This document shows positions 1 through 42,969 of a stretch of DNA of 42,969 bases, in pieces. The translations under genes were made by a program, and so were the position numbers. The notes beneath the pieces were generated by a model. That model saw only the letters and a program-made list of their open reading frames with translations. It was not told the origin of the DNA and ran no database searches. This DNA is from a virus. Each line of letters begins with the position of its first letter. The first letter of the stretch is position 1. Location: IMG/VR virus record IMGVR_UViG_3300044726_000065, positions 1 through 42,969 of that record. The stretch is one strand, 5' to 3'.

Positions 1-127
1 TCTTTGGTGTGCCTTGTAGAACTCACTATAAGCCCAATTCTTTGTCGGGTTTGTAGTATAGAGAATCTTAGGGATTAAGTTGTATTCGGTCAGTTTGTAC
101 CTTATCCTGACCTTTAGAATATCCTTT
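1..127. repeat. Terminal direct repeat, copy 1; identical to 42843..42969 (overlap of a circularly closed contig)
   Basis: Bases 1..127 (tctttggtgtgccttgtagaactcac...tagaatatccttt) reappear exactly at 42843..42969. Collapsing them gives a 42,842-bp circle and restores one continuous terL frame. Confidence 0.95.
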
Positions 128-558
128 GCCTTACTGACCACCTGTGAACACTCATCAATGTAAGCATCTGATATTTCAAGTGAGCCTAATTCATCAAAGT
201 CCGGATCGCTCGGATAACTAAACAAATCTCTTAGGAATATCAAAGAACCGTTATAAATCTCAATGCAGTTTGGGTTCTCTTTATCTTGTGGGGTAGTCAA
301 ATCAAAATGCTTACCCCTTTTTAAATCCTGCCTTTCTGCAACTTCGAAAAACGTTTTTAATGTTGTTTCTCTTAGTGTTACCATGTGTGCCCTGCCGATA
401 AATCCCCTTGTACCCGGAAACTTCAATCTTCTCTTTAACTGCCAGTAACAACCCAAAGTTGTTTTCCCCGGCCCTGCTGCCCCACCAAAAAGAACCTCCT
501 CTGTTGTGCCATCTTCTAAAAAATCAAGAGCTTCGGTTTGTTTGAAATTAAGTTCCAC
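1..558 (-). CDS. terL: Terminase large subunit, N-terminal ATPase part (gene crosses the circular junction and continues at 42078..42969)
   Basis: The minus frame is open from GTG at 558..556 (overlaps the terS stop as TAGTG) to the window edge. Translation VELNFKQTEALDFLEDGTTEEVLFGGAAGPGKTTLGCYW has Walker A GAAGPGKT, and AYIDE is Walker B-like. The frame matches ORF 42078..42836 after removing the 127-bp duplication (about 440 aa in total). Confidence 0.85.
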   Translation of the reverse strand, partial: MELNFKQTEALDFLEDGTTEEVLFGGAAGPGKTTLGCYWQLKRRLKFPGTRGFIGRAHMVTLRETTLKTFFEVAERQDLKRGKHFDLTTPQDKENPNCIEIYNGSLIFLRDLFSYPSDPDFDELGSLEISDAYIDECSQVVSKAKDILKVRIRYKLTEYNLIPKILYTTNPTKNWAYSEFYKAHQR

Positions 559-1022
559 TATTTAGTTTCGTATTTCTTAACCTCATTCCATGCTATACCA
601 ACACTCCCAGCTAAGTTTAAATCCTGTTTATCACTTAAACCTAAATCCCTTGCTATAATATTGGCATTTAAAAAACCCGCTGCCGATCCGGTAAATTTCT
701 GATTATAAACAGTTTCCTCAATTTTATCTATGACCGTTAAAAAATCTTCATTTGCTGTCCTTTTAAACTGCCTAAAATAACCTATTGAACAATCTAAGTA
801 AGAACATAACCCGTGTAAAGTAAATGCCCTCATCTTGGGTAACTCTATTTGCTGCAATTCTTTGTCAACCGTCTTAAAATCTATTTCAATCAACGGATTA
901 TCTTCGCACCATTGAAAATATTCACAAGCTGCTTCCCACATTAACTGAGGCGTTTCAAAGAGCTTGTCCCTACCATGTTTAGACCTTAACTCCCAAAATC
1001 TATTTCCCTCTGGTGCTGCCAT
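558..1022 (-). CDS. terS: Terminase small subunit (putative)
   Basis: A 154-aa ORF lies immediately upstream of terL and is translationally coupled to it. From memory, the N-terminus GNRFWELRSKHGRDKLFETPQLMWEAACEYFQWCEDNPL resembles a motif recurrent in phage small terminase/DNA-packaging proteins. This was not searched. Confidence 0.65.
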   Translation of the reverse strand: MAAPEGNRFWELRSKHGRDKLFETPQLMWEAACEYFQWCEDNPLIEIDFKTVDKELQQIELPKMRAFTLHGLCSYLDCSIGYFRQFKRTANEDFLTVIDKIEETVYNQKFTGSAAGFLNANIIARDLGLSDKQDLNLAGSVGIAWNEVKKYETK

Positions 1023-1168
1023 GTTTCACATTAGTCCATAAATGACAATGCCCCTACAATAGTAGAGGCGTTAATATTAGCGATCGGATACCCGTTTGCT
1101 TTCAATATTTTCATTTGCCAATAAGGATTTAATCCCTATGGACAATAAAGTTAAATGTCTGAACCGGT

Positions 1169-1204
1169 ATTATGTTAAATAGTTTTCCACATTATGTTAA
1201 ATAG
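1169..1204. promoter_or_regulatory. Two 14-bp direct repeats (attatgttaaatag) spaced 22 bp, upstream of terS
   Basis: Exact copies lie at 1169..1182 and 1191..1204. A partial gttaaat lies at about 1150. The repeats sit in the 262-bp non-coding gap ahead of the packaging operon. Confidence 0.5.
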
Positions 1205-1284
1205 AAAAGCCCAACTATGAAAATAGCCGGACTTACTTTAAAACAAACCATTAACCTAATATTAAACCTTATCCTATGAATCAA

Positions 1285-1569
1285 CTAAGTTGTAGGAGCA
1301 TCTGCAACAATATCATCTACTCCTTGTACTTCTGCTTTCAAAGCATCAAAAGCCTCTTGTACTTCAGGAGTGACATCGTCTGCCGCATCAAGAGCAGCGC
1401 CGAGATCCTCAATCTTTTTAATAATTTCAGCTTTTGCTTTTGCTGTTTGGTCTTTTAATGCTGTTAATTGTTGCGCCAGTTCTGATTGTTCCATTTTAAT
1501 TTGTTTTAGAATATGAATAATTTTATGTTCGTTTTCATAGTGATTGTGTATGTGAACATGAATTTGCAT
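1285..1569 (-). CDS. Hypothetical protein, His-rich N-terminus plus coiled coil
   Basis: 94-aa ORF. HVHIHNHYENEH is followed by an Ala/Lys/Glu-rich helical region. An alternative ATG at 1494 would remove the His-rich part. Confidence 0.5.
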   Translation of the reverse strand: MQIHVHIHNHYENEHKIIHILKQIKMEQSELAQQLTALKDQTAKAKAEIIKKIEDLGAALDAADDVTPEVQEAFDALKAEVQGVDDIVADAPTT

Positions 1570-1674
1570 GACTAAAGATAATAAATTTTAAAAGTCCCAT
1601 CAATAAAAATATCTACTCTGGAAATAAATTTCCCGTCAATCCTTTCGTTATTCTGCCATGCCTTTAAGTAAAAA

Positions 1675-2334
1675 CTAATATTCATACTTGCTCTTTTGCG
1701 GGTAAAGTTCATTTAATAAATTCATCATCTGCATCCGCATCCCGTTTGGCCCGGTTGAAAAGAAAGTCCTGTCCTTTATTCTGTCCTCAATCGCCATCTT
1801 TGACATTGGATGATTTATTTTGCAGTCGGTAATTTCTTCCCCTTCTGAATCAACGAACGCTGCGCTTTTGATAATGTATTCATGGCTGCCCCATTCCAAT
1901 CGAAAAACCCTGTGTATCTGGTGGTTGGTAAATACGCATGGAAAATGCGTATCAAAATACCTAACATCTCCAAAGTGGTCGATAGTGTTTCTAATTGCTG
2001 TATAATACTTTCCCGTTGCATTGTTGAGAGCTTCTTTGAGTGTCCCGTGATACCAGTTTTTGATTTCATTTATGTGAAGTGGTTTTAAAAGGAAATGATC
2101 ATCATTGAACATTATAAACTTATCGTCTTTTACCTGGAATAGTTTTGAAATGATGTTTAACTGCTTTCTACTTGAAACATCCGAGTGATAAATGATTTTA
2201 CCTCTGTACCAATCAGGAGTTTTATCAGTAATTAAAAACACTTCCTCGTATCCTGTCAGGTATTTTTCAATAGACCTTAGGCAGAATTTTAATTCATCTC
2301 CTTGTGTGTGTTTATAGGGAATAAATATTATCAT
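1675..2334 (-). CDS. Putative GT-A-like glycosyltransferase (family not identified)
   Basis: 219 aa with N-terminal beta-strand IIFIPYK and a DxD-like FNDDHF. It is the first gene of the sugar-modification cluster. The assignment rests on weak motifs only. Confidence 0.4.
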   Translation of the reverse strand: MIIFIPYKHTQGDELKFCLRSIEKYLTGYEEVFLITDKTPDWYRGKIIYHSDVSSRKQLNIISKLFQVKDDKFIMFNDDHFLLKPLHINEIKNWYHGTLKEALNNATGKYYTAIRNTIDHFGDVRYFDTHFPCVFTNHQIHRVFRLEWGSHEYIIKSAAFVDSEGEEITDCKINHPMSKMAIEDRIKDRTFFSTGPNGMRMQMMNLLNELYPQKSKYEY

Positions 2335-2585
2335 TCGGTTGTTATTAACTGATGCCTTTTTATAACGGTTGTTTTGCCTGTTGATACTGTTTTTTCATAC
2401 TCCGTTCTGCCTTCGCAATTACTCCAATAAATAAAATCCCCTGCATCTCTAAACCGATACATTTTACATCCATCCTTTTCAAAAATTAGTTCAATTGTAA
2501 AATCTCCATCTTTGGTACTTTCCTTTGCGTCACCCTTACAGGCCGATATAAAACAAGCAACAATAAAAATGATTATATATTTCAT
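2331..2585 (-). CDS. Small lipoprotein
   Basis: 84 aa with signal peptide and lipobox MKYIIIFIVACFISAC-KGD. A 4-nt overlap with the downstream gene suggests coupling. Confidence 0.55.
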   Translation of the reverse strand: MKYIIIFIVACFISACKGDAKESTKDGDFTIELIFEKDGCKMYRFRDAGDFIYWSNCEGRTEYEKTVSTGKTTVIKRHQLITTE

Positions 2586-2588
2586 AAA

Positions 2589-3383
2589 TTATAAATTTTC
2601 ATAAATCATGTTTGCTACTGCTGAATAAGTGTAAAAGTCTTTAAAGATTTCTTTACCCAATTCTGGCATTGGGTTATAGTTTCCTATAAAATGATTTAAA
2701 TAGAAATTAATATCTGAATCCAATGCCTTAACACACCCTTCATTAAATAAAAATTCATCACTTATATAAACCGGAACCGCCCCATATTGTAAAGCCTCCT
2801 GAATCCTAAAACTTGTTTTACCGTAACCTCTTGGGCATAAGACGAATTTACTCATTGACATTATCTTGCAGTAACTCTCTAAACTCGTTCTTTCTGTGCT
2901 GATAAAATATCCGTCTTTATCTTTTAATTCCTTAACTAATCTTTCTCTTATCGGATGAGTGATTGCCCCAATGAACGAAGCAAATATTGGCCTTCCACAT
3001 TCTTTGAACTCGTACTTATGAGGCTGGCAAACTAAAGGTAGTTGAACATCTCCTTTACAACCCATGCCGAAAATCTTTACATCGGCTCCGTGCATATTGA
3101 AAAGAACTCCGTCATCGTGCTGGCAAAGAATTGCGTATTTTTTTTTCTTATCTAAGTTCTGAAAATACTCATCAACCTTTCTTCCTGTTCTTCTGTTCCT
3201 TATTAGTTTGTTTAATTCTGTCGTGAGGATAGGAAGAAATATCCGGTCTGATTTGTTTCGTGATGGATCGTAGTTATCTAAAAACCACTCTTCAAACGGA
3301 ATTTCGTTGTCAGGCGGGTAGTGTTTAGTTTCCCTCGGACGAAGGAAGTCTGTATTTTGTAATGTTATCATGCGTATTCCCAT
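2589..3383 (-). CDS. Exostosin-like (GT47 family) glycosyltransferase
   Basis: The C-terminal region [16 protein letters not shown]...[33 protein letters not shown] matches the conserved exostosin-domain pattern (C-P-R-G...S-x-R-x-x-E-A-L-x-x-G-x-x-P-V). Confidence 0.7.
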
Positions 3384-3949
3384 TTAAACCCGTAAGCTGT
3401 ATTTATTTTTCCCTTCGCACACTTGCAAATATTAGGTCTATTAAAACCAAGCTCCCTTTGAACATCATTAATACAATCCCATTTTCTTATAAAGTTACCC
3501 GTTGAATCCTTTTGTATAATAGAAATTGCTGTTGGGCTTTCCTTGCCAACTTGTTTTAAATAGAAATAATCTGGAGCTTTTTTTGACCCTATTTTATAAG
3601 CGTGAAGTATGTTTTCTGATTGCGTACACCACTCTAAATTTTCAACATTATTATTTGATGGGTTGCCGTCAATGTGATTTATAAATGGTTTGCTTTCTGT
3701 GTTGTCTATAAAAGCAATAGCGACTAATCTATGAACTGGGAAGAACTTGCCAAAGCCATACTTATGCAAACACACCTTACAATACCCTGTTTTACCCGGC
3801 TTTGCAGAAATCAACTTGCCCTTTCTGTGTATGGTTATATTATTTCTGATAGGTGATTTGACTTCCCTTCTCACCGATCTAATATTACCAAAATTACTGA
3901 CCTGATAAAAGCCCTCGTAATCTTTAACGTCTTTCCATGTTTCTATCAT
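3368..3949 (-). CDS. HNH homing endonuclease (NUMOD4 + HNH_3 type)
   Basis: NUMOD4-like [24 protein letters not shown] core [29 protein letters not shown]-terminal [19 protein letters not shown] module. Free-standing between two sugar-modification genes. Confidence 0.85.
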
Positions 3950-4560
3950 AATAGTGTTTTTCTAATGTATAACGCATCCCCGAAACCTTTCCTTTTCCAC
4001 TTCGTTTCAACCCTTCTAAAATCTGTTAGGTAATTATCCAAGTCCTCAACCATTGCACAATTCTCGTAAAGCTCTTCCCTGTTTACTTCGGTATAGATGT
4101 AATCAATGTGCTTTAATGTTTCGGTTGCGCCTTTTAATACTTCATGCTCGTAGCCTTGCACATCAAGCATTAAAAAGTTGCAGTTAGTTAATGCGACATT
4201 GTCCAACATAATCATCAATGCCCTTTCTACATCTTTAAATTCTATATCTGGGTAGTATAATAAATGTTGCTTTGGTTTAAGTATTGAATTACTTTGCCCG
4301 TTATTTTTTGTTTCTACATTAAGATAAGCCTCAGTACAAGATGCCCCTAACGCAAAGTTGTGTGTGTATATTCTATCAAAATCCCAAGACTTACTTAATA
4401 GTTTTTCATAACTATCCTCACATGGTTCAAACAAATGCAATTCGCCATCCGTTACACTTAACAATAAATCAACCTCCTCTCCCCAATGCGCACCAGCTTG
4501 GATAACTCCAGTTATCTTCATTCCATATTTAGCAATTAACTTTTCTAACTTAAGGAGCAT
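3946..4560 (-). CDS. FkbM-family SAM-dependent methyltransferase
   Basis: 204 aa. [11 protein letters not shown] (SAM loop-like) and [17 protein letters not shown] match the Methyltransf_21/FkbM pattern. Confidence 0.7.
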
Positions 4561-4565
4561 ATATT

Positions 4566-5150
4566 TTATTTATAGTAACTGTGATCATTTAATGGCTCAT
4601 GGATGAACGCTATCTTATCCTCGTATAAATCAAAAGGGAAATTAAAATAAAGGCTTTTGTACTTGGACGTAATTGGATCGTTTGCCTTTTGTAACATTGC
4701 AAGCATTGTGCTATTATACCACATATCCTGTCTATAAAATGCCTCAGTATTACATTGTAAATCTTCCACAACATAAAGTTTTGTAGACCCCACAAGCCCG
4801 TAATAGGTCATTAACTGATGCCTTGAATTATGACTTCCGTCATCTACTATAAAGTCAAACGGCCCGAATAATCTAACATTATCAAGCACCTTACTATCGG
4901 CCTGATTTCCCCTGAAAGCAGTAAACCAATTTTCCTTTATAGGTTCATGTTCGGAAAAAAGGTCTATCCCAAAGATGTGAGCCTCTGGATAAACTTCATG
5001 CCACATCTTTATACTTTCAGAACGGTGAACACCAATTTCTAATATCTTATTTACTGATTCCGGCAAGTGTTTAGCGTAGTATTTCGCATAGCCATGATCG
5101 TTTTTATCAGTATCATATTTTGGCATTATGTCTATAATTCTTTCAACCAT
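4566..5150 (-). CDS. Class I methyltransferase-like protein (sugar O-methyltransferase/CmcI-like pattern)
   Basis: YDTDKNDHGYAKYY...ILEIGVHRSESIKMW...IFGIDL...FDFIVDDGSH...YVVEDL follows the family pattern. The glycine-rich SAM loop is degenerate (GVHRSES). Confidence 0.6.
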   Translation of the reverse strand: MVERIIDIMPKYDTDKNDHGYAKYYAKHLPESVNKILEIGVHRSESIKMWHEVYPEAHIFGIDLFSEHEPIKENWFTAFRGNQADSKVLDNVRLFGPFDFIVDDGSHNSRHQLMTYYGLVGSTKLYVVEDLQCNTEAFYRQDMWYNSTMLAMLQKANDPITSKYKSLYFNFPFDLYEDKIAFIHEPLNDHSYYK

Positions 5151-5701
5151 AAATTTAATTCTAACATTATAGGTTTACAATATTCGTCAACTGCTTTTTT
5201 TACTCCTTTGAATGTGTCGTAGTCGTGACCAAGTAAAGCCCCTCCTGGTCGGATTAATTTTGAATAGTGTTCTATTTCCCATTTAACCATGTCGTAAGTA
5301 TGTAGACCATCAAGGAAAACAAAATCAACCATTTCTTCATCCCATGTTTCTTTTCTTTCCGATAAATAATAATACCCGTCTTTACTATCTAAATATAGAT
5401 GTTCAAAAGCCCTAAACTTATATAGTCTATTGTAGGTCTGTTTTTTTAGCCTATCATAATCATCTTGGTCAAATAGCCCCGGCATATCAGGATAATACTT
5501 GTAAGGATCAACACAAATCAGTTTTTCTAAATTGCATTCAGTTAGTAAATGATTCGCACAACCACCGTAAGCAGTTCCAATCTCTATCCCGGTTTTATAC
5601 CCTTTTGAGTTTATGTAGTTTGATAGTTGCCAGTAGTAACAATGAAGTCCTACGGCAGTATCTTCGCCCATCATTCTCGTTAAGTCTTCGTCTGTTCTCA
5701 T
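5132..5701 (-). CDS. Class I SAM-dependent methyltransferase (Methyltransf_24-like)
   Basis: GIEIGTAYGGCANHLL (motif I) plus VDFVFLDGLHTYDMV and IRPGGALLGHDY. Confidence 0.7.
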   Translation of the reverse strand: MRTDEDLTRMMGEDTAVGLHCYYWQLSNYINSKGYKTGIEIGTAYGGCANHLLTECNLEKLICVDPYKYYPDMPGLFDQDDYDRLKKQTYNRLYKFRAFEHLYLDSKDGYYYLSERKETWDEEMVDFVFLDGLHTYDMVKWEIEHYSKLIRPGGALLGHDYDTFKGVKKAVDEYCKPIMLELNLWLKEL

Positions 5702-6012
5702 TTGCCGCCTTTTTTAATTGATTGAATCCATGCCTTTGTTGGGTTGTAATAAAAAACCTTTGTTGCCCAAAATACTTGCCCTCTTTTAAATTCCTTGCCC
5801 TCAAAATTAAATCCTAAACAAATGCCTATGTCTGGATTTATTATAAAACCTCTTATAATCGAATCCCTGTTTTTCATTTGTTCAATATCTGATTTCATAT
5901 CATCACTAATACTAATTAAGACAACTTCATTTGGTTGCAAATATCCGTATTCGGCAATTTCGTTATTTGTGAGTGTAACCACATCGTAATTATATTTTAC
6001 AACCTCATTCAT
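5698..6012 (-). CDS. Hypothetical protein
   Basis: 104-aa ORF tightly packed between a methyltransferase and the fucosyltransferase gene. No motif recognised. Confidence 0.5.
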   Translation of the reverse strand: MNEVVKYNYDVVTLTNNEIAEYGYLQPNEVVLISISDDMKSDIEQMKNRDSIIRGFIINPDIGICLGFNFEGKEFKRGQVFWATKVFYYNPTKAWIQSIKKGGK

Positions 6013-6013
6013 A

Positions 6014-6757
6014 TTAAAACATTATTTGTGCCCATTGTTTAGGAATTAATTCGCCTGTAAAAATGTGCTGGTTATCTTTCCCGTACCACTTTGAATGATG
6101 CGGCGCAATTACATTATCACTTCCTGAAAGATACGCCGCCGTCCATGAATAAGTGCTATTTGCTATCACATGAAATTTATAAGTTGTCATTCTCAACCAT
6201 GTTTCAAGTGGGTCACCCCCTATTATAAATTCGTCCATATTGCCAACGAAACTCTTAGAAACATCTTCATCGGAAAACACATGACAAGGTAAAGGGCATT
6301 CTTTAAAGTGCCACTTTTCATAATACTCTTTCGGAAGCATAGGCCACTTAGTCGGATACTTCGCATAGTCACCCCTTCTTACATGAACGCAAACAGCATC
6401 TATTTTTTCTTTCGGTAAATTAAATGCTTCAATCAACTCTTTTCTATACTCATCAAAGTAATTAATATTTTGATACCAACCGTGCAAACGCATATTCTTT
6501 CCGGTAAAAGGTAGTGGTTCATAAGTCCACCCGTCTTGCCTGTGTTCAACTTCAATCTTTGCTTCATCTTCAGGAGTAAGTAACGGAAAAAAATCAAAAG
6601 GGGTTTGCTTTGTGTACTTGGATCTGTTGTAAGATGGAATTTTATACTCTACTCCATTGCGCCAAGCATGGGAAATAGCCGTCATTATCTGCATACAATT
6701 ATTGCCCAGCCTTCCGCTTAACGCAACTGTTATAAATGGTTTTAAATGTGGCTCCAT
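6014..6757 (-). CDS. Alpha-1,2-fucosyltransferase (GT11 family)
   Basis: GT11 signature motifs are present: LSGRLGNNCMQ (N-terminal), VCVHVRRGDY (HxRRGDY) and HVIANSTYSWTAAYL (SNSTFSWW-like). Confidence 0.85.
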   Translation of the reverse strand: MEPHLKPFITVALSGRLGNNCMQIMTAISHAWRNGVEYKIPSYNRSKYTKQTPFDFFPLLTPEDEAKIEVEHRQDGWTYEPLPFTGKNMRLHGWYQNINYFDEYRKELIEAFNLPKEKIDAVCVHVRRGDYAKYPTKWPMLPKEYYEKWHFKECPLPCHVFSDEDVSKSFVGNMDEFIIGGDPLETWLRMTTYKFHVIANSTYSWTAAYLSGSDNVIAPHHSKWYGKDNQHIFTGELIPKQWAQIMF

Positions 6758-7272
6758 ACTCTTCTGTGTAAAATATCTTTTATGTGGGTTAGACTTAAAT
6801 TAAATTCTTTAGCAAGTTTCCAGCAGCCGTATTTACCCGGAATATATTTGCTCCTTATTTTTAATACTATTTCATTTGTAAGTTTTGCTTTGGGGTGATT
6901 TTCTCCTTTGTTGTCTTGTAGCCCTATAACAAATGAATGCTTTGAGTTTTCAGAATGCGTACACCATTCAAGATTCTCAAGCCTATTGTCAATCTTATTA
7001 CCATTTTTATGATTTATACACCTGTAGTTGTTTGGATTTGGTAGAAACGCTAAAGCAATTAGCCTATGAAGTGTTTTTGTTGTGCCGCCTATGCTTATTG
7101 AGGCATAGCCACACCCATCTGTATGACCCAGTATAAAAATTCTGTCTTTCCTTATTGCGTCTGTTCCGTATCTGGTCTTGTATTTTTTGCCAATAGATTT
7201 TATTCTCCCAAAATTGCTTACTAGATAACAAGATTCGTATCCGGGGATATTTTTCCAAATTTCTGTATTCAT
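6742..7272 (-). CDS. HNH homing endonuclease (NUMOD4 + HNH_3 type)
   Basis: WKNIPGYESCYLVSNFGRIKS and INHKNGNKIDNRLENLEWCTHSENSKH. The start is taken at ATG 7272 (MNTEIWK). The tracked 208-aa ORF carries an implausible N-terminal extension. Confidence 0.85.
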   Translation of the reverse strand: MNTEIWKNIPGYESCYLVSNFGRIKSIGKKYKTRYGTDAIRKDRIFILGHTDGCGYASISIGGTTKTLHRLIALAFLPNPNNYRCINHKNGNKIDNRLENLEWCTHSENSKHSFVIGLQDNKGENHPKAKLTNEIVLKIRSKYIPGKYGCWKLAKEFNLSLTHIKDILHRRVWSHI

Positions 7273-7401
7273 AAAAACATTACGCCCCAATGCAGAAGAC
7301 TTATCGCCGCTACCATGAGGGAGGAACGCAACTACACCGGGGCTTAAAGTTTGAAGTAATTTTAGCATGATAAGACGATAAGTAATGCTAATATAGTAAA
7401 C

Positions 7402-8133
7402 TTATTTTAATAAACGAATTTTTTCTTGCAGCTCGTTTGCTTTTTTCATGTTGTATTTATGACAGCCGTTTAGCCAACCGCTTCCAGAATGTTTACGATG
7501 ATGATAACGCATTCCAGGTACAACGTAAAAAGCATTTCCCGCTTCTAACCACAAAGTATTGAAATAAATAGTATCGCTTTCCTTAATTGATTCATCGTAC
7601 TTGTAAACCCTTAAATATTCATCACGGTTCACAACGTAATTACAATTATTCAATAAGCATCTAAACTCTGCCTTGTGCAAAAAATCCTTTGCGTTACTGC
7701 TGTCTATTATCATTCCGTTCCATCGTGAGTAATCGTGTTCCGGTTCTGCTAAAGATGGGTGAAGAATGAAATTCTTTCCAAGCTGGCTTTTACTAAAATT
7801 GAAGTTAATGGCTATCGCTTCCAAATACTCAAGGTAAAGTTCGTTGTCTGAATCAAATAAAATAACCCATTCGTTTTTAGCCTTACTTATTGCTTCACGT
7901 TTATTCCGTAACATCCCCAAATTCTCTTTGTTTTTATGTACCCTTATTTTCCATTCAATCTTACCTTGCTGAAATTTAGAAAGTATTAATAGTAGTTCGG
8001 TATATTTTTCTTCGTTACTCGCATCGTCAACAATTAAGATCTCATCAATTAAAGGATGGTCATAAACCTTTTCAAAGACTTCCAGAACCATGTCTGACCT
8101 GTTGTAAGTTGTTATCGCTAAAGTTAGTTTCAT
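7402..8133 (-). CDS. Family 2 glycosyltransferase (GT2, GT-A fold)
   Basis: LTLAITTYNRSDMV...ILIVDDASNEE...ILFDSDNE are the classic GT2 N-terminal motifs, including DxD. Confidence 0.8.
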   Translation of the reverse strand: MKLTLAITTYNRSDMVLEVFEKVYDHPLIDEILIVDDASNEEKYTELLLILSKFQQGKIEWKIRVHKNKENLGMLRNKREAISKAKNEWVILFDSDNELYLEYLEAIAINFNFSKSQLGKNFILHPSLAEPEHDYSRWNGMIIDSSNAKDFLHKAEFRCLLNNCNYVVNRDEYLRVYKYDESIKESDTIYFNTLWLEAGNAFYVVPGMRYHHRKHSGSGWLNGCHKYNMKKANELQEKIRLLK

Positions 8134-8312
8134 AATATATTTGGATTTGCAAATTCACCATGATATTTTATCGCTGCTTCATTATATGCTTTAGCTGCAT
8201 CAATTTCATCTTTATATCTACCTAAAAATATTTGTTTCCCGTTAAACCTTATACAAGCCTTAAACCTTTCTCCGCTTCTCCAAACTCCTAAATATTTTGC
8301 AACCTCTATCAT
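8130..8312 (-). CDS. Stand-alone AP2/ERF-type DNA-binding domain protein
   Basis: 60 aa. YLGVWRSGERFKACIRFNGKQIFLGRYKDEIDAAKAYNEAAIKYHGEFA matches the AP2 domain pattern that in phages is usually fused to HNH endonucleases. Confidence 0.75.
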   Translation of the reverse strand: MIEVAKYLGVWRSGERFKACIRFNGKQIFLGRYKDEIDAAKAYNEAAIKYHGEFANPNIL

Positions 8313-8340
8313 TTTCTTATTTTTAGTATGTCAGAAAAAA

Positions 8341-8973
8341 TTAAATCTGTCCGTTATATTTTGTTTTTAAATATTCAGCCATCGCATTGTGATTAAGTTC
8401 TTTTTCCCTATCCTGGTTTTCGCTCCATCTTGTAGGATCACCGCTTGCCTTGTTGTTAATGTGAATTTCTTCTTTTATTTTTATAATCTCATCACATCTT
8501 TCATCACGGTATTTATCAAACATTTCCATAACCGAAGGAATGTCTAAACGATTATAAACAACTCCCATTTTTCCAGTAGCCAACCTTTGAAGGAAAATAA
8601 AAACGTCCTGAATTGAAAGCGTATCTGTTTCTGATTCGTCAATTATTTGATCTGCTAATAAAAAAATCTGCTCAATAGTTAATGAGTTTGACAAGTTAAA
8701 AAACTTCATGGTATATTCTATCTGTGCAATAATTAAACTATGAACATAACGTTTATCTTGCTTCGCTAAAGCTGGTATTCTGTCGGATGTCGGAATCTTT
8801 GCCAGCATTAAAAAGTCAAGCCCTGCGCCTGTCTGAAACGTTTTAAGCAGGGTTTTTACCAGTTGCTGATCCCCCGCTTCCATAGCGTTCATTAAGCATC
8901 CCGTCATATTGTTGGCCTCTTTCTTTAGAGCCATAATCTTGTTGTTTTCCGTTTTTTGCAGTTGGTTTGCCAT
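8341..8973 (-). CDS. Hypothetical protein (replication-module neighbour)
   Basis: 210 aa from ATG 8973 (the tracked TTG start is at 8982). Helical-looking sequence. Overlaps the upstream DUF1376 ORF by 131 nt in another frame. Confidence 0.5.
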   Translation of the reverse strand: MANQLQKTENNKIMALKKEANNMTGCLMNAMEAGDQQLVKTLLKTFQTGAGLDFLMLAKIPTSDRIPALAKQDKRYVHSLIIAQIEYTMKFFNLSNSLTIEQIFLLADQIIDESETDTLSIQDVFIFLQRLATGKMGVVYNRLDIPSVMEMFDKYRDERCDEIIKIKEEIHINNKASGDPTRWSENQDREKELNHNAMAEYLKTKYNGQI

Positions 8974-9631
8974 GTATAGCAATTTGAGTTATTGATTGAA
9001 TTTGATTTGAAATTGTACTAAGCGTTTTTGTTGAATAGAAATTATCCTTAGATATGATTTTACAAATAGGTTCCCATACTTCAAGTATCTTTTCCCTGTG
9101 CATATCTGGAGACCCTGTAAGTTTACCTTGTTCGCAAAAAAACTGAGCAATCGAAAAAAGCGGTTTGAAATCTTTGTCTTTTTGAGAAAGGTATTTAGGA
9201 TTAAACTTTTTGAACATTCCTAACATTTCAGGAATTAGCAAAAGCGTTTTTTCATTTTCACCTCTATTAACATCTTCAATTATATTTTCATCTTCATTTT
9301 CCATACGTGGTGACGTATGTGAATACATATGTTTAGTAGAATTTCTATTTTCTTTCCTTGATTTACAAAAGTTTACCCTATTTTCCTTTTCAATTTTTAG
9401 CCTTTCATTCCAGAAAAAACCATCCTTTGCCAAAAACTTGTCAGCAACTTGTGGCCATATATGTTCAAACCTATGTCCTAACACTTGTTTTATCATATGT
9501 AATGTCATATGACCTTTATTAAACTGCAGCATTAAAAGGGAAATATAAGCTCCTTTACATTCAAAGTCTAAGTGCATTGTGCCACCCAACCAATCACCGG
9601 GGTAAAAAAGGAAAGCGGGATCTTTTGCCAT
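8843..9631 (-). CDS. DUF1376 (YdaU-like) protein, putative replication/initiation-associated
   Basis: The N-terminus MAKDPAFLFYPGDWLGGTMHLDFECKGAYISLLMLQFNKG matches the DUF1376 pattern (F-x-F-Y-x-x-D-W). The last 45 or so residues are low-complexity and overlap the next gene. Confidence 0.7.
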   Translation of the reverse strand: MAKDPAFLFYPGDWLGGTMHLDFECKGAYISLLMLQFNKGHMTLHMIKQVLGHRFEHIWPQVADKFLAKDGFFWNERLKIEKENRVNFCKSRKENRNSTKHMYSHTSPRMENEDENIIEDVNRGENEKTLLLIPEMLGMFKKFNPKYLSQKDKDFKPLFSIAQFFCEQGKLTGSPDMHREKILEVWEPICKIISKDNFYSTKTLSTISNQIQSITQIAIHGKPTAKNGKQQDYGSKERGQQYDGMLNERYGSGGSATGKNPA

Positions 9632-9811
9632 AAAAAAAGCCGGTCATGGGTGAGTATCCACTTCCGGCTATTAAATCTGTGAAAAGATTTCGCAAACGTA
9701 CTCACTTCGTCTGCAAAATCCGTACTAAAAATAAGTACGCTAATATAAAAACAAAGAGCCAGTAAACAAAAAAAAGATTTTCACAGATTTGGAATTACTA
9801 ATCAGAAATGT

Positions 9812-9836
9812 GGCAACTATATACCAGTTGGGACAA
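9812..9836. repeat. Left arm of a 25-bp inverted repeat (ggcaactatataccagttgggacaa)
   Basis: The reverse complement matches 11721..11745 at 24 of 25 positions. A degenerate third copy lies at 9886..9907. Confidence 0.9.
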
Positions 9837-9906
9837 GAGTATAAAACAATAAGTAAAATTCTATTTTAACAAATAAAAGAGTTTGGTCTAACAGGTATAT
9901 AGTTAC

Positions 9907-10467
9907 CTATTTTTTTTCAAGTTCAACTTCTAAAACTATTGCAGAAACATACATTTCCCAAAAAGTAGAGTTTAAAAATATTGGGTATGCATTATTATCA
10001 TCCACTTCAAAATATCGAATCCAATATGTATGATTAACATAAGCAGATTGAGTTATTTCATTTTTAGGGGCTTGTAGATAATACCCATTATCTACAAAGT
10101 GTAATCCATTTAATATTTGAAATGCAAGGTAGCTTGCTAATCGAGCATTTAATTTTTCTAAATCTCCATCTTGTTTCTTGTATGAAAGGTCATTCAATTT
10201 TAAAGGCATCACAAGCATACAGGCAATTTCAGTTCCCGATGCAACTTTATACCTGTTTATAAATCCATCTTGCTTTAAATAAAGTCCTTTGAGATTTGCA
10301 CGAATTATATCAAAGTATGTATTAGAAATAATCTCCGCAGCGTTTTTTTTGGCTTTTATTTTGGGGAAATGATCTACCGAATTCCAGTTTTTTAAGAACT
10401 CATTTAATATTTTTTCAATCTCTCCCCTTCTTTTTTCAATTTGTTTGGCAATAGAATTACTATCCAT
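9907..10467 (-). CDS. Hypothetical protein (accessory cassette)
   Basis: 186-aa ORF with long non-coding flanks. No motif recognised. Confidence 0.55.
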   Translation of the reverse strand: MDSNSIAKQIEKRRGEIEKILNEFLKNWNSVDHFPKIKAKKNAAEIISNTYFDIIRANLKGLYLKQDGFINRYKVASGTEIACMLVMPLKLNDLSYKKQDGDLEKLNARLASYLAFQILNGLHFVDNGYYLQAPKNEITQSAYVNHTYWIRYFEVDDNNAYPIFLNSTFWEMYVSAIVLEVELEKK

Positions 10468-10521
10468 GCGTGGAGTTTAGATTATAATTGGTGGCTACTA
10501 TTCAGAAGAGGATTGAATCCG

Positions 10522-10731
10522 TTATTTAGCTTTTTTAAAATCTTTATCTAATTCTGCATTCATTTGGTTGAATGCATCATTCCCGGCCTTTACAGATTCT
10601 TCTGTAATGAACTCGGTTTCTAAAAGATTTCGCTCACTATTGGGAATGTGTCCCAAAGTCCTTTTAATCAGGTCTGTTTTCAACTCTGGTTTTGAGTTGA
10701 TTTTAATGCCAAATTCATTTTTTTTGGTCAT
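10522..10731 (-). CDS. Hypothetical small protein
   Basis: 69-aa charged ORF, first gene downstream of the predicted minus-strand promoter at 10767..10799. Confidence 0.5.
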   Translation of the reverse strand: MTKKNEFGIKINSKPELKTDLIKRTLGHIPNSERNLLETEFITEESVKAGNDAFNQMNAELDKDFKKAK

Positions 10732-10766
10732 TGTGTGGAGCTTTTAATGGTTAAAAAACAAGGTAG

Positions 10767-10799
10767 CAAAGGTACTAAAACTTATCCACATCGGTGGAT
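10767..10799 (-). promoter_or_regulatory. Candidate Bacteroidota-type promoter (-7 box TACCTTTG) with an overlapping palindromic operator ATCCAC-N4-GTGGAT
   Basis: On the minus strand 10774..10767 reads TACCTTTG (TAnnTTTG consensus), 36 nt upstream of ATG 10731. A perfect 6-4-6 palindrome at 10784..10799 covers the expected -33 region. Confidence 0.45.
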
Positions 10800-11039
10800 T
10801 ACTGCCTAAATGTAGAATATTTTATTTGGTGATTCCAAAAAGAAATATCCAGATATGTTTATAAGACAAGAATTTAGCCAGTTTTTCTAGTCACAACTCT
10901 GTTATTTGCCTATCAATTCATTGAAATACCAATTCCATTAAGTAGCGGTAAAAGAGCTTATATAAAGATTCCAGAAGATTATAAACCGGAGGATTGCGAA
11001 CGTATTGCGAAATTTGTTGATGCGTTGAAGTAAAAGTTT

Positions 11040-11066
11040 AAGCCCCTTTAAGATTAAAGGGGCTTA
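11040..11066. terminator. GC-rich perfect hairpin (aagcccctttaa-gat-ttaaaggggctt)
   Basis: 12-nt perfectly complementary arms. Flanked by aaaagttt on the left and aatatcaaaaatt on the right, so the U-tract is weak on both strands. Confidence 0.5.
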
Positions 11067-11088
11067 ATATCAAAAATTAAATACATTA

Positions 11089-11199
11089 ATGTCGAACAAA
11101 GATACTTCAACGAAATTAAAAAAGGGCATCGCTGCCCATAAAGATATTCACTTGACGAGGGTGAATAAGAGTCAGAGAAAAATGGACGATATAAACTAA
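11089..11199 (+). CDS. Possible small ORF (36 aa)
   Basis: ATG 11089 to TAA 11197..11199 (MSNKDTSTKLKKGIAAHKDIHLTRVNKSQRKMDDIN). Below the ORF-track cutoff. Coding status uncertain. Confidence 0.25.
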   Translation: MSNKDTSTKLKKGIAAHKDIHLTRVNKSQRKMDDIN

Positions 11200-11292
11200 G
11201 TCCATCGGGTATTGATAAAAGAGCCTCATTTGCTCAAGTAACCTTACCCTTCATCTGACTTTTCCATTTACAAAGATAAACTAACTTTGGCT

Positions 11293-11454
11293 ATGGCAAA
11301 GAAGAAAGAAAAGAAATCCCGTGCAGATCGCTACGAGGATAAGCTGAAAATTAACGGCAGCTTTGAGGACGTTATAAAGGTATCTGTAACTCCCACGCCA
11401 CCACATGAAAAGAAAGAAGAAGAAAAGCCAGTACAGAAAAAGAAGAAAGGATGA
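11293..11454 (+). CDS. Small lysine-rich protein (53 aa)
   Basis: ATG 11293. MAKKKEKKSRADRYEDKLKINGSFEDVIKVSVTPTPPHEKKEEEKPVQKKKKG. The stop overlaps the next start as ATGA (11451..11454), suggesting translational coupling. Confidence 0.5.
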   Translation: MAKKKEKKSRADRYEDKLKINGSFEDVIKVSVTPTPPHEKKEEEKPVQKKKKG

Positions 11455-11714
11455 AATTTATAAAATTGAATTGTTGGGGAGATAAGTCATATACTTTCGC
11501 ACTTGACTTTGTTGTTCTCATAAATCAGAATGGACGAGATACCATGTTCAGGCTGGTAGATGGGCAACAAATAATATTTGAGATGGATTATGAGGAATTG
11601 ATAAGTATAATTTTTTCTGATCAATCAGGGGACGATAAAGAGTATCAATTAATCGAAATTGATTATACCAATCCCGAACCAGCCGAAAAACCTAAGCAAC
11701 CTAAAGTACGTTAG
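11451..11714 (+). CDS. Hypothetical protein
   Basis: 87-aa ORF coupled to the upstream small ORF. Followed by the right inverted-repeat arm and a T-run. Confidence 0.55.
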   Translation: MKFIKLNCWGDKSYTFALDFVVLINQNGRDTMFRLVDGQQIIFEMDYEELISIIFSDQSGDDKEYQLIEIDYTNPEPAEKPKQPKVR

Positions 11715-11720
11715 TGCCTT

Positions 11721-11745
11721 TTGTCCCAACTCGTATATAGTTGCC
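11721..11745. repeat. Right arm of the 25-bp inverted repeat (ttgtcccaactcgtatatagttgcc)
   Basis: 24 of 25 match to the reverse complement of 9812..9836. Followed by cttttttc. Confidence 0.9.
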
Positions 11746-11755
11746 CTTTTTTCAC

Positions 11756-12037
11756 TCACTCACTTTCCTTTCCTGAATATCCCATTTCGTTATCAATGCT
11801 TTCGGTTTTACAAGGTCTCAAGTCGATAGAGTAGATCGTTGCTTGAACTTTTGCATTAACGTATTGAAAAGAGTGAAGATTACTATTTAACCAATACTTG
11901 ACTTGGTAAGGGTAGAATCTGTTAAGAACCTGAAATAAAAAAAGCCCCAGATATTTTACTACCTGAGACTTAATTTGCATTATTAATAGACAGCCCACGA
12001 ATGGGCAGATTAATACGAATGTAAAAATAATAATCAT
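11756..12037 (-). CDS. Hypothetical membrane protein (uncertain)
   Basis: 93-aa ORF with a hydrophobic N-terminus (IIIFTFVLICPFVGCLLI). The composition is also compatible with a spurious ORF. Confidence 0.35.
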   Translation of the reverse strand: MIIIFTFVLICPFVGCLLIMQIKSQVVKYLGLFLFQVLNRFYPYQVKYWLNSNLHSFQYVNAKVQATIYSIDLRPCKTESIDNEMGYSGKESE

Positions 12038-12114
12038 AATGTCTTAAATTAATAATGCTATCTCGAAGGTCAGAAAACAGTTTTACAAAACCAAATTTTA
12101 GGGGAACTATTTTT

Positions 12115-12294
12115 TACGGCTCCGGGGCCAACATCCATTTAACAACTGATCTCAACATCTTATCAGTAAAACAAATAGTCCAAATTCCTTCTTCGTTCAT
12201 ATAGGCCAAATAAACCCGTTTGTAATAATCATCATAACAAAGTACCTGGTTAAAGGCTAACGGCTTTTCTATTTCTAACAAAGTCCACATCATT
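12115..12294 (-). CDS. Hypothetical protein (59 aa) with a strong Shine-Dalgarno sequence
   Basis: Not in the ORF track (below 60 aa). MMWTLLEIEKPLAFNQVLCYDDYYKRVYLAYMNEEGIWTICFTDKMLRSVVKWMLAPEP. Upstream on the minus strand is GAGGAGGTGAAAAA-ATG. Confidence 0.5.
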
Positions 12295-12400
12295 TTTTCA
12301 CCTCCTCATAGCACCTTATTTCAATCCGGATTTTATTTACTTAGCAAAAAGAATTACTATTTAGCTTCCGTTGTGTCACTCTCTTGTACTAAAAGTAATT

Positions 12401-12655
12401 CTATTCGGCTTTAAACGGATTTTCTGTAAACAAACTAACTGGCGGCATACCGTGTCCGGTAATTGACAAATAGATACACCCTGTTTTTTCAATTTCTTCC
12501 AAATCCTCTTTAGAAAATTTCCAACAAGATATTATTACAGGAAACCCATCTGAGGTCTCCCCTTTAAAAGCTGGCAGATCGAAACATTGTTCATCTGTCA
12601 TGTCTTTTGGCTTTGTGAACGTAAAATTTGAACCCTCAAAAGTTGTTGGTAACAT
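12401..12655 (-). CDS. Hypothetical protein
   Basis: 84-aa ORF abutting the next gene. Confidence 0.55.
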   Translation of the reverse strand: MLPTTFEGSNFTFTKPKDMTDEQCFDLPAFKGETSDGFPVIISCWKFSKEDLEEIEKTGCIYLSITGHGMPPVSLFTENPFKAE

Positions 12656-12874
12656 TTAATTAGTTTCAGGTGTTGGAAAATCAGTTTTATCCTTCCATCT
12701 TTTCAAAGTTTCTTCAAGAGCCAATATCATATCCTCTCTTTGTGCATTTGAAATATAGTTGCTCATCCCCGGTTTATAAAATTCAAATACCAACAAGCAG
12801 AATCCAAGCCCCGGTAGTTCTTTTTCAATTTTCTTCGCAAGTTGTCGCATTTCTGCGCCTCCTATCTGTGCCAT
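12656..12874 (-). CDS. Hypothetical protein
   Basis: 72-aa ORF in the tightly packed minus-strand gene string. Confidence 0.55.
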   Translation of the reverse strand: MAQIGGAEMRQLAKKIEKELPGLGFCLLVFEFYKPGMSNYISNAQREDMILALEETLKRWKDKTDFPTPETN

Positions 12875-12902
12875 GATTTTGTATTTTTTATTGATGATAG
12901 AA

Positions 12903-13217
12903 TTATTTTGTTTTTACTTCTTCGTAACAGCGTATTTCTATCCTAAAATCAGGCATAGAACTCACCGGAGCCGGACATTTAGCCGGATCCCAGTAAATAG
13001 TATCCCTGTAATTCCCATTCCAAATTACTGCACTATCACAACATCTTTCCGGCCAGCCCATTTGAACCGTAGTTAATGAATCCCAGCCCCAGGTAAATCT
13101 TTTTGACAGACGGACGAAGGTTTTGCAGCCGGTTCTGTCTGTGTTTAGATAGCCGTAATCAACTTTTATGCAAGATGACCAAATTACGCACATTAGTATA
13201 ATGGTTGTTATTTTCAT
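12903..13217 (-). CDS. Cys/Trp-rich small lipoprotein
   Basis: Signal peptide plus lipobox MKITTIILMCVIWSSC-IKV. The mature part contains several Cys and Trp residues. Confidence 0.55.
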   Translation of the reverse strand: MKITTIILMCVIWSSCIKVDYGYLNTDRTGCKTFVRLSKRFTWGWDSLTTVQMGWPERCCDSAVIWNGNYRDTIYWDPAKCPAPVSSMPDFRIEIRCYEEVKTK

Positions 13218-13474
13218 TTATTGCAGTTTGGTGTTATCCCTGAAAAAGTAACAGTATCTATATCATTAACATCAGCAGAAATCCCGATTTCTTTAAAATA
13301 CAAAAGCCCGTATTTTCTGCTTGAATCATAAAAACATTTCTGCCCAGTTCTATACCAAAGCGTCCTGTATTTATCGTGCAGTTTTTCGTATTTATATTCC
13401 AACGCACTATGACAGGAACAAAAGGCAGCGATAAGGCACATTGAAATAAAAAATATTATAAACCTCATAACCAA
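13214..13474 (-). CDS. Small lipoprotein
   Basis: MVMRFIIFFISMCLIAAFCSC-HS signal/lipobox. 4-nt overlap with the downstream lipoprotein gene. Confidence 0.55.
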   Translation of the reverse strand: MVMRFIIFFISMCLIAAFCSCHSALEYKYEKLHDKYRTLWYRTGQKCFYDSSRKYGLLYFKEIGISADVNDIDTVTFSGITPNCNK

Positions 13475-13644
13475 ATAGTTTTAGCAAGATTAAAAGCCGT
13501 ACCGAATCCTATTCTTGTTTTATACCAATGTGGTTTATCATAAGGGCAGCCGTGCGGCTCATGCTGCCCCTCAAACGGAAATAGGTAATCATTTTGTGAC
13601 CCTAAAAATTTAAAAAAGCATCTGATAAATTGAAAATATTTCAT
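13465..13644 (-). CDS. Hypothetical small protein
   Basis: Start taken at ATG 13644 (MKYFQFIRCFF...). The longer tracked ORF to 13719 looks like a non-coding extension. Confidence 0.4.
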   Translation of the reverse strand: MKYFQFIRCFFKFLGSQNDYLFPFEGQHEPHGCPYDKPHWYKTRIGFGTAFNLAKTIWL

Positions 13645-13736
13645 AATTAAGTTTTTTAAAGAAGCCCCTCGTCCTAAAAAGGAAAGGGGGAGATTTCGAT
13701 CCACCATCACGGGCTGCAACGCCCTATGAAGAAAGT

Positions 13737-14054
13737 TTACATATAATAAGTCATATAACCTTCTTTTTTATTTACTATTGCTTGCATTAAATCGCCCCAT
13801 GCCCTCCATGAAAAACCAAAATGAACCCCATCAGAAAATTTAAAAGAAATGTTTTCGTTCTGTTGCCCTTCTCCTGTCATTCCTATCCACCCATTATCTA
13901 TTATTGCTTGTTTAATTAATTCAAAATGTTGAATATATTCATCTTTTACATCAGCCATGTATTCATCCCATGTAGGATTAGAATTATCACCTCCCATAAT
14001 TGGGGTATAATCCTTGCCGCCCTTATCATGCAAATCAATAATTTTTAGTTCCAT
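13737..14054 (-). CDS. Hypothetical protein
   Basis: 105-aa ORF with globular-looking composition. Confidence 0.6.
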   Translation of the reverse strand: MELKIIDLHDKGGKDYTPIMGGDNSNPTWDEYMADVKDEYIQHFELIKQAIIDNGWIGMTGEGQQNENISFKFSDGVHFGFSWRAWGDLMQAIVNKKEGYMTYYM

Positions 14055-14059
14055 TATTT

Positions 14060-14362
14060 TTAAATTTCTTTTCGTACCGCCTCACCTTCCTTTTGCCTTG
14101 CCTCATTCACCGTTCCCCGAAGGTCAGGGTTTTCCTCCTGAATTTTTTGCCTTACTCGTCTTATACTTTCTGAATTGGTAAGTTCACCTTCTGCATACAA
14201 TTTTAAAAAATCCATTGCCGACAAATTTTCACACAAACCCATCAAATCATATTTCCAAATCGTAGCAATCAATTTATTATCGCTGTCCCTTAAATGCGGA
14301 TGCTTTTCAAGCAAAGCCTTCACCCGATCCTTTACTTGGGACATTTCACGAATTAGTTTCAT
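14060..14362 (-). CDS. Hypothetical protein
   Basis: 100-aa ORF (KHPHLRDSDNKLIATIW...). Confidence 0.6.
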   Translation of the reverse strand: MKLIREMSQVKDRVKALLEKHPHLRDSDNKLIATIWKYDLMGLCENLSAMDFLKLYAEGELTNSESIRRVRQKIQEENPDLRGTVNEARQKEGEAVRKEI

Positions 14363-14597
14363 AACTTTTTAGTTCTTGTTTTACTTGTTCAAAAAATCTA
14401 TAAATCGGTGAATTGATATAATGACAATCTTTATGAGCTTTGTCATCTGATTCAAAAGCATCAAGGATACCATTTACATGGATGACGGCGCACTTGATTG
14501 CCATTTGTCTTGACATGATACCGATTTGAATACCGTCACCTCCGTCTATCCTCCAATACTTGTCATAAAGTTCGTTAGCCTTCTCTATTGGTGTCAT
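14346..14597 (-). CDS. Hypothetical protein
   Basis: 83-aa ORF in the minus-strand string. Confidence 0.55.
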   Translation of the reverse strand: MTPIEKANELYDKYWRIDGGDGIQIGIMSRQMAIKCAVIHVNGILDAFESDDKAHKDCHYINSPIYRFFEQVKQELKSYETNS

Positions 14598-14782
14598 CTT
14601 TGATTATCTGTTTTAGGAATAATATGAACATACATCGAATCTATTCTATCCCCGTATAAAATTATCCAACTTTCTATTATTGATTTACGGTTCTTTACAT
14701 CTCTGTAATAAACTTCTTTAACCTTCATTCCAACCTTGTTTACTTTTGCTTCATTCGTATAGAGACACATAATTCCGGGCAT
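14594..14782 (-). CDS. Hypothetical protein
   Basis: 62-aa ORF with 4-nt overlap coupling. Confidence 0.45.
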   Translation of the reverse strand: MPGIMCLYTNEAKVNKVGMKVKEVYYRDVKNRKSIIESWIILYGDRIDSMYVHIIPKTDNQR

Positions 14783-14967
14783 TACTTAAAGTTTTTAGGA
14801 TTAAAGTATTCTATTTTGCTTTCGTAATTATCATAAACCCCGGTAGAAACCCTGTTAACTAATTTAACTCCTATGTTTAAAGACCTCGCTATGTTCTTTT
14901 GCTTTCTGCCTTTCTGAAGTTCAGTTTTTATTTTATCTACCAAATCAGGATTTACTATTTTGGGCAT
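14782..14967 (-). CDS. Small HTH-like DNA-binding protein (putative)
   Basis: 61 aa. KQKNIARSLNIGVKLVNRVSTG has helix-turn-helix character. Confidence 0.45.
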   Translation of the reverse strand: MPKIVNPDLVDKIKTELQKGRKQKNIARSLNIGVKLVNRVSTGVYDNYESKIEYFNPKNFK

Positions 14968-15344
14968 TGGTATTTATTTATTATTTCAATCAATTCAGTT
15001 TTCGACCAACGTTTAATTGTAAATCTGTTTTCTTCCAACCATTCAACCTTTTCCAGTCCGATCTTCTTTATTAAGTTTTTTCTATAACCCACCAAATGAA
15101 ACCTATCAAAGCTGTTACAGCCCTTGCCCTCCTTGTGGCAATTGTCCTCATGGAATCTAAGGAAAGAGCTTTTGCCCTGTGGTACATAATGTCCAGCATC
15201 GTAATCTGTGTGATTTTGCCCGCATGAAATACAATAATCAAACTCGTCCCTTTTCCTGACAAAAGCATTGAACTTTTGTTGAGCCAATTTTAAAAGAAAG
15301 GATAAGGATTTCTTTCTTAGTTTTTCTTCGGTAATTACTTTCAT
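14955..15344 (-). CDS. NinG/Rap-like recombination endonuclease
   Basis: FNAFVRKRDEFDYCISCGQNHTDYDAGHYVPQGKSSFLRFHEDNCHKEGKGCNSF...YRKNLIKKIGLEKVEWLEE follows the lambda NinG pattern of Cys/His clusters. Confidence 0.65.
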   Translation of the reverse strand: MKVITEEKLRKKSLSFLLKLAQQKFNAFVRKRDEFDYCISCGQNHTDYDAGHYVPQGKSSFLRFHEDNCHKEGKGCNSFDRFHLVGYRKNLIKKIGLEKVEWLEENRFTIKRWSKTELIEIINKYQCPK

Positions 15345-15712
15345 AGTGACATTTGCGCTTTACGGTAACTTAATATACTTCTTAATGCATCTATTTGATG
15401 AACTGCTGAACTATTTATCCTGTCAAATCTATTTACTAAAAAGTTCTCTTCCCTACATAAAGCATCAATCTTTTTGTGAATGATCGTTGTACTCCAATCA
15501 CCGGCAAGAGCCTCTTTTAAAGATTGAGTTATTGAATCGTTTTTCCTCATGTCCAAAAGATATTTAGCATTAGCCAAACAATCACCCGACTGCGCCATTA
15601 GGATTTGTAAAAGTTCTAACCTGTCAATTAATCCTTCATCCTGGTCGGATGGCTTTTGCTCAAGAAAGGTTTGCATTTTATCGGCCTTTGCTTTTAGTTC
15701 TTCGTGATTCAT
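15341..15712 (-). CDS. Hypothetical protein
   Basis: 123-aa helical ORF. Confidence 0.55.
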   Translation of the reverse strand: MNHEELKAKADKMQTFLEQKPSDQDEGLIDRLELLQILMAQSGDCLANAKYLLDMRKNDSITQSLKEALAGDWSTTIIHKKIDALCREENFLVNRFDRINSSAVHQIDALRSILSYRKAQMSL

Positions 15713-15978
15713 GCTTTTGGGTCATTTGCGGCCATTTTAACGGCCTTGTTAATATCTCGCATCAAAAGACCTTCCCCGTTTCTGAGCCTCGCCAAAGGGT
15801 TTATTTGCCGGTCTGAAAGCGTTTTTAGTAATTCCTCGTATCTCTGTTCAGTCATTTCGCCAAATTCTGCAAAAACCTGTTCCCGTTCTTCGCTATCCAG
15901 ACCGGCCTGATAAGCCATGTAAGCAAGCTCTTTAGCCATTTCTTCTTCAAGATTCCATATATCTTTTGCGGTTATCAA
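15709..15978 (-). CDS. Hypothetical protein
   Basis: 89-aa acidic helical ORF. Confidence 0.55.
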   Translation of the reverse strand: MITAKDIWNLEEEMAKELAYMAYQAGLDSEEREQVFAEFGEMTEQRYEELLKTLSDRQINPLARLRNGEGLLMRDINKAVKMAANDPKA

Positions 15979-16277
15979 AACGGTAAATCTGGGGTTTCTT
16001 CTTTACTTATAATTTCTACTGATTCGATCTCTTTTATCTTATCGTATATTTTAATAATATCTCCTTTTGTAAGATAGAATTTACTATAAGAAGTAATACC
16101 ATTTTCACCATATACGGGGCTAACAATGTAAATACTATTAACAAGATTATTACCCTTAAACAAACGCTTTTCTTCATCTATGTATTCTGGTTTGCCGTCT
16201 TTGTAAGACTTATTAAAATAGGTACAAAGAATTAAATCTGTATCAGAATTATTTAGCGGAACAATTTGCTTTTCCAT
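15975..16277 (-). CDS. Small protein with an SSB-tip-like C-terminus (…EETPDLPF)
   Basis: 100-aa ORF ending ISKEETPDLPF-stop. Located directly downstream of the SSB-like gene. Confidence 0.6.
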   Translation of the reverse strand: MEKQIVPLNNSDTDLILCTYFNKSYKDGKPEYIDEEKRLFKGNNLVNSIYIVSPVYGENGITSYSKFYLTKGDIIKIYDKIKEIESVEIISKEETPDLPF

Positions 16278-16288
16278 AATTGTAAATT

Positions 16289-16915
16289 TTAGAAAGGAAG
16301 ATCATCCTCAGTTTCTTCCTGCTTGTTTTGAATTTGGGTTTCGTGCGGGTTTTTCATCTTCTTAAACTCCTCACTTCCCTTTATCTTATCCTTTATAAAG
16401 TCAGGCAGTTTATCAAAAACCGCATTGTCGAAGTTCTCATAATGTAAAACCAAAGTCGGGTTTTCTTGTGCCGGACATTTAACCGATTTAGGAAGTGGTG
16501 AAACCCCTGCAATTTCTTCGTAGCTTTTTGACGGATCACGTTTACCTTGTTTATGAATTACATTGAGCATACAAGGAACACCCAAAAGTTTCGTAATATC
16601 AAAACTCTTTACTTCGTCCTCTGAAAAATCCTTACCTCTCCAGGAAGCTAAAGTTTTTCTGAGATTACTTTTTTCGTGCATTGATAAAGTAAACTCCTTA
16701 GAGATAACAAAAGGCTGCTCCCCGTTCTCTGTTTTAAAAACCCTTCTTTCTTCTGGAAGCTCCCAACCGATCCTTACTTTATTGACCGTTTTTACTTCAC
16801 CCATTATTAACTCTTGTACTGTCCCGATATGTATCATTTGATAACAACGGGCAATGTAATTTCCGGCGGGAATAAGTTCCCTTTGCTGTGCTGAATTAGA
16901 TGCGATAATTGACAT
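16289..16915 (-). CDS. Phage ssDNA-binding-like protein (DUF669-like) with acidic DDLPF tail
   Basis: N-terminal IPAGNYIARCYQMIHIGTVQE...VNKVRIGWELPEE resembles DUF669. The C-terminus QEETEDDLPF mimics the bacterial SSB tip (DDDIPF/DDLPF). Confidence 0.6.
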   Translation of the reverse strand: MSIIASNSAQQRELIPAGNYIARCYQMIHIGTVQELIMGEVKTVNKVRIGWELPEERRVFKTENGEQPFVISKEFTLSMHEKSNLRKTLASWRGKDFSEDEVKSFDITKLLGVPCMLNVIHKQGKRDPSKSYEEIAGVSPLPKSVKCPAQENPTLVLHYENFDNAVFDKLPDFIKDKIKGSEEFKKMKNPHETQIQNKQEETEDDLPF

Positions 16916-16926
16916 ATAGGTTTGTT

Positions 16927-17061
16927 TTATAGATACATATTTCTTTCATCCCACTCTTTAAGTTGTTTCATTCTTTCCCTTCTTATCTTAAAAAGAAGAT
17001 AGATAGTAAAGACTAAAATACTAAAGGCGAAGATGCTGGTTAGGATCGCTGCAAGTAACAT
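16927..17061 (-). CDS. Possible 44-aa single-pass membrane protein
   Basis: ATG 17061 lies 2 nt after the upstream stop. MLLAAILTSIFAFSILVFTIYLLFKIRRERMKQLKEWDERNMYL. Below the ORF-track cutoff. Confidence 0.4.
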   Translation of the reverse strand: MLLAAILTSIFAFSILVFTIYLLFKIRRERMKQLKEWDERNMYL

Positions 17062-17063
17062 GG

Positions 17064-17273
17064 TTATTTGATTATATTTTCTCTGATAAATAATGCGACA
17101 AGTTGTGTAGTGTTTTTTACGTTGTACTTTGACCTCATGGCTAAAAGCTGCATAGCAAAAGTACCTTGAGCAATCTTTAATTCACGGCGAATGTTGTCGG
17201 CCTTTTCGCCATTTGCCAGACGAGAAACTATCGTTTTCTCCTCCTGTGTTACTGATATTTCTATTGATTTCAT
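17064..17273 (-). CDS. LuxR/GerE-type HTH transcriptional regulator
   Basis: 69 aa. EEKTIVSRLANGEKADNIRRELKIAQGTFAMQLLAMRSKYNVKNTTQLVALFI matches the GerE-type HTH layout. First gene of the leftward block at the divergent control region. Confidence 0.65.
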   Translation of the reverse strand: MKSIEISVTQEEKTIVSRLANGEKADNIRRELKIAQGTFAMQLLAMRSKYNVKNTTQLVALFIRENIIK

Positions 17274-17395
17274 ACCGCTAAGATAATTCTTTTATATTAC
17301 CAACCAAATTATTTTATAGATTTATTATAAATTATTTTGTGGTATCAAAAAGACTGTTTAATTTGCATCATCATTCACAATTAAACGTAAACAAA
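17274..17395. promoter_or_regulatory. Divergent early control region (AT-rich, 10-bp direct repeats aaattatttt)
   Basis: This is the only strand-switch (divergent) point of the genome. aaattatttt occurs at 17306..17315 and 17329..17338. TATTTTG-like -7 elements are present. Confidence 0.45.
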
Positions 17396-17608
17396 ATGAC
17401 AACTTTAGTAACGACTACAAAATTAGAAGCAGGAATGAAAGTTTATTTTGAAGATGAAAGGTTTAAAGGTAACGGGTTCATTCATTACATACCCACACAG
17501 GAAGAGCAAGAGTTCCAAAATGAGGTTCACGGTGAAAGTGCAATTTCTGTTAAACCAAGAAACGGCAAACCCCGCTTTGTGCCAATCTCTCAAATAGTAT
17601 TATTATGA
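17396..17608 (+). CDS. Hypothetical protein
   Basis: Start taken at ATG 17396 (MTTLVTTTKLEAG...). The tracked GTG 17339 would lie inside the promoter region. Confidence 0.5.
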   Translation: MTTLVTTTKLEAGMKVYFEDERFKGNGFIHYIPTQEEQEFQNEVHGESAISVKPRNGKPRFVPISQIVLL

Positions 17609-18177
17609 AAGTATTAATAGCTTGTGAAGAATCACAAACAGTTTGTAAAGCATTTCGTGCTAAAGGTCACGAAGCATATAGTTGCGATTTACAAGACTGT
17701 TCTGGAGGTCATCCAGAGTGGCATATCAAGGGTAATGTAACACATGAACTTTATAGAGATTGGGATTTGGTGATTGCCCACCCACCTTGTACAAGGCTTT
17801 CTAATAGCGGGGTAAGGTGGCTGCACGAAAGGGATCTTTGGCAGGAACATTATTATGCTTGTACGTTTTTTAATCAGTTTCAGACCTATGCTTTAAACGG
17901 GAAAAAAGTCTGTATTGAAAACCCCATCCCGCATAAGTACGCAGTTGAGTACATTGGTAAATATTCGCAGATAATTCAACCTTATCAATTCGGGCATGGT
18001 GAAAAAAAGGCGACCTGTTTATGGCTTTATAATTTACCGAAATTAAAACCTACCGATATAGTTGAAGGTAGGGAGCAGAAAGTTTGGAAGATGCCGCCAT
18101 CAAAAGACCGTGCAAAACTTAGATCAAAGACCTACATTGGAATTGCCGAAGCAATGGCTGACCAATGGGGAATCTAA
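17605..18177 (+). CDS. Short C5-cytosine-methyltransferase-like protein (no canonical SAM loop, no TRD)
   Basis: 190 aa. IAHPPCTRLSNSG (motif IV-like P-C), CIENP (motif VI ENV-like) and RSKTYIGIAEAMADQW (motif X-like) are present. The motif I position reads LIACEESQ instead of FxGxG. Confidence 0.45.
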   Translation: MKVLIACEESQTVCKAFRAKGHEAYSCDLQDCSGGHPEWHIKGNVTHELYRDWDLVIAHPPCTRLSNSGVRWLHERDLWQEHYYACTFFNQFQTYALNGKKVCIENPIPHKYAVEYIGKYSQIIQPYQFGHGEKKATCLWLYNLPKLKPTDIVEGREQKVWKMPPSKDRAKLRSKTYIGIAEAMADQWGI

Positions 18178-18251
18178 TTAAAATAGTTTACGTTCCCCGA
18201 AATCGAAAGTAGGGGACGTTTATATTAACAAACAAACCTAAAACAAACGTT

Positions 18252-18593
18252 ATGCTAAATCTTAAAACAACCGTAAGTGTACCAACCGAAGTATCTATTG
18301 AATTAGAAACTCCTGCTTTCTACAAAAAAGTATTAACCACTAACATGGTTGAACATTTAGCCGTCATTGATGAATGTACTATAACAATGTGGGTAATGGA
18401 AGGCCAAATGACACAGATTCAAAATACCGCTACTGAAAAAATGCAAAAGAAAATTTTAGAAGCCTACCAAACCTGGGAACACATTTCAGAAGAAGAGTTC
18501 ATGGAAGCTCTGGACAAGGCATTAAAGGATTTTAATTTCAAACCTTCCCTTAGACATATAACAGCAAAGGAAGGATCTAAAGTAACAATATAA
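18252..18593 (+). CDS. Hypothetical protein
   Basis: 113-aa ORF. Confidence 0.55.
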   Translation: MLNLKTTVSVPTEVSIELETPAFYKKVLTTNMVEHLAVIDECTITMWVMEGQMTQIQNTATEKMQKKILEAYQTWEHISEEEFMEALDKALKDFNFKPSLRHITAKEGSKVTI

Positions 18594-18645
18594 TTTTAGT
18601 AGCCAGGGATTTGGTTTGGCCGATTCCCTTTTTAAAATAAAATCT

Positions 18646-19026
18646 ATGTCAGATATAAACGATTCAATGTATATGAAAGGCGGCAATACTGATGCAGAAA
18701 AAGCAGCCTTTAAATTAGGGTTTGAATCTGCCCTACAAACTCCCTCTAATGAAAAATATTGGAGAGAAAGATGTGAAGCGGCTGAAGATATGTTGGAAGA
18801 AATTGATAAAGAAATAACTATTCGTTACTGTAATTCATACCAAAAATGGCAGCAATTAAAATCAACCCCAATACCGATACAAACTCCATGTGTAGAATTA
18901 GAAAAGGAAGTTGAAAGATTGAAGGGGTTGTTGGCGGGTCAAGCCTATTCTATTTGGAAAGGATGTGATTCGGATTTATCATTTGCCGAATGGAACAAAC
19001 TATTTATTTCGGGTAATAATCTCTAA
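18646..19026 (+). CDS. Hypothetical protein
   Basis: ATG 18646 is preceded by the A-rich leader tttttaaaataaaatct typical of this block. The tracked TTG start is at 18616. Confidence 0.55.
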   Translation: MSDINDSMYMKGGNTDAEKAAFKLGFESALQTPSNEKYWRERCEAAEDMLEEIDKEITIRYCNSYQKWQQLKSTPIPIQTPCVELEKEVERLKGLLAGQAYSIWKGCDSDLSFAEWNKLFISGNNL

Positions 19027-19054
19027 ACCGCTTCCGTCTTAAAAAATAAAAATG
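19024..19054 (+). repeat. 31-nt intergenic/gene-start repeat, copy 1 (taaaccgcttccgtcttaaaaaataaaaatg)
   Basis: Identical to 19312..19342. Ends in the ATG of the downstream gene. Confidence 0.9.
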
Positions 19055-19330
19055 AGTACAGAAACCTATACGAGAAAAATATTATCAGGCAAGGGATGGG
19101 TTATAAAAAGTTTTGAATATGAAAAGCCTAAGTCCGGGTTTAAATGTATTGAAGGTGGATATTTTTGTGAACTTGTTTCAGATGAAAATGATTACGATAT
19201 ACTTGAAAACATCCCGTTCGACAACAATGTATTTGGCAGTATTTCAGGAAGTGGGTTAATCATGGCGTTATACAAAAAAGATTTTATACAACTTATTAAT
19301 AAAATTCCAAATAAACCGCTTCCGTCTTAA
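19052..19330 (+). CDS. Hypothetical protein
   Basis: 92-aa ORF. Its last 6 codons (NKPLPS) are encoded by copy 2 of the 31-nt repeat. Confidence 0.55.
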   Translation: MSTETYTRKILSGKGWVIKSFEYEKPKSGFKCIEGGYFCELVSDENDYDILENIPFDNNVFGSISGSGLIMALYKKDFIQLINKIPNKPLPS

Positions 19331-19342
19331 AAAATAAAAATG
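19312..19342 (+). repeat. 31-nt gene-start repeat, copy 2
   Basis: Exact duplicate of 19024..19054. A 14-nt partial copy (accgcttccgtctt) lies at 19642..19655. Confidence 0.9.
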
Positions 19343-19639
19343 TTAACCATGAGTAAGGAAATACAAGAAGGCCGCCAAGCGGTTGAAATAAAAGATGAAA
19401 GGGATTATGCTATTCGTAAAGGGAAAGTTCTTGAAAGATTCACTCAAGAGTTTTATAACAGGCATAAGCATAATGCGCTTTATAGGCAAGTGTATGAAAT
19501 GCTAATAAGAGATGCTGACCCGTATGAGTTGATTGAGAAGTTGATTGAAATAAATGCAAATCAATTCGAGTATATCCAAGAAATTGTGCCATACGTTTCA
19601 CCAAATTATTATCTCAACAAAAACCAACAAAACACTTAA
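19340..19639 (+). CDS. Hypothetical protein
   Basis: 99-aa ORF starting at the ATG of repeat copy 2. Confidence 0.55.
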   Translation: MLTMSKEIQEGRQAVEIKDERDYAIRKGKVLERFTQEFYNRHKHNALYRQVYEMLIRDADPYELIEKLIEINANQFEYIQEIVPYVSPNYYLNKNQQNT

Positions 19640-19803
19640 TCACCGCTTCCGTCTTTAGACGGGGGAATTATTGAGCAGGAGGAAGTAAAAAATATTTAAG
19701 CTCTTTGGCGGTGGATATGCTTATGGTTTAGGGAAATCCTTATCATAAGAAAAGTTAATAGCCGCCAATTTTTCAATTATAGGGTGTAAAAGAAAAAATA
19801 ATT

Positions 19804-20103
19804 ATGAGTAACTGTTCAAATCATAAAAAAGAATTATTCGGGCAAACCGATATGAAACACTTGGCAGAAGATATAGGTAGCCTTCATTACGGAAGTCTTT
19901 ATTTGTTGCTATATCATCTGTATAAAAAATTGGACGAAGATTCTATTAAAGACTATAAGGCCAACAGAGAAAAATTAGCGGCTGCTCTCCAGTATGCAAG
20001 TATGTCAATTTTTGAATCAGCACTAAGGATGCAGAAGGTTTGGCAAATATGCGAACCATTCATGCCCAATCCAGAACAGAACCCTGAACGGAACAAAAAG
20101 TAA
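19804..20103 (+). CDS. Hypothetical protein
   Basis: 99-aa ORF after a 164-nt non-coding gap. Confidence 0.55.
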   Translation: MSNCSNHKKELFGQTDMKHLAEDIGSLHYGSLYLLLYHLYKKLDEDSIKDYKANREKLAAALQYASMSIFESALRMQKVWQICEPFMPNPEQNPERNKK

Positions 20104-20130
20104 TTCTAATCATCATTAAAAAATAAAATC

Positions 20131-20463
20131 ATGGCAAAAGACTTAAAAGACATTCAGCAACTCATTAATGAAAGGGCTGAACAAAGATTTAATGCAGATT
20201 ACTTTGCAATAGTATCGCCAATAAGCAGTAGCAAACTTTTTGAACATATACAATTTGATTGTTATAGAAACGGGAGTGAAACCAAATCGCAAGAGGGGAT
20301 GTATTGGGTTTTTAGAGAAGGATATGGCAATTATGAAAAGGTAAAGGAAAAATGGTTGCCGAAATATATTTCGGAAGAAAGCGAAAATTTTCTTGCAAAA
20401 GTTGAGAGCATTAAAAACGACGTTGACAATCTTATGTCCAACCAATACCAAGAAGAATATTGA
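20131..20463 (+). CDS. Hypothetical protein
   Basis: 110-aa ORF with leader aaaaaataaaatc-ATG. Confidence 0.55.
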   Translation: MAKDLKDIQQLINERAEQRFNADYFAIVSPISSSKLFEHIQFDCYRNGSETKSQEGMYWVFREGYGNYEKVKEKWLPKYISEESENFLAKVESIKNDVDNLMSNQYQEEY

Positions 20464-20527
20464 TAGTAGCAATGAAGCTGACAAACAAATTAAACAAAAC
20501 CCTTTCGGGGGATAAAAAATAAAAATT

Positions 20528-20770
20528 ATGGAACAAGATAATAGAGGACACTGGAAAAGGCAAAAAGCGCATCCTATTGAAGTCCCAAATTCTGAATCGC
20601 CGCAACATTTACAAGAATTAATAGCCGCAAGAGAACTCGAAGAAGCTATTAAATTAATGGACAAAAGCGTAAACTGCTTGTTTCTTGAATTACCGGAATC
20701 GGTAGCAAACCATAACAAAGAAATTTGGTTGAATTTGAAAAAGATTATTAACCCCTCAAACCAAAAATAA
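20528..20770 (+). CDS. Hypothetical protein
   Basis: 80-aa ORF with leader aaaaaataaaaatt-ATG. Confidence 0.5.
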   Translation: MEQDNRGHWKRQKAHPIEVPNSESPQHLQELIAARELEEAIKLMDKSVNCLFLELPESVANHNKEIWLNLKKIINPSNQK

Positions 20771-20775
20771 AAACA

Positions 20776-21192
20776 ATGTCAACTATACCGAAAGAGATAA
20801 TGGAGATTTGGATGCCGCTAATTGGTTTTGAGGGGTTATATAAAGTAAGCGATTTCGGCAGCCTTACTGCTTTAGAGAAAACGGCAAAAGGATGGGGCAG
20901 CGAATATATTAGACCTGAACAGCCTATTAGTTGCAGCACTAACGGGGACGGGTATAGGCAAGCCACGATAACTGGCAAGGATGGCATAAAGAAAACGAAA
21001 TATGTGCATAGGATGGTAGCTGAAACTTTTATTCCTAACCCAGATAATAAGCCGTGTATTAACCACAAAGACGGCAACAAAAATAATAACCATGTAGAAA
21101 ATCTTGAATGGGTTACGGTTGCCGAGAACAACGAACACGCAATTAAAACAGGTCTTAATAAACGTAAAAGAAAAAAGCATGAAAACGCATGA
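20776..21192 (+). CDS. HNH homing endonuclease (NUMOD4 + HNH_3 type)
   Basis: IGFEGLYKVSDFGSL and INHKDGNKNNNHVENLEWVTVAENNEHA. Confidence 0.85.
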   Translation: MSTIPKEIMEIWMPLIGFEGLYKVSDFGSLTALEKTAKGWGSEYIRPEQPISCSTNGDGYRQATITGKDGIKKTKYVHRMVAETFIPNPDNKPCINHKDGNKNNNHVENLEWVTVAENNEHAIKTGLNKRKRKKHENA

Positions 21193-21619
21193 AGAAATGT
21201 TCCATTACATTAACCGTCTTAGTATGCACGGTGAACATTGGGACGAGTACGATACAAAAAGAGAAATCAAAGATTTTAAAGACTGGACTAACCAACTTGC
21301 AACCGATGGGCGGGAAGAATTGGAAAAGGAATGTGAAATAAAAATTAACGCAACCATTCAAGCTACTAAGGATTATTTAAAATCAAGAGAACTGGAGTTA
21401 GAGGAACTAAAAGCCGAGAATAAAACCCTTCAAGACGCTTTCGATAATAATTTAAAAGAAATTATGTTATTAGGAACTCATGCAAAAGACTTGGAAGCCG
21501 AGATTGAAAGGCTAAGCGGATTGTTGGTTTCTTTATCAAACGGTGAAGCCATGAATGTAGTAAGAGAATCAGAAGGGGTTTATAGTGTAATATTCAAAAC
21601 GCCTAAAAAGAACCCTTAA
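21179..21619 (+). CDS. Hypothetical coiled-coil protein
   Basis: Start taken at ATG 21179 (MKTHEEMFHY...). The long heptad-like region ELELEELKAENKTLQDAFDNNLKE is coiled-coil-like. The 3' end converges on and overlaps the endolysin gene by 17 nt. Confidence 0.5.
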   Translation: MKTHEEMFHYINRLSMHGEHWDEYDTKREIKDFKDWTNQLATDGREELEKECEIKINATIQATKDYLKSRELELEELKAENKTLQDAFDNNLKEIMLLGTHAKDLEAEIERLSGLLVSLSNGEAMNVVRESEGVYSVIFKTPKKNP

Positions 21620-22181
21620 ACTTCTGATACGCCGCCGCTAACTTCTCATCGTACTTATTCGCCTTGTAACCAGATCCGTTATAAACCTTCGCAAATCCCG
21701 CCCAATCCTTACGCTGAAGTTCATCAACCAGGTTCTTACTTTTCACAAAGTTTATAAACGCAAACAAGTGCTGATCCTCGTCAATGTGCATAGCCGCAAT
21801 AAAAGCATCTAAGGTCGCAAATCCTGAAGCAGCCCAATTATAACCCATTATCTGAAACCGCCCCCAACTGGCAGAAGAAAGGGCAGCATCTTTGTTTATC
21901 GCTATTGCCCGTTTTAAACGCTCAGGTTGGGCTGAAGTTTTACCGTACTTTCCGGTTGTCCAATTCTTATAAAGGATGTCTGAAGCCCCTGTGATGCTTT
22001 CAGGGGATATTCCACGTTTAAGTAGTTCTTGCCAAAAGACATGAGGTTCAAAAAGGATCTTCGGATGACCGGTAGTAAGGAACCCATCACCGGAGCTTTC
22101 CACTTCAGCAACGGCTTTAATTACGGCTGGCTCCACCCCTAAAAGTGCTGCCGAATCTTCAAACGCCTTTTGAGTTATCAT
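21603..22181 (-). CDS. Endolysin, N-acetylmuramidase family (PF11860-like)
   Basis: LGVEPAVIKAVAEVESSGDGFL...PKILFEPHVFWQ...SWGRFQIMGYNW...FINFV matches the conserved pattern of the phage N-acetylmuramidase family. Confidence 0.75.
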   Translation of the reverse strand: MITQKAFEDSAALLGVEPAVIKAVAEVESSGDGFLTTGHPKILFEPHVFWQELLKRGISPESITGASDILYKNWTTGKYGKTSAQPERLKRAIAINKDAALSSASWGRFQIMGYNWAASGFATLDAFIAAMHIDEDQHLFAFINFVKSKNLVDELQRKDWAGFAKVYNGSGYKANKYDEKLAAAYQKFKGSF

Positions 22182-22392
22182 CTTTCATAGATTTTAAAGT
22201 TGCTATGGCTCCGAAAATTCCACCCACGATAACTTTTAAAAGGTCTAACAAAGCCGTCCTGACCGCAACCGCCCCTTCTGTTGGATTAGCTGACCCCTTA
22301 AAGATAATGCCGCCTACCCCTATTAAAATGCTTACAGCGACACTAAAGGCAAGCATTAATAAAACCCACTCCCCTGCATTGAATTTTTTCAT
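22159..22392 (-). CDS. Holin-like small membrane protein
   Basis: 77 aa with two hydrophobic helices (WVLLMLAFSVAVSILIGVGGIIF; IVGGIFGAIATL). Overlaps the endolysin start. Confidence 0.5.
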   Translation of the reverse strand: MKKFNAGEWVLLMLAFSVAVSILIGVGGIIFKGSANPTEGAVAVRTALLDLLKVIVGGIFGAIATLKSMKDDNSKGV

Positions 22393-22406
22393 TTAGTAAA
22401 TATAAT

Positions 22407-22451
22407 AAAAAATGACAAAGCCCCGAACCGATTGACGTTATTCGAGGCTTT
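22407..22451 (-). terminator. Intrinsic terminator of the tmRNA-like gene
   Basis: On the minus strand AAAGCCUCGAA-(13 nt)-UUCGGGGCUUU forms 11 bp with one G:U, followed by GUCAUUUUUUAUUAU. Confidence 0.65.
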
Positions 22452-22680
22452 GAGAATTAGGCGGCTGCTCTCTGAGCAACGGGCTGATTCATTTTTATGA
22501 CTTTTGCGTCATTTATATTTAACAATTTCCTCTTGCAAGAATGTAATCTGCTGTCAAAACCAAACATCCCCACCGGAGTTACCCGGCTCAAATGGAAATT
22601 AAACCCGGTGGAGATGACCGGAATCGAACCGGTGTCCAACTGATACTACTCAAACAAGTCTTTATCGGAAAGAGCTTGCA
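22417..22680 (-). ncRNA. ssrA: Circularly permuted (two-piece type) tmRNA-like gene: acceptor piece, intervening loop, then coding piece
   Basis: Read 5' to 3' on the minus strand:
- GGAC followed by T-arm ACCGG-TTCGATT-CCGGT (22633..22617).
- Acceptor 3' strand CATCTCC, then A, then CC (22616..22607).
- A spacer of about 35 nt.
- GGGGATGTTTGGTTTTGACAGC (from 22571), a tmRNA 5' consensus that pairs with CATCTCC with G3:U.
- P2a-like pairing of CAGCAGATTAC (22553..22543) with GTAGTATCAGTTG (22649..22637).
- GCA (22507..22505) opens a frame AKVIKMNQPVAQRAAA ending at TAA 22459..22457.
- An 11-bp terminator hairpin follows. Confidence 0.75.
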
Positions 22681-22681
22681 T

Positions 22682-22697
22682 CAAATATACAAAATTA
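22682..22697 (-). promoter_or_regulatory. Tandem Bacteroidota -7 boxes (TAATTTTG, TATATTTG) upstream of the tmRNA-like gene
   Basis: The minus strand reads ggaTAATTTTGTATATTTGatgcaagc. Both octamers fit TAnnTTTG. They lie just after the stop of the upstream spanin-like gene. Confidence 0.5.
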
Positions 22698-23207
22698 TCC
22701 TATTGGTGATTTAAACTTTCCCACTACTTTAAAGACAGTAAACGCCGCAGCCCCGCCGATAAGTAAGGCAATCCACAGCCATCGGGTTTTGGCTTTCTTT
22801 TTCCATGCATGCATGCTATTTTCAAGCTCTTGATTTTTAGTAAGTAACACGGTATTGTTCTTTCCGCATGCTAATAAACCGAGCTGTAATCGTTCTTGCT
22901 CTGCTCGGTTCTCCCTGTAAATAATAGAATCTCTCCAGATAGTTTTGGTTACGACTTTAGTTTTATGGTCTGTTATTCTTATTGTATCGTTTGTACTTGT
23001 TGTATCGTAGAATTGAATTAACTCCCACAAAGTATCGGTTTTTGTTTCATAGACAATAACCGAATCTGCTTTATCTGGGAACTTTTCAGCGCATACTTCT
23101 GCGGTAAATTCAGGATGTTTAAATAAGTATAGCTGAGTTTTTTCAAGCTGCCGTTGCGCCTTGTTACATCCAAAAAGAAAAATTGCTATTATCAAATACT
23201 TTGTCAT
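22695..23207 (-). CDS. Putative unimolecular spanin (N-terminal lipoprotein signal plus C-terminal TM helix)
   Basis: Lipobox MTKYLIIAIFLFGC-NKA (Cys14), a coiled-coil-like centre and a C-terminal TM WLWIALLIGGAAAFTVFKVV. This is the architecture of T1 gp11-type u-spanins. Confidence 0.5.
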   Translation of the reverse strand: MTKYLIIAIFLFGCNKAQRQLEKTQLYLFKHPEFTAEVCAEKFPDKADSVIVYETKTDTLWELIQFYDTTSTNDTIRITDHKTKVVTKTIWRDSIIYRENRAEQERLQLGLLACGKNNTVLLTKNQELENSMHAWKKKAKTRWLWIALLIGGAAAFTVFKVVGKFKSPIG

Positions 23208-23280
23208 AAATTTAGTTTGAAATTGATCGCTAGTCTTAGCGAGTTAGTTGGTTTGAATTAACAATTAGTTTTGATACCGA

Positions 23281-23306
23281 GGGATATTTTTATATCCCTT
23301 TTTTTT
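23281..23306 (+). terminator. Perfect hairpin GGGATAT-tttt-ATATCCC followed by T8 on the plus strand
   Basis: The U-tract exists only for plus-strand (antisense) transcripts. On the minus strand the hairpin is preceded by A8 and followed by ucgguauc. Confidence 0.5.
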
Positions 23307-23598
23307 ATTTAGTCACTACCTTGACATCAGCGACACCATCCTTCACCGCTTCGATAGTTTCACTCTTTACATTTGAAACCACAATTTCAGCCGGAGTTAA
23401 AAAGTTCTTAATCAAATAAGCTATAAGACCACCCGCAGCCAAAAGACCTATCCTTTTCCAATCGAACTCAAATGAACCCGCTTCGATAGATTGATAGATT
23501 ACGTTTAAGACCGGAAGGATAACAGCTACTGCAAGCCCTTTTAAAATATCCCGAAAATTAAGAGTGAATTGTTTTGATGTTGTTACTGTGTTAGACAT
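23305..23598 (-). CDS. Holin-like membrane protein
   Basis: 97 aa with two TM helices (LKGLAVAVILPVLNVIYQSI; IGLLAAGGLIAYLIKNFL). Confidence 0.45.
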   Translation of the reverse strand: MSNTVTTSKQFTLNFRDILKGLAVAVILPVLNVIYQSIEAGSFEFDWKRIGLLAAGGLIAYLIKNFLTPAEIVVSNVKSETIEAVKDGVADVKVVTK

Positions 23599-23612
23599 AA
23601 ATTTTATTTTAA

Positions 23613-24326
23613 TTATTGAATAGGGGGAGCGACTTTCATCGCTACCGTTTGATAACCGTCTTTTCTTTTTACCTCAACCCAATCACCATAAAGCGCACAA
23701 ACCTTGATTAAATACTTTCCTTCGGGTACATCGTTGAAAAAATAAACCCCTTGATAAAACTTCGCCTGAATTGCGCCAAATGAATTTAAGTCTTTAAGTT
23801 GACAATTATAATACCCTTTCATTATTTTCTTAGACTTCCGGTTTGATTCCATTATCCAAACACTTGCACCCTGTTCTAACATCCCGCTTAATGAAATTAC
23901 AAGACTTTTATCGTTTGGTTTTTCTATTTCTATTTTATTAGGAACTCTATCAACTTTAACCGGTTCTCTGAATAACTGATTTTTTAAAACTGCTATTTGG
24001 TTTTCGTAATCGTAAACCTTCTTTCTTAATTCAGCAATCACCTTATCTCTATCATCGGTTTTGTAATCTTCCGACATCATAGCCATCGGGTAAACTTCAA
24101 TTTCCTTTTCAGTAGCTTGTATTTTTTTCTCAAGACTTTTAATTTTGGATTGTGCATCTTTAGCGAAATCGGAAAGTTCGGAAAGATCCACAATTGACAT
24201 TTTCAAACTATCTAAAGCAATACCTACAGAATCATAAAGGGAATTATTAGGCGAAGCCATTACGACTTCTTTATTTTCCATTGAAGAGTTACAGGCTACG
24301 AATATTAATATCCAGATATATCTCAT
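23613..24326 (-). CDS. Lipoprotein with coiled coil and CarboxypepD_reg-like C-terminal beta-sandwich
   Basis: Lipobox MRYIWILIFVAC-NSS. Central coiled coil (KIKSLEKKIQATEKEIE...). C-terminal GVYFFNDVPEGKYLIKV is typical of carboxypeptidase-regulatory-like domains. Confidence 0.55.
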   Translation of the reverse strand: MRYIWILIFVACNSSMENKEVVMASPNNSLYDSVGIALDSLKMSIVDLSELSDFAKDAQSKIKSLEKKIQATEKEIEVYPMAMMSEDYKTDDRDKVIAELRKKVYDYENQIAVLKNQLFREPVKVDRVPNKIEIEKPNDKSLVISLSGMLEQGASVWIMESNRKSKKIMKGYYNCQLKDLNSFGAIQAKFYQGVYFFNDVPEGKYLIKVCALYGDWVEVKRKDGYQTVAMKVAPPIQ

Positions 24327-24628
24327 TTGATTATTCCAAGTTTTCGTAAGGTATTCATTTCCCCCTGTACTTCTTTTAAAGCCCCTAAAACCTCAACCAT
24401 CTTATCTCTTAACTGATCGTTTTCAACCTTTGCCGTGTATGCGTTTGATATTGATGCCGACCTACAATTTTCAAGCTCTTTATCTTGTCTTGCTGAACTC
24501 TTCTTATTACCCGCTTGTATGATCCCAAACAAAACAACAATAGCCAAGAAAGCAACATACATTATTGTTCCTTTAGGGTCATCTTTCAACCCCTGCAAGA
24601 AATCTTTAAATTTGGGTAGTCCTGGCAT
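24323..24628 (-). CDS. Type II membrane protein with coiled coil (i-spanin-like)
   Basis: 101 aa. N-terminal TM IMYVAFLAIVVLFGIIQAG followed by a helical region. 4-nt overlap with the downstream lipoprotein gene. Confidence 0.45.
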   Translation of the reverse strand: MPGLPKFKDFLQGLKDDPKGTIMYVAFLAIVVLFGIIQAGNKKSSARQDKELENCRSASISNAYTAKVENDQLRDKMVEVLGALKEVQGEMNTLRKLGIIK

Positions 24629-25032
24629 TACTGCACTACGTTTGAATAGTTAAAAACCCAATTTGTCCCTACCACACCATTAACAGGAATCAAAGAACCC
24701 GTTGTTACTACTGCCTGATAAAAAGTAGCCGACCCCCACGCCGTATATGTTCCGTTAGCGTTTAAGGTTTCCCCCGATGCTATTGCAATCACGTTACCTG
24801 AAACGCTTAATTGGTTTCCCCATACTAAGTAAACATAAATAACATCAGTTGATCCACCGAAGTCAATCGAAAAAGTTCCGTCTGAATTATGGGTTAATGT
24901 CATGGCAGCAAGAACCGCTTCGGCCTGTGGATTAACCTTTACCTTCTTGGTTTGTTCTTCAGTAACTCCCGTTTCCTTCGTGCAGCTAAATAACGTAATC
25001 GCTATTAGTGCTATGATTATATCTTTTTTCAT
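24628..25032 (-). CDS. Lipoprotein (beta-rich)
   Basis: MKKDIIIALIAITLFSC-TKE lipobox. Ser/Thr/Gly/Val-rich mature part. Confidence 0.55.
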   Translation of the reverse strand: MKKDIIIALIAITLFSCTKETGVTEEQTKKVKVNPQAEAVLAAMTLTHNSDGTFSIDFGGSTDVIYVYLVWGNQLSVSGNVIAIASGETLNANGTYTAWGSATFYQAVVTTGSLIPVNGVVGTNWVFNYSNVVQ

Positions 25033-25559
25033 TAATTTGTTATTATAATTCTTCTGTTCTCTGTGTAGGTTATTTTAACGGTTACAAAATCAACTGCTAT
25101 AACTGATATGCTTGGTATGTAAAATCTCACACCAAAGTCAGCATCATTTATAATGGTAGGCGTAAGTGATGCACTCCAATTATCAACAGTAAAAGTATAA
25201 ACAGTCATTGCCCCGGCTATGTTTTCAAACTTATCCGCCCCTATTAAAGCCCCTGTATCGTCTTGTAATTGTGCATGAAATTGTTGGCCCCCAAAAGCAG
25301 AAGATGCTTCTGCTCTTACAGTAACACTATTAATGGTCGCTCCCGCCGGAATACTAAATCCAAATCCACTTGCAATTAAGTAATGTGATTGCGACCCTGT
25401 ACTAAGGTCTGCATTAGCACCATCGTCTGCTGTTATATTACCGGGGTTAGTCCAGTTATCAGCACCTCCAGCCCTATTAGCAATTGACCCAACCGTTGGA
25501 AATACATTCCCTGTATCTAGGAAGAAAACAAAAAACAATATTGATATTAATATTCTCAT
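25032..25559 (-). CDS. Secreted or tail-associated beta-rich protein
   Basis: 175 aa with hydrophobic N-terminus MRILISILFFVFFLDTG. Start and stop are coupled with both neighbours. Confidence 0.5.
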   Translation of the reverse strand: MRILISILFFVFFLDTGNVFPTVGSIANRAGGADNWTNPGNITADDGANADLSTGSQSHYLIASGFGFSIPAGATINSVTVRAEASSAFGGQQFHAQLQDDTGALIGADKFENIAGAMTVYTFTVDNWSASLTPTIINDADFGVRFYIPSISVIAVDFVTVKITYTENRRIIITN

Positions 25560-28198
25560 TAGTCCTCAGTATAGTTTATAGTTAACGCAATTGATCGTAT
25601 TGTACCACTTGCCGCATTTGTGTAAATCCAAATAAACGAACCCGCCGGAATAGTAGCATCATTGAACCCAGACGAATTACTACAACCTGTAGTTATAGAG
25701 GTACAAGTTATATCCGAAGTAAAAACTGCCGTAGGACTTTGTATGCTTGTCCCAAAACCGATATTATAAGTTACGGATGGCGTTGTTCCCCTTAATACCG
25801 CCTTTAATGATGTAATTGTAATTGCTACAGGAGTTTGCCAAACATCTACAGTATCGGCTGAAGTGGGCAACGCTATGAATACACCTTTTGATATTGTTCT
25901 TCTCAAAGCGGCCAAACTATCAAGACCTTTTTGCCTCCACGCTCTTGTTGATATTGTTAAGGTATCAATAACTCCCCCCGCCGTCTTCCTCACCAACTTC
26001 CCAAACGTAGGAGAACTTGCAACCGTATCTATCCCCAAATGAACTATTCCCGCACTTGAATTGTAAGGTATCTTTTCTGATAAATAAACCGAATCCAGTA
26101 AAGTAGTTCTTGAAGATTCAACAGTTACTTTATTTGTAGCACCCGATTGAAGTCTTAAAGTGCTTGCTGATATATTTAACGGAATCCACGAACTCCCGAA
26201 ATCATAACCATATATAAACCCCGTTCCACCTGACTCCTGAATGTGTACAGCGTTCCCGTTTGTTGGATTTCCTAAGTCACCAAAGACAGACATTCCACCG
26301 TTATTAGTTACATTCCAAACTGTCGTATTTGAATTAGTTGTTACTTTTAAAGCGTCAACCGTTTGCCCTGAAGAAAGTTTTAAGTTTAAATTGTTTTCTC
26401 CTGTTGCTTGACTTTCTATTAAAACCCTGTTGTTAGTATTGCCTACTTCAAAACCCGTAGCACCACCAAAGGCCCCGTTGTTATTATACTGCACCTGTCT
26501 GTTACTTCCAGCTACTGCCGCAGCCTCTCCTTTATAAGCCAAAGGACGAGCAGCACCAACGCTATCAATAGCCCACGGCCTACCGCCTGACCAAAAAAAC
26601 GTCCTCGTTGTCCCTGCGAAAACCGGAAAGGAAGGAAACACATCTACCACCGCATCGAATATATGTTCATGTCCCTGATCCGTTGGGTGTATATGGTCAG
26701 CAATATCTAAATCACCACTTGCTGTTGTATTTACATAAAAGTCATTCGTCCTTGCTACATAAACCGGATACCCCGCAGGAAACGTAGCAACTAAAGAATC
26801 TATTTTAGCGTTCACTAAATCTATCACCCAATCACTTGCGCCCGCTGGTGAAGTAGCGTAACCTGTAGCATCGATTTTCGGAGCGTGAAAAATTACAAGA
26901 GGATAGGTATCGTTAATATCACGAAGCACACCAAAGTAATCTATAAGCATTGGCCGTAGGTTTTGCTTGTTTACCAACTTTAATTCATGTACTCCATAAG
27001 TAAGGCCGGAAAAAATTATTCCACCCGGAATTAATTCATTACTGTTTGCGCCATCACTTATATTATCTGTTCCCCTGCTTAAATCCACACTGTATTGTAA
27101 AACATTATCAAGGTAGACCTCAGCATTGTTTGTGTAAACTGATGAAATACCATCACTATATAAAGGTGAAGCAACAATACTTGTTCCGGTAGCAGTAAAT
27201 TTAATTGTGTCGTTTAATACTGCCGTAAACGCTGCGTTTGTTGTTTTACCACCTCCTGCAGTAGCATCAACTCCTGTGGTAAACGTCCCAACCCTTACCA
27301 CATTTGCCCCATTTCCAGCACCTTCGTAGTATTTTAAATTATGATTAATAAATAAAGCCTTGAGCGCATTAATTATTTTATTTTGCGTTTTTCTGTAAGT
27401 AAGTGCATTTGTTGTGTCTGTTCTTCTTCCATCATTAAATCCAAACATTGCAAATAACATCTTTGTGTGACCCGGATTCTCAGCAGCATTGGCCTCCAGA
27501 ATTGACCTATAAGCACCTCTTCCGCTTACTGCTTTATTATCCATTGTTAAACCGTAATAAGCTGTTGCCCGTTCTGGGTACGAATTTCCCGCAGTTGCAT
27601 TAGCCCCTGCTGTAATTGAGTTACCTACAAATAGCCCAGAATCAGGACGGGAAAAAATTAAAGTGTTTGTAAACTTTACCGAATCATGCCCCCATGTTCC
27701 CCCTGTGATCGTTTGAGTAAATCCGTTTAAATCTAAAGTGTGATTTGCTGTTGATGTTAGATTTGAGTTACTGATATTATTTCCGGGTACTGTTCCCCAT
27801 GCCGGTATTCCTCCAGTAAACGTTAATACATCACCTTCACCACCTGCCGGTAATCTTGTAGGAACTCCCGAAGCTCCGCCTCTTATCATGTCACCTACAT
27901 CTATCATAGGGTTTGAAAACCCACCACTACCAACCGTTATCCATCTTTTAGGATTACAAGCTCTGTAGTAAAGAGAATCTTTAGTATAGGAAAAAAACAT
28001 CGCCCCGCAGGTATCAACCGTTAATCTGTGTAAATTAGCCTGAACCGTATCTGTGTATCTTGGTACATAAAAAACAGAATCCACCATAAGTTTTCCTTGA
28101 ATCCTTTCCCTAACTATTCTTACTTGAAACCCCGTTGGAACCTGACCAAAAGAATTTATCCCTATCAAAACCAATATTGCGAAAAGTATCTTTTTCAT
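25559..28198 (-). CDS. Tail fibre/receptor-binding-like protein with an internal SGNH (GDSL-like) esterase domain
   Basis: 879 aa. SGNH blocks are LFVGNSITAG (block I, Ser nucleophile), FAMFGFNDG (block III) and DIADHIHPTDQGH (block V, DxxH). The N-terminus MKKILFAILVLIGINSFGQ looks like a Sec signal. Located downstream of baseplate-like genes. Confidence 0.6.
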   Translation of the reverse strand: MKKILFAILVLIGINSFGQVPTGFQVRIVRERIQGKLMVDSVFYVPRYTDTVQANLHRLTVDTCGAMFFSYTKDSLYYRACNPKRWITVGSGGFSNPMIDVGDMIRGGASGVPTRLPAGGEGDVLTFTGGIPAWGTVPGNNISNSNLTSTANHTLDLNGFTQTITGGTWGHDSVKFTNTLIFSRPDSGLFVGNSITAGANATAGNSYPERATAYYGLTMDNKAVSGRGAYRSILEANAAENPGHTKMLFAMFGFNDGRRTDTTNALTYRKTQNKIINALKALFINHNLKYYEGAGNGANVVRVGTFTTGVDATAGGGKTTNAAFTAVLNDTIKFTATGTSIVASPLYSDGISSVYTNNAEVYLDNVLQYSVDLSRGTDNISDGANSNELIPGGIIFSGLTYGVHELKLVNKQNLRPMLIDYFGVLRDINDTYPLVIFHAPKIDATGYATSPAGASDWVIDLVNAKIDSLVATFPAGYPVYVARTNDFYVNTTASGDLDIADHIHPTDQGHEHIFDAVVDVFPSFPVFAGTTRTFFWSGGRPWAIDSVGAARPLAYKGEAAAVAGSNRQVQYNNNGAFGGATGFEVGNTNNRVLIESQATGENNLNLKLSSGQTVDALKVTTNSNTTVWNVTNNGGMSVFGDLGNPTNGNAVHIQESGGTGFIYGYDFGSSWIPLNISASTLRLQSGATNKVTVESSRTTLLDSVYLSEKIPYNSSAGIVHLGIDTVASSPTFGKLVRKTAGGVIDTLTISTRAWRQKGLDSLAALRRTISKGVFIALPTSADTVDVWQTPVAITITSLKAVLRGTTPSVTYNIGFGTSIQSPTAVFTSDITCTSITTGCSNSSGFNDATIPAGSFIWIYTNAASGTIRSIALTINYTED

Positions 28199-28446
28199 AC
28201 TGTTACTTTATAAAGTATTCTAATTTTTTCACTACCCATAAAAGGGAAACTTGTCCCGAATGAGATCCTTGTCGGCGGAACAAAAGTCCAATCAGTACCG
28301 TCCAAAGCATTTAAAAGAACAAAAGGGGAATAATCTTTTTGCTCCCCTTGTCTAAAAACACCAAGTATCTGAACAACACTTAGCCCTGTGTTCACAGATA
28401 CGCTTCCGCTACTTCCCGTTACCGTTTTACTTCTTAATAAGTCCAT
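28195..28446 (-). CDS. Hypothetical tail-module protein
   Basis: 83-aa ORF coupled on both sides within the tail module. Confidence 0.45.
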   Translation of the reverse strand: MDLLRSKTVTGSSGSVSVNTGLSVVQILGVFRQGEQKDYSPFVLLNALDGTDWTFVPPTRISFGTSFPFMGSEKIRILYKVTV

Positions 28447-29105
28447 AGTACATACATTCTTTGCCCGTCAATAGTTGTCCCCGCATCCGGTGTGATCGTT
28501 CCCGTTCCTGAATTAAACGAATAAGGTAAACCTATACTCAATTGCTCTGAACCCTCCCGACAAACTAATTTAATATTATCCGAAGTTAAACCAATCCAAT
28601 CATTGTCCTGAATCACCCCACCGGCCACAGTATAAGAATCACTTGTTACACTTGAACCCGCAAGGGTAGGATCTACCAAAGCCGTTGAGGTATAATCACC
28701 CCAGCTTCTTAATCTAATATCGTAAGTGCTATTCCCTTCAGCAGGGCCTGCAATACTTAACGTCTCAATGAAGAAATTCCCTCTTATGCTCACATCGTTC
28801 CCTTCGTTATTAGTATAAACAATTTCTAAATCTTGTACGTCATCAACTTGGTCTTCGTGAAGTAAGTAAAAAACAGAAACATCGCCATCGTTCTCTGAAG
28901 TCGAAGCGCCGGAAATATTTACAAAGAACTCTTTTAGTCTTGGCCTTACTTCTTTGAACTTTCCCGAATCAGGCGTAGTAGCCCCTATTAATTCCTTCTG
29001 AAGCTCAAATACAACATCAGTCCCGCAGACTATTTCAAACATCTGTGCTTCGATGTATTTAAACACATGAACATTTTTCCCTTGTATTAATAGCCCGTTT
29101 CTCAT
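28434..29105 (-). CDS. Hypothetical tail/baseplate protein
   Basis: 223-aa ORF in the tail module. No motif recognised. Confidence 0.5.
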   Translation of the reverse strand: MRNGLLIQGKNVHVFKYIEAQMFEIVCGTDVVFELQKELIGATTPDSGKFKEVRPRLKEFFVNISGASTSENDGDVSVFYLLHEDQVDDVQDLEIVYTNNEGNDVSIRGNFFIETLSIAGPAEGNSTYDIRLRSWGDYTSTALVDPTLAGSSVTSDSYTVAGGVIQDNDWIGLTSDNIKLVCREGSEQLSIGLPYSFNSGTGTITPDAGTTIDGQRMYVLWTY

Positions 29106-31177
29106 CTTATGTACTTAAAGTTTAAAAACGTTGGATCGGTAGCACCCGAATAAAGCCTATCCCCTGCTGAATAACTTGTCTCCACGAAAACCCCTACCCA
29201 TCCACAATTACCGAAATTCATTTCTCTTATACTTGTTAGCATGAAATATTTATTATCCTGATCTCCGTGTTTTATAAACCACCGATTTATTAAAGACGGA
29301 ATACTATCTGTCAGTCCTTGTACGTTAGACTCGATTACCGTTCTTGTTAGCCGATAAGTATTATACCATTGATAACCTATGAATCTTGAAAGCGTTCCAC
29401 CTATGTCTGACAGAACAAAAATATCATTGAAGTTCTGCCATGATTCAGTTAATACATAGTCACCACCAGAGAATTTCTTTAAAGCCCCTTTATATAAAGG
29501 ATGTGGTGATTCACCGATATAAAATTGCTTTTCTAATGTTTTACCACCAGAATAACCTACTTGAGTTTCTTGACCTTCTAAAACACCATAAGATCCGTCT
29601 ATTATTGGATATATTTTAAACTTCAGATTACTAAAATGAGTTTGAAATTCATCTGGTTTCTTAGTTTGATGTAACAGAATAGTTATATACCCATCTTGAG
29701 GGATAGCGGATTTCATCTCATCAAAAGTAATCCCAACACTATTCCATATAGTATCATCATCAGAACCGTCATACCCTCTGTCAAAATATTTATTATTTGT
29801 TGCCCATGTAACATCAGAGGCCACCCAATAATCTAATGGGTCGAAACCTTGAGGGTCTGGAGCATGGAAAGTCCAATAAGTATTATCATCCGCATAAAGA
29901 CGAATTTGCGCTACCCTGTAACTACCAATACCGGCAGCCGTTTCTACTTGCCCATCATGTCTTATATCTACCGAAAAATCAAACTTATCAAATTGCTTTA
30001 CAGGTATTGGCTGACTTTCAATGTAGTACTGTAAGTTAGTAGGCTGAACCTCAAAAACAAAATATCGTTCTGTCTCTTGTCCACCTTGTAGAACAACTTT
30101 TATATAAGAAGTCCCATCATTGGTTACATCCGGCGGCCCCTTGTGAAAAGTCCAACATTCAGGATCGTATGTTTTTAACGTAGGAGTATTTGTTATTAAA
30201 TCACCTCTAAGAAAATCAGCATTACACGGAATGTCTTTTGGTTGTTCAAATTTATAAATGTGCCTTACTGCATTATACTTATGCTGAAACCTTCTTTGCG
30301 CAGAATCAAAACTTAAATAATGCCCTTCGTAATCTGGTGTCTGATCGCTTGCAATATTTCTATCTACATCTACCAAAGAATACCCCCCGAATGTAGAAAG
30401 ACCATCAAAAGCAAATTCAGCAAATCGTAAAGTAGTTACTGAACCTGTGGAATCATCCCACTCATCCCAACGAATAATATAGTAAGCCGAATTATCAAAA
30501 GTTATAAAACAACCTAAAGCATCAAGTATCTTTTCTAAGACTGTATAACAATCGTCTCTTTTGTTAACGTCCGTTTCAAAAGTTAACGCCTCCAAATAAG
30601 TATCTATGAAAGCATGAGAAGTTACAGGATCGGTATCTAATTCGTAAAGATTGAACGCTACAAACATCGGTAACTCATCGTAGTTAATATGCCTTAAACA
30701 TAAATAGATGTAATCTATTATTCTATAATGTCCTCTTGGAATATCACCGTCTGATTCAGTAAGTTCAATTTGTTTCAAAGCACCGAATCCGTCACCACAA
30801 ATCAATTGAACAGGATTAGGTCTTGGTTGAAACGCCTCTGTAATATCATCCTTAATCAAATTCCCAATAAAAGGAATTGAACCATCGTCCATTATTATCC
30901 TTCCCTGCCAATCAACATCGTCTTCAGCAAATACCTCCGCCGTATCCGGATTGAACGGGTCTGAAACATCCGAATTAAAAATTATACTTAATGCCCGTCC
31001 TCTTACTGATTTTGTTTTGTCCTCATCCTGGTCAACGGTTTCAAGTATCGCCACAGGATCTGCACCTTGCATTTCAATTAAAGTGTCTTCAGGTTCAGAT
31101 TGTAAACGTTTAAGTTCTATCCGAAGGTCTTTTAATTCAAAGTTTTTCCAGTCGATATATCGTGTAGTAAATGGCAT
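29102..31177 (-). CDS. Large tail tip/baseplate protein (putative)
   Basis: 691-aa ORF immediately downstream of the tape measure gene (ATG overlaps its stop). The call is based on position. Confidence 0.5.
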   Translation of the reverse strand: MPFTTRYIDWKNFELKDLRIELKRLQSEPEDTLIEMQGADPVAILETVDQDEDKTKSVRGRALSIIFNSDVSDPFNPDTAEVFAEDDVDWQGRIIMDDGSIPFIGNLIKDDITEAFQPRPNPVQLICGDGFGALKQIELTESDGDIPRGHYRIIDYIYLCLRHINYDELPMFVAFNLYELDTDPVTSHAFIDTYLEALTFETDVNKRDDCYTVLEKILDALGCFITFDNSAYYIIRWDEWDDSTGSVTTLRFAEFAFDGLSTFGGYSLVDVDRNIASDQTPDYEGHYLSFDSAQRRFQHKYNAVRHIYKFEQPKDIPCNADFLRGDLITNTPTLKTYDPECWTFHKGPPDVTNDGTSYIKVVLQGGQETERYFVFEVQPTNLQYYIESQPIPVKQFDKFDFSVDIRHDGQVETAAGIGSYRVAQIRLYADDNTYWTFHAPDPQGFDPLDYWVASDVTWATNNKYFDRGYDGSDDDTIWNSVGITFDEMKSAIPQDGYITILLHQTKKPDEFQTHFSNLKFKIYPIIDGSYGVLEGQETQVGYSGGKTLEKQFYIGESPHPLYKGALKKFSGGDYVLTESWQNFNDIFVLSDIGGTLSRFIGYQWYNTYRLTRTVIESNVQGLTDSIPSLINRWFIKHGDQDNKYFMLTSIREMNFGNCGWVGVFVETSYSAGDRLYSGATDPTFLNFKYIR

Positions 31178-33069
31178 TACCCTCCTCTTTGACTTGAAAT
31201 GGCAGCCCTTTGACCGGCTAAATTAATTGTTGAACCTGAAATTTGACCTGTAACAACTACTTGTAAAGTGTTCTGAAAACTCCTGTTACCTATTGCGCCA
31301 CCTAATCCAAAGTTTGCAGAACCTCCTCTTCCAAAGCCTCCTATTAATCCACCAAGCCCACCAACAGCACCACCGCCACCTAACGCAGCCGTCACAGCAC
31401 GAAGAATAAACATCTTTGCAATAGCTTTAATAGTATCTACAACTAAAGCCTTAACCGATTCTCCTAACGCTTTAAATACGTTCTTACCTTCTAATATCGC
31501 ATCGAATACATTATTAAAAGCACTTGACAACCCTTCACTAACAGAAGCCGTTAAAGTATCTAACACTAATTTCATGTTGGCGAATTGCTGTGTAGCTTTT
31601 GCTATTCCTTCAGTAAGATTTGTGAAATCTATATTTGCAAAAGCCTTTACCCCTAAGTTACCAAACGTATCTTCAAACTGTTGTTTCAGTTTTAGTTTCT
31701 CATCAATTAGTTTTGTATTATTCAAACTTAAAGACGGATCAATTACAATATCAACAGGAACACCGCTTTCACTAAAGAATCTTTTAGTTAAATCATCCAG
31801 TTGCTCTTTTGATAACGGAGTAATTCCATCTGATAGAAATTCAATCTCAGGAGTAACAGGAATCTTTATTTTTAAATTACCCTTCGCAGCATTTTCTAAT
31901 AATTTCTTAGCATCGGGTAATAATTGTTTTACACCTCTGAAAAACGTTTCTTCCAAATCAGGAACAACAAACACATCACCGAACTCCTTAACGAATTGTC
32001 TTGCTCTTGCTAAAATATCATTCGTTTGATCCTTGATGTCTGGAATAGGTGGCGGCTTTATTTTCAAAGCAATAAGAACCTGTTTATTTATCTCATCAGA
32101 AAGGCTATTGAATTGCGTTTTTAATCCACCTAACGCCGCAGCAGATTTTTGTAGTTTTTTGTTTAACCCTTCATAACTACTACTAAGGTCATTAACACTT
32201 GATGCTTGTTGGTCTGCTGCTTGTTCACCCCTTACAGCCTTTACGCTATAATTATTAACAGCTTTACTTGCGGCAGTTGTTTTTGCAGTTAAATCGTTAT
32301 ACTCTTTTGTAGCTGCTCTTATTTGTTTTGCTAACTCAGAAATTTCATCCTGTAAACCTTTAACAATCGCTTGCGTTATTAAAGACTGTGTATAGTTATT
32401 TGCTGCAATGGTTATATCTTCAAAAGAAGATTTCCCCGCCTGTAACCCGCCAAAAAATTCTTTATTTATTTTTTTTAGTTCAGCTATTGCAGCCCCTTGA
32501 ATCTTTAACGAATTACCAGTATCTGTAGCCGCCTTTACCAATGCCCCTACATTTGCAATATCCCCCTGCACAGAATCAGTAGCATCTCCTATTACTTCAA
32601 AGGATGATTTTATTGCTCTTGCAGCTTCTGCGGTTTTTTTACCAGCACCAAATAACTTATCTCCGAAAACTATTAATAAAGACGATGCAACAGATAAAGC
32701 CAATCCTAAACCACCCGCACCAAGTAAAGAAGAACCCAAAGCCTTTAACGCTGTCTTGGTTGATCCGCTTTCCGCTTTTAATCTTTGAAATGATTCAAGT
32801 AAAGGGTTTAAGTTATTAGCTATTCCTAAAAACCCAAAAGGTAAATCTTGTGCAACCCTTCCGATATTTGACAAAGCTAATGTTGCGCTGTTAGCAGTAT
32901 TAGGAACCTTAGCTAATGCCGCCGTTGCTTGCTGTGTACCTTTCGCAACGTTAGCCCCAAATGACTTAGCAGAATTTTCAGTATTCTTAAAACTTTTTTC
33001 AAGCTGTTTCAGGCCCCCCATCGCCTTTACAACATCCGCATCAATTACTATTTTTAGTTGTTCTGCCAC
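31177..33069 (-). CDS. Tail tape measure protein
   Basis: 630 aa, Ala/Lys/Leu-rich helical with a Gly-rich hydrophobic C-terminal part (GGGGAVGGLGGLIGGFGRGG). Canonical position after the tail chaperone genes. Confidence 0.8.
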   Translation of the reverse strand: MAEQLKIVIDADVVKAMGGLKQLEKSFKNTENSAKSFGANVAKGTQQATAALAKVPNTANSATLALSNIGRVAQDLPFGFLGIANNLNPLLESFQRLKAESGSTKTALKALGSSLLGAGGLGLALSVASSLLIVFGDKLFGAGKKTAEAARAIKSSFEVIGDATDSVQGDIANVGALVKAATDTGNSLKIQGAAIAELKKINKEFFGGLQAGKSSFEDITIAANNYTQSLITQAIVKGLQDEISELAKQIRAATKEYNDLTAKTTAASKAVNNYSVKAVRGEQAADQQASSVNDLSSSYEGLNKKLQKSAAALGGLKTQFNSLSDEINKQVLIALKIKPPPIPDIKDQTNDILARARQFVKEFGDVFVVPDLEETFFRGVKQLLPDAKKLLENAAKGNLKIKIPVTPEIEFLSDGITPLSKEQLDDLTKRFFSESGVPVDIVIDPSLSLNNTKLIDEKLKLKQQFEDTFGNLGVKAFANIDFTNLTEGIAKATQQFANMKLVLDTLTASVSEGLSSAFNNVFDAILEGKNVFKALGESVKALVVDTIKAIAKMFILRAVTAALGGGGAVGGLGGLIGGFGRGGSANFGLGGAIGNRSFQNTLQVVVTGQISGSTINLAGQRAAISSQRGG

Positions 33070-33364
33070 GTTTATGAATCTTTTCTTTTTCTGCTAAGAT
33101 TTTATTTGTCAATTCAACCTTCTTCATTATCTCTGCACTCCTCTTATCAAGCTGTTCCTGTGTCATTGGTTTATCTGAATCACCAAACCAACCCTTAATG
33201 AAAGTTTTATAGTTAGCCCTCTTACCTGAAAGTCCTGTTGCAAACGCATCAATTATAAAAGCCACGTTTGCGAAATTCATTTCATCCCTTTTTCTCTTCG
33301 CCCAATATCCTTTACTCATTAAAGAAAAATCATCCATTTCCATCTCAAACCAAACGTCAGGCAT
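33041..33364 (-). CDS. Tail assembly chaperone, downstream (T-like) frame
   Basis: The frame stays open upstream to about 33443 and overlaps the end of the G-like ORF in the -1 frame. A G5 run at 33435..33439 offers a slip site. Confidence 0.5.
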   Translation of the reverse strand: MPDVWFEMEMDDFSLMSKGYWAKRKRDEMNFANVAFIIDAFATGLSGKRANYKTFIKGWFGDSDKPMTQEQLDKRSAEIMKKVELTNKILAEKEKIHKRGRTTKNSN

Positions 33365-33393
33365 TAACCCAAGCCAACCGAAAGCGAACTCTT

Positions 33394-33753
33394 TTAATTC
33401 GTCAAGACCGATTCTTTCAGTTGGCCGTTCTGCTCCCCCGTTTCATCGGTTTTGTTTAACTCCGAAAACTTATTAAGCAGATCAGCAGAATACTTTGAAT
33501 CTTCACAAAACACTAATTCAAATATCTGTTCTTTGGTGTATTCAGGTTTGACCTTATTCACCCTGCACTCACAAACGTGACCGGCGTAAGTTGCCCCCTG
33601 TCCGAACTCTGTCAGTAAAGCTGAATCAATATTCTGCATACTAATAAGAAGGTCTTTACCCGTTGCCTCTTTATAGATTTGATAAAATCCGCCTATACCT
33701 ACATTTAATGTAAGTTCTTTTCCATCTAAGGAAACCGTTATTTTTTTACTCAT
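33394..33753 (-). CDS. Tail assembly chaperone (G-like)
   Basis: 119-aa acidic ORF between the major tail and tape measure genes. Call based on synteny. Confidence 0.55.
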   Translation of the reverse strand: MSKKITVSLDGKELTLNVGIGGFYQIYKEATGKDLLISMQNIDSALLTEFGQGATYAGHVCECRVNKVKPEYTKEQIFELVFCEDSKYSADLLNKFSELNKTDETGEQNGQLKESVLTN

Positions 33754-33756
33754 ATA

Positions 33757-34209
33757 TTAACTTTCGTTTGATTCGCCTGTATCAACACTTCCTGTGATCT
33801 CAAACACCGCATCAAAAGTCAATGGCTGGCCTTCATCAGCATTAGCCGTAACGCTTGTTACATAACCATCACCTTTTAATAGAACGGCATCACCAAGACC
33901 AACAGACCCGATAGCAAGGTTAACCATTCTGCCTTCTAACAAAGTCTGGTTGTTTGCATAATCAAGAGCATCTTTTAACGATGTCTGACTACCTGTAGGC
34001 GAAACATTCGCCACACCCGAAAGGCTAATAGTTGCACCTGGAACCCCTACGGATTTAACAGGGCCGCATTTGGTTTCAGTTGTGTTGACTGTTGAAGAAA
34101 GTGTTCCAGATAAGGTCGTTTCACAAACCCATGTCTTCCATGTTCCGCCGAGTGTCGCATCCCTTGTCTGAAAAACTACATTAGTACCTAAAAAATCATT
34201 TGTTGCCAT
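33757..34209 (-). CDS. Major tail protein (putative)
   Basis: 150-aa Thr/Ser/Gly/Val-rich beta-type ORF upstream of the chaperone pair. Confidence 0.55.
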   Translation of the reverse strand: MATNDFLGTNVVFQTRDATLGGTWKTWVCETTLSGTLSSTVNTTETKCGPVKSVGVPGATISLSGVANVSPTGSQTSLKDALDYANNQTLLEGRMVNLAIGSVGLGDAVLLKGDGYVTSVTANADEGQPLTFDAVFEITGSVDTGESNES

Positions 34210-34219
34210 TGTTTCTTAT

Positions 34220-34642
34220 TTAAGTTTGAACAATCTTATGTGTATATCGAACTATTTTACGATAATATTTAATTCCTGATTCGTACTCTTCAAAATAACT
34301 CGTAGTTTCAGGTTTAACATCTAAAATCTGCATCCCCGTTTGTGGAATCAAATTGTGAATCCCCGGTGAACTTTTAATAAGAGCTTTTATTTCCCCGTCT
34401 ATTCTTTCACACACACTTCTGTCAATCGCTAGATTAAACCTTGTTACTATGTCCGTAATCACTACTGCATCACTTGCGAAATTGTGTTTAGTGTCATTCT
34501 CTGTTTCTCCCTCGGCTCTTAATTCAACATAGTTTCTTTGCTCGTCCTCAGGTACTGATCCTTCTTTGTAAACGGGTACACTAATGGTTGAGTCAATCAA
34601 CTCCTGCCAGCTATCCATTAATTTTCCCATTACGTTTATCAT
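34220..34642 (-). CDS. Tail completion/terminator-like protein (putative)
   Basis: 140-aa ORF in the canonical position between the gp10-like and major tail genes. Confidence 0.4.
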   Translation of the reverse strand: MINVMGKLMDSWQELIDSTISVPVYKEGSVPEDEQRNYVELRAEGETENDTKHNFASDAVVITDIVTRFNLAIDRSVCERIDGEIKALIKSSPGIHNLIPQTGMQILDVKPETTSYFEEYESGIKYYRKIVRYTHKIVQT

Positions 34643-35142
34643 ATATCTTTTATGATAATTCTTAGTTTTCTAAATAAATCCCTTCTTGCTGGCGCAATTT
34701 GTTTAAAGAAAAACGGATGCGGCCTAACACCATGTTTGAAAATACTCCTCGCTATTAAATAAGCAGCACTAACCGGAATCCCTTTTCTTTTAGTCCAATT
34801 CTTTATATTAGAAATAAATTCTAACCACGTTCCTTTCGGCTGACCTTTGAACTGGCTTGAATCTATCCCCGCTATCGGTACAAACTTTGTCTTCGTACCG
34901 AACTCCATTGGAGCCGAGTATTTAGAACCACTCACCACCTCCGCACTTAATTCACCTGTTTTTAAAACCGTTATCTGACTTCTCAAAAAACCTACATCAG
35001 CAGGTGCATCTCTTATAGCCTTCGCCCTGAAGTCTTCAGCAGCAAATTGAATCTCTGCCCCGACTTCTTTTTTAAGTTCAATCGGTGCTTTCTTCAATTT
35101 CTCCTGAAGTTGTTTAAACCCTACAAGATTAACCTTCACCAT
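34639..35142 (-). CDS. HK97 gp10-family head-tail protein
   Basis: MVKVNLVGFKQLQEKLKKAPIELKKEVGAEIQFAAEDFRAKAIRDAPADVGFLRSQI matches the HK97-gp10-like N-terminal pattern. Confidence 0.6.
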   Translation of the reverse strand: MVKVNLVGFKQLQEKLKKAPIELKKEVGAEIQFAAEDFRAKAIRDAPADVGFLRSQITVLKTGELSAEVVSGSKYSAPMEFGTKTKFVPIAGIDSSQFKGQPKGTWLEFISNIKNWTKRKGIPVSAAYLIARSIFKHGVRPHPFFFKQIAPARRDLFRKLRIIIKDI

Positions 35143-35446
35143 TTACTAACCAATTAAATCGTTTTTCGTTTATTCGTTCAATACTTGTTATCGAATATCT
35201 TTTTTGTAAATACTTCAACTTCCACTCTCCACTTAGTTTCCAATCAGGCCGGAATCTTATTTTAAAAGTTTTGGTTTTATTAAGTTTCATCTGACCATTG
35301 GTATCACTTCTACTTCCTGAACTGTTTACAATCTCTGCCCATAAAGGATAAGAATGTTCCATGCTCTCTTTAGCGTCACCTGAATAGTCTTTAGGCGCAA
35401 CCCATTTTTCAACCCTTATTTGAACTTTCGGGATCATACTAACCAA
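35129..35446 (-). CDS. Head closure/head-tail joining protein
   Basis: 105 aa. The pattern VQIRVEKW...LWAEIVNSSGSRS...KTKTFKIRFR resembles the head-tail joining family. Confidence 0.55.
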   Translation of the reverse strand: MVSMIPKVQIRVEKWVAPKDYSGDAKESMEHSYPLWAEIVNSSGSRSDTNGQMKLNKTKTFKIRFRPDWKLSGEWKLKYLQKRYSITSIERINEKRFNWLVNGEG

Positions 35447-36006
35447 CCCTCCCTTCTATATTTCATAGCCAGTTGAGATGCGAACTTTTGAATAGAAGCA
35501 TCGTCCCCCCTGTTCTCGTACATATAAGCCGTTAATCTCATTATATCTATCTTCAAAGAAGTTGGAACCTGATCATATCCCGCAGTATAGGTAATAGTCA
35601 TTTCGCATTCGTTAGGTGACTTTAAAAATATCCTATCGCCAAAAACTCCAATAGTTGTATAAGTAGTTAATGTAACACCGTCCACATTTACCAAAGAAAC
35701 TATGCTTTGAATTGGCCCTCTCGGAAGTTCATACTTCTTATAATTGTTAATTACAGCTTGCCATGTTTTAAGAGTAATTGACGAAGCGGAAATCTTTTCC
35801 ATCTGTTCCCGTGAAGCCTTTATTAAATCAGTTAGTAAGTTATCATCAAAGTCAAAATCACTTAAAGATTCAGATGTACTTTCATCGTCATCTGTGTAAC
35901 CTTCTAACCTTAAATAATCCTTCATTTCTTGTAGGGTCACAGGTTCCGGTGACAGATCCGATTCATCTGTTACGTCCTTTATTGAATATATTTCGTTGTA
36001 TCCCAT
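35434..36006 (-). CDS. Head-tail connector (gp6-like) protein
   Basis: LQEMKDYLRLEGYTDDDE...LLTDLIKASREQMEKI is typical of gp6-like connector/DNA-packaging proteins. Directly downstream of the capsid gene. Confidence 0.6.
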   Translation of the reverse strand: MGYNEIYSIKDVTDESDLSPEPVTLQEMKDYLRLEGYTDDDESTSESLSDFDFDDNLLTDLIKASREQMEKISASSITLKTWQAVINNYKKYELPRGPIQSIVSLVNVDGVTLTTYTTIGVFGDRIFLKSPNECEMTITYTAGYDQVPTSLKIDIMRLTAYMYENRGDDASIQKFASQLAMKYRREGWLV

Positions 36007-36071
36007 TTTTTAAAATAAGGGGTAATCTTACGGGACTACCCCTCTCTCGTTTATATGGAAGTTATCAAGCC

Positions 36072-37301
36072 TTAGCTACCACCAAATTCACCGTGAATTA
36101 TCGCATTTGGTCTAAGAACATTAAGCTCTTCAAAGCACTCGACTTTCACCGTCACCAAATTACGTCTGAAGTTATCATTGTCCTCGTAAGAAAAACTAAC
36201 ATTCAGAGACTCGGTTTCTACACGCTCAACATAATCGTTATCCCACAAAAGGAACTCGCCATCATCAGCAAACGAAGCACCGAGGATCGGAGTACCGGCA
36301 ATGTTCACATCGTTACCCATTGGGAAGTTACCAGGGTAACTGTAACCACTATTTGCATTACGGCCTGACTTTAACAGATGCGCCCATTGAGGCCAACTAA
36401 CAACACCATAGTCAGCGTTATAATCTGCATCCCTTTGGTTAGCGATCCAGAACAGAATTTCCTCTGCATCATTAGCCGGCCCACCATTAGCAACAGTAGG
36501 AGTAGTTGTTACACCTGTAGCTGCTGAAACCATCGCATCATACAAGTAATCGTTTTCTTTCTTGTAGAAATCACGAAGTAACATTCTTGGAAGAGTGTTA
36601 TTCAAGAAAGGAAGATTATACATGAACTGCTTAGATATTAAAGCCCAACCGGCGATATATTTAGAAACAGTTTTAACCTCTGTGAATGCGTAGTCTATCT
36701 GTGTCTTCAATTCACCTTCAGTCTGAACACTTATTGAACCAGTTGTACCTGTCTCTCTGTAGGTCACAAATGAACCTGTAGGGGATTGGGTAGTATTCAA
36801 AATGTCTCTCATGTTCCATTTCTGAGCGGGTACGATCCCTTGTCTTGGATTGTAAGAGTGTTGAACATCACCTGTGATTGCATTGGTAGAAAGCATTGTT
36901 GCTACTTTCAAACTCATCGACAAATTCAAGTTTCTATCATTTGACATCTTAACAATATCATCTTCTTTCTTAGCAAAGATTCCTGTATTGAGCATATCCT
37001 TCCACCCAATTTCAAAAGTCGGTTTTTCTGTTTTTCTCTTATCCTGTTCGGAGATAAAGTTGTCGATAAACGTTTGGTTTTTCTGAAGATTCTCGTTAAG
37101 AGTATCAACATCTTTTTTCAGTTGCCCGATCAATTCAATGTCTTTCTTTGGAGCCAAAGCTGCTATCTGTTGGTTTATTGTCTCAACAGAAAGGACAATA
37201 CCTTGAAGTTGCTCTTTAGTAGCAAGCTCAAGGCTTTCTTTTGTTGCCTTCAACATACTTTGTATTTGTTGTTGAAGACTTAAATTCAATTCGTCTGCCA
37301 T
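36072..37301 (-). CDS. Major capsid protein, HK97 fold, with N-terminal coiled-coil delta-like domain
   Basis: Start taken at ATG 37301 (MADELNLSLQQQIQ...). About 100 aa of coiled coil is followed by a capsid-like body. Located directly after the HK97-type protease gene. The tracked 459-aa ORF has a spurious 50-aa extension overlapping the protease gene. Confidence 0.8.
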   Translation of the reverse strand: MADELNLSLQQQIQSMLKATKESLELATKEQLQGIVLSVETINQQIAALAPKKDIELIGQLKKDVDTLNENLQKNQTFIDNFISEQDKRKTEKPTFEIGWKDMLNTGIFAKKEDDIVKMSNDRNLNLSMSLKVATMLSTNAITGDVQHSYNPRQGIVPAQKWNMRDILNTTQSPTGSFVTYRETGTTGSISVQTEGELKTQIDYAFTEVKTVSKYIAGWALISKQFMYNLPFLNNTLPRMLLRDFYKKENDYLYDAMVSAATGVTTTPTVANGGPANDAEEILFWIANQRDADYNADYGVVSWPQWAHLLKSGRNANSGYSYPGNFPMGNDVNIAGTPILGASFADDGEFLLWDNDYVERVETESLNVSFSYEDNDNFRRNLVTVKVECFEELNVLRPNAIIHGEFGGS

Positions 37302-37311
37302 TGTTAAAAAT

Positions 37312-38157
37312 TTACAGTTTAAAAAATAGTTTACTTCCTGCTGCAAACATTGCATTACACGAGTGGCACTTACAAAAACCTTTTTCTGCCTGTGTGTTGT
37401 ATGTCTGCTTAAAACAGCTTGGACAAGCGATAGTTTTTGTGAACGTATCAATGTCCTTTTTAACTACTTCAACCGTACCGTTAACAATGGAGACATCCGA
37501 TTGCTTTGATGTTAGTTCCGTGATAGTTTGCAAAAGTTGTTTATTGTATATTAAAAGCGTCTCTACAATTTCATCGCTTGCTTTTGTGTCACGACAAAAC
37601 TTTTCGATAGCTTCTGATTTATTTAATAGTTTATTTATCTCAACTGATTTCATTCCCGTCATTGGAGTATTTGAATTAGCACCCCATGCAGTTAAAGATG
37701 AACCTTCCCAAAGTTTCAACTCAGTCAATTCCCTTCTAACCATCCCTTCTTTATAGTCTTCCCATGAAGTGACCTGATTAAAGGTTTTAGTTTGATAACC
37801 GATAGAATGTTCATTTATCAAATTCGATTCAACCATTTTCACAAAGTCAATTCCTAAAGCATGATTACCTAATTTAGATTCATAGTAAAGACCTTTGTCA
37901 TCCTCTTTCAGCATTGTAATAACTCCTAAAGGCTGCGAAGGATCGTGATTAAGCAAATGTTTTATTCTTGGCTTTGCTGACTGTGGCCCTGTGGCTTTTA
38001 TCGTTTTATCAAAAGCCCCTTTCTTAATTACGTCCCCGTCACTATCCAAAGAATCAAAACTTGCAAAGTATCCTGTTACAATTCCTTTCTTACCGTCAAC
38101 ATCTTTAAAGTTGATCTCAGGAATCGTAAAGTCTTTATATGAATAAATATCTTTCAT
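37312..38157 (-). CDS. Prohead serine protease (HK97/S78 family) with C-terminal 4-Cys zinc-ribbon-like tail
   Basis: GIVTGYFASFDSLDSDGDVIKKGAFDKTI...IKHLLNHDPSQPLGVI...EHSIGY matches the HK97 protease pattern. The C-terminus is CPSC-x14-CKCHSC. Confidence 0.75.
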   Translation of the reverse strand: MKDIYSYKDFTIPEINFKDVDGKKGIVTGYFASFDSLDSDGDVIKKGAFDKTIKATGPQSAKPRIKHLLNHDPSQPLGVITMLKEDDKGLYYESKLGNHALGIDFVKMVESNLINEHSIGYQTKTFNQVTSWEDYKEGMVRRELTELKLWEGSSLTAWGANSNTPMTGMKSVEINKLLNKSEAIEKFCRDTKASDEIVETLLIYNKQLLQTITELTSKQSDVSIVNGTVEVVKKDIDTFTKTIACPSCFKQTYNTQAEKGFCKCHSCNAMFAAGSKLFFKL

Positions 38158-38188
38158 GTTCTTTATTTTTTATTTCTCTCCATAGGGT

Positions 38189-38848
38189 TTATGGGTAAAC
38201 CTCTATCTGGACTAAAATTTTTGCTCCTACATCGCTTAAATCAACATTGCTTCCGTCTGAGTTTTGAATAACGGTTATATCTACAAAATTGCCGCCCCCG
38301 CTTACTGTCATCTGGTATGAAAAATCCAATGGTGTGCTGCCGTAGAAGGGCAGCCAACAAGAAAGCCCACTTGCAAATGGCGGAACGGCTGTTTTGTTTA
38401 ATGTAAAAGCACCAGCAAGTGTCCCTCTATAAACACCGACTCCGGTACGTGTCCATACAATAGCCCCTATTGTGTTTATAAACTCCGCCTCAACAACCGG
38501 GGCATCCGTTCCCGATTGCGATAAATCAGCTTTATAAACCAAAGGCGCAGAACCATCCCCGCCGGGGGTACCTGGAGCCAATCCCGGAAACATCGCTGTT
38601 ATCTGTGTTTCAAAATCATCCTGCGAATCCATCGGAGTGCCATCAAAATCTATTTCCGTAATTAGGATGTTTAAAAACTCAATTGTATTAATGAAGAATG
38701 AAATTCTATTTTCATCTTCTGGTAAACTCCAGCTTATCGCTGTTGATGTATTATGAAAAGACGCAACAGTATTCTCCACTTGCAAAGAAGTGTTATCTGT
38801 ATGAATCAAGTTTATAACATCTCCGTTTGTTCTGAATGAATAAGTCAT
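38189..38848 (-). CDS. Hypothetical head-module protein
   Basis: 219-aa ORF between the MuF-like and protease genes. No motif recognised. Confidence 0.5.
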   Translation of the reverse strand: MTYSFRTNGDVINLIHTDNTSLQVENTVASFHNTSTAISWSLPEDENRISFFINTIEFLNILITEIDFDGTPMDSQDDFETQITAMFPGLAPGTPGGDGSAPLVYKADLSQSGTDAPVVEAEFINTIGAIVWTRTGVGVYRGTLAGAFTLNKTAVPPFASGLSCWLPFYGSTPLDFSYQMTVSGGGNFVDITVIQNSDGSNVDLSDVGAKILVQIEVYP

Positions 38849-40497
38849 TAGATTGTTACGACCCTCCCCTGTCTGATTTGATTAGGAAATATTACGCTTG
38901 TACTTCTTCTTTTAGGAATTAACCGCCCCCTTGAATCTCTTTTAGGTTTAAGCGACATTTGACACCGGCAGTTGGAAATGTGGATGCCATTTGCTAATAT
39001 TGCACCTGTTAACGTACTAAAATCATAAACATGACCAGAAAAATCACGTTCAATAACTTCGGCGATCTCGTCAAAAGATACACTTCCGGCATTTCCATAA
39101 AGCAACTTTCCGATGAAATTGGAATCGCCCGGGACACTATTAAGAATAGATTTATATCTGCTGGAATTCCAATTCGTGGACGTTCCGATGCTGAAAAACT
39201 TAAATGGTCTCAAATGAGTATCAGCAAGCGTAAGAGACAAGTTGCCGCTGCTCATAAAGCTACTAATGGAAGAAGTGTCTCTACCAGCGAAAGAGTTTTG
39301 AGAGCAAATGCTGCGCACAAAAATCCTTTCAAGATGGGAAGTTTTGAGGCTGAACTTGCCAATATCCTGAACCAACATTTCGTCGCTAAACTCCAATTCC
39401 CAATTCATGTCTATAACATCGATATTGCTATCCCCGAACTTAGAATCGCCATTGAAGTCCAAACCAATGGACATTCTCTTTTGAGAACCGAAAGAATCAT
39501 TAAGCGTTCTAAATACATTTGCGGCCAAAACTGGTTCCTTCTCTATGTAATCATCAACAGGGATAAGGCCAATGCTGTTAGCCTTTTTAATATTGCTCAA
39601 TACATAATCGCCTTTTCTAATGTCCTTAATAGGGATAGTTCCCCTTTGGGTAAATACGGTATGATTGGGCGTGAGGGTAAGTCTTTTGCCGGAACGTGTT
39701 ACGATTTCAAAGACTTGACCAGAGTATTTTAAACGTTGCGCCCCTATCATTTGCCCTTCAACCAATGTATCACCCGGGAAACAGTTAATTGTGCTTTCTG
39801 CGCTGGCTCTTGGATCACCGGGACTTCTTAACCTGTCACCGTTTCTTGGGTCAATAAACACATCTTCAAAGTCTATAACTGTCCCGTCAAGTCCAATGTG
39901 CGAAGCATGGTCTTTAGGATTCACCCCTCTTGTTCTGTTATCATGTACCGCAATCCACTCCTTTTGCATTTGATACTCGTAAGTTTCACCAGCCGCTAAC
40001 GTACCCGCATTTGTCGCAGCGTTGACCTCTGTCCTTACTATTCGTGCCGCTTGCATTTCGCTAAACTGAGAACCTTCTAAAGCCCTCACGGTTTCATCAA
40101 CTCCCCATCCTTTACTTATTGATTCATTGAGTACGGATAATAAAAATTCCCTTGTAGTTCTGTTTACATTAAAAGTGAGGTTTTGAATCAGGTGAGTCCT
40201 TAAGTAATTTAATATCCAATTCACCCACTCAGAATTAAACCCAAAGGCACCGCCTGACTTTCGTTCCTGTTGTTTTAATTCCCTCGTAGTCTTATTGGCG
40301 TACCTCACCCCCACAGTTGAATAAAGTTGTTGTATAGTAGCAGTTAGTTCTGGATTGGTCAAATCATTACTTAGTGCAGCAATAGCCGCATTAACTCCTA
40401 AGTTTTCGACAATAGAAATAGTTTCATCGAATTTCTTTTTGATGGTCTTGTGAACCTTCGGGAAGAACAATGTTTCGTATTTCTTGTTTAGATTCAT
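38848..40497 (-). CDS. Head morphogenesis protein (SPP1 gp7/Mu F-like) interrupted by an intein
   Basis: The exteins carry the MuF pattern (ARIVRTEVNAATNAG...HIGLDGTVI...; ...STIN | CRCQ, where NCRC is the conserved family motif). Residues 239..509 form a Hint-type intein. Confidence 0.8.
   Translation of the reverse strand: MNLNKKYETLFFPKVHKTIKKKFDETISIVENLGVNAAIAALSNDLTNPELTATIQQLYSTVGVRYANKTTRELKQQERKSGGAFGFNSEWVNWILNYLRTHLIQNLTFNVNRTTREFLLSVLNESISKGWGVDETVRALEGSQFSEMQAARIVRTEVNAATNAGTLAAGETYEYQMQKEWIAVHDNRTRGVNPKDHASHIGLDGTVIDFEDVFIDPRNGDRLRSPGDPRASAESTINCFPGDTLVEGQMIGAQRLKYSGQVFEIVTRSGKRLTLTPNHTVFTQRGTIPIKDIRKGDYVLSNIKKANSIGLIPVDDYIEKEPVLAANVFRTLNDSFGSQKRMSIGLDFNGDSKFGDSNIDVIDMNWELEFSDEMLVQDIGKFSLKTSHLERIFVRSICSQNSFAGRDTSSISSFMSSGNLSLTLADTHLRPFKFFSIGTSTNWNSSRYKSILNSVPGDSNFIGKLLYGNAGSVSFDEIAEVIERDFSGHVYDFSTLTGAILANGIHISNCRCQMSLKPKRDSRGRLIPKRRSTSVIFPNQIRQGRVVTI
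38971..39783 (-). mobile_element. Intein (271 aa) in the MuF-like gene
   Basis: Block A CFPGDTLVEG (Cys1 codon 39783..39781). Block B TPNHTVFT. Block F GHVYDFSTL. Block G ANGIHISN, followed by +1 Cys (Asn codon 38973..38971). Inserted exactly in the NCRC motif. The central 130 or so aa lack LAGLIDADG or HNH motifs. Confidence 0.8.
39031..39732 (+). CDS. Antisense ORF inside the intein: HTH plus Vsr/DUF559-like PD-(D/E)XK endonuclease (putative homing endonuclease)
   Basis: 233 aa, lying wholly within the intein on the opposite strand. Contains HTH-like SIKQLSDEIGIARDTIKNRFISAGIPIR, basic NUMOD3-like repeats, and a core SFEAELANILNQHFVAKLQFPIHVYNIDIAIPELRIAIEVQTNGH...KRSKYI...NWFLLYV that fits the E...Q...Y-x-(I/V)-D...IEV-x(3-4)-H nuclease pattern. 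Confidence 0.6.
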   Translation: MTRKITFNNFGDLVKRYTSGISIKQLSDEIGIARDTIKNRFISAGIPIRGRSDAEKLKWSQMSISKRKRQVAAAHKATNGRSVSTSERVLRANAAHKNPFKMGSFEAELANILNQHFVAKLQFPIHVYNIDIAIPELRIAIEVQTNGHSLLRTERIIKRSKYICGQNWFLLYVIINRDKANAVSLFNIAQYIIAFSNVLNRDSSPLGKYGMIGREGKSFAGTCYDFKDLTRVF

Positions 40498-40556
40498 TCT
40501 GTCTTTTTAACATCAATATAAAGTCATTCCTTAACCTTAATATCCTTCTCTTAACA

Positions 40557-42068
40557 TCAGGACAAGGTTTCTTTGGCATAGGAAACTCGTTCTTTGACAT
40601 TTTTTCCATTTGGCTTTCCGTTATCTCCATCTTTGCCGTTTCCGGTTGCATTTCCTGTACCATTGTCTTGGTTTAATGCGTTATCAACTTCTGTTGCCTG
40701 GTAATCACTCAAAGGCGTTCTATCTTGTTTAACCCATGCCTCATCAGCTTCAGGCTCCGGCCTTCCCTCCATGTTAATCATTTCCCTCTGTTCATTAGGT
40801 GTAATCATCATTATGCCGTTAGTAGCCTCAACTATCTCTTTAGCATTAGGCATTAACTCAGGGAAACAATCAGTTTCAAAATCACAGTAAATATTCTGAT
40901 CCTTAAACCCCCAGTCTGTCTGTAGTTTCCAGTTTAAAGCGTTTCTACGGCTTATTAAGAGCGGCATTACAGCCCCTAATATCAAAGCCTTCTGTGCTTC
41001 GATTACGTTGTTATAAGTCTTCTGTGTAAGCCCTAAAAGCTCAGGAGGGACATCGTAAGCATTACAAATCATTATCGCATCCCACTTCTCACTTTCTATT
41101 ATCCCTAATTCAACCGGAGTGGAACCTATCGGCATTCCCCCCATCTTAATACCGCTTATTGCAACCTTACCTTTATTCTCCGGCCCTGAATATTCCTCAT
41201 TCCATTTCGTCTTTACCGCCTTTGCCTGCTCCATTCCTTCCACCGGATCCAGTCTATCATCGTCCGTCCAAAGAATAAATTCAGCTCCACCGTTTTGAAA
41301 CTTAGCAGCCGAAGCATCAACCGCAGAATTGTTTCTGTTTAGTACTTTAAGAAATGGTTTCAAAGGTGAGAACCCGTATAACTGTTCACCGTTAATGTTC
41401 CAATTCGGGTTAACGTATTTTTCATGTAAGACTTCTTCCCTTGTGAATTGCTTCTGCCAAGTGTACAACTCGTAAGCTGTAGGTCTTGCAGGGAAATCGT
41501 TAGTGACTTTGATGTTTATTAGGTGAGCCGGTAAACTCCAAAGGGCATTTGGAACACCGGCATTTGCACCGCCTTTGAGCATTTCACCCCACTCAAAATA
41601 ATCACCTGTTAATAGTTTATAAAGGAAAAGCGACCTTTGATGATCGCTAAAAGTATCTTCACTATTTGCGTATTTAAGTAAACCTTTTAGTTTGGTAGCT
41701 TGTGAATTAAAAGAAGTTAACGGTTCAACCGCTTCAGCTTTTAACTGTAATGCCTTTTTAATGTCTTTATACGTTGCATCCTTGCGGGACATTAAACGCT
41801 GTGATTGCTTTAGTTTGGTTTCATCCACAACCTTATAAAGCCCCCATTCAGGTAAAATAGCCTTATTAAGAATCTTGTTTAAAACAGCGTAAACAATTGC
41901 ATTCTTATTATACCCTTCTTGGATGTAGTTCTGCTTATTGTCCGCAGGCGTAACTAATCTTCCGTTCTGAACAAGGTATTTTATAGCTGTATGAATAGCC
42001 GGATCTCTCTTTAGCTGAATCCGTTCAACTAACTCTTTGCCTAATATCCACTTTTGAAATAAGTTCAT
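40557..42068 (-). CDS. Portal protein
   Basis: 503-aa ORF between the terL and MuF-like genes, with a disordered Gly/Asn/Asp-rich C-terminus. Call based on size and synteny. Confidence 0.75.
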   Translation of the reverse strand: MNLFQKWILGKELVERIQLKRDPAIHTAIKYLVQNGRLVTPADNKQNYIQEGYNKNAIVYAVLNKILNKAILPEWGLYKVVDETKLKQSQRLMSRKDATYKDIKKALQLKAEAVEPLTSFNSQATKLKGLLKYANSEDTFSDHQRSLFLYKLLTGDYFEWGEMLKGGANAGVPNALWSLPAHLINIKVTNDFPARPTAYELYTWQKQFTREEVLHEKYVNPNWNINGEQLYGFSPLKPFLKVLNRNNSAVDASAAKFQNGGAEFILWTDDDRLDPVEGMEQAKAVKTKWNEEYSGPENKGKVAISGIKMGGMPIGSTPVELGIIESEKWDAIMICNAYDVPPELLGLTQKTYNNVIEAQKALILGAVMPLLISRRNALNWKLQTDWGFKDQNIYCDFETDCFPELMPNAKEIVEATNGIMMITPNEQREMINMEGRPEPEADEAWVKQDRTPLSDYQATEVDNALNQDNGTGNATGNGKDGDNGKPNGKNVKERVSYAKETLS

Positions 42069-42077
42069 TTAATTTAT

Positions 42078-42969
42078 TTAAGCGACTGCCACGATAAATT
42101 CACTTAATTGAAAATACATTCCCATGATTAACGTATCTAAATAGTCCGGTGACTTACCGTTTAACTGTTCCTTCATGTCATCCTTCCCTATTAATCTTTT
42201 CCTGCTTTCGTCACTATCCACATTCTTTGCTTTTAATACTCCCATTTCTTTAATTATCTGCTCCTTTTGAATAGGTGAACAAATGATCTTAATTTCCCTT
42301 TTGTTCACCTTCTCTGCTAACTTATAACCGCATTCAGCTTTAAGATTCGCAAATTCCTTCTTATGCATCGCTTGCGCCCCGCCGTGAAACTCTTTTATTC
42401 CTTTCAAGTAACTTTCCAGGTAAGCCCCCATTCCATCACTATCAACTATTGTGTGACTATGTGAAACCCCTTCAGAGGTCATTACCTGCTTAACATCGGT
42501 CTCAATACTTTTACCGTCTGATTTACCCTTATCAACTACAAACCGGCATACAAGGCCATCCCAAGCCGCTACAATGAACTTATCACGTCCTTGCATTGCT
42601 AAGTCTGAGCTAATCCTTTTCTTCCCTGTTCGTTCTACATGGTCATTTGTAAACATATCCATGATAGCGTCAAACTCACATAAAACACTTGGATCGTCTG
42701 AATAATCCCAGTTTCCCCGGTAAAGCCTTTCTTTCTCCGGCCCTTCAGGCATATTCTTTAAGCTCTCCAAACTTGACTTAGGATAATCCGGATTGTCCCA
42801 TGCAAAAGCCTGTACAAACTTCCTTCGATCTAACAACTCGTTTCTTTGGTGTGCCTTGTAGAACTCACTATAAGCCCAATTCTTTGTCGGGTTTGTAGTA
42901 TAGAGAATCTTAGGGATTAAGTTGTATTCGGTCAGTTTGTACCTTATCCTGACCTTTAGAATATCCTTT
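42078..42969 (-). CDS. terL: Terminase large subunit, C-terminal nuclease part (continues from 1..558 across the junction)
   Basis: The frame stays open through 42836 to the window end, where it enters the duplicated 127 bp. ...NWAYSEFYKAHQRNELLDRRKFVQAFAWDNP joins the two halves. Directly upstream of the portal gene. Confidence 0.85.
   Translation of the reverse strand, partial: KDILKVRIRYKLTEYNLIPKILYTTNPTKNWAYSEFYKAHQRNELLDRRKFVQAFAWDNPDYPKSSLESLKNMPEGPEKERLYRGNWDYSDDPSVLCEFDAIMDMFTNDHVERTGKKRISSDLAMQGRDKFIVAAWDGLVCRFVVDKGKSDGKSIETDVKQVMTSEGVSHSHTIVDSDGMGAYLESYLKGIKEFHGGAQAMHKKEFANLKAECGYKLAEKVNKREIKIICSPIQKEQIIKEMGVLKAKNVDSDESRKRLIGKDDMKEQLNGKSPDYLDTLIMGMYFQLSEFIVAVA
42843..42969. repeat. 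Terminal direct repeat, copy 2 (identical to 1..127)
   Basis: Exact 127-bp identity with the window start. Confidence 0.95.

What the first reader, a model, noticed from the sequence alone, without database searches (positions are those of the whole stretch)
1675..8133. 6.5-kb sugar-modification island: four glycosyltransferases and three methyltransferases without precursor or export genes
Consecutive minus-strand genes encode:
- a GT-A-like protein;
- a GT47 exostosin-like enzyme, a family that is mostly eukaryotic;
- an FkbM methyltransferase;
- two class I methyltransferases;
- a GT11 alpha-1,2-fucosyltransferase (HVRRGDY and NSTYSW motifs);
- a GT2 enzyme.

There is no nucleotide-sugar synthesis gene, no initiating phosphoglycosyl transferase, and no Wzx/Wzy or ABC exporter. 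The enzymes must therefore decorate an existing acceptor.

Candidate acceptors are the host capsule/LPS (surface conversion or superinfection exclusion), virion proteins (capsid/tail glycosylation with O-methylated sugars has been described for some mycobacteriophages), or phage DNA. This is a large share (about 15 percent) of a 43-kb genome to devote to glycan chemistry. The methyltransferase at 4566..5150 has a degenerate SAM loop.
Basis: partly seen in the sequence, partly recalled or inferred. Interest (0 to 1): 0.7.

Follow-up and report, generated by a model that had tools for sequence, protein, structure and literature searches.

The report
Phage sugar-coating gene cassette
A 43-kb virus of Bacteroidota bacteria carries seven soluble enzymes that together should build a small methylated sugar chain, most likely on the virus's own particle; the set is a shuffled module shared by many uncultured phages and is anchored by an unusually small 'Stealth' enzyme that also sits, unannotated, in well-studied mycobacteriophages.

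Summary
Window 1675-8133 (minus strand) encodes seven verified sugar-chemistry enzymes: GT2, GT11, a TylF/CmcI-type methyltransferase, a MycE/TylE-type sugar O-methyltransferase, an FkbM methyltransferase, a GT47/exostosin-like enzyme, and a 219-aa protein that is a minimal Stealth-family (sugar-1-phosphate transferase) homologue.

The genes are not strictly consecutive. Two free-standing HNH homing endonucleases, a lipoprotein and an unknown ORF are interspersed.

The window is a complete circular 42,842-bp siphophage genome. It has no integrase, no hydroxymethylase or dioxygenase, no membrane enzyme and no exporter.

The same seven-enzyme order recurs in at least five other contigs (45-91% aa identity), with terminases swapped independently. 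Relatives carry variant cassettes, some with NDP-sugar synthesis genes.

The mini-Stealth is the constant element. It belongs to a family of more than 1,000 50%-identity clusters, occurs fused to GT11/GT7 domains, almost always lies beside packaging or structural genes, and is present in cluster K mycobacteriophages (Fionnbharth gp6).

Best reading (about 0.45): cytoplasmic glycosylation of virion proteins, possibly primed by sugar-phosphate transfer. Host-envelope remodelling remains a real rival; DNA glycosylation is unlikely. This is a new variant of a known kind.

The parts
7402..8133 (-). GT2 family glycosyltransferase (243 aa, GT-A, DDA and DSD motifs); first gene of the cassette
   Evidence: PF00535 at 59.8 bits against gathering cutoff (GA) 23.3. 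Weak NCBIfam matches to EPS/PglI-type GT2 enzymes. Orthologues at 61-69% identity in the same position in L016, L017, L074, L078 and L079. No tblastn hit in GenBank phages.
6742..7368 (-). Free-standing NUMOD4-HNH homing endonuclease (HNH2); a mobile passenger, not a glyco-enzyme
   Evidence: PF07463 and PF13392 above cutoff; phrog_59 E 7e-48. It is 99.5% identical to the L016 copy, while the flanking GT2 and GT11 are 68.5% and 82% identical. It is absent from L017 and L079.
6014..6757 (-). GT11 family (alpha-1,2-fucosyltransferase-type) glycosyltransferase, 247 aa
   Evidence: PF01531 at 36 bits against GA 23.9; phrog_2644 E 7e-24. HVRRGDY and NSTYSW are in the translation. The nearest named phage homologues are cyanomyovirus GT11 genes at about 30% identity.
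5698..6012 (-). orf104, unknown; not conserved in related cassettes
   Evidence: No Pfam, PHROG or NCBIfam hit. No homologue covering more than 50% of the protein in any fetched locus.
5132..5701 (-). Class I SAM methyltransferase of the Methyltransf_24 (TylF/CmcI-like) type, 189 aa
   Evidence: PF13578 at 48.2 bits against GA 26.3, plus a weak rhamnosyl-O-MT/CmcI hit. 78-83% identical across the cassettes.
4566..5150 (-).
   Evidence: No Pfam hit; phrog_21658 E 2e-18. Family profile A3 matches MycE 3ssm at E 6e-28, TylE 8ia9 at E 2e-26 and CmcI at E 2e-6. The loop is EIGVHRSES here against the family pattern EIGVxxGxS; the DDGSH motif is conserved. Homologues occur in mycobacteriophages Wildcat, Omega and McProf.
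3946..4560 (-). FkbM-family methyltransferase, 204 aa
   Evidence: PF05050 at 49.7 bits against GA 22.7; TIGR01444 at 45.6 bits against cutoff 37.7; phrog_8156. Some relatives carry FkbM fused to the GT47-like domain (P0117, P0130).
3368..3949 (-). Free-standing NUMOD4-HNH homing endonuclease (HNH1); a mobile passenger
   Evidence: PF07463 and PF13392; phrog_59 E 2e-48. Present in L016 (78% identity), absent from L017, L074, L078 and L079 at this position.
2589..3383 (-). Short GT47/exostosin-like glycosyltransferase, 264 aa
   Evidence: PF03016 at 49.5 bits against GA 33.4, and RXYLT1_C. AF2 model pLDDT 93. Foldseek top matches are EXT1/EXT2 (E 9e-8), then chlorovirus A075L (E 4e-5). 208 homologues, of which the best 120 listed all lie on contigs of 77 kb or less.
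2331..2585 (-). Small lipoprotein-like ORF (signal peptide plus Cys; sub-threshold DUF4884); a passenger specific to this phage
   Evidence: DUF4884 at 27.1 bits, below GA 30. It is the only ORF in the block with an N-terminal signal-like hydrophobic stretch, MKYIIIFIVACFISAC; at 1.53 it scores only slightly above FkbM's internal 1.45. Not found in the related cassettes.
1675..2334 (-). Minimal (219 aa) Stealth-family protein, a candidate sugar-1-phosphate transferase; the one element conserved across all cassette variants of this phage group
   Evidence: Stealth_CR2 at 35 bits, below GA 39.4. Family profile A1 against PDB sequences: GNPTAB E 6e-10, CpsY E 2e-7. AF2 pLDDT 96.8. Foldseek top hits are CpsY and GNPTAB. 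hhalign against canonical Stealth proteins: probability 99.8%, E 5e-28, spanning CR1-CR4. Invariant residues: D78, D79, H130, P132, K64, D170, K172, S193.
1285..1569 (-). orf94, a small His-rich coiled-coil protein that travels with the cassette; function unknown
   Evidence: Orthologues lie directly after the mini-Stealth in L016 (99% identity), L018 (83%), L078/L079 (68%) and L001 (60%). Only weak coiled-coil Pfam hits.
1035..1150 (-). Conserved structured non-coding element that marks the boundary between the cassette and the packaging genes
   Evidence: 77-97% DNA identity in relatives whose flanking genes are far more diverged. The alignment and consensus fold have 7 pairs with compensatory changes. 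A terminator-like hairpin lies at 1069-1050 and another at 1234-1207. No Rfam family matches.
558..1022 (-). Small terminase subunit (context: the start of the packaging/structural gene row directly downstream)
   Evidence: PF16677 GP3_package E 1e-29; phrog_606. TerL spans the circular junction.

Best explanation
**What it is.** The block is a modular, phage-borne glycan-assembly cassette.

**Components.**
- Seven soluble cytoplasmic enzymes.
- One minimal Stealth-type transferase.
- Three glycosyltransferases (GT47-like, GT11 and GT2).
- Three methyltransferases from families that O-methylate sugars (FkbM, MycE/TylE-type, TylF/CmcI-type).

**Proposed action.** They would use host nucleotide sugars and SAM to build a short oligosaccharide on an acceptor already present in the infected cell. 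The oligosaccharide would be partly O-methylated and probably contain fucose or another 6-deoxyhexose.

**Proposed acceptor.** The most likely acceptor is the phage's own virion proteins (HK97-fold capsid and/or tail tube), modified in the cytoplasm before lysis. This is what mycobacteriophages Che8/Corndog and chloroviruses do.

**Proposed order of steps.** I propose that the conserved mini-Stealth performs the acceptor-specific first step. That step is possibly transfer of a sugar-1-phosphate onto a hydroxyl. The variable GT/MT set then extends and caps the glycan, giving different phages different surface glycans.

**Shown:**
- the enzyme families and folds;
- soluble nature of the enzymes;
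- modular conservation of the cassette;
- fusion of mini-Stealth to GT11/GT7 domains;
- position next to packaging and structural genes.

**Inferred:**
- the chemistry of each step;
- the order of the steps;
- the identity of the acceptor.
For: 1. All seven enzymes are verified. None has a membrane segment.

2. The three MT families have sugar O-methylating members. MycE and TylE are the best matches for 4566-5150.

3. The same seven-gene order occurs in L016, L017, L074, L078 and L079 at 45-91% aa identity. Meanwhile TerL is exchanged independently:
   - L020 has TerL at 91% identity but a different cassette.
   - L074 has TerL at 33% identity but the same cassette.

4. Variant cassettes keep the mini-Stealth and change the rest:
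   - L077 adds DegT, FdtA and a second GT2.
   - L019 has a GT11+GT7C+MT fusion plus an NDP-sugar dehydratase/epimerase.
   - L007, L020 and L076 have other MTs.

5. The mini-Stealth occurs fused to GT11 and GT7C domains (P0191, P0278, P0311). It therefore works in the same pathway as the GTs.

6. The mini-Stealth or its fusions lie next to or inside morphogenesis genes in independent lineages:
   - upstream of TerS/TerL here and in L006-L009, L012, L018-L020, L074, L077 and L085;
   - between head and tail genes in L083, L084 and L022;
   - at the left end before the terminase in mycobacteriophage Fionnbharth, as gp6. In the cluster K phage Adephagia the late transcript runs through cos into that left arm (PMC11373665).

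7. The enzymes belong to phage-resident lineages rather than recent host captures:
   - Full-length mini-Stealth was found in only 3 MAG contigs among the 52 confirmed loci of a pattern-based scan of the 185,579-species genome collection (at most 80 loci are returned).
   - The best 120 GT47-like hits listed are all on contigs of 77 kb or less.

8. There are precedents:
   - Chlorovirus capsid glycans are built in the cytoplasm by virus-encoded multidomain GT/MT proteins (PMC7826918).
   - A075L, crystallised with UDP-xylose and a trisaccharide acceptor (PDB titles), is the closest small solved relative of the GT47-like fold here. That it is a chlorovirus PBCV-1 capsid-glycan enzyme is my own knowledge; the paper read did not mention it.

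9. There is no integrase-sized ORF, so a lysogenic-conversion role is not available to this phage.
Against: - No direct evidence shows that any virion protein is glycosylated.
- No Ser/Thr-rich extension marks an obvious acceptor. The only hints are a 24% Ser+Thr tail tube and conserved C-terminal Ser residues.
- Characterised Stealth enzymes act on glycans (mannose of N-glycans, glucan, capsule chains), not on protein side chains (PMC10668966, PMC1285062).
- The Bacteroidota-phage clade has Lys (41 of 42 sequences) where canonical Stealth proteins have Arg. In CpsY the R419K change abolishes activity. The CR4 CLND motif is replaced. Phosphotransferase chemistry is therefore not assured.
- Terminator-like hairpins separate the cassette from TerS, so co-transcription with late genes is not shown.
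- In Gordonia phage OneUp the homologue lies among replication genes.
- The region upstream of the terminase is a common site for accessory genes in general.
- In temperate L019 the cassette is also near the integrase.
Confidence: 0.45

Rival explanations
1. Host-envelope remodelling. The soluble enzymes act at the inner face of the membrane on host undecaprenyl-linked LPS, capsule or O-glycan intermediates. Host flippases and ligases then export the altered glycan. This would mask the receptor, giving superinfection exclusion or preventing progeny from sticking to debris.
For: - The nearest annotated relatives of GT2, GT11 and canonical Stealth proteins work in EPS, LPS and capsule synthesis.
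- Similar GT clusters in cyanophages are usually read as cell-wall modification genes (PMC12801897).
- The phage appears to recognise a surface polysaccharide: its tail protein 25559-28198 has an SGNH/GDSL esterase domain.
- Some relatives carry NDP-sugar synthesis genes.
- In temperate L019 the cassette lies a few genes from the integrase.
- A lipoprotein gene sits inside the block.
Against: - From my own knowledge, known serotype-converting phage modules rely on integral-membrane enzymes (GtrA/B/type-specific Gtr, Oac, Wzy variants). None is present here.
- This phage has no integrase.
- The mini-Stealth family is shared by phages of Bacteroidota, Mycobacterium, Gordonia and Microbacterium, whose envelopes have little in common.
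- The enzymes have almost no close cellular homologues.
- The lipoprotein is not conserved with the cassette.
Confidence: 0.3
2. Another acceptor. The glycan, or just a sugar phosphate, is put on a small molecule, lipid, RNA or host protein, for example as an anti-defence or host-takeover function. The mini-Stealth would be the key effector and the rest would tailor the product.
For: - In Fionnbharth the mini-Stealth (gp6) is next to a gene with an Acb2/Tad1 hairpin domain. From my own knowledge this is an anti-CBASS/anti-Thoeris sponge fold (E 2e-21).
- In several phages the mini-Stealth occurs with no recognisable GT nearby (Fionnbharth, OneUp, L075).
- In OneUp it lies among nucleotide-metabolism and replication genes.
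Against: - Adjacency to one anti-defence gene is weak evidence.
- Fusion to GT11 and GT7 domains, and the multi-GT/multi-MT cassettes, point to oligosaccharide building rather than a single small-molecule reaction.
- The location is predominantly in morphogenesis regions.
Confidence: 0.15
3. DNA hypermodification. The glycosyltransferases decorate phage DNA bases with a methylated glycan to block restriction.
For: - Phage GTs that glycosylate 5hmC/5hmU DNA with varied glycans are known, and some lie near terminase and methyltransferase genes (bioRxiv 10.1101/2023.12.21.572611).
- DNA methyltransferase genes lie just upstream of related cassettes in L020, L021, L076, L079 and L080.
Against: - The complete genome has no thymidylate-synthase-type hydroxymethylase, no 5mYOX/TET dioxygenase and no C5-MT. 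No hydroxylated base would therefore be available.
- The three MTs belong to sugar/natural-product O-MT families.
- The GT families here (GT11, GT47, Stealth) are not those reported for DNA glycosylation; 'Stealth' has 0 occurrences in that paper.
Confidence: 0.04

Closest known systems
Mycobacteriophage virion-glycosylation operons (Che8, Corndog, Myrna; Freeman et al. 2023, as cited in PMC11600133, PMC11256854 and PMC12363180)
   Same: - Siphophage-encoded tandem glycosyltransferases plus an O-methyltransferase.
- No export or precursor genes.
- They act in the cytoplasm on capsid and tail-tube subunits.
- A MycE-type MT homologous to 4566-5150 occurs in mycobacteriophages. In an M. abscessus prophage it lies beside a GT directly upstream of TerS/TerL.
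   Different: - The host phylum differs (Bacteroidota here).
- There are seven enzymes rather than three or four.
- GT2, GT11 and GT47 have no tblastn match in actinophages.
- A Stealth-type enzyme is part of this cassette. I found none mentioned in the papers read about those operons; the primary paper (Freeman et al. 2023) could not be read.
- Glycosylation of the virion is unproven here.
Chlorovirus PBCV-1 capsid-glycan machinery (A064R, A111/114R, A075L)
   Same: - Virus-encoded soluble GTs and a sugar O-methyltransferase build a fucose- and methyl-rhamnose-containing glycan on the major capsid protein in the cytoplasm.
- Multidomain GT-GT-MT fusions exist there (PMC7826918), as they do in relatives of this cassette (L019, P0191).
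- A075L is a roughly 280-aa exostosin-like enzyme and the closest small solved fold to the GT47-like protein here.
   Different: - It is a giant eukaryotic virus.
- The glycans are N-linked.
- The sequence relation is remote (profile E 0.25; Foldseek E 4e-5).
- I know of no Stealth enzyme in that pathway; the paper was not searched for the term.
Stealth family: GNPTAB (GlcNAc-1-phosphotransferase), M. tuberculosis CpsY, and meningococcal capsule polymerases (the last from my own knowledge)
   Same: - CR2 with the ELxYxLRS and NDD motifs, the CR3 H-x-P motif and the C-terminal S-x-(F/Y/W)-E motif are shared.
- The best sequence and fold matches are in this family.
   Different: - The protein is only 219 aa, with no spacer segments or accessory domains.
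- CR4 CLND is replaced by FFSTG.
- The CR3 Arg that is essential in CpsY is Lys in this clade, although Arg is kept in Fionnbharth gp6.
- The Pfam score is below the gathering cutoff.
- The family is phage-borne and sits next to morphogenesis genes.
Cyanomyovirus glycosyltransferase clusters (GT11, GT25, GT2 and others in P-SSM2, S-SM2, S-SCSM2R)
   Same: - They hold the closest named phage homologues of the GT11 (about 30% identity) and of the GT47-like gene (S-SKS1, 32%).
- They are clusters of several GTs with unknown acceptors in lytic phages (PMC12801897).
   Different: - They occur in large T4-like myoviruses.
- No mini-Stealth was found there: the tblastn search of the window protein found nothing in GenBank phages.
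- Their gene order and genomic setting differ.
Serotype-converting prophage modules (GtrABC, O-acetyltransferases, Wzy variants); description from my own knowledge
   Same: They are phage genes that alter a surface glycan without encoding precursor synthesis.
   Different: - Those systems use integral-membrane enzymes acting at the periplasmic face.
- They sit next to int/attP in temperate phages.
- Here all enzymes are soluble and there is no integrase.

Membership tests
Stealth (PF11380; CR1-CR4 hexose-1-phosphate transferases) | CR2, about 100 residues, with the ELRYSLRS-type helix and the N-D-D metal/sugar-binding motif | tested here: met
   - Residues 10-90 match Stealth_CR2 (E 2e-8, though 35 bits is below gathering cutoff (GA) 39.4).
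- The family profile hits GNPTAB and CpsY CR2 at E 6e-10 to 2e-7.
- D78 and D79 are invariant, and E14 is conserved in 38 of 42 sequences.
Stealth (PF11380; CR1-CR4 hexose-1-phosphate transferases) | CR1 motif IDVVYTF at the N-terminus | tested here: inconclusive
   hhalign pairs M-(d)I-v-I-P-Y with the canonical ID-V-V-x-T-W strand. The strand is kept but the motif is not. Fionnbharth gp6 has MDVIYPV.
Stealth (PF11380; CR1-CR4 hexose-1-phosphate transferases) | CR3 with H-x-P and the phosphate-binding Arg (CpsY R419; R419K is inactive, PMC10668966) | tested here: inconclusive
   H130 and P132 are invariant. The aligned FRS Arg position is Lys in 41 of 42 family members and Arg in 1, and it is Arg in Fionnbharth gp6. 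Equating this position with R419 rests on alignment and spacing, not on a structure superposition.
Stealth (PF11380; CR1-CR4 hexose-1-phosphate transferases) | CR4 tetrapeptide CLND/CIND | tested here: not met
   Replaced by F-F-S-T-G (S193 invariant). Only the distal S-x-(Y/W/F)-E motif is shared.
Stealth (PF11380; CR1-CR4 hexose-1-phosphate transferases) | Stealth catalytic fold | tested here: met
   The AF2 model has pLDDT 96.8. The top 13 PDB matches are all CpsY or GNPTAB (E 4e-10 to 8e-7), followed by GT6/GT8 GT-A enzymes. In BFVD, Megaviridae 'Stealth protein' entries rank 3-4.
Stealth (PF11380; CR1-CR4 hexose-1-phosphate transferases) | Transfers sugar-1-phosphate (releases UMP), not sugar | not testable with these tools
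   Needs an enzyme assay.
GT47 / exostosin | Pfam PF03016 above the gathering score, and a GT-B fold closest to EXT GT47 domains | tested here: met
   49.5 bits against GA 33.4. Profile against PDB: EXT1 at E 5e-6. Foldseek top 12 are all EXT1/EXT2.
GT11 (alpha-1,2-fucosyltransferase family) | PF01531 above the gathering score, and the HxRRxD(Y) GDP-fucose motif | tested here: met
   36 bits against GA 23.9. HVRRGDY is in the translation. Donor and linkage specificity were not tested.
GT2 | PF00535 above the gathering score, and DxD | tested here: met
   59.8 bits against GA 23.3. VDDA and DSD are in the translation.
FkbM methyltransferases | PF05050 and TIGR01444 above their cutoffs | tested here: met
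MycE/TylE-type sugar O-methyltransferases | Catalytic domain with the E-x-G-V...G-x-S SAM loop and the DDxSH motif | tested here: met
   The profile matches MycE at E 6e-28 over residues 5-134. DDGSH is conserved. The loop glycine is Ser in this phage and in L016. The N-terminal tetramerisation domain of MycE (residues 1-180) is absent.
Phage virion-glycosylation systems (Che8/Corndog type) | Phage-encoded GTs plus an O-MT, without export genes | tested here: met
Phage virion-glycosylation systems (Che8/Corndog type) | Glycans demonstrated on capsid or tail-tube subunits | not testable with these tools
   Needs mass spectrometry of virions.
Phage virion-glycosylation systems (Che8/Corndog type) | Sequence homology of the GTs to the actinophage GTs | tested here: not met
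   tblastn of GT2, GT11 and GT47 against 50,697 phage records gave no actinophage hit. Only the MycE-type MT has mycobacteriophage homologues.
Serotype-converting prophage modules | Integral-membrane modifying enzymes, and a temperate phage with an integrase | tested here: not met
   No hydrophobic segment in any enzyme. No integrase-sized unassigned ORF.
Phage DNA glycosylation pathways | A hydroxymethyl-pyrimidine-generating enzyme (ThyS homologue, or C5-MT plus 5mYOX) in the genome | tested here: not met
   None was found among the ORFs scanned. The ORFs left unscanned are all 110 aa or shorter.

The most novel reading that the evidence does not exclude
Phages have their own, very widespread glycosylation initiator. 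This is a minimal roughly 220-aa Stealth enzyme with more than 1,000 50%-identity clusters. It is found in phages of Bacteroidota and of Actinobacteria, including cluster K mycobacteriophages. It would attach a sugar-1-phosphate directly to Ser/Thr of capsid or tail proteins. To my knowledge such phosphoglycosylation has so far been described only in protists such as Dictyostelium and Leishmania. Swappable GT/MT cassettes would then elaborate the primer into strain-specific, O-methylated, fucosylated glycan coats.
Probability: 0.2. Interest if true: 0.85.

Novelty: new variant of a known kind. Interest (0 to 1): 0.6.

Why it matters
Virion glycosylation by phage-encoded enzymes has been shown experimentally only in a few actinobacteriophages and, among large viruses, in chloroviruses. 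If this cassette does the same, three things follow:

- Glycan coats on tailed phages would extend to Bacteroidota phages.
- The coats would be built from exchangeable modules, which is relevant to phage antigenicity, mucus and particle interactions, and phage therapy.
- A function would be assigned to a very large family of 'hypothetical' proteins. That family includes Fionnbharth gp6, in a phage group that is genetically tractable and used therapeutically.

The mini-Stealth is also the smallest Stealth catalytic unit I am aware of. It is a compact model for an enzyme family that includes the human lysosomal-targeting enzyme GNPTAB and bacterial capsule polymerases. If the acceptor instead proves to be the host envelope, it would be a membrane-enzyme-free route of surface conversion by a non-integrating phage.

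Tried and rejected
- **Close cultured relative.** megablast of 25 kb against GenBank phages found only a 69-bp HNH match.
- **Direct tblastn of the window's proteins against GenBank phages.** The mini-Stealth and the GT2 gave no match. Only divergent family members (P0047, P0050) reached the actinophage homologues.
- **MT paralogy.** I asked whether the MycE-type MT and the Methyltransf_24 gene are recent paralogues. hhalign gave probability 1.4%, so this was rejected.
- **Mini-Stealth in an M. abscessus prophage.** I tested the 238-aa gene after the MT in prophiFVLQ01-1. hhalign gave probability 0.2%, so this was rejected.
- **Bacteroidota promoters.** A search for the -33/-7 consensus (TTTG..TAnnTTTG) to time expression found 3 matches against 3.7 expected, which is uninformative. 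The sigma-70 scan is not applicable to this host type.
- **Single-sequence PDB searches.** GT11 and GT47 found nothing. A profile or a fold search was needed.
- **Rfam for the conserved leader.** Only a chance-level hit, E 0.5.
- **Freeman et al. 2023 (PMC10527164).** The paper is not held. Its findings are cited only through papers that describe them.
- **Literature search on glycan shields.** One search was swamped by eukaryotic-virus papers.
- **Cassette absence in a relative.** L004 was examined for absence of the mini-Stealth, but the contig ends 1.6 kb upstream of TerL, so nothing can be concluded.
- **Acceptor signature.** Looking for an acceptor signature in structural proteins gave only weak hints: an S/T-rich tube and conserved C-terminal Ser residues.

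Full report
**The sequence as a whole**

The window ends in a 127-bp exact terminal overlap. It therefore represents a complete circular assembly of 42,842 bp, and the large terminase gene is restored across the junction.

It is a tailed phage with an HK97-fold capsid. Identified genes include:
- small terminase, portal, a MuF-like head protein, an S78 protease and a Phage_capsid major capsid protein;
- head-tail connectors, a tail tube, a tape measure and a tail protein with an SGNH/GDSL esterase domain;
- a muramidase.

Almost all genes run on the minus strand, from about 16.9 kb down through the origin and on to 21.6 kb. A short plus-strand block lies at 17.6-21.6 kb.

Several gene types are absent:
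- No ORF of integrase size is unassigned.
- No thymidylate-synthase-like hydroxymethylase, TET/5mYOX dioxygenase or C5-methyltransferase was found.
- The ORFs never scanned are all 110 aa or shorter.

The host is probably a member of Bacteroidota. Three observations point that way:
- Only 3 of 46 genes have a Shine-Dalgarno-like motif, and the leaders are A-rich.
- The only full-length genomic matches to the mini-Stealth are in MAG contigs binned as Ginsengibacter, as Bacteroidota and as an uncultured bacterium.
- One ORF has a sub-threshold DUF4884 match.

No close relative exists among 50,697 GenBank phage records.

**Check of the observation**

Region 1675-8133 holds eleven minus-strand ORFs.

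| Gene | Assignment | Evidence |
|---|---|---|
| 7402-8133 | GT2 | PF00535 above the gathering score |
| 6014-6757 | GT11 | PF01531 above the gathering score; HVRRGDY and NSTYSW present |
| 5132-5701 | Methyltransf_24 | PF13578 above the gathering score |
| 3946-4560 | FkbM | PF05050 and TIGR01444 above cutoffs |
| 2589-3383 | GT47-like | PF03016 above the gathering score |
| 4566-5150 | MycE/TylE-type MT | no Pfam hit; family profile matches MycE and TylE |
| 1675-2334 | minimal Stealth | profile, fold and profile-profile evidence |

For the GT47-like protein, an alignment-based AlphaFold model (pLDDT 93) finds the GT47 domains of human EXT1/EXT2 as its twelve best PDB matches. The chlorovirus exostosin-like enzyme A075L comes next.

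For gene 4566-5150, a profile of it and six orthologues matches two solved sugar 2-O-methyltransferases: MycE at E 6e-28 and TylE at E 2e-26. The 'degenerate SAM loop' is that family's own E-x-G-V-x-x-G-x-S loop, with one Gly changed to Ser in this phage and in its closest relative.

The first gene (1675-2334) is more specific than 'GT-A-like'. A profile of 42 homologues hits GlcNAc-1-phosphotransferase and CpsY. Its model (pLDDT 96.8) has only Stealth enzymes as its thirteen best PDB matches. A profile-profile alignment with canonical Stealth proteins extracted from bacterial genomes spans CR1 to CR4 (probability 99.8%, E 5e-28).

- two NUMOD4-HNH homing endonucleases;
- a lipoprotein-like ORF;
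- an unknown 104-aa ORF.

None of the seven enzymes has a hydrophobic segment. The region is 15.1% of the genome, and the enzymes alone are 10.9%.

**The block is a conserved, mobile module**

The order GT2, GT11, Methyltransf_24, MycE-type MT, FkbM, GT47 and mini-Stealth recurs in IMG/VR, ENA, Logan and NCBI metagenome contigs. These are L016, L017, L074, L078 and L079, plus L018, which is cut. Amino-acid identity is 45-91%.

The homing endonucleases come and go:
- L017 and L079 have none.
- HNH2 is 99.5% identical between the window and L016, while its neighbours are 68.5% and 82% identical.

The lipoprotein and orf104 are private to this phage.

The cassette and the terminase recombine independently. 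L020 has a 91%-identical TerL but a different cassette. L074 has a 33%-identical TerL and the same cassette.

More distant relatives keep the mini-Stealth in the same place and vary the rest:
- L077 adds a DegT aminotransferase, an FdtA isomerase, a second GT2 and an MT fusion.
- L019, which is temperate, has one 700-aa GT11+GT7C+MT protein plus an NDP-sugar dehydratase/epimerase.
- L007, L020 and L076 have other methyltransferases and unknown proteins.
- A 77-kb contig (L080) has GT2, GT11, the MycE-type MT, FkbM and GT47 but no mini-Stealth.

The lack of precursor genes is therefore a feature of this member, not of the system.

**The mini-Stealth family**

A full HMMER pass over 1.84 billion representative proteins found 1,073 clusters at E of 1e-30 or lower. 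Almost all of the best 150 are 217-250 aa and match end to end.

Three of the exceptions (P0191, P0278, P0311) are fusions with GT11 and/or GT7C domains; the others (P0198, P0222, P0261) show only Stealth_CR2. The fusions tie the mini-Stealth to the same pathway as the glycosyltransferases.

The window's own protein has no tblastn match in GenBank phages. Divergent family members, however, match 'hypothetical proteins' of cultured actinophages at full length:
- many Mycobacterium phages, among them Fionnbharth (a cluster K phage) gp6 and Cheetobro;
- Gordonia phages OneUp and Yvonnetastic;
- Microbacterium phages.

The family profile aligns with Fionnbharth gp6 over its whole length (probability 99.4%, E 7e-22).

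Motif conservation in the family is as follows:
- D78 and D79 (the NDD motif), H130 and P132 (CR3), K64, D170, K172 and S193 are invariant.
- The CR4 CLND tetrapeptide is not kept.
- The position aligned with the CR3 Arg is Lys in 41 of 42 Bacteroidota-phage members and Arg in Fionnbharth gp6. In CpsY that Arg is R419, and R419K is inactive.

The protein is therefore a divergent, minimal member of the family. Its phosphotransferase chemistry is inferred, not shown.

**Where the system sits**

Here and in at least a dozen related contigs, the mini-Stealth lies directly upstream of the terminase genes and after replication-type genes.

In other lineages it lies inside the morphogenesis module:
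- In L083 a GT11-Stealth fusion lies between head-side genes and tail genes. The same protein also occurs on a contig longer than 1 Mb, which I take to be a prophage.
- In L084 a Stealth-GT7C fusion lies between head and tail blocks.
- In L022 the mini-Stealth lies between the prohead protease and TerL, with another GT-like gene nearby.

In Fionnbharth, gp6 is two genes before the small terminase. In the cluster K phage Adephagia, late transcription runs through cos into that left arm (PMC11373665). Extending this to gp6 is an inference.

There are exceptions and cautions:
- In Gordonia phage OneUp the gene is among replication genes.
- In this window, two terminator-like hairpins and a conserved structured element lie between the cassette and TerS.
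- Fionnbharth gp5, next to gp6, has an Acb2/Tad1 hairpin domain.

**Interpretation**

The families and their combination indicate stepwise assembly of a short oligosaccharide with O-methylated sugars. The supporting points are:
- four transferases of different folds;
- three methyltransferases from families that include sugar O-methyltransferases;
- a GT11 enzyme;
- NDP-6-deoxy-sugar genes in relatives.

The sugar identities are inferred.

The acceptor cannot be read from sequence. I favour virion proteins, with a confidence of about 0.45, for five reasons:
- The only experimentally established function for multi-GT plus O-MT sets without membrane or export components in tailed phages is capsid and tail-tube glycosylation (PMC11600133, PMC12363180). 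Chloroviruses do the same in the cytoplasm with multidomain GT/MT proteins (PMC7826918).
- The system is tied to morphogenesis genes in unrelated phage lineages.
- It is present in a phage with no integrase.
- The mini-Stealth is shared by phages whose hosts have very different envelopes.
- The enzymes are phage-resident lineages with almost no cellular counterparts.

That the conserved enzyme does the acceptor-specific first step and the variable enzymes make the outer glycan is an inference. It rests on the pattern of conservation.

Host-envelope remodelling through undecaprenyl-linked intermediates remains a serious rival (about 0.3). Some other acceptor, including an anti-defence role, is possible (about 0.15). 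DNA glycosylation is unlikely (about 0.04), because no enzyme that could create a hydroxylated base is present (for what known systems require).

**Comparison with known systems, and novelty**

The cassette works like the mycobacteriophage and chlorovirus virion-glycosylation systems, but it is not their homologue at the GT level. Only the MycE-type MT has mycobacteriophage relatives. One of these sits with a GT directly upstream of TerS/TerL in an M. abscessus prophage.

I found no paper in the library that links Stealth proteins with phages, or that describes a phage cassette combining exostosin, FkbM and GT11 enzymes. That library omits most subscription journals.

I rate this a new variant of a known kind. 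It is a large, modular, phage-specific glycan cassette in Bacteroidota siphophages, anchored by a previously unnamed minimal Stealth clade. That clade also exists, unannotated, in model mycobacteriophages, which makes the function directly testable.

Noticed in passing
window 22366-22698 (-): A permuted (two-piece) tmRNA gene lies between a lysis-region gene and the muramidase. Rfam RF04321 scores 55.4 bits against a gathering score of 47 (E 3e-8). ARAGORN calls a permuted tmRNA with tag peptide DAKVIKMNQPVAQRAAA. This is unexpected for a phage whose other features point to a Bacteroidota host. From my own knowledge, Bacteroidota have one-piece tmRNA.
   Followed up: partly
window ~1035-1150 (-); also L001 ~1936-2024, L017 ~6916-7040, L007 ~8563-8647, L012 ~3219-3311: A conserved non-coding element of about 115 nt lies directly upstream of TerS (or of TerL in relatives). 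It is 77-97% identical in DNA where the flanking genes are far more diverged. The consensus fold has two hairpins inside a closing helix, and 7 pairs show compensatory changes. No Rfam family matches. It may be a leader, an antiterminator or a packaging-related structure.
   Followed up: partly
window 38848-40497 (-), residues ~240-506: The MuF-like head protein contains an intein. Relatives align only to residues 1-239 and 507-549. The insert starts CFPGDTLV and ends HISN|C. Pfam Intein_splicing scores 36.0 bits against a gathering score of 35.8.
   Followed up: partly
window 3368-3949, 6742-7368 (-) and 20776-21192 (+): The 43-kb genome has three NUMOD4-HNH homing endonuclease genes. HNH2 is 99.5% identical to the L016 copy despite 68-82% identical neighbours, which indicates recent transfer between diverged phages. 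A 60-aa AP2-domain ORF (8130-8312) abuts GT2.
   Followed up: partly
window 25559-28198 (-): An 879-aa tail protein has an SGNH/GDSL esterase domain (PF13472, 37.3 bits against a gathering score of 32.9). This suggests a receptor-binding protein that de-acylates a host surface polysaccharide.
   Followed up: no
window 1-127 and 42843-42969: A 127-bp exact terminal overlap shows the window is a circularly closed assembly of 42,842 bp. The large terminase ORF (441 aa) is restored only after the overlap is removed.
   Followed up: yes
L081 (Mycobacterium phage Fionnbharth) 911-1273: gp5, the gene just upstream of the mini-Stealth homologue gp6, carries an Acb2/Tad1 hairpin domain (PF24729, E 2e-21). 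It is annotated only as a hypothetical protein.
   Followed up: no
window 19052-19330 and 19340-19639 (+): Two adjacent small ORFs (92 and 99 aa) are preceded by the identical 20-nt sequence TTCCGTCTTAAAAAATAAAA. This suggests a tandem duplication.
   Followed up: no
L080 1955-2698: In a 77-kb phage-like contig, a C5 DNA methyltransferase (PF00145) lies directly upstream of a GT2-GT11-...-FkbM-GT47 cassette. Two ECF-sigma-like genes follow it. I did not check whether a dioxygenase is nearby.
   Followed up: no

Follow-up and report, generated by a model that had tools for sequence, protein, structure and literature searches.

A compact circularly permuted tmRNA gene on a phage contig and its relatives in phages of Bacteroidota

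Permuted tmRNAs in bacteria and phages

tmRNA is nearly universal in bacteria, and three bacterial lineages have been credited with permutation of its gene. In Bacteroidota the standard form prevails overwhelmingly (24,380 standard vs 48 permuted genes among 29,415 genomes). Permuted genes are also encountered in phages, for which 53 unique two-piece ARAGORN calls have been reported, with Cellulophaga phage phi4:1 given as permuted in Table S1 of that work (PMC9004378). Melnitz, pelagimyophages, cyanomyophages, and Caulobacter phiCbK-like phages carry permuted ssrA without a phage smpB, and the gene has been proposed to keep ribosome rescue going, or to reprogramme it, while such phages infect their hosts (PMC9004378). 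The tmRNAs of such marine and aquatic phages look like those of the alpha, beta, or cyano lineage to which the present or a former host belongs. Extreme reduction is likewise known from a phage and from organelles, namely the TLD-only RNA of mycobacteriophage DS6A and the mitochondrial tmRNAs.

Here we describe a permuted tmRNA gene on the minus strand of a viral contig (IMG/VR record IMGVR_UViG_3300044726_000065, positions 1 to 42,969; this whole stretch of 42,969 nt is referred to as the window), as well as the family of compact genes to which it belongs. The gene order, i.e., acceptor piece, intervening sequence, and coding piece on one strand, is that of the two-piece tmRNAs of Alphaproteobacteria, some Betaproteobacteria, and Cyanobacteria, with which the gene also shares a tRNA-like domain built from two RNAs, the G3·U70 pair, the UUCGAnU T-loop, a precursor hairpin that extends the acceptor stem, and a tag ending in Ala-Ala. 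Unlike these classical permuted genes, members of the compact family lack PK1 and have a single hairpin as their post-tag structure, their 5' end reads UUUUGACAGC instead of UUUCGACAGG and their 3' half GUUUGGAC instead of UUCUGGAC, CCA is usually not encoded, the tag is of the type GK.I.M...[RK].[AV]A, and the carriers are phages of Bacteroidota. Compared with marine and aquatic examples (L001-L016), which appear to have the classical longer form with a PK1-like segment recognised by eye, the compact genes are much smaller and Bacteroidota-like, and, in contrast to the DS6A and mitochondrial RNAs, which have no tag frame, they keep a conserved one. Because phage cases have been reported before (PMC9004378), a phage-borne permuted tmRNA is not new in itself; of the compact Bacteroidota-phage family no description was found in the literature. 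An earlier note, made from the window's sequence alone, had called a compact, pseudoknot-poor permuted version on a Bacteroidota-like phage unusual; phage permutation as such has precedent.

Identity and architecture of the gene

The phage segment is a genuine circularly permuted (two-piece) tmRNA gene. A permuted tmRNA ('tmRNA*') at 22366..22698 (minus strand) was the sole ARAGORN call across the window, and RF04321 (tmRNA_permuted; gathering threshold 47 bits), the model in which RF01849, RF01850, and RF01851 have been merged, matched the window at 55.4 bits (E = 3e-8, whole window) over the full model positions 1-213, with the alignment beginning at 22666. Moreover, leave-one-out profiles, built from the relatives without the window, matched the coding piece at 22571..22454 (E = 9.4e-12) and the acceptor piece at 22640..22608 (E = 2.6e-8). 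In view of the ARAGORN call, the RF04321 score, and these profile matches, the resemblance is far beyond chance. The beta model RF01850 reached 44.5 bits against a threshold of 84, in a match limited to the tRNA-like domain (model positions 81-162), and the alpha and cyano matches scored below it and were suppressed in clan competition; the gene belongs to none of the beta, alpha, or cyano types (RF01850, RF01849, RF01851). The circularly permuted two-piece tmRNA proposed in the earlier note is thus borne out by ARAGORN, RF04321, covariation in the family, and coding constraint on the tag, and every sequence element named there lies on the minus strand; in the Rfam comparison, the merged permuted model passed its threshold and the beta model failed. 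The features of the locus are collected in Table 1, in which the 3' tRNA-like half can be seen to precede the 5' half on the same strand.

Table 1. Features of the permuted tmRNA locus and its neighbours in the window
Feature	Position	Strand	Basis
170-aa protein with hydrophobic C-terminal segment, upstream neighbour	22695..23207	-	
Two tandem TAnnTTTG boxes (TAATTTTG, TATATTTG)	22682..22697	-	Sequence, motif matches
Acceptor piece (5' boundary approximate)	22609..22666	-	Rfam alignment, ARAGORN, leave-one-out HMM, T-stem covariation
Intervening sequence, 37 nt	22572..22608	-	Sequence and RNAfold
Coding piece	22407..22571	-	ARAGORN, Rfam, leave-one-out HMM, co-fold
Tag reading frame	22457..22512	-	ARAGORN tag, family alignment, relatives' tags, C-terminal Ala conservation
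Post-tag hairpin and U-run (coordinates approximate, ~2 nt)	22407..22448	-	RNAfold, family hairpins
Mechanical 60-aa ORF, TTG start	22457..22639	-	ORF list; in frame with tag
77-aa hydrophobic holin-like protein, downstream neighbour	22159..22392	-	
N-acetylmuramidase endolysin, downstream neighbour	21603..22181	-	Pfam PF11860 (E = 1.5e-62), PHROG endolysin families

The acceptor piece comprises a 5' arm that forms the 3' strand of P2, the sequence GGAC, the T-arm ACCGG/TTCGATT/CCGGT, the acceptor 3' strand CATCTCC, and the discriminator A (22609), after which CC is encoded and the final A of CCA is not. Downstream of the intervening sequence follows GGGGATGTTTGGTTTTGACAGC, the first 7 nt of which pair with CATCTCC, G3:U included, which gives the tRNA-like domain a 7-bp acceptor stem with G3·U70, a UUCGAnU-type T-loop, a discriminator A, and a CCA position. 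The 3' half and the 7-nt pairing had both been recognised in the earlier note; the spacer that it put at about 35 nt is present and measures 37 nt. As had been noticed, the spacer extends the helix; with its ends (CCGG / CCGGT) the precursor would have an acceptor helix of 13 bp, and RNAfold gives the hairpin -23.3 kcal/mol. By analogy with known permuted tmRNAs, the intervening sequence would be removed during maturation, for which the helix extension and the whole tRNAs inside the spacers of three relatives are indirect evidence.

The coding piece opens with the 5' acceptor strand GGGGAUG, followed by the D-loop analogue UUUGGUUUUGAC, the 5' strand of P2, and an A/U-rich linker of ~21 nt; then come the tag ORF and, last, the hairpin with its U-run. 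The P2a pairing (CAGC/GTTG plus ATTAC/GTAGT) was recovered by duplex folding and again when the two pieces from the window were co-folded without constraints, where acceptor stem and P2 appeared together; on the basis of duplex energies and co-fold the two pieces are held by both helices. PK1 is typical of tmRNA and matters in E. coli tmRNA. The linker from P2 to the resume codon, ~21 A/U-rich nt in the co-fold, leaves no room for it, the family alignment holds no conserved paired segment between P2 and the resume codon, and beyond the tag the family members have nothing but one hairpin. Folding the two pieces together, as had been suggested, yielded the acceptor stem and the P2a-like helix, and no PK1, which agrees with the description of the gene as compact and pseudoknot-poor.

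The tag reads (D)AKVIKMNQPVAQRAAA, in the context AUAUAAAU|GAC GCA AAA ... GCA GCC GCC UAA, with the stop UAA at 22459..22457. The frame has no start codon, a G-initial resume codon after an A-rich context, a hydrophobic-Ala-Ala C-terminus, and an in-frame stop; the window's terminus is RAAA, vs the canonical LAA. The resume codon is probably GAC (22512..22510) rather than GCA (22509..22507), since AUAAAU|GAC of the window aligns with AUAAAC|GGC or GAC of the relatives in the family alignment, relatives have D-initial tags (DAKIVSM... and DNKVIKL...), and the ARAGORN tag agrees. The tag frame of the earlier note, ending in ...VAQRAAA-UAA, stands; its GCA resume codon probably gives way to GAC, one codon upstream.

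The tag is followed by a hairpin of 12-13 bp (CAAAGCCUCGAA ... UUCGGGGCUUUG) and the U-run UCAUUUUUU, as folded by RNAfold, and the loop bears the family motif ACGUCAAU. A simple terminator scan missed this structure because of its 13-nt loop. Throughout the family a homologous hairpin, with GCGAAA or ACGTCAA in its loop, comes after the stop codon, and the structure is a predicted intrinsic terminator, in line with the original suggestion. At the other end, the boxes at 22697-22690 and 22689-22682, just upstream of the acceptor piece, are candidate Bacteroidota-type -7 promoter elements. TAnnTTTG is not enriched window-wide (45 found vs 58 expected) and was rejected as a window-wide Bacteroidota signature. 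Among the family members the motif lies 33-58 nt upstream of GGAC in 6/31, vs ~0.7 expected from the background rate, with a range that was widened after seeing the data; the first, narrower range gave 2/31 (p = 0.15). The two boxes that had been pointed out thus exist, and the promoter argument built on them is weakly supported.

The holin-like gene and the endolysin lie downstream of the gene, as expected from its proposed place in a lysis cassette. This position is not conserved: the nearest relative (L017), located by means of the 170-aa upstream neighbour, has no tmRNA at the syntenic lysis-cassette site, and the gene is therefore dispensable. Among the 24 window ORFs scanned (smaller ORFs being partly covered) there was no Pfam match to SmpB or an integrase, in agreement with the smpB absence claimed from the sequence. 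The Bacteroidota-type character of the phage that had been assumed fits with Shine-Dalgarno motifs at background level (3/60 genes), with Cellulophaga and Flavobacterium phages as the nearest isolates of the portal, and with the reference genomes, in which all four genuine family matches (4/4) are in Bacteroidota, one of them adjoining a crAss-type gene. In the pattern scan of the genome collection, 9/13 matches lacked the GGGG 5' end and were discarded as chance.

A family of compact permuted tmRNAs

Among 120 viral loci with the same 5' end, 36 permuted calls were made by ARAGORN, representing 31 distinct sequences including the window; the other 30 are compact permuted tmRNAs on other viral contigs with similar tags, e.g., GKVIKMRPNAQLKVAA and DAKIVSMDFRPMRVAV. 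A stricter family pattern matched 37 IMG/VR contigs, and further members were found in metagenomes. RF04321 gave 60.7-73.1 bits on six relatives, and 45.1 and 38.2 bits, below 47, on the genome copies L140 and L147; the listed RF01850 scores, which concern two relatives, were 37.6 and 52.7 bits, below the threshold of 84. The family was defined by a 5' part GGGGNUG..GGUUUUGACAGC, an acceptor piece with a P2 arm and (G)UUUGGAC, a resume context AUAAAN|G[GA]C that lies ~60 nt downstream of the 5' end, a K.I.M-type tag ending in [AVT]A, and a single post-tag hairpin. The window belongs to this family by alignment and leave-one-out HMMs, and the tags closest to its own are DAKIVSMDFRPMRVAV (L183), DNKVIKLNSDAKVAA (L174), and GKVIKMRPNAQLKVAA (L086). 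It is a divergent member, with the 3' motif AGTTGGAC instead of GTTTGGAC and with CC encoded, and the family-specific part of the coding profile reached only E = 0.035 on it.

The tRNA-like fold is maintained by covariation. Across the family 99.3% of the cells of the T-arm, acceptor stem, and first three P2a pairs are paired, with 58 double-change cells vs 17.6 +/- 3.5 in shuffles (0/500 reach 58) and 0-6 when the partners are slid, and G3·U70 is present in 30/30 family sequences. Given a sequence-only alignment, RNAalifold found the T-arm and acceptor stem and missed P2 because indels shift the strands out of register; P2 was judged instead by comparing cognate with non-cognate strands, and the cognate ones were the more stable in both helix regions (-5.6 vs -3.7 kcal/mol in one, -10.8 vs -8.2 kcal/mol in the other; p ~2e-4 by permutation, ignoring kinship).

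The tag is under selection at the protein level. Its last codon always specifies Ala in the homology- and ARAGORN-supported tags, written as GCA (11), GCT (8), GCC (7), or GCG (5), with A, V, or T as the penultimate and a hydrophobic residue as the antepenultimate position. The tag-picking rule itself required a terminal Ala, and the independent evidence for that residue is provided by ARAGORN's own calls; for L054, L057, L074, and L139, which the rule misassigned to an upstream GCC, ARAGORN and homology were used. Further shared features are a length mode of 15 residues, an N-terminal GK.I.M motif, and the AUAAAN|G[GA]C resume context.

No exact match to the window's 5' end plus intervening sequence was found in IMG/VR, whereas a Logan assembly of run SRR35358091 did match the window. 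BLASTN of the window's gene against GenBank phages gave no match. The relatives gave only generic T-arm or 5'-end matches there, and those to Cellulophaga phages Calle and phi40:1 were rejected as family members, both being one-piece genes. No isolated phage with a family member was found by BLASTN in GenBank phages, a comparison outside which Cellulophaga phage phi4:1 lies; a candidate for a cultivable carrier is the element of Flavobacterium caseinilyticum AT-3-2, provided that it is inducible.

Alternative explanations, proposed action, and origin

The explanation that we consider highly probable is a genuine phage-encoded permuted tmRNA (ssrA) belonging to a compact, pseudoknot-free two-piece family in phages of Bacteroidota. 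Points against it are the missing PK1, the divergence of the window's copy, the RAAA end of its tag, and the nearest relative that lacks the gene. The best of its rivals, which we regard as improbable, is a decoy that titrates host SmpB or occupies stalled ribosomes and so inhibits host trans-translation, the tag frame being incidental. Such a role has been proposed for the TLD-only RNA of mycobacteriophage DS6A, and inhibition of E. coli tmRNA by a TLD-only molecule has been reported (PMC4131195, PMC11915505); the phage here has no detected smpB, and all pseudoknots are lost. A pure decoy, however, would not keep a tag, whereas the frame in this family is kept as protein, with its resume context, 15-residue length mode, GK.I.M motif, C-terminal [hydrophobic]-A/V-A, and a last Ala written with four synonymous codons.

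Far less likely still is a relic of host ssrA without RNA function, left as an attP core or as a fragment from imprecise excision. Integration often takes place at tmRNA genes, and pieces of ssrA can occur in phages (PMC9004378, PMC4383910), and the absence of the gene from the nearest relative would suit such an origin. Against it, both halves are present in permuted order, accompanied by a terminator and an intact tag frame, the ORFs scanned yielded no integrase, and unrelated phage contigs hold the same architecture with compensatory changes; moreover, Bacteroidota-type one-piece ssrA is ~395-400 nt long with GENNYALAA-type tags, and hence the segment is not a copy of it. The attP relic was rejected on these grounds, including the variant foreseen in the earlier note, in which a host ssrA 3' end serves as the core. 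Scarcely any credence is left for a small lysis-cassette protein encoded by the 60-aa ORF with a coincidental likeness to tmRNA, which was rejected because, although the ORF is present under table 11 with a TTG start, this start lies inside the GGAC/T-arm junction, ATG and a Shine-Dalgarno motif are lacking, relatives' intervening sequences of 17 to 241 nt do not conserve the frame, and two independent RNA detectors match the region. Judged from its sequence, the ORF is no gene, which the earlier note had considered almost certain: it is the tag frame continued upstream, in frame, across P2 strand, intervening sequence, and T-arm.

If the gene acts as a tmRNA, a precursor of ~260 nt would be transcribed, driven either by a TAnnTTTG-type promoter belonging to the gene or by late-operon read-through, and would end with the hairpin and U-run after the tag. 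Host tRNA-processing enzymes would excise the 37-nt intervening sequence, with RNase P cutting 5' of G22571, and 3' trimming and the CCA-adding enzyme finishing ACC-A after A22609, so that the mature acceptor 3' end would read ...CAUCUCCACCA plus a non-templated A. The acceptor piece (~60 nt) and the coding piece (~165 nt) would be joined by base pairing in the acceptor stem (7 bp) and in an irregular P2 helix (~18 bp), charged by host AlaRS via G3·U70, and carried to stalled ribosomes in the infected cell by host SmpB and EF-Tu. Function would depend on compatibility with host SmpB, since no smpB was found in the phage. Translation would resume at GAC (or GCA), add (D)AKVIKMNQPVAQRAAA, and terminate at UAA, which would free the ribosome and leave a product bearing a phage-specific tag that ends in Ala-Ala. 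Plausibly, the phage would benefit by keeping ribosomes available during host mRNA degradation or ribosome-stalling defences.

As regards origin, GUUUGGAC, UUUUGACAGC, and the unencoded CCA are common to the compact family and one-piece Bacteroidota-type tmRNAs, and not to classical permuted genes. The one-piece genes of Bacteroidota and the reduced ones of Cellulophaga phages (Calle, phi38:1 type) have the same 5' end GGGGNUG..GGUUUUGACAG and the same 3' half GUUUGGAC followed by the T-arm, with CCA likewise unencoded, and the phage one-piece genes L037 and L119 have the motif AGTAGGTA after GACAGCA, as in the compact family. They differ in being unpermuted, in their length of 320-420 nt, in being structured from the tag onwards to the 3' tRNA-like half, and in their tags, which are of the GENNYALAA type (host-type) or long and acidic (phage). 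When one-piece and classical permuted genes were compared by profiles of the variable P2 strand plus acceptor arm, the result was noise only (E > 10), and the evolutionary affinity therefore rests on the discrete characters of the tRNA-like domain, which could alternatively reflect adaptation to host factors.

Tentatively, and with somewhat less than even confidence in the whole, these elements may be combined in one reading: the family would be a fourth, independent lineage of permuted tmRNA that arose from a Bacteroidota-type one-piece tmRNA in phages of Bacteroidota, including crAss-like phages, and was reduced to a two-piece RNA of ~225 nt without pseudoknots. Its conserved phage-specific tag GK.I.M...[RK].[AV]A might, through the N-terminal half, divert host proteins that bear it from ordinary ssrA degradation to a fate of the phage's choosing, and the intervening sequence might be a landing site for tRNA genes, the RNA maturing within phage tRNA arrays. 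If true, this would be an independent case of RNA gene permutation, in phages of a phylum with one-piece tmRNA, and tRNA-like domain, P2, tag, and one hairpin would constitute the smallest architecture yet found for a tmRNA that encodes a tag, which bears on the old question of what pseudoknots are for. Many Bacteroidota phages, crAss-like ones included, would then intervene in ribosome rescue with a tag of their own, which is testable in Cellulophaga, Flavobacterium, or Bacteroides systems. For annotation pipelines, the overlapping ORF should no longer be called, and tmRNA databases could give the compact family its own model instead of filing it under alpha, beta, or cyano. Finally, the intervening sequences of the family, ranging in length as given above, are not multiples of three, three members carry a whole tRNA inside the intervening sequence, and tRNA genes lie within ~400 nt of at least 11 of the 31 members.

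A permuted tmRNA gene and its family

The gene on the minus strand of the window is one member of a widespread family of compact, pseudoknot-free permuted tmRNAs of Bacteroidota phages. The sequence elements listed in the earlier note, which had proposed a permuted tmRNA-like gene, are present on that strand, and the first seven bases of the tmRNA 5' end pair with CATCTCC, including the G3·U pair. ARAGORN, in its permuted mode, returned a single call in the 43-kb window, with the tag DAKVIKMNQPVAQRAAA*, and Rfam 15 gave one above-threshold match, RF04321 (tmRNA_permuted), in which the entire model was covered at 55.4 bits versus a gathering score of 47. At relaxed thresholds, the sole further tmRNA-clan match kept in the window was beta_tmRNA, which was restricted to the tRNA-like domain and scored 44.5 bits versus a threshold of 84. 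Based on the ARAGORN call and the RF04321 score, the gene is real and far above chance.

Features of the window, including the tmRNA gene and its surroundings
Feature	Position	Strand	Source
tRNA-like 3' half: GGAC, T-arm ACCGG/TTCGATT/CCGGT, CATCTCC, discriminator A, CC	within 22407..22697	-	sequence
Spacer, 37 nt	between 3' half and 5' end	-	sequence
tmRNA 5' end, GGGGATGTTTGGTTTTGACAGC	downstream of the 37-nt spacer	-	sequence
Permuted tmRNA ('tmRNA*')	22366..22698	-	ARAGORN
RF04321 match	22457..22666	-	Rfam 15
GAC at resume position	22512..22510	-	family alignment; ARAGORN
Hairpin after the tag	~22413-22448	-	
N-acetylmuramidase endolysin, preceded by a 77-aa hydrophobic protein	immediately downstream of the RNA gene		Pfam/PHROG
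gp3, small terminase-like	window		Pfam/PHROG
Portal protein	window		Pfam/PHROG
HK97-type capsid protein	window		Pfam/PHROG
MuF-like head-morphogenesis protein with intein (residues ~253-495)	38848-40497	-	Pfam Intein_splicing + Hint
NUMOD4 + HNH_3 homing-endonuclease-like ORF	3368-3949	-	
NUMOD4 + HNH_3 homing-endonuclease-like ORF	6742-7368	-	
NUMOD4 + HNH_3 homing-endonuclease-like ORF	20776-21192	+	
Stealth CR2, GT47-like, FkbM methyltransferase, Methyltransf_24, GT11 and GT2 gene run	1675-8133	-	

In IMG/VR, 16 loci matched a generic pattern for permuted tmRNAs; they look like the classical alpha or beta types, and none is window-like. At least 120 viral loci shared the more characteristic 5' end GGGGNTG..GGTTTTGACAGC, and ARAGORN divided them into a one-piece and a permuted group. 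Among the matches listed, the former included many Bacteroidota-type tags (GENNYALAA and similar), and the latter at least 36 genes with window-like tags, such as GKVIKMRPNAQLKVAA, GKIIKMTTPQLKAAA, GKSIKMSDQSLRMAA, and GKTINFSNAPLRAVA, which was seen five times. After de-duplication, at least 31 distinct members including the window remained; a stricter family pattern matched 37 IMG/VR contigs, and a metagenome scan added nearer relatives of the GAC subtype found in the window (DAKIVSMDFRPMRVAV in locus L183 and DNKVIKLNSDAKVAA in locus L174). The coding pieces can be aligned over the stretch between the 5' end and the stop codon, which includes a conserved resume context, AUAAAN|GGC (or GAC). 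Profiles built without the window matched it at the expected position, with E = 9.4e-12 for the coding piece (full length) and E = 2.6e-8 for the acceptor piece. Since the family-specific part of the profile alone matched it weakly (E = 0.035), the window gene is a divergent member. RF04321 scored 60.7-73.1 bits on six relatives tested, and 45.1 and 38.2 bits, both below the threshold of 47, on two copies in cellular genomes (L140 and L147). For two relatives a beta-model match was listed as well, of 37.6 and 52.7 bits.

The presence of tmRNAs in phages is long established (PMC4131195), and 53 unique two-piece ARAGORN calls were reported in isolated, mostly marine, phages, including Cellulophaga phage phi4:1, listed as permuted in Table S1 (PMC9004378). 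A phage-borne permuted tmRNA as such is thus not new. The seed alignments of the alpha, beta and cyano types were combined to give RF04321 (PMC11915505), and Table S2 of the same source counts 48 permuted (18 alpha-, 23 beta- and 7 cyano-type) versus 24,380 standard genes in Bacteroidota genomes. Individual members are thus detectable and probably in databases already. In literature on tmRNA in combination with crAss, Bacteroidetes or phage-encoded, subscription journals being outside its scope, no description of the family was found, and as far as we found its existence, architecture, tag and host association are undescribed so far.

Tag, structure and intervening sequence

The family has its own conserved tag, most commonly of 15 residues. 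Those tags that homology and ARAGORN support end in Ala, encoded by GCA (11), GCT (8), GCC (7) or GCG (5), preceded by A (23), V (6) or T (2) and by a hydrophobic antepenultimate residue. As terminal Ala was demanded by the frame-picking rule, the unbiased evidence for it comes from the ARAGORN calls, which are independent of that rule. A C-terminus conserved as protein, with its last Ala in all four codons, indicates that selection acts on the tag as protein and speaks against the family RNA being purely a decoy. The earlier note had taken GCA as the resume codon in the window; both the family alignment and ARAGORN place GAC at that position, and GCA, one codon downstream, remains an alternative. 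The 60-aa ORF is the tag frame prolonged upstream across the intervening sequence and T-arm.

In an alignment of constructs with the intervening sequence taken out, compensatory changes were found at four of the five T-stem pairs, one position having as many as five pair types. Position 5 of the acceptor occurred as CG, GC, UA and AU, and G3·U70 was invariant (30/30 sequences). Paired cells amounted to 99.3%, and double-change cells to 58, versus 17.6 +/- 3.5 in shuffles (0 of 500 reached 58) and 0-6 when partners were slid. Because the sequence alignment could not put the P2 helices between the pieces in register, duplex energies of each coding piece with its own acceptor arm were compared with those for the arms of other members. 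Cognate pairing was favoured for P2a (-5.6 versus -3.7 kcal/mol) and the distal region (-10.8 versus -8.2 kcal/mol), each with a permutation p of ~2e-4 that ignores relatedness.

Unconstrained co-folding of the predicted window pieces recovered the intermolecular acceptor stem and an irregular P2 helix of ~18 bp, in which the P2a-like pairings drawn previously (CAGC/GUUG and AUUAC/GUAGU) came back, followed by ~21 nt of A/U-rich single strand ahead of the resume codon, the tag, and a terminal hairpin of 12-13 bp with a U-run. In this model no room is left for PK1, and the hairpin is the only predicted structure after the tag. A conserved loop motif recurs at the equivalent position across the family, being GCGAAA in most members and ACGTCAA(T) in the window, L074 and L140, which suggests a role beyond transcription termination. 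Overall, the earlier reading of a permuted tmRNA gene is essentially correct, and to it membership of a widespread Bacteroidota-phage family with its own tag is added.

As claimed before, the spacer lengthens the acceptor helix, to 13 bp in the window. Across the family the intervening sequence measures 17 to 241 nt, and three members have an entire tRNA gene inside it (Glu, Met and Ala in L058, L082 and L111), so that tRNA processing would produce the tmRNA ends; tRNA genes lie within ~400 nt in at least 11 of the 31 members. The layout of L111 is that of a permuted gene with tRNA-Ala in its intervening sequence from a nominally archaeal MAG, called unique in PMC11915505. Two intervening-sequence motifs recur: GCTAACCCGTCGCGTTAGTACGGT in L074, L079, L104, L120 and L129, and GGTGGTGGAG in L029, L072, L125, L140, L058, L110 and L097. 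The latter, complementary to CTCCAC of the acceptor 3' strand, might stand in for the acceptor helix when the 3' end of the acceptor piece is processed.

Phage context, hosts and origin

Pfam and PHROG searches identified the window (G+C ~37%) as a tailed phage, and a contig in the Logan assembly of run SRR35358091 matches it; neither integrase nor SmpB domains were detected among the 24 window ORFs scanned with Pfam. A Shine-Dalgarno-like motif, even as a 4-mer, precedes 3 of 60 genes, which is the background rate, and the nearest isolates by portal are Cellulophaga and Flavobacterium siphophages (~28% identity), which together point to a Bacteroidota-type host. The homing-endonuclease-like ORFs are dispersed; a small siphophage would not usually carry such a run of glycosyltransferase and methyltransferase genes, whose role may lie in modifying glycans or DNA.

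In L017, the closest syntenic IMG/VR relative, the upstream protein is 81% identical and no tmRNA follows it: at 6400-7200 a non-homologous small membrane protein and another, putative endolysin directly replace the tmRNA, holin-like protein and muramidase of window 21603-22700. The tmRNA gene is thus accessory, and its lysis-cassette position is not a conserved trait. The replacement indicates that the lysis locus was exchanged as a whole module.

Scanning one genome per GTDB species gave 13 pattern matches, four with a proper tmRNA 5' end, all in Bacteroidota (Flavobacterium caseinilyticum AT-3-2 and Prolixibacteraceae, Bacteroidales and Draconibacterium MAGs). The Flavobacterium copy (L140; NZ_SMFM01000002.1, 862 kb, about 2400-8000) lies in a tRNA array adjoining a Crassvirus muzzle-protein C-terminal-domain protein, and could belong to a crAss-like element integrated into the genome of a cultured Flavobacterium. 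One tRNA match in this array covers 111 nt, perhaps with an intron.

Characters of the 3' half outside the search pattern for family and one-piece genes were compared between the family, Bacteroidota-type one-piece and classical permuted genes. GU[UA]UGGAC before the T-arm was present in 24/31, 20/21 and 0/11, respectively, and CCA was encoded in 2/31, 1/21 and 8/11, the classical set having been retrieved with CC required after the discriminator and just the third CCA base free. UUUCGAC in the 5' end occurred in 0/31, 0/21 and 10/11. Moreover, the AGTAGGTA motif is common to two phage one-piece genes and 10 family members. These characters are consistent with the family having arisen from a Bacteroidota-type tmRNA or having adapted to Bacteroidota factors; in both cases the permuted lineages of alpha, beta and cyano type do not appear to be its ancestors. 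A profile-based attempt to place the family relative to other tmRNA lineages gave only noise. Plausibly, the family represents a fourth independent permutation lineage.

Finally, the IMG/VR phage one-piece tmRNAs L025, L033, L066, L073, L081, L093 and L108 are smaller than host-type genes (ARAGORN lengths mostly 323-381 nt, 481 nt in one call). Their tags are long and conserved (AEDIMSIPTSLTRG...ELA[FIL]AA; DNTIVVRMNQELRLSA), and they appear to make up additional tmRNA families specific to phages.

Follow-up and report, generated by a model that had tools for sequence, protein, structure and literature searches.

An intein of phage MuF head proteins with a putative homing endonuclease gene nested on its antisense strand

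Canonical large inteins, for example PI-SceI and the VMA inteins, carry a LAGLIDADG or HNH homing-endonuclease domain in frame (PMC8966425). The intein described here is like them in that its Hint domain is interrupted at the same loop (blocks B-F) by endonuclease-coding DNA, at a conserved site of an essential gene for which alleles with and without the insertion coexist. Unlike them, it is associated with a separate polypeptide of Vsr/DUF559 fold encoded on the opposite strand, and its in-frame insert is non-conserved and apparently unfolded. A second known arrangement is that of fractured genes, in which a free-standing Vsr-like or GIY-YIG gene lies between the halves of a split intein (Dassa et al. 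2009, PMC2677866), with the endonuclease in the orientation of the host gene, the host gene present as two ORFs, and overlaps of 6-69 bp (PMC2677866). Both systems involve phage genes and a Hint element invaded by a free-standing-type gene of the Vsr superfamily, which has its own translation signals and a coding overlap with parts of the intein. Here, however, the putative endonuclease gene is antisense, the overlap is the whole 702-nt gene, and the intein is contiguous: instead of two host ORFs around an endonuclease of the same orientation, an unbroken minus-strand frame was found in 119 of 120 loci.

The encoded protein itself can be compared with homing endonucleases of the I-Bth0305I/EDxHD type, which combine an N-terminal DNA-binding region with a C-terminal Vsr-like domain (Taylor et al. 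2011, PMC3239194; PDB 3R3P). It shares this bipartite architecture, a conserved Glu in the first helix, a metal-binding Asp and, at the position of Vsr Phe62, an acidic residue, but the His and the last Asp are not conserved across the present family, the sequence is closer to DUF559/MTES_1575, and I-Bth0305I resides in a group I intron in sense orientation. Endonuclease genes nested antisense in group I introns offer another parallel, as these are also self-splicing elements; their sense strand is a non-coding RNA without dual protein coding, whereas here both strands must stay ORFs and parts of both are under selection. Long antisense overlapping genes in bacteria, such as those of Pseudomonas aeruginosa and EHEC, are mostly lineage-restricted novel ORFs without known folds (PMC8850804, PMC9927249). 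The gene reported here is likewise several hundred nucleotides long, embedded in an annotated gene and of a kind discarded by annotation pipelines, but it stems from an old nuclease superfamily, comprises about 2,400 clusters, and faces a segment of the outer gene that is a passenger. A 0.8-kb intein polymorphism has been reported in a minor head protein (PMC7468147). We found no antisense endonuclease gene in a contiguous intein in the full-text literature outside subscription journals.

The locus lies in a viral sequence of 42,969 nucleotides (IMG/VR record IMGVR_UViG_3300044726_000065, hereafter the window), in a head module where a portal gene (40557..42068) and a protease gene (37312..38157) surround a MuF-type gene (Table 1). 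Pfam searches matched Phage_Mu_F to residues 122-218 of the minus-strand ORF (37.9 bits vs a cut-off of 29.6) and Intein_splicing to the same ORF at 36.0 bits, against a cut-off of 35.8. The intein has the N-terminal nucleophile (Cys1, C239, in CFPGDTLVEG), the TxxH motif of block B (TPNH), a block F reading GHVYDFS, and the terminal Ser-Asn followed by Cys+1 (HISN/C), as in class-1 inteins. Three intein-less homologues (P0174, P0175 and P0178) read ...STINC/RCQM... and align to the window protein with a gap of exactly 271 aa, P0174 being 94% identical to the window MuF over the exteins; the coding sequence at the insertion site of the P0174 gene is ...ACAATTAAC TGT CGT TGC.... These boundaries returned exactly the span that the initial annotation, made from the sequence without database searches, had given for an intein in a conserved NCRC motif, here resolved to an INC/RC site from which the element is precisely absent in close homologues. 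MuF homologues of 427-484 aa were considered as candidate mini-inteins and rejected, as they are intein-less proteins with C-terminal extensions. The window intein is predicted to splice, given that its blocks are under purifying selection in the minus frame and that its host is an essential head-module gene.

Table 1. Coordinates of the MuF-intein locus and of the antisense gene within the window
Feature	Coordinates	Strand	Basis
MuF-type head-morphogenesis gene, 549-aa precursor with intein	38848..40497	(-)	ORF; Pfam Phage_Mu_F; PHROG head morphogenesis
N-extein, residues 1-238, ending ...AESTIN	39784..40497	(-)	Alignment with intein-less alleles P0174, P0175, P0178
Class-1 intein, 271 aa, precursor residues 239-509	38971..39783	(-)	Pfam Intein_splicing and Hint; homologues without intein
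N-terminal splicing region, blocks A-B	39592..39783	(-)	Minus frame conserved; minus-syn/plus-syn ratios 2.1-7.8
In-frame intein middle, intein residues 65-234	39082..39591	(-)	Unfolded prediction; not conserved as protein; stop-free
C-terminal splicing region, blocks F-G	38971..39081	(-)	Minus-syn/plus-syn ratios 2.7-8.2; opposite start and leader of plus ORF
C-extein, CRCQMSLKPKRD..., residues 510-549 and stop	38848..38970	(-)	Alignment with intein-less alleles
Antisense-nested gene, 233-aa HTH and Vsr/DUF559-like putative homing endonuclease	39031..39732	(+)	ORF, homologues, AlphaFold2, selection
ATG start of putative endonuclease gene	39031..39033	(+)	Reverse complement of CAT for block F His, intein H251
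Three-helix HTH DNA-binding module, plus residues 10-43	39058..39159	(+)	AlphaFold2 helices 10-18, 23-30, 34-43; weak Pfam HTH_7/HTH_58
Nuclease core, plus residues 104-201, alpha-beta-beta-beta-alpha-beta	39340..39633	(+)	Conservation, 3HRL alignment, Foldseek
Near-invariant acidic residue E106	39346..39348	(+)	Conservation
Near-invariant acidic residue D131	39421..39423	(+)	Conservation
Near-invariant acidic residue E142	39454..39456	(+)	Conservation

On the plus strand, the intein contains an uninterrupted 233-aa ORF at the positions originally listed for it (39031..39732). It lies wholly within the intein and is codon-aligned with the intein frame, the overlap being the entire 702-nt gene, with about 700 bases double-coding. 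The overlap that had been proposed thus holds, but its extent was understated, since it reaches functional intein blocks at both ends (39592..39732 of the N-terminal splicing region opposes the C-terminal ~47 aa of the plus ORF), and the arrangement belongs to a widespread family instead of being a one-off.

Because the two ORFs are codon-aligned, either frame is open only when the other contains no TTA, CTA or TCA. The host gene has 15 of these codons among its first 223 and 4 among its last 53, and codons 257-495 are free of them; the TTA at codon 256 is complementary to the TAA stop of the plus ORF. The probability of finding none in 233 codons is ~2e-7 when computed per codon and ~1e-11 given the amino-acid composition of the host frame, and the longest run free of such codons in the 29 other window genes is 112 codons. 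The plus ORF shows the same avoidance, with none of its 16 Leu encoded by TTA or CTA and none of its 19 Ser by TCA, against window backgrounds of 55% and 28% (P ~5e-9). Over the overlaps of 85 non-redundant loci, ~336 stop-creating host codons were expected and 3 observed, and the frames were also open in about 20 loci at 35-49% GC, where 4-15 stops are expected. The initial impression that both frames stay open beyond chance in this AT-rich genome is therefore quantitatively borne out.

AlphaFold2 modelled the plus product with a mean pLDDT of 92.4, as the HTH module, a helical region (residues 51-97) and the nuclease core, the latter built from helix 104-113, strands 120-125, 128-134 and 139-144, helix 154-165 and strand 169-174. 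The best Foldseek match in the PDB was I-Bth0305I (3R3P; probability 1.0, TM 0.69 normalised to target), followed by Vsr (1CW0) and the DUF559 structure 3HRL; 1VSR was also matched, and TM scores ranged from 0.52 to 0.71 normalised to target, no match in this search having E<=1e-3. When used alone against Pfam, PHROGs and PDB, the window protein yielded weak HTH matches only and no nuclease; hence the nuclease relationship is visible only via relatives and profiles. MTES_1575 was matched by 7 of 10 relatives, down to 6e-8, and DUF559 also appeared among relatives, with no Pfam nuclease model at its gathering score (best 33.1 vs 38.2 bits for MTES_1575 and 18.7 vs 20.6 bits for DUF559). A profile of the family matched 3HRL at E=1.7e-5, in an alignment that pairs E/D/E/R, while 3R3P was not among the PDB sequences that the family profile matched, even with the limit at E<=10, the similarity to it being structural only. 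In a 34-sequence alignment D131 is invariant and E106 and E142 are each present in at least 90%. A His after strand 3 (H148 in the window copy) occurs in many members (e.g. GGNWH) and not in all, and the final Asp of EDxHD has no conserved counterpart in the family, a conserved Arg (R159) lying nearby instead. The antisense family is a divergent branch of the PD-(D/E)XK superfamily, which is neither MTES_1575 nor DUF559 as Pfam defines them. Some members multiply the HTH module, and HTH_58 is matched up to 1e-10 in relatives with multiple HTH repeats. Both halves of the protein as first described, an HTH and a Vsr/DUF559-like core, are recovered, the former as a three-helix module with weak Pfam matches and the latter in fold and profile comparisons.

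A word-indexed protein search returned only 2 homologues, because gene callers rarely call the antisense ORF. Relatives were gathered by DNA-level locus searches and an exhaustive HMM search. The nested layout was found in 29 of 29 viral loci and in 90 of 91 further genomic, metagenomic and GenBank loci, at 35-69% GC, in a sample collected with the endonuclease as bait and so missing same-site inteins without it. All of these are inteins at the same N/CRC site of MuF or portal-MuF proteins. Instead of being riddled with stops in homologues, the antisense frame is intact at all 29 viral loci and at 88 of the 91 others, and the intein frame is open at all 29 and at 90 of the 91; in the two remaining antisense frames, the 91 loci have on average 6.3 and 12.5 stops. 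At the single locus with a broken intein frame, the contig differs by one base from another that is otherwise identical, and at two loci the endonuclease frame has decayed while the intein frame is intact. By exhaustive HMM search, the family comprises 2,368 clusters at 50% identity, in phages of many phyla, and it is present in cultured phages including Aaphi23 of A. actinomycetemcomitans, Salmonella Jerseyviruses such as BPS11Q3, Gordonia phages such as Angelicage, and Pseudomonas phages. The antisense gene was annotated in 0 of the 148 GenBank phage match rows examined, and the calls it receives in metagenomes are almost confined to contigs that have no room for the host gene. The window locus itself had no blastn match among GenBank phages.

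Substitution patterns show selection switching strand along the element. In an alignment built on the plus frame, changes synonymous only in plus outnumbered those synonymous only in minus by 3972:1029 (HTH), 2155:471, and 3404:1659 (nuclease core), and the relation was reversed (710 plus-synonymous vs 2605 minus-synonymous) at plus residues 201-233, opposite the N-terminal blocks of the intein. An alignment built on the minus frame gave minus-synonymous to plus-synonymous ratios of 3.1 in the exteins, which served as control, 2-8 at the intein ends and 0.09-0.56 in the middle, with mixed selection at intein residues 61-80, 101-120 and 221-240. Between the window and one close relative (L031), the middle has plus-synonymous to minus-synonymous counts of 31:6, and the N-extein of 8:58. 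Base composition follows GC1>GC2>GC3 in the plus frame across the middle of AT-rich loci; in GC-rich loci the GC3 test shows a small reversal only (0.69 vs 0.64), to which we gave little weight. The most conserved segment of the antisense protein is its DNA-binding part (the HTH and the RGRSDAEKLKW region). Third-position variation thus marks the plus frame as conserved across the intein middle and the intein frame as conserved at both splicing ends and, judged by these substitutions, each of the two ORFs is under purifying selection, as in a functional antisense pair.

The in-frame middle looks quite different as a protein. Intein residues 65-234 were predicted at pLDDT 22-30 by AlphaFold2, in an uneven comparison with alignments of 7 sequences for the intein vs 34 for the plus product, and the 549-aa precursor matched no LAGLIDADG, HNH or other nuclease family in Pfam or PHROGs. 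The splicing halves are therefore not separated by an in-frame nuclease domain of the kind that defines bifunctional inteins. The absence of a nuclease motif from this linker had been noted before and stands, for a segment that is predicted unfolded; the length then given, ~130 aa, does not, the segment being ~170 aa. These observations support the view that the intein middle is what the endonuclease gene yields when translated in antisense, a passenger polypeptide kept stop-free.

The plus gene appears to draw its translation signals from the complement of block F. The block F His was compared in 16 loci and is encoded by CAT in 13, giving ATG, and by CAC in 3, giving GTG. In GC-rich members, the VYDLQ and His codons together give a GGAGG Shine-Dalgarno sequence and a start codon on the opposite strand (CTGGAGGTCGTACAC then ATG), and the Leu codon of VYDLQ is CTC in 17 of 18 loci, vs a background of 0.37. 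Scans of the region ahead of the plus ORF, in the window and in Salmonella phage BPS11Q3, found no sigma-70-like promoter on the right strand. From the sequence we infer that the plus strand is transcribed and translated.

Taken together, we favour, with a probability of roughly 0.8, a mobile intein whose homing endonuclease is a separate, antisense-encoded protein nested within it, essentially as the initial annotation had proposed; the fold, the selection, the stop avoidance and the recurrence all support that proposal, including an intein frame that is kept open. The plus ORF might instead be a non-coding by-product of a real in-frame intein domain, open by compositional accident: the codon-aligned antisense frame generally has the fewest stops, most of the loci are GC-rich, a composition at which long ORFs of this kind are common, and some minus-frame motifs, e.g. 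LDFNGD/DLHGD, are conserved. Such an accident is extremely unlikely, as plus-synonymous changes dominate the middle even in the minus-built alignment, the frames remain open in the AT-richer loci despite the stops expected there, the Shine-Dalgarno sequence and start codon are conserved, and it is the plus product that has a confident fold (pLDDT 92) and nuclease profile matches while the minus middle has neither confidence nor a domain. It is also very unlikely that the endonuclease gene is real and MuF is made in two pieces that splice in trans, with the open minus frame incidental. Vsr-like free-standing endonuclease genes do occur between split-intein halves in phage metagenomes (PMC2677866), and translating 170 unstructured residues could be inefficient, but the minus frame is uninterrupted in all loci except the one-base contig variant, AT-rich ones included, and the plus ORF of the window completely avoids the three codons that would close it. 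Furthermore, no arrangement of internal stop and restart was found at the loci, and the endonuclease of fractured genes has the host-gene orientation. We rejected both of these readings, the former on plus-frame selection and the folds and the latter on the contiguous minus frame.

A further possibility is that the antisense protein is real and does something other than homing, whether as a DNA-binding regulator, as a regulator of the head gene through antisense transcription, or as a nuclease that excludes competing phages. The DNA-binding part is the best conserved and its HTH module is multiplied in some members, and the position equivalent to the Vsr general-base His varies within the family, all of which would suit a domesticated protein. 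We nevertheless consider this unlikely, since the acidic triad E106/D131/E142 shows little or no variation, we found the gene solely in this intein and at one site, and the element is polymorphic for presence/absence among near-identical hosts and has an endonuclease frame that decays now and then, as is usual in a homing cycle. The same exclusive tie to one intein site, polymorphism and decay are indirect signs of homing by this putative nuclease.

Under the favoured reading of a mobile intein with an antisense-encoded endonuclease, the MuF precursor would be made from the minus strand as part of the late head operon, translation passing through the antisense of the endonuclease gene and leaving ~170 unstructured residues between Hint blocks B and F, in the loop where inteins canonically take up their endonuclease. 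Folding and splicing of the two Hint halves would follow, with ...INC joined to RC... in a mature MuF of 278 aa. From the plus strand, the 233-aa protein with its HTH and Vsr/DUF559-type PD-(D/E)XK nuclease would be made, from a start codon opposite the His codon of block F and, in hosts that use Shine-Dalgarno sequences, with a ribosome-binding site complementary to the Y-D-L-Q codons of the same block. In prophages or during co-infection, the enzyme may cleave MuF alleles without an intein close to the INCRC-coding site, after which recombinational repair would copy the intein and the endonuclease gene together.

It also seems likely that the locus represents a large, cross-phylum class of mobile inteins, in which a trans-acting endonuclease is encoded fully antisense in a contiguous intein, the ~170-residue middle is limited only by stop avoidance, and the strand opposite block F supplies the start and ribosome-binding site of the endonuclease, the strand opposite the block B region its C-terminal tail. 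If so, free-standing endonucleases would have in antisense nesting a third way into inteins, beside in-frame fusion and gene fracture. Antisense insertion leaves the host gene whole without protein fusion, and it bears on the long-standing question of the origin of mobile inteins and on the proposed path from free-standing through fractured to fused endonucleases. Among long (0.7 kb) antisense pairs of phages in which one gene is fully embedded, this pair would also have the best support and the widest distribution, and it would be an unusually clean case of antisense dual coding, with a known fold, more than 100 independent loci and a strand switch in selection, in a field of prokaryotic antisense overlaps that lacks uncontested cases; it would at the same time expose a systematic blind spot of gene callers. 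Dual coding is testable in the cultured phages that carry the family (Aaphi23, Salmonella Jerseyviruses, Gordonia and Pseudomonas phages). The antisense enzymes may provide new site-specific nuclease reagents, and the implied tolerance of these inteins for ~170 essentially arbitrary residues at the endonuclease loop would be useful for intein engineering.

The host of the intein is a MuF-type head gene lying between the portal and head-maturation protease genes, in a head module carried on the minus strand. Its 549-aa product matched Pfam Phage_Mu_F (residues 122-218), Intein_splicing and Hint, as well as PHROG head-morphogenesis families, and the same Pfam and PHROG searches returned no LAGLIDADG or HNH family match, in line with the initial annotation, which had proposed that the intein lacks such an in-frame domain and whose intein span matches exactly. 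In the closest homologues of the host protein the absence of the insert is precise: P0174, a 304-aa relative with exteins 94% identical to those of the window protein, reads ...STINC/RCQM..., while the intein is present in relatives P0173, P0176, P0177, P0179, P0207 and P0209. The insert is thus a bona fide intein, which some close relatives carry and others lack.

Features of the window and of its plus-strand product
Feature	Position	Strand	Basis or remark
MuF-type host ORF, 549 aa	38848..40497	-	ORF call and Pfam/PHROG matches
Intein	38971..39783	-	Cys239 (CFPGDTLVEG) to Asn509 (...GIHISN), then CRC
Plus ORF, 233 aa	39031..39732	+	ORF call; codon-aligned with host ORF
Portal gene	40557..42068	-	flanks MuF host gene
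Head-maturation protease gene	37312..38157	-	other flank of MuF host gene
Head-module ORF, 219 aa	38189..38848	-	no PHROG match at E<=1e-5
Head-module ORF, 459 aa	36072..37451	-	no PHROG match at E<=1e-5; TTG start as listed
Head-module ORF, 252 aa	42078..42836	-	no PHROG match at E<=1e-5
Three-helix HTH	plus residues 10-43	+	AlphaFold2 model
Helical region	plus residues 51-97	+	AlphaFold2 model
Alpha-beta-beta-beta-alpha-beta core	plus residues 104-201	+	AlphaFold2 model

The intein site accompanies the MuF domain through different fusions: at several related loci (L009, L010, L011, L024 and L030) the intein sits in a portal-MuF fusion of 1,000-1,500 aa, and its host in Mycobacterium phage Sejanus is annotated 'capsid maturation protease'. 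In cryoconite metagenomes, Bellas et al. 2020 (PMC7468147) report a Mu-like phage whose minor head protein varies by the presence or absence of a 0.8-kb intein island. That island agrees in size and host gene with the present element, and may thus be the same intein family visible as a population polymorphism. Within the window, the 459-aa head-module ORF sits where the major capsid protein is expected and, as listed, overlaps the protease gene by ~140 nt.

The codons of the host and plus ORFs are in register, so that TTA, CTA and TCA in one frame read as stops in the opposite one. Of these three codons, the host gene contains 15 in its first 223 positions, 4 in its last 53 and none in codons 257-495, and the single TTA at codon 256 lies opposite the TAA stop of the plus ORF. 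Given the window's own codon usage, the probability of such a run is ~2e-7 per codon and ~1e-11 when conditioned on Leu and Ser content, and the longest equivalent run among 29 other genes spans 112 codons. The plus ORF likewise uses none of the three codons across 16 Leu and 19 Ser (background 55% and 28%; P ~5e-9). Both frames are therefore held open non-randomly in this 37% GC sequence, as had been suspected from the 702 nt of double openness.

A word-indexed protein search recovered just two homologues of the plus ORF, both antisense within an intein ORF ending ...SNCRC, in DNA of 35% and 66% GC. A DNA-level scan of viral contigs added 27 loci. Each of the 29 has an intact plus ORF and, opposite it, a codon-aligned frame that is open throughout; these antisense ORFs are all inteins, mostly ~265-290 aa (two of ~320-335 aa), sharing one N/CRC site in MuF or portal-MuF fusion proteins. 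A further 91 loci came from scans of bacterial genomes and of metagenomes and from two GenBank phages, and 90 of them have a stop-free aligned antisense frame, compared to averages of 6.3 and 12.5 stops in the other two antisense frames. Across 85 non-redundant loci, collected with the endonuclease as bait, only 3 stop-creating codons were seen in the overlaps vs 336 predicted from each host gene's own extein. The few exceptions fit the model: the intein frame of L046 carries a TAG, one base away from its twin L045 (plus ATA Ile to CTA Leu), and may reflect a defective variant or a sequencing error, while in L086 and L092 it is the endonuclease frame that is broken by stops and the intein frame that is open, as expected if the endonuclease is free to decay and the host gene is not. 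In these homologues the antisense frame is not riddled with stops, a state that the initial annotation had named as counter-evidence. L045 and L046 are near-identical metagenome contigs, and the pair illustrates the forbidden-codon constraint. Some members carry 1-3 extra N-terminal HTH repeats (285-400 aa; L033 2189..3205 in Aaphi23, L024, L027, P0009 and P0046), which enlarge the intein insert by a matching amount, with the antisense frame open through the repeats as well.

The rival reading is that the plus ORF is a shadow ORF of the intein. The two frames can be told apart because the third position of a plus codon faces the first position of a minus codon. In an alignment built on the plus translation, changes synonymous only in the plus frame outnumbered those synonymous only in the minus frame in the HTH region (residues 8-60; 3972 vs 1029), in residues 61-102 (2155 vs 471) and in the nuclease core (residues 103-185; 3404 vs 1659), whereas residues 201-233, which face the N-terminal blocks of the intein, showed the reverse (710 vs 2605). 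An alignment built on the minus translation, and hence biased toward the shadow reading, gave an outcome in agreement: the minus/plus ratio was 3.1 in the N-extein control; intein residues 1-60 gave 2.1-7.8 and residues 241-271 gave 2.7-8.2, but most of residues 81-240 gave 0.09-0.56, the exception being a ratio of ~1 at residues 101-120 (LDFNGD / AIEVQ motif). The less saturated comparison of the window with related locus L031 showed 31 plus-synonymous vs 6 minus-synonymous changes in intein residues 81-220, and 8 vs 58 in the N-extein. At AT-rich loci, the usual GC1>GC2>GC3 gradient is seen in the plus frame for the middle of the intein, and in the minus frame for its ends. By these substitution and composition patterns, the middle thus evolves as the complement of a coding sequence, whereas both ends evolve as an intein; the third-position check proposed in the initial annotation favours a nested gene.

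For the in-frame middle, AlphaFold2 modeling of the 271-aa intein gave pLDDT of 70-87 in the splicing blocks (~residues 20-60 and 240-250) and 22-30 in residues 65-234, which agrees with the lack of minus-frame selection and of domain matches, and is supportive rather than decisive given the shallower alignment (7 sequences). The simplest reading is a tolerated, predicted unstructured insert at the canonical endonuclease loop.

The plus-strand product belongs to a large family (2,368 clusters at 50% identity in an exhaustive HMM search at E<=1e-3, of which 360 reach E<=1e-30), whose members are mostly ~235 aa, some with one to three added N-terminal HTH repeats. Among ten sampled members, seven matched Pfam MTES_1575, always at one position in the core (best 6e-8), and DUF559 was weakly matched by several, all under the curated cut-offs. 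A 34-sequence profile matched the DUF559 structure 3HRL (E=1.7e-5), where the conserved Glu, Asp, Glu and Arg line up, and Vsr at E=0.64. The AlphaFold2 model (mean pLDDT 92.4) is in keeping with the HTH and Vsr/DUF559-like core initially assigned to this protein. In Foldseek searches against PDB, the catalytic domain of homing endonuclease I-Bth0305I ranked first (probability 1.0, TM 0.69 normalised to target), with Vsr and 3HRL among the top six and no match reaching E<=1e-3. D131 never varies, and >=90% of sequences keep E106 and E142. The product shares with the EDxHD family a DNA-binding N-terminus and a Vsr-like C-terminus (PMC3239194), although neither the His nor the final Asp of the EDxHD motif is conserved here and the 34-sequence profile has no sequence-level match to 3R3P. 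From sub-threshold profile matches and a confident predicted fold, we place it within the Vsr/DUF559 superfamily as a divergent branch, putatively acting like an EDxHD-type homing endonuclease without being an EDxHD member.

Translation signals of the plus ORF are conserved within intein codons. Its ATG is the complement of the CAT codon for the conserved block F His (GHVYD), and among 16 loci with this His the codon is CAT (ATG) in 13 and CAC (GTG) in 3. At GC-rich loci, the complement of V-Y-D-L-Q reads CTGGAGGTCGTACAC directly followed by ATG, placing GGAGG eight bases 5' of the start, and 17 of 18 loci use CTC for its Leu (background 0.37 in the same genes). The window copy reads AAAATCATAAAC before the ATG, and Shine-Dalgarno sequences are largely missing from the window's own genes. 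Upstream scans in the window and in Salmonella phage BPS11Q3 found no promoter for the plus ORF. Nearly all long window ORFs (>=150 aa) lie on the minus strand, most without a Shine-Dalgarno 5' of the start, which suggests a host not reliant on Shine-Dalgarno-led initiation, possibly Bacteroidota-like. At the EVQTNGH codons of the plus ORF (39457..39472, +), GTCCAAACCAATGGAC and the T-rich run after it resemble a terminator hairpin; this is probably due to chance, as such hairpins are no more numerous than in shuffled controls.

Gene callers systematically miss the antisense ORF, so that the family is under-represented in protein databases. In 148 hit rows from GenBank phages, including Aaphi23, Salmonella Jerseyviruses, and Pseudomonas, Klebsiella, Vibrio, Gordonia, Rhodococcus and Mycobacterium phages, the host head gene is the only annotated feature under the match, and the ORF is intact yet unannotated in Aaphi23 and BPS11Q3. 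In metagenomes, nearly every plus-type protein called lies on a contig of <2.5 kb with a truncated host gene, and an intact ORF on a 47-kb contig is uncalled (L031 3808..4512, -).

We propose that the late operon would yield a precursor read through the antisense gene and then spliced, while the plus-strand protein would cut intein-less MuF alleles near the INCRC-coding site, and repair would copy intein and endonuclease jointly. A plausible origin is the antisense insertion of a free-standing endonuclease gene into the loop of a mini-intein. The setting would have been GC-rich DNA, in which stops are few in the aligned antisense frame, and both ends of the ORF would have grown into Hint-coding sequence afterwards. 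In line with the initial annotation, to which no such antisense-nested arrangement was known, our literature search, incomplete in coverage, found no description of an antisense endonuclease gene in a contiguous intein. Among near systems, fractured genes carry the endonuclease in the same orientation within a split host gene (PMC2677866), group I introns harbor antisense endonuclease genes but are themselves non-coding, and bacterial antisense overlapping genes are contested (PMC8850804, PMC9927249). We rate the mobile intein with a homing endonuclease, here a putative role, as known, and the genetic architecture as new.
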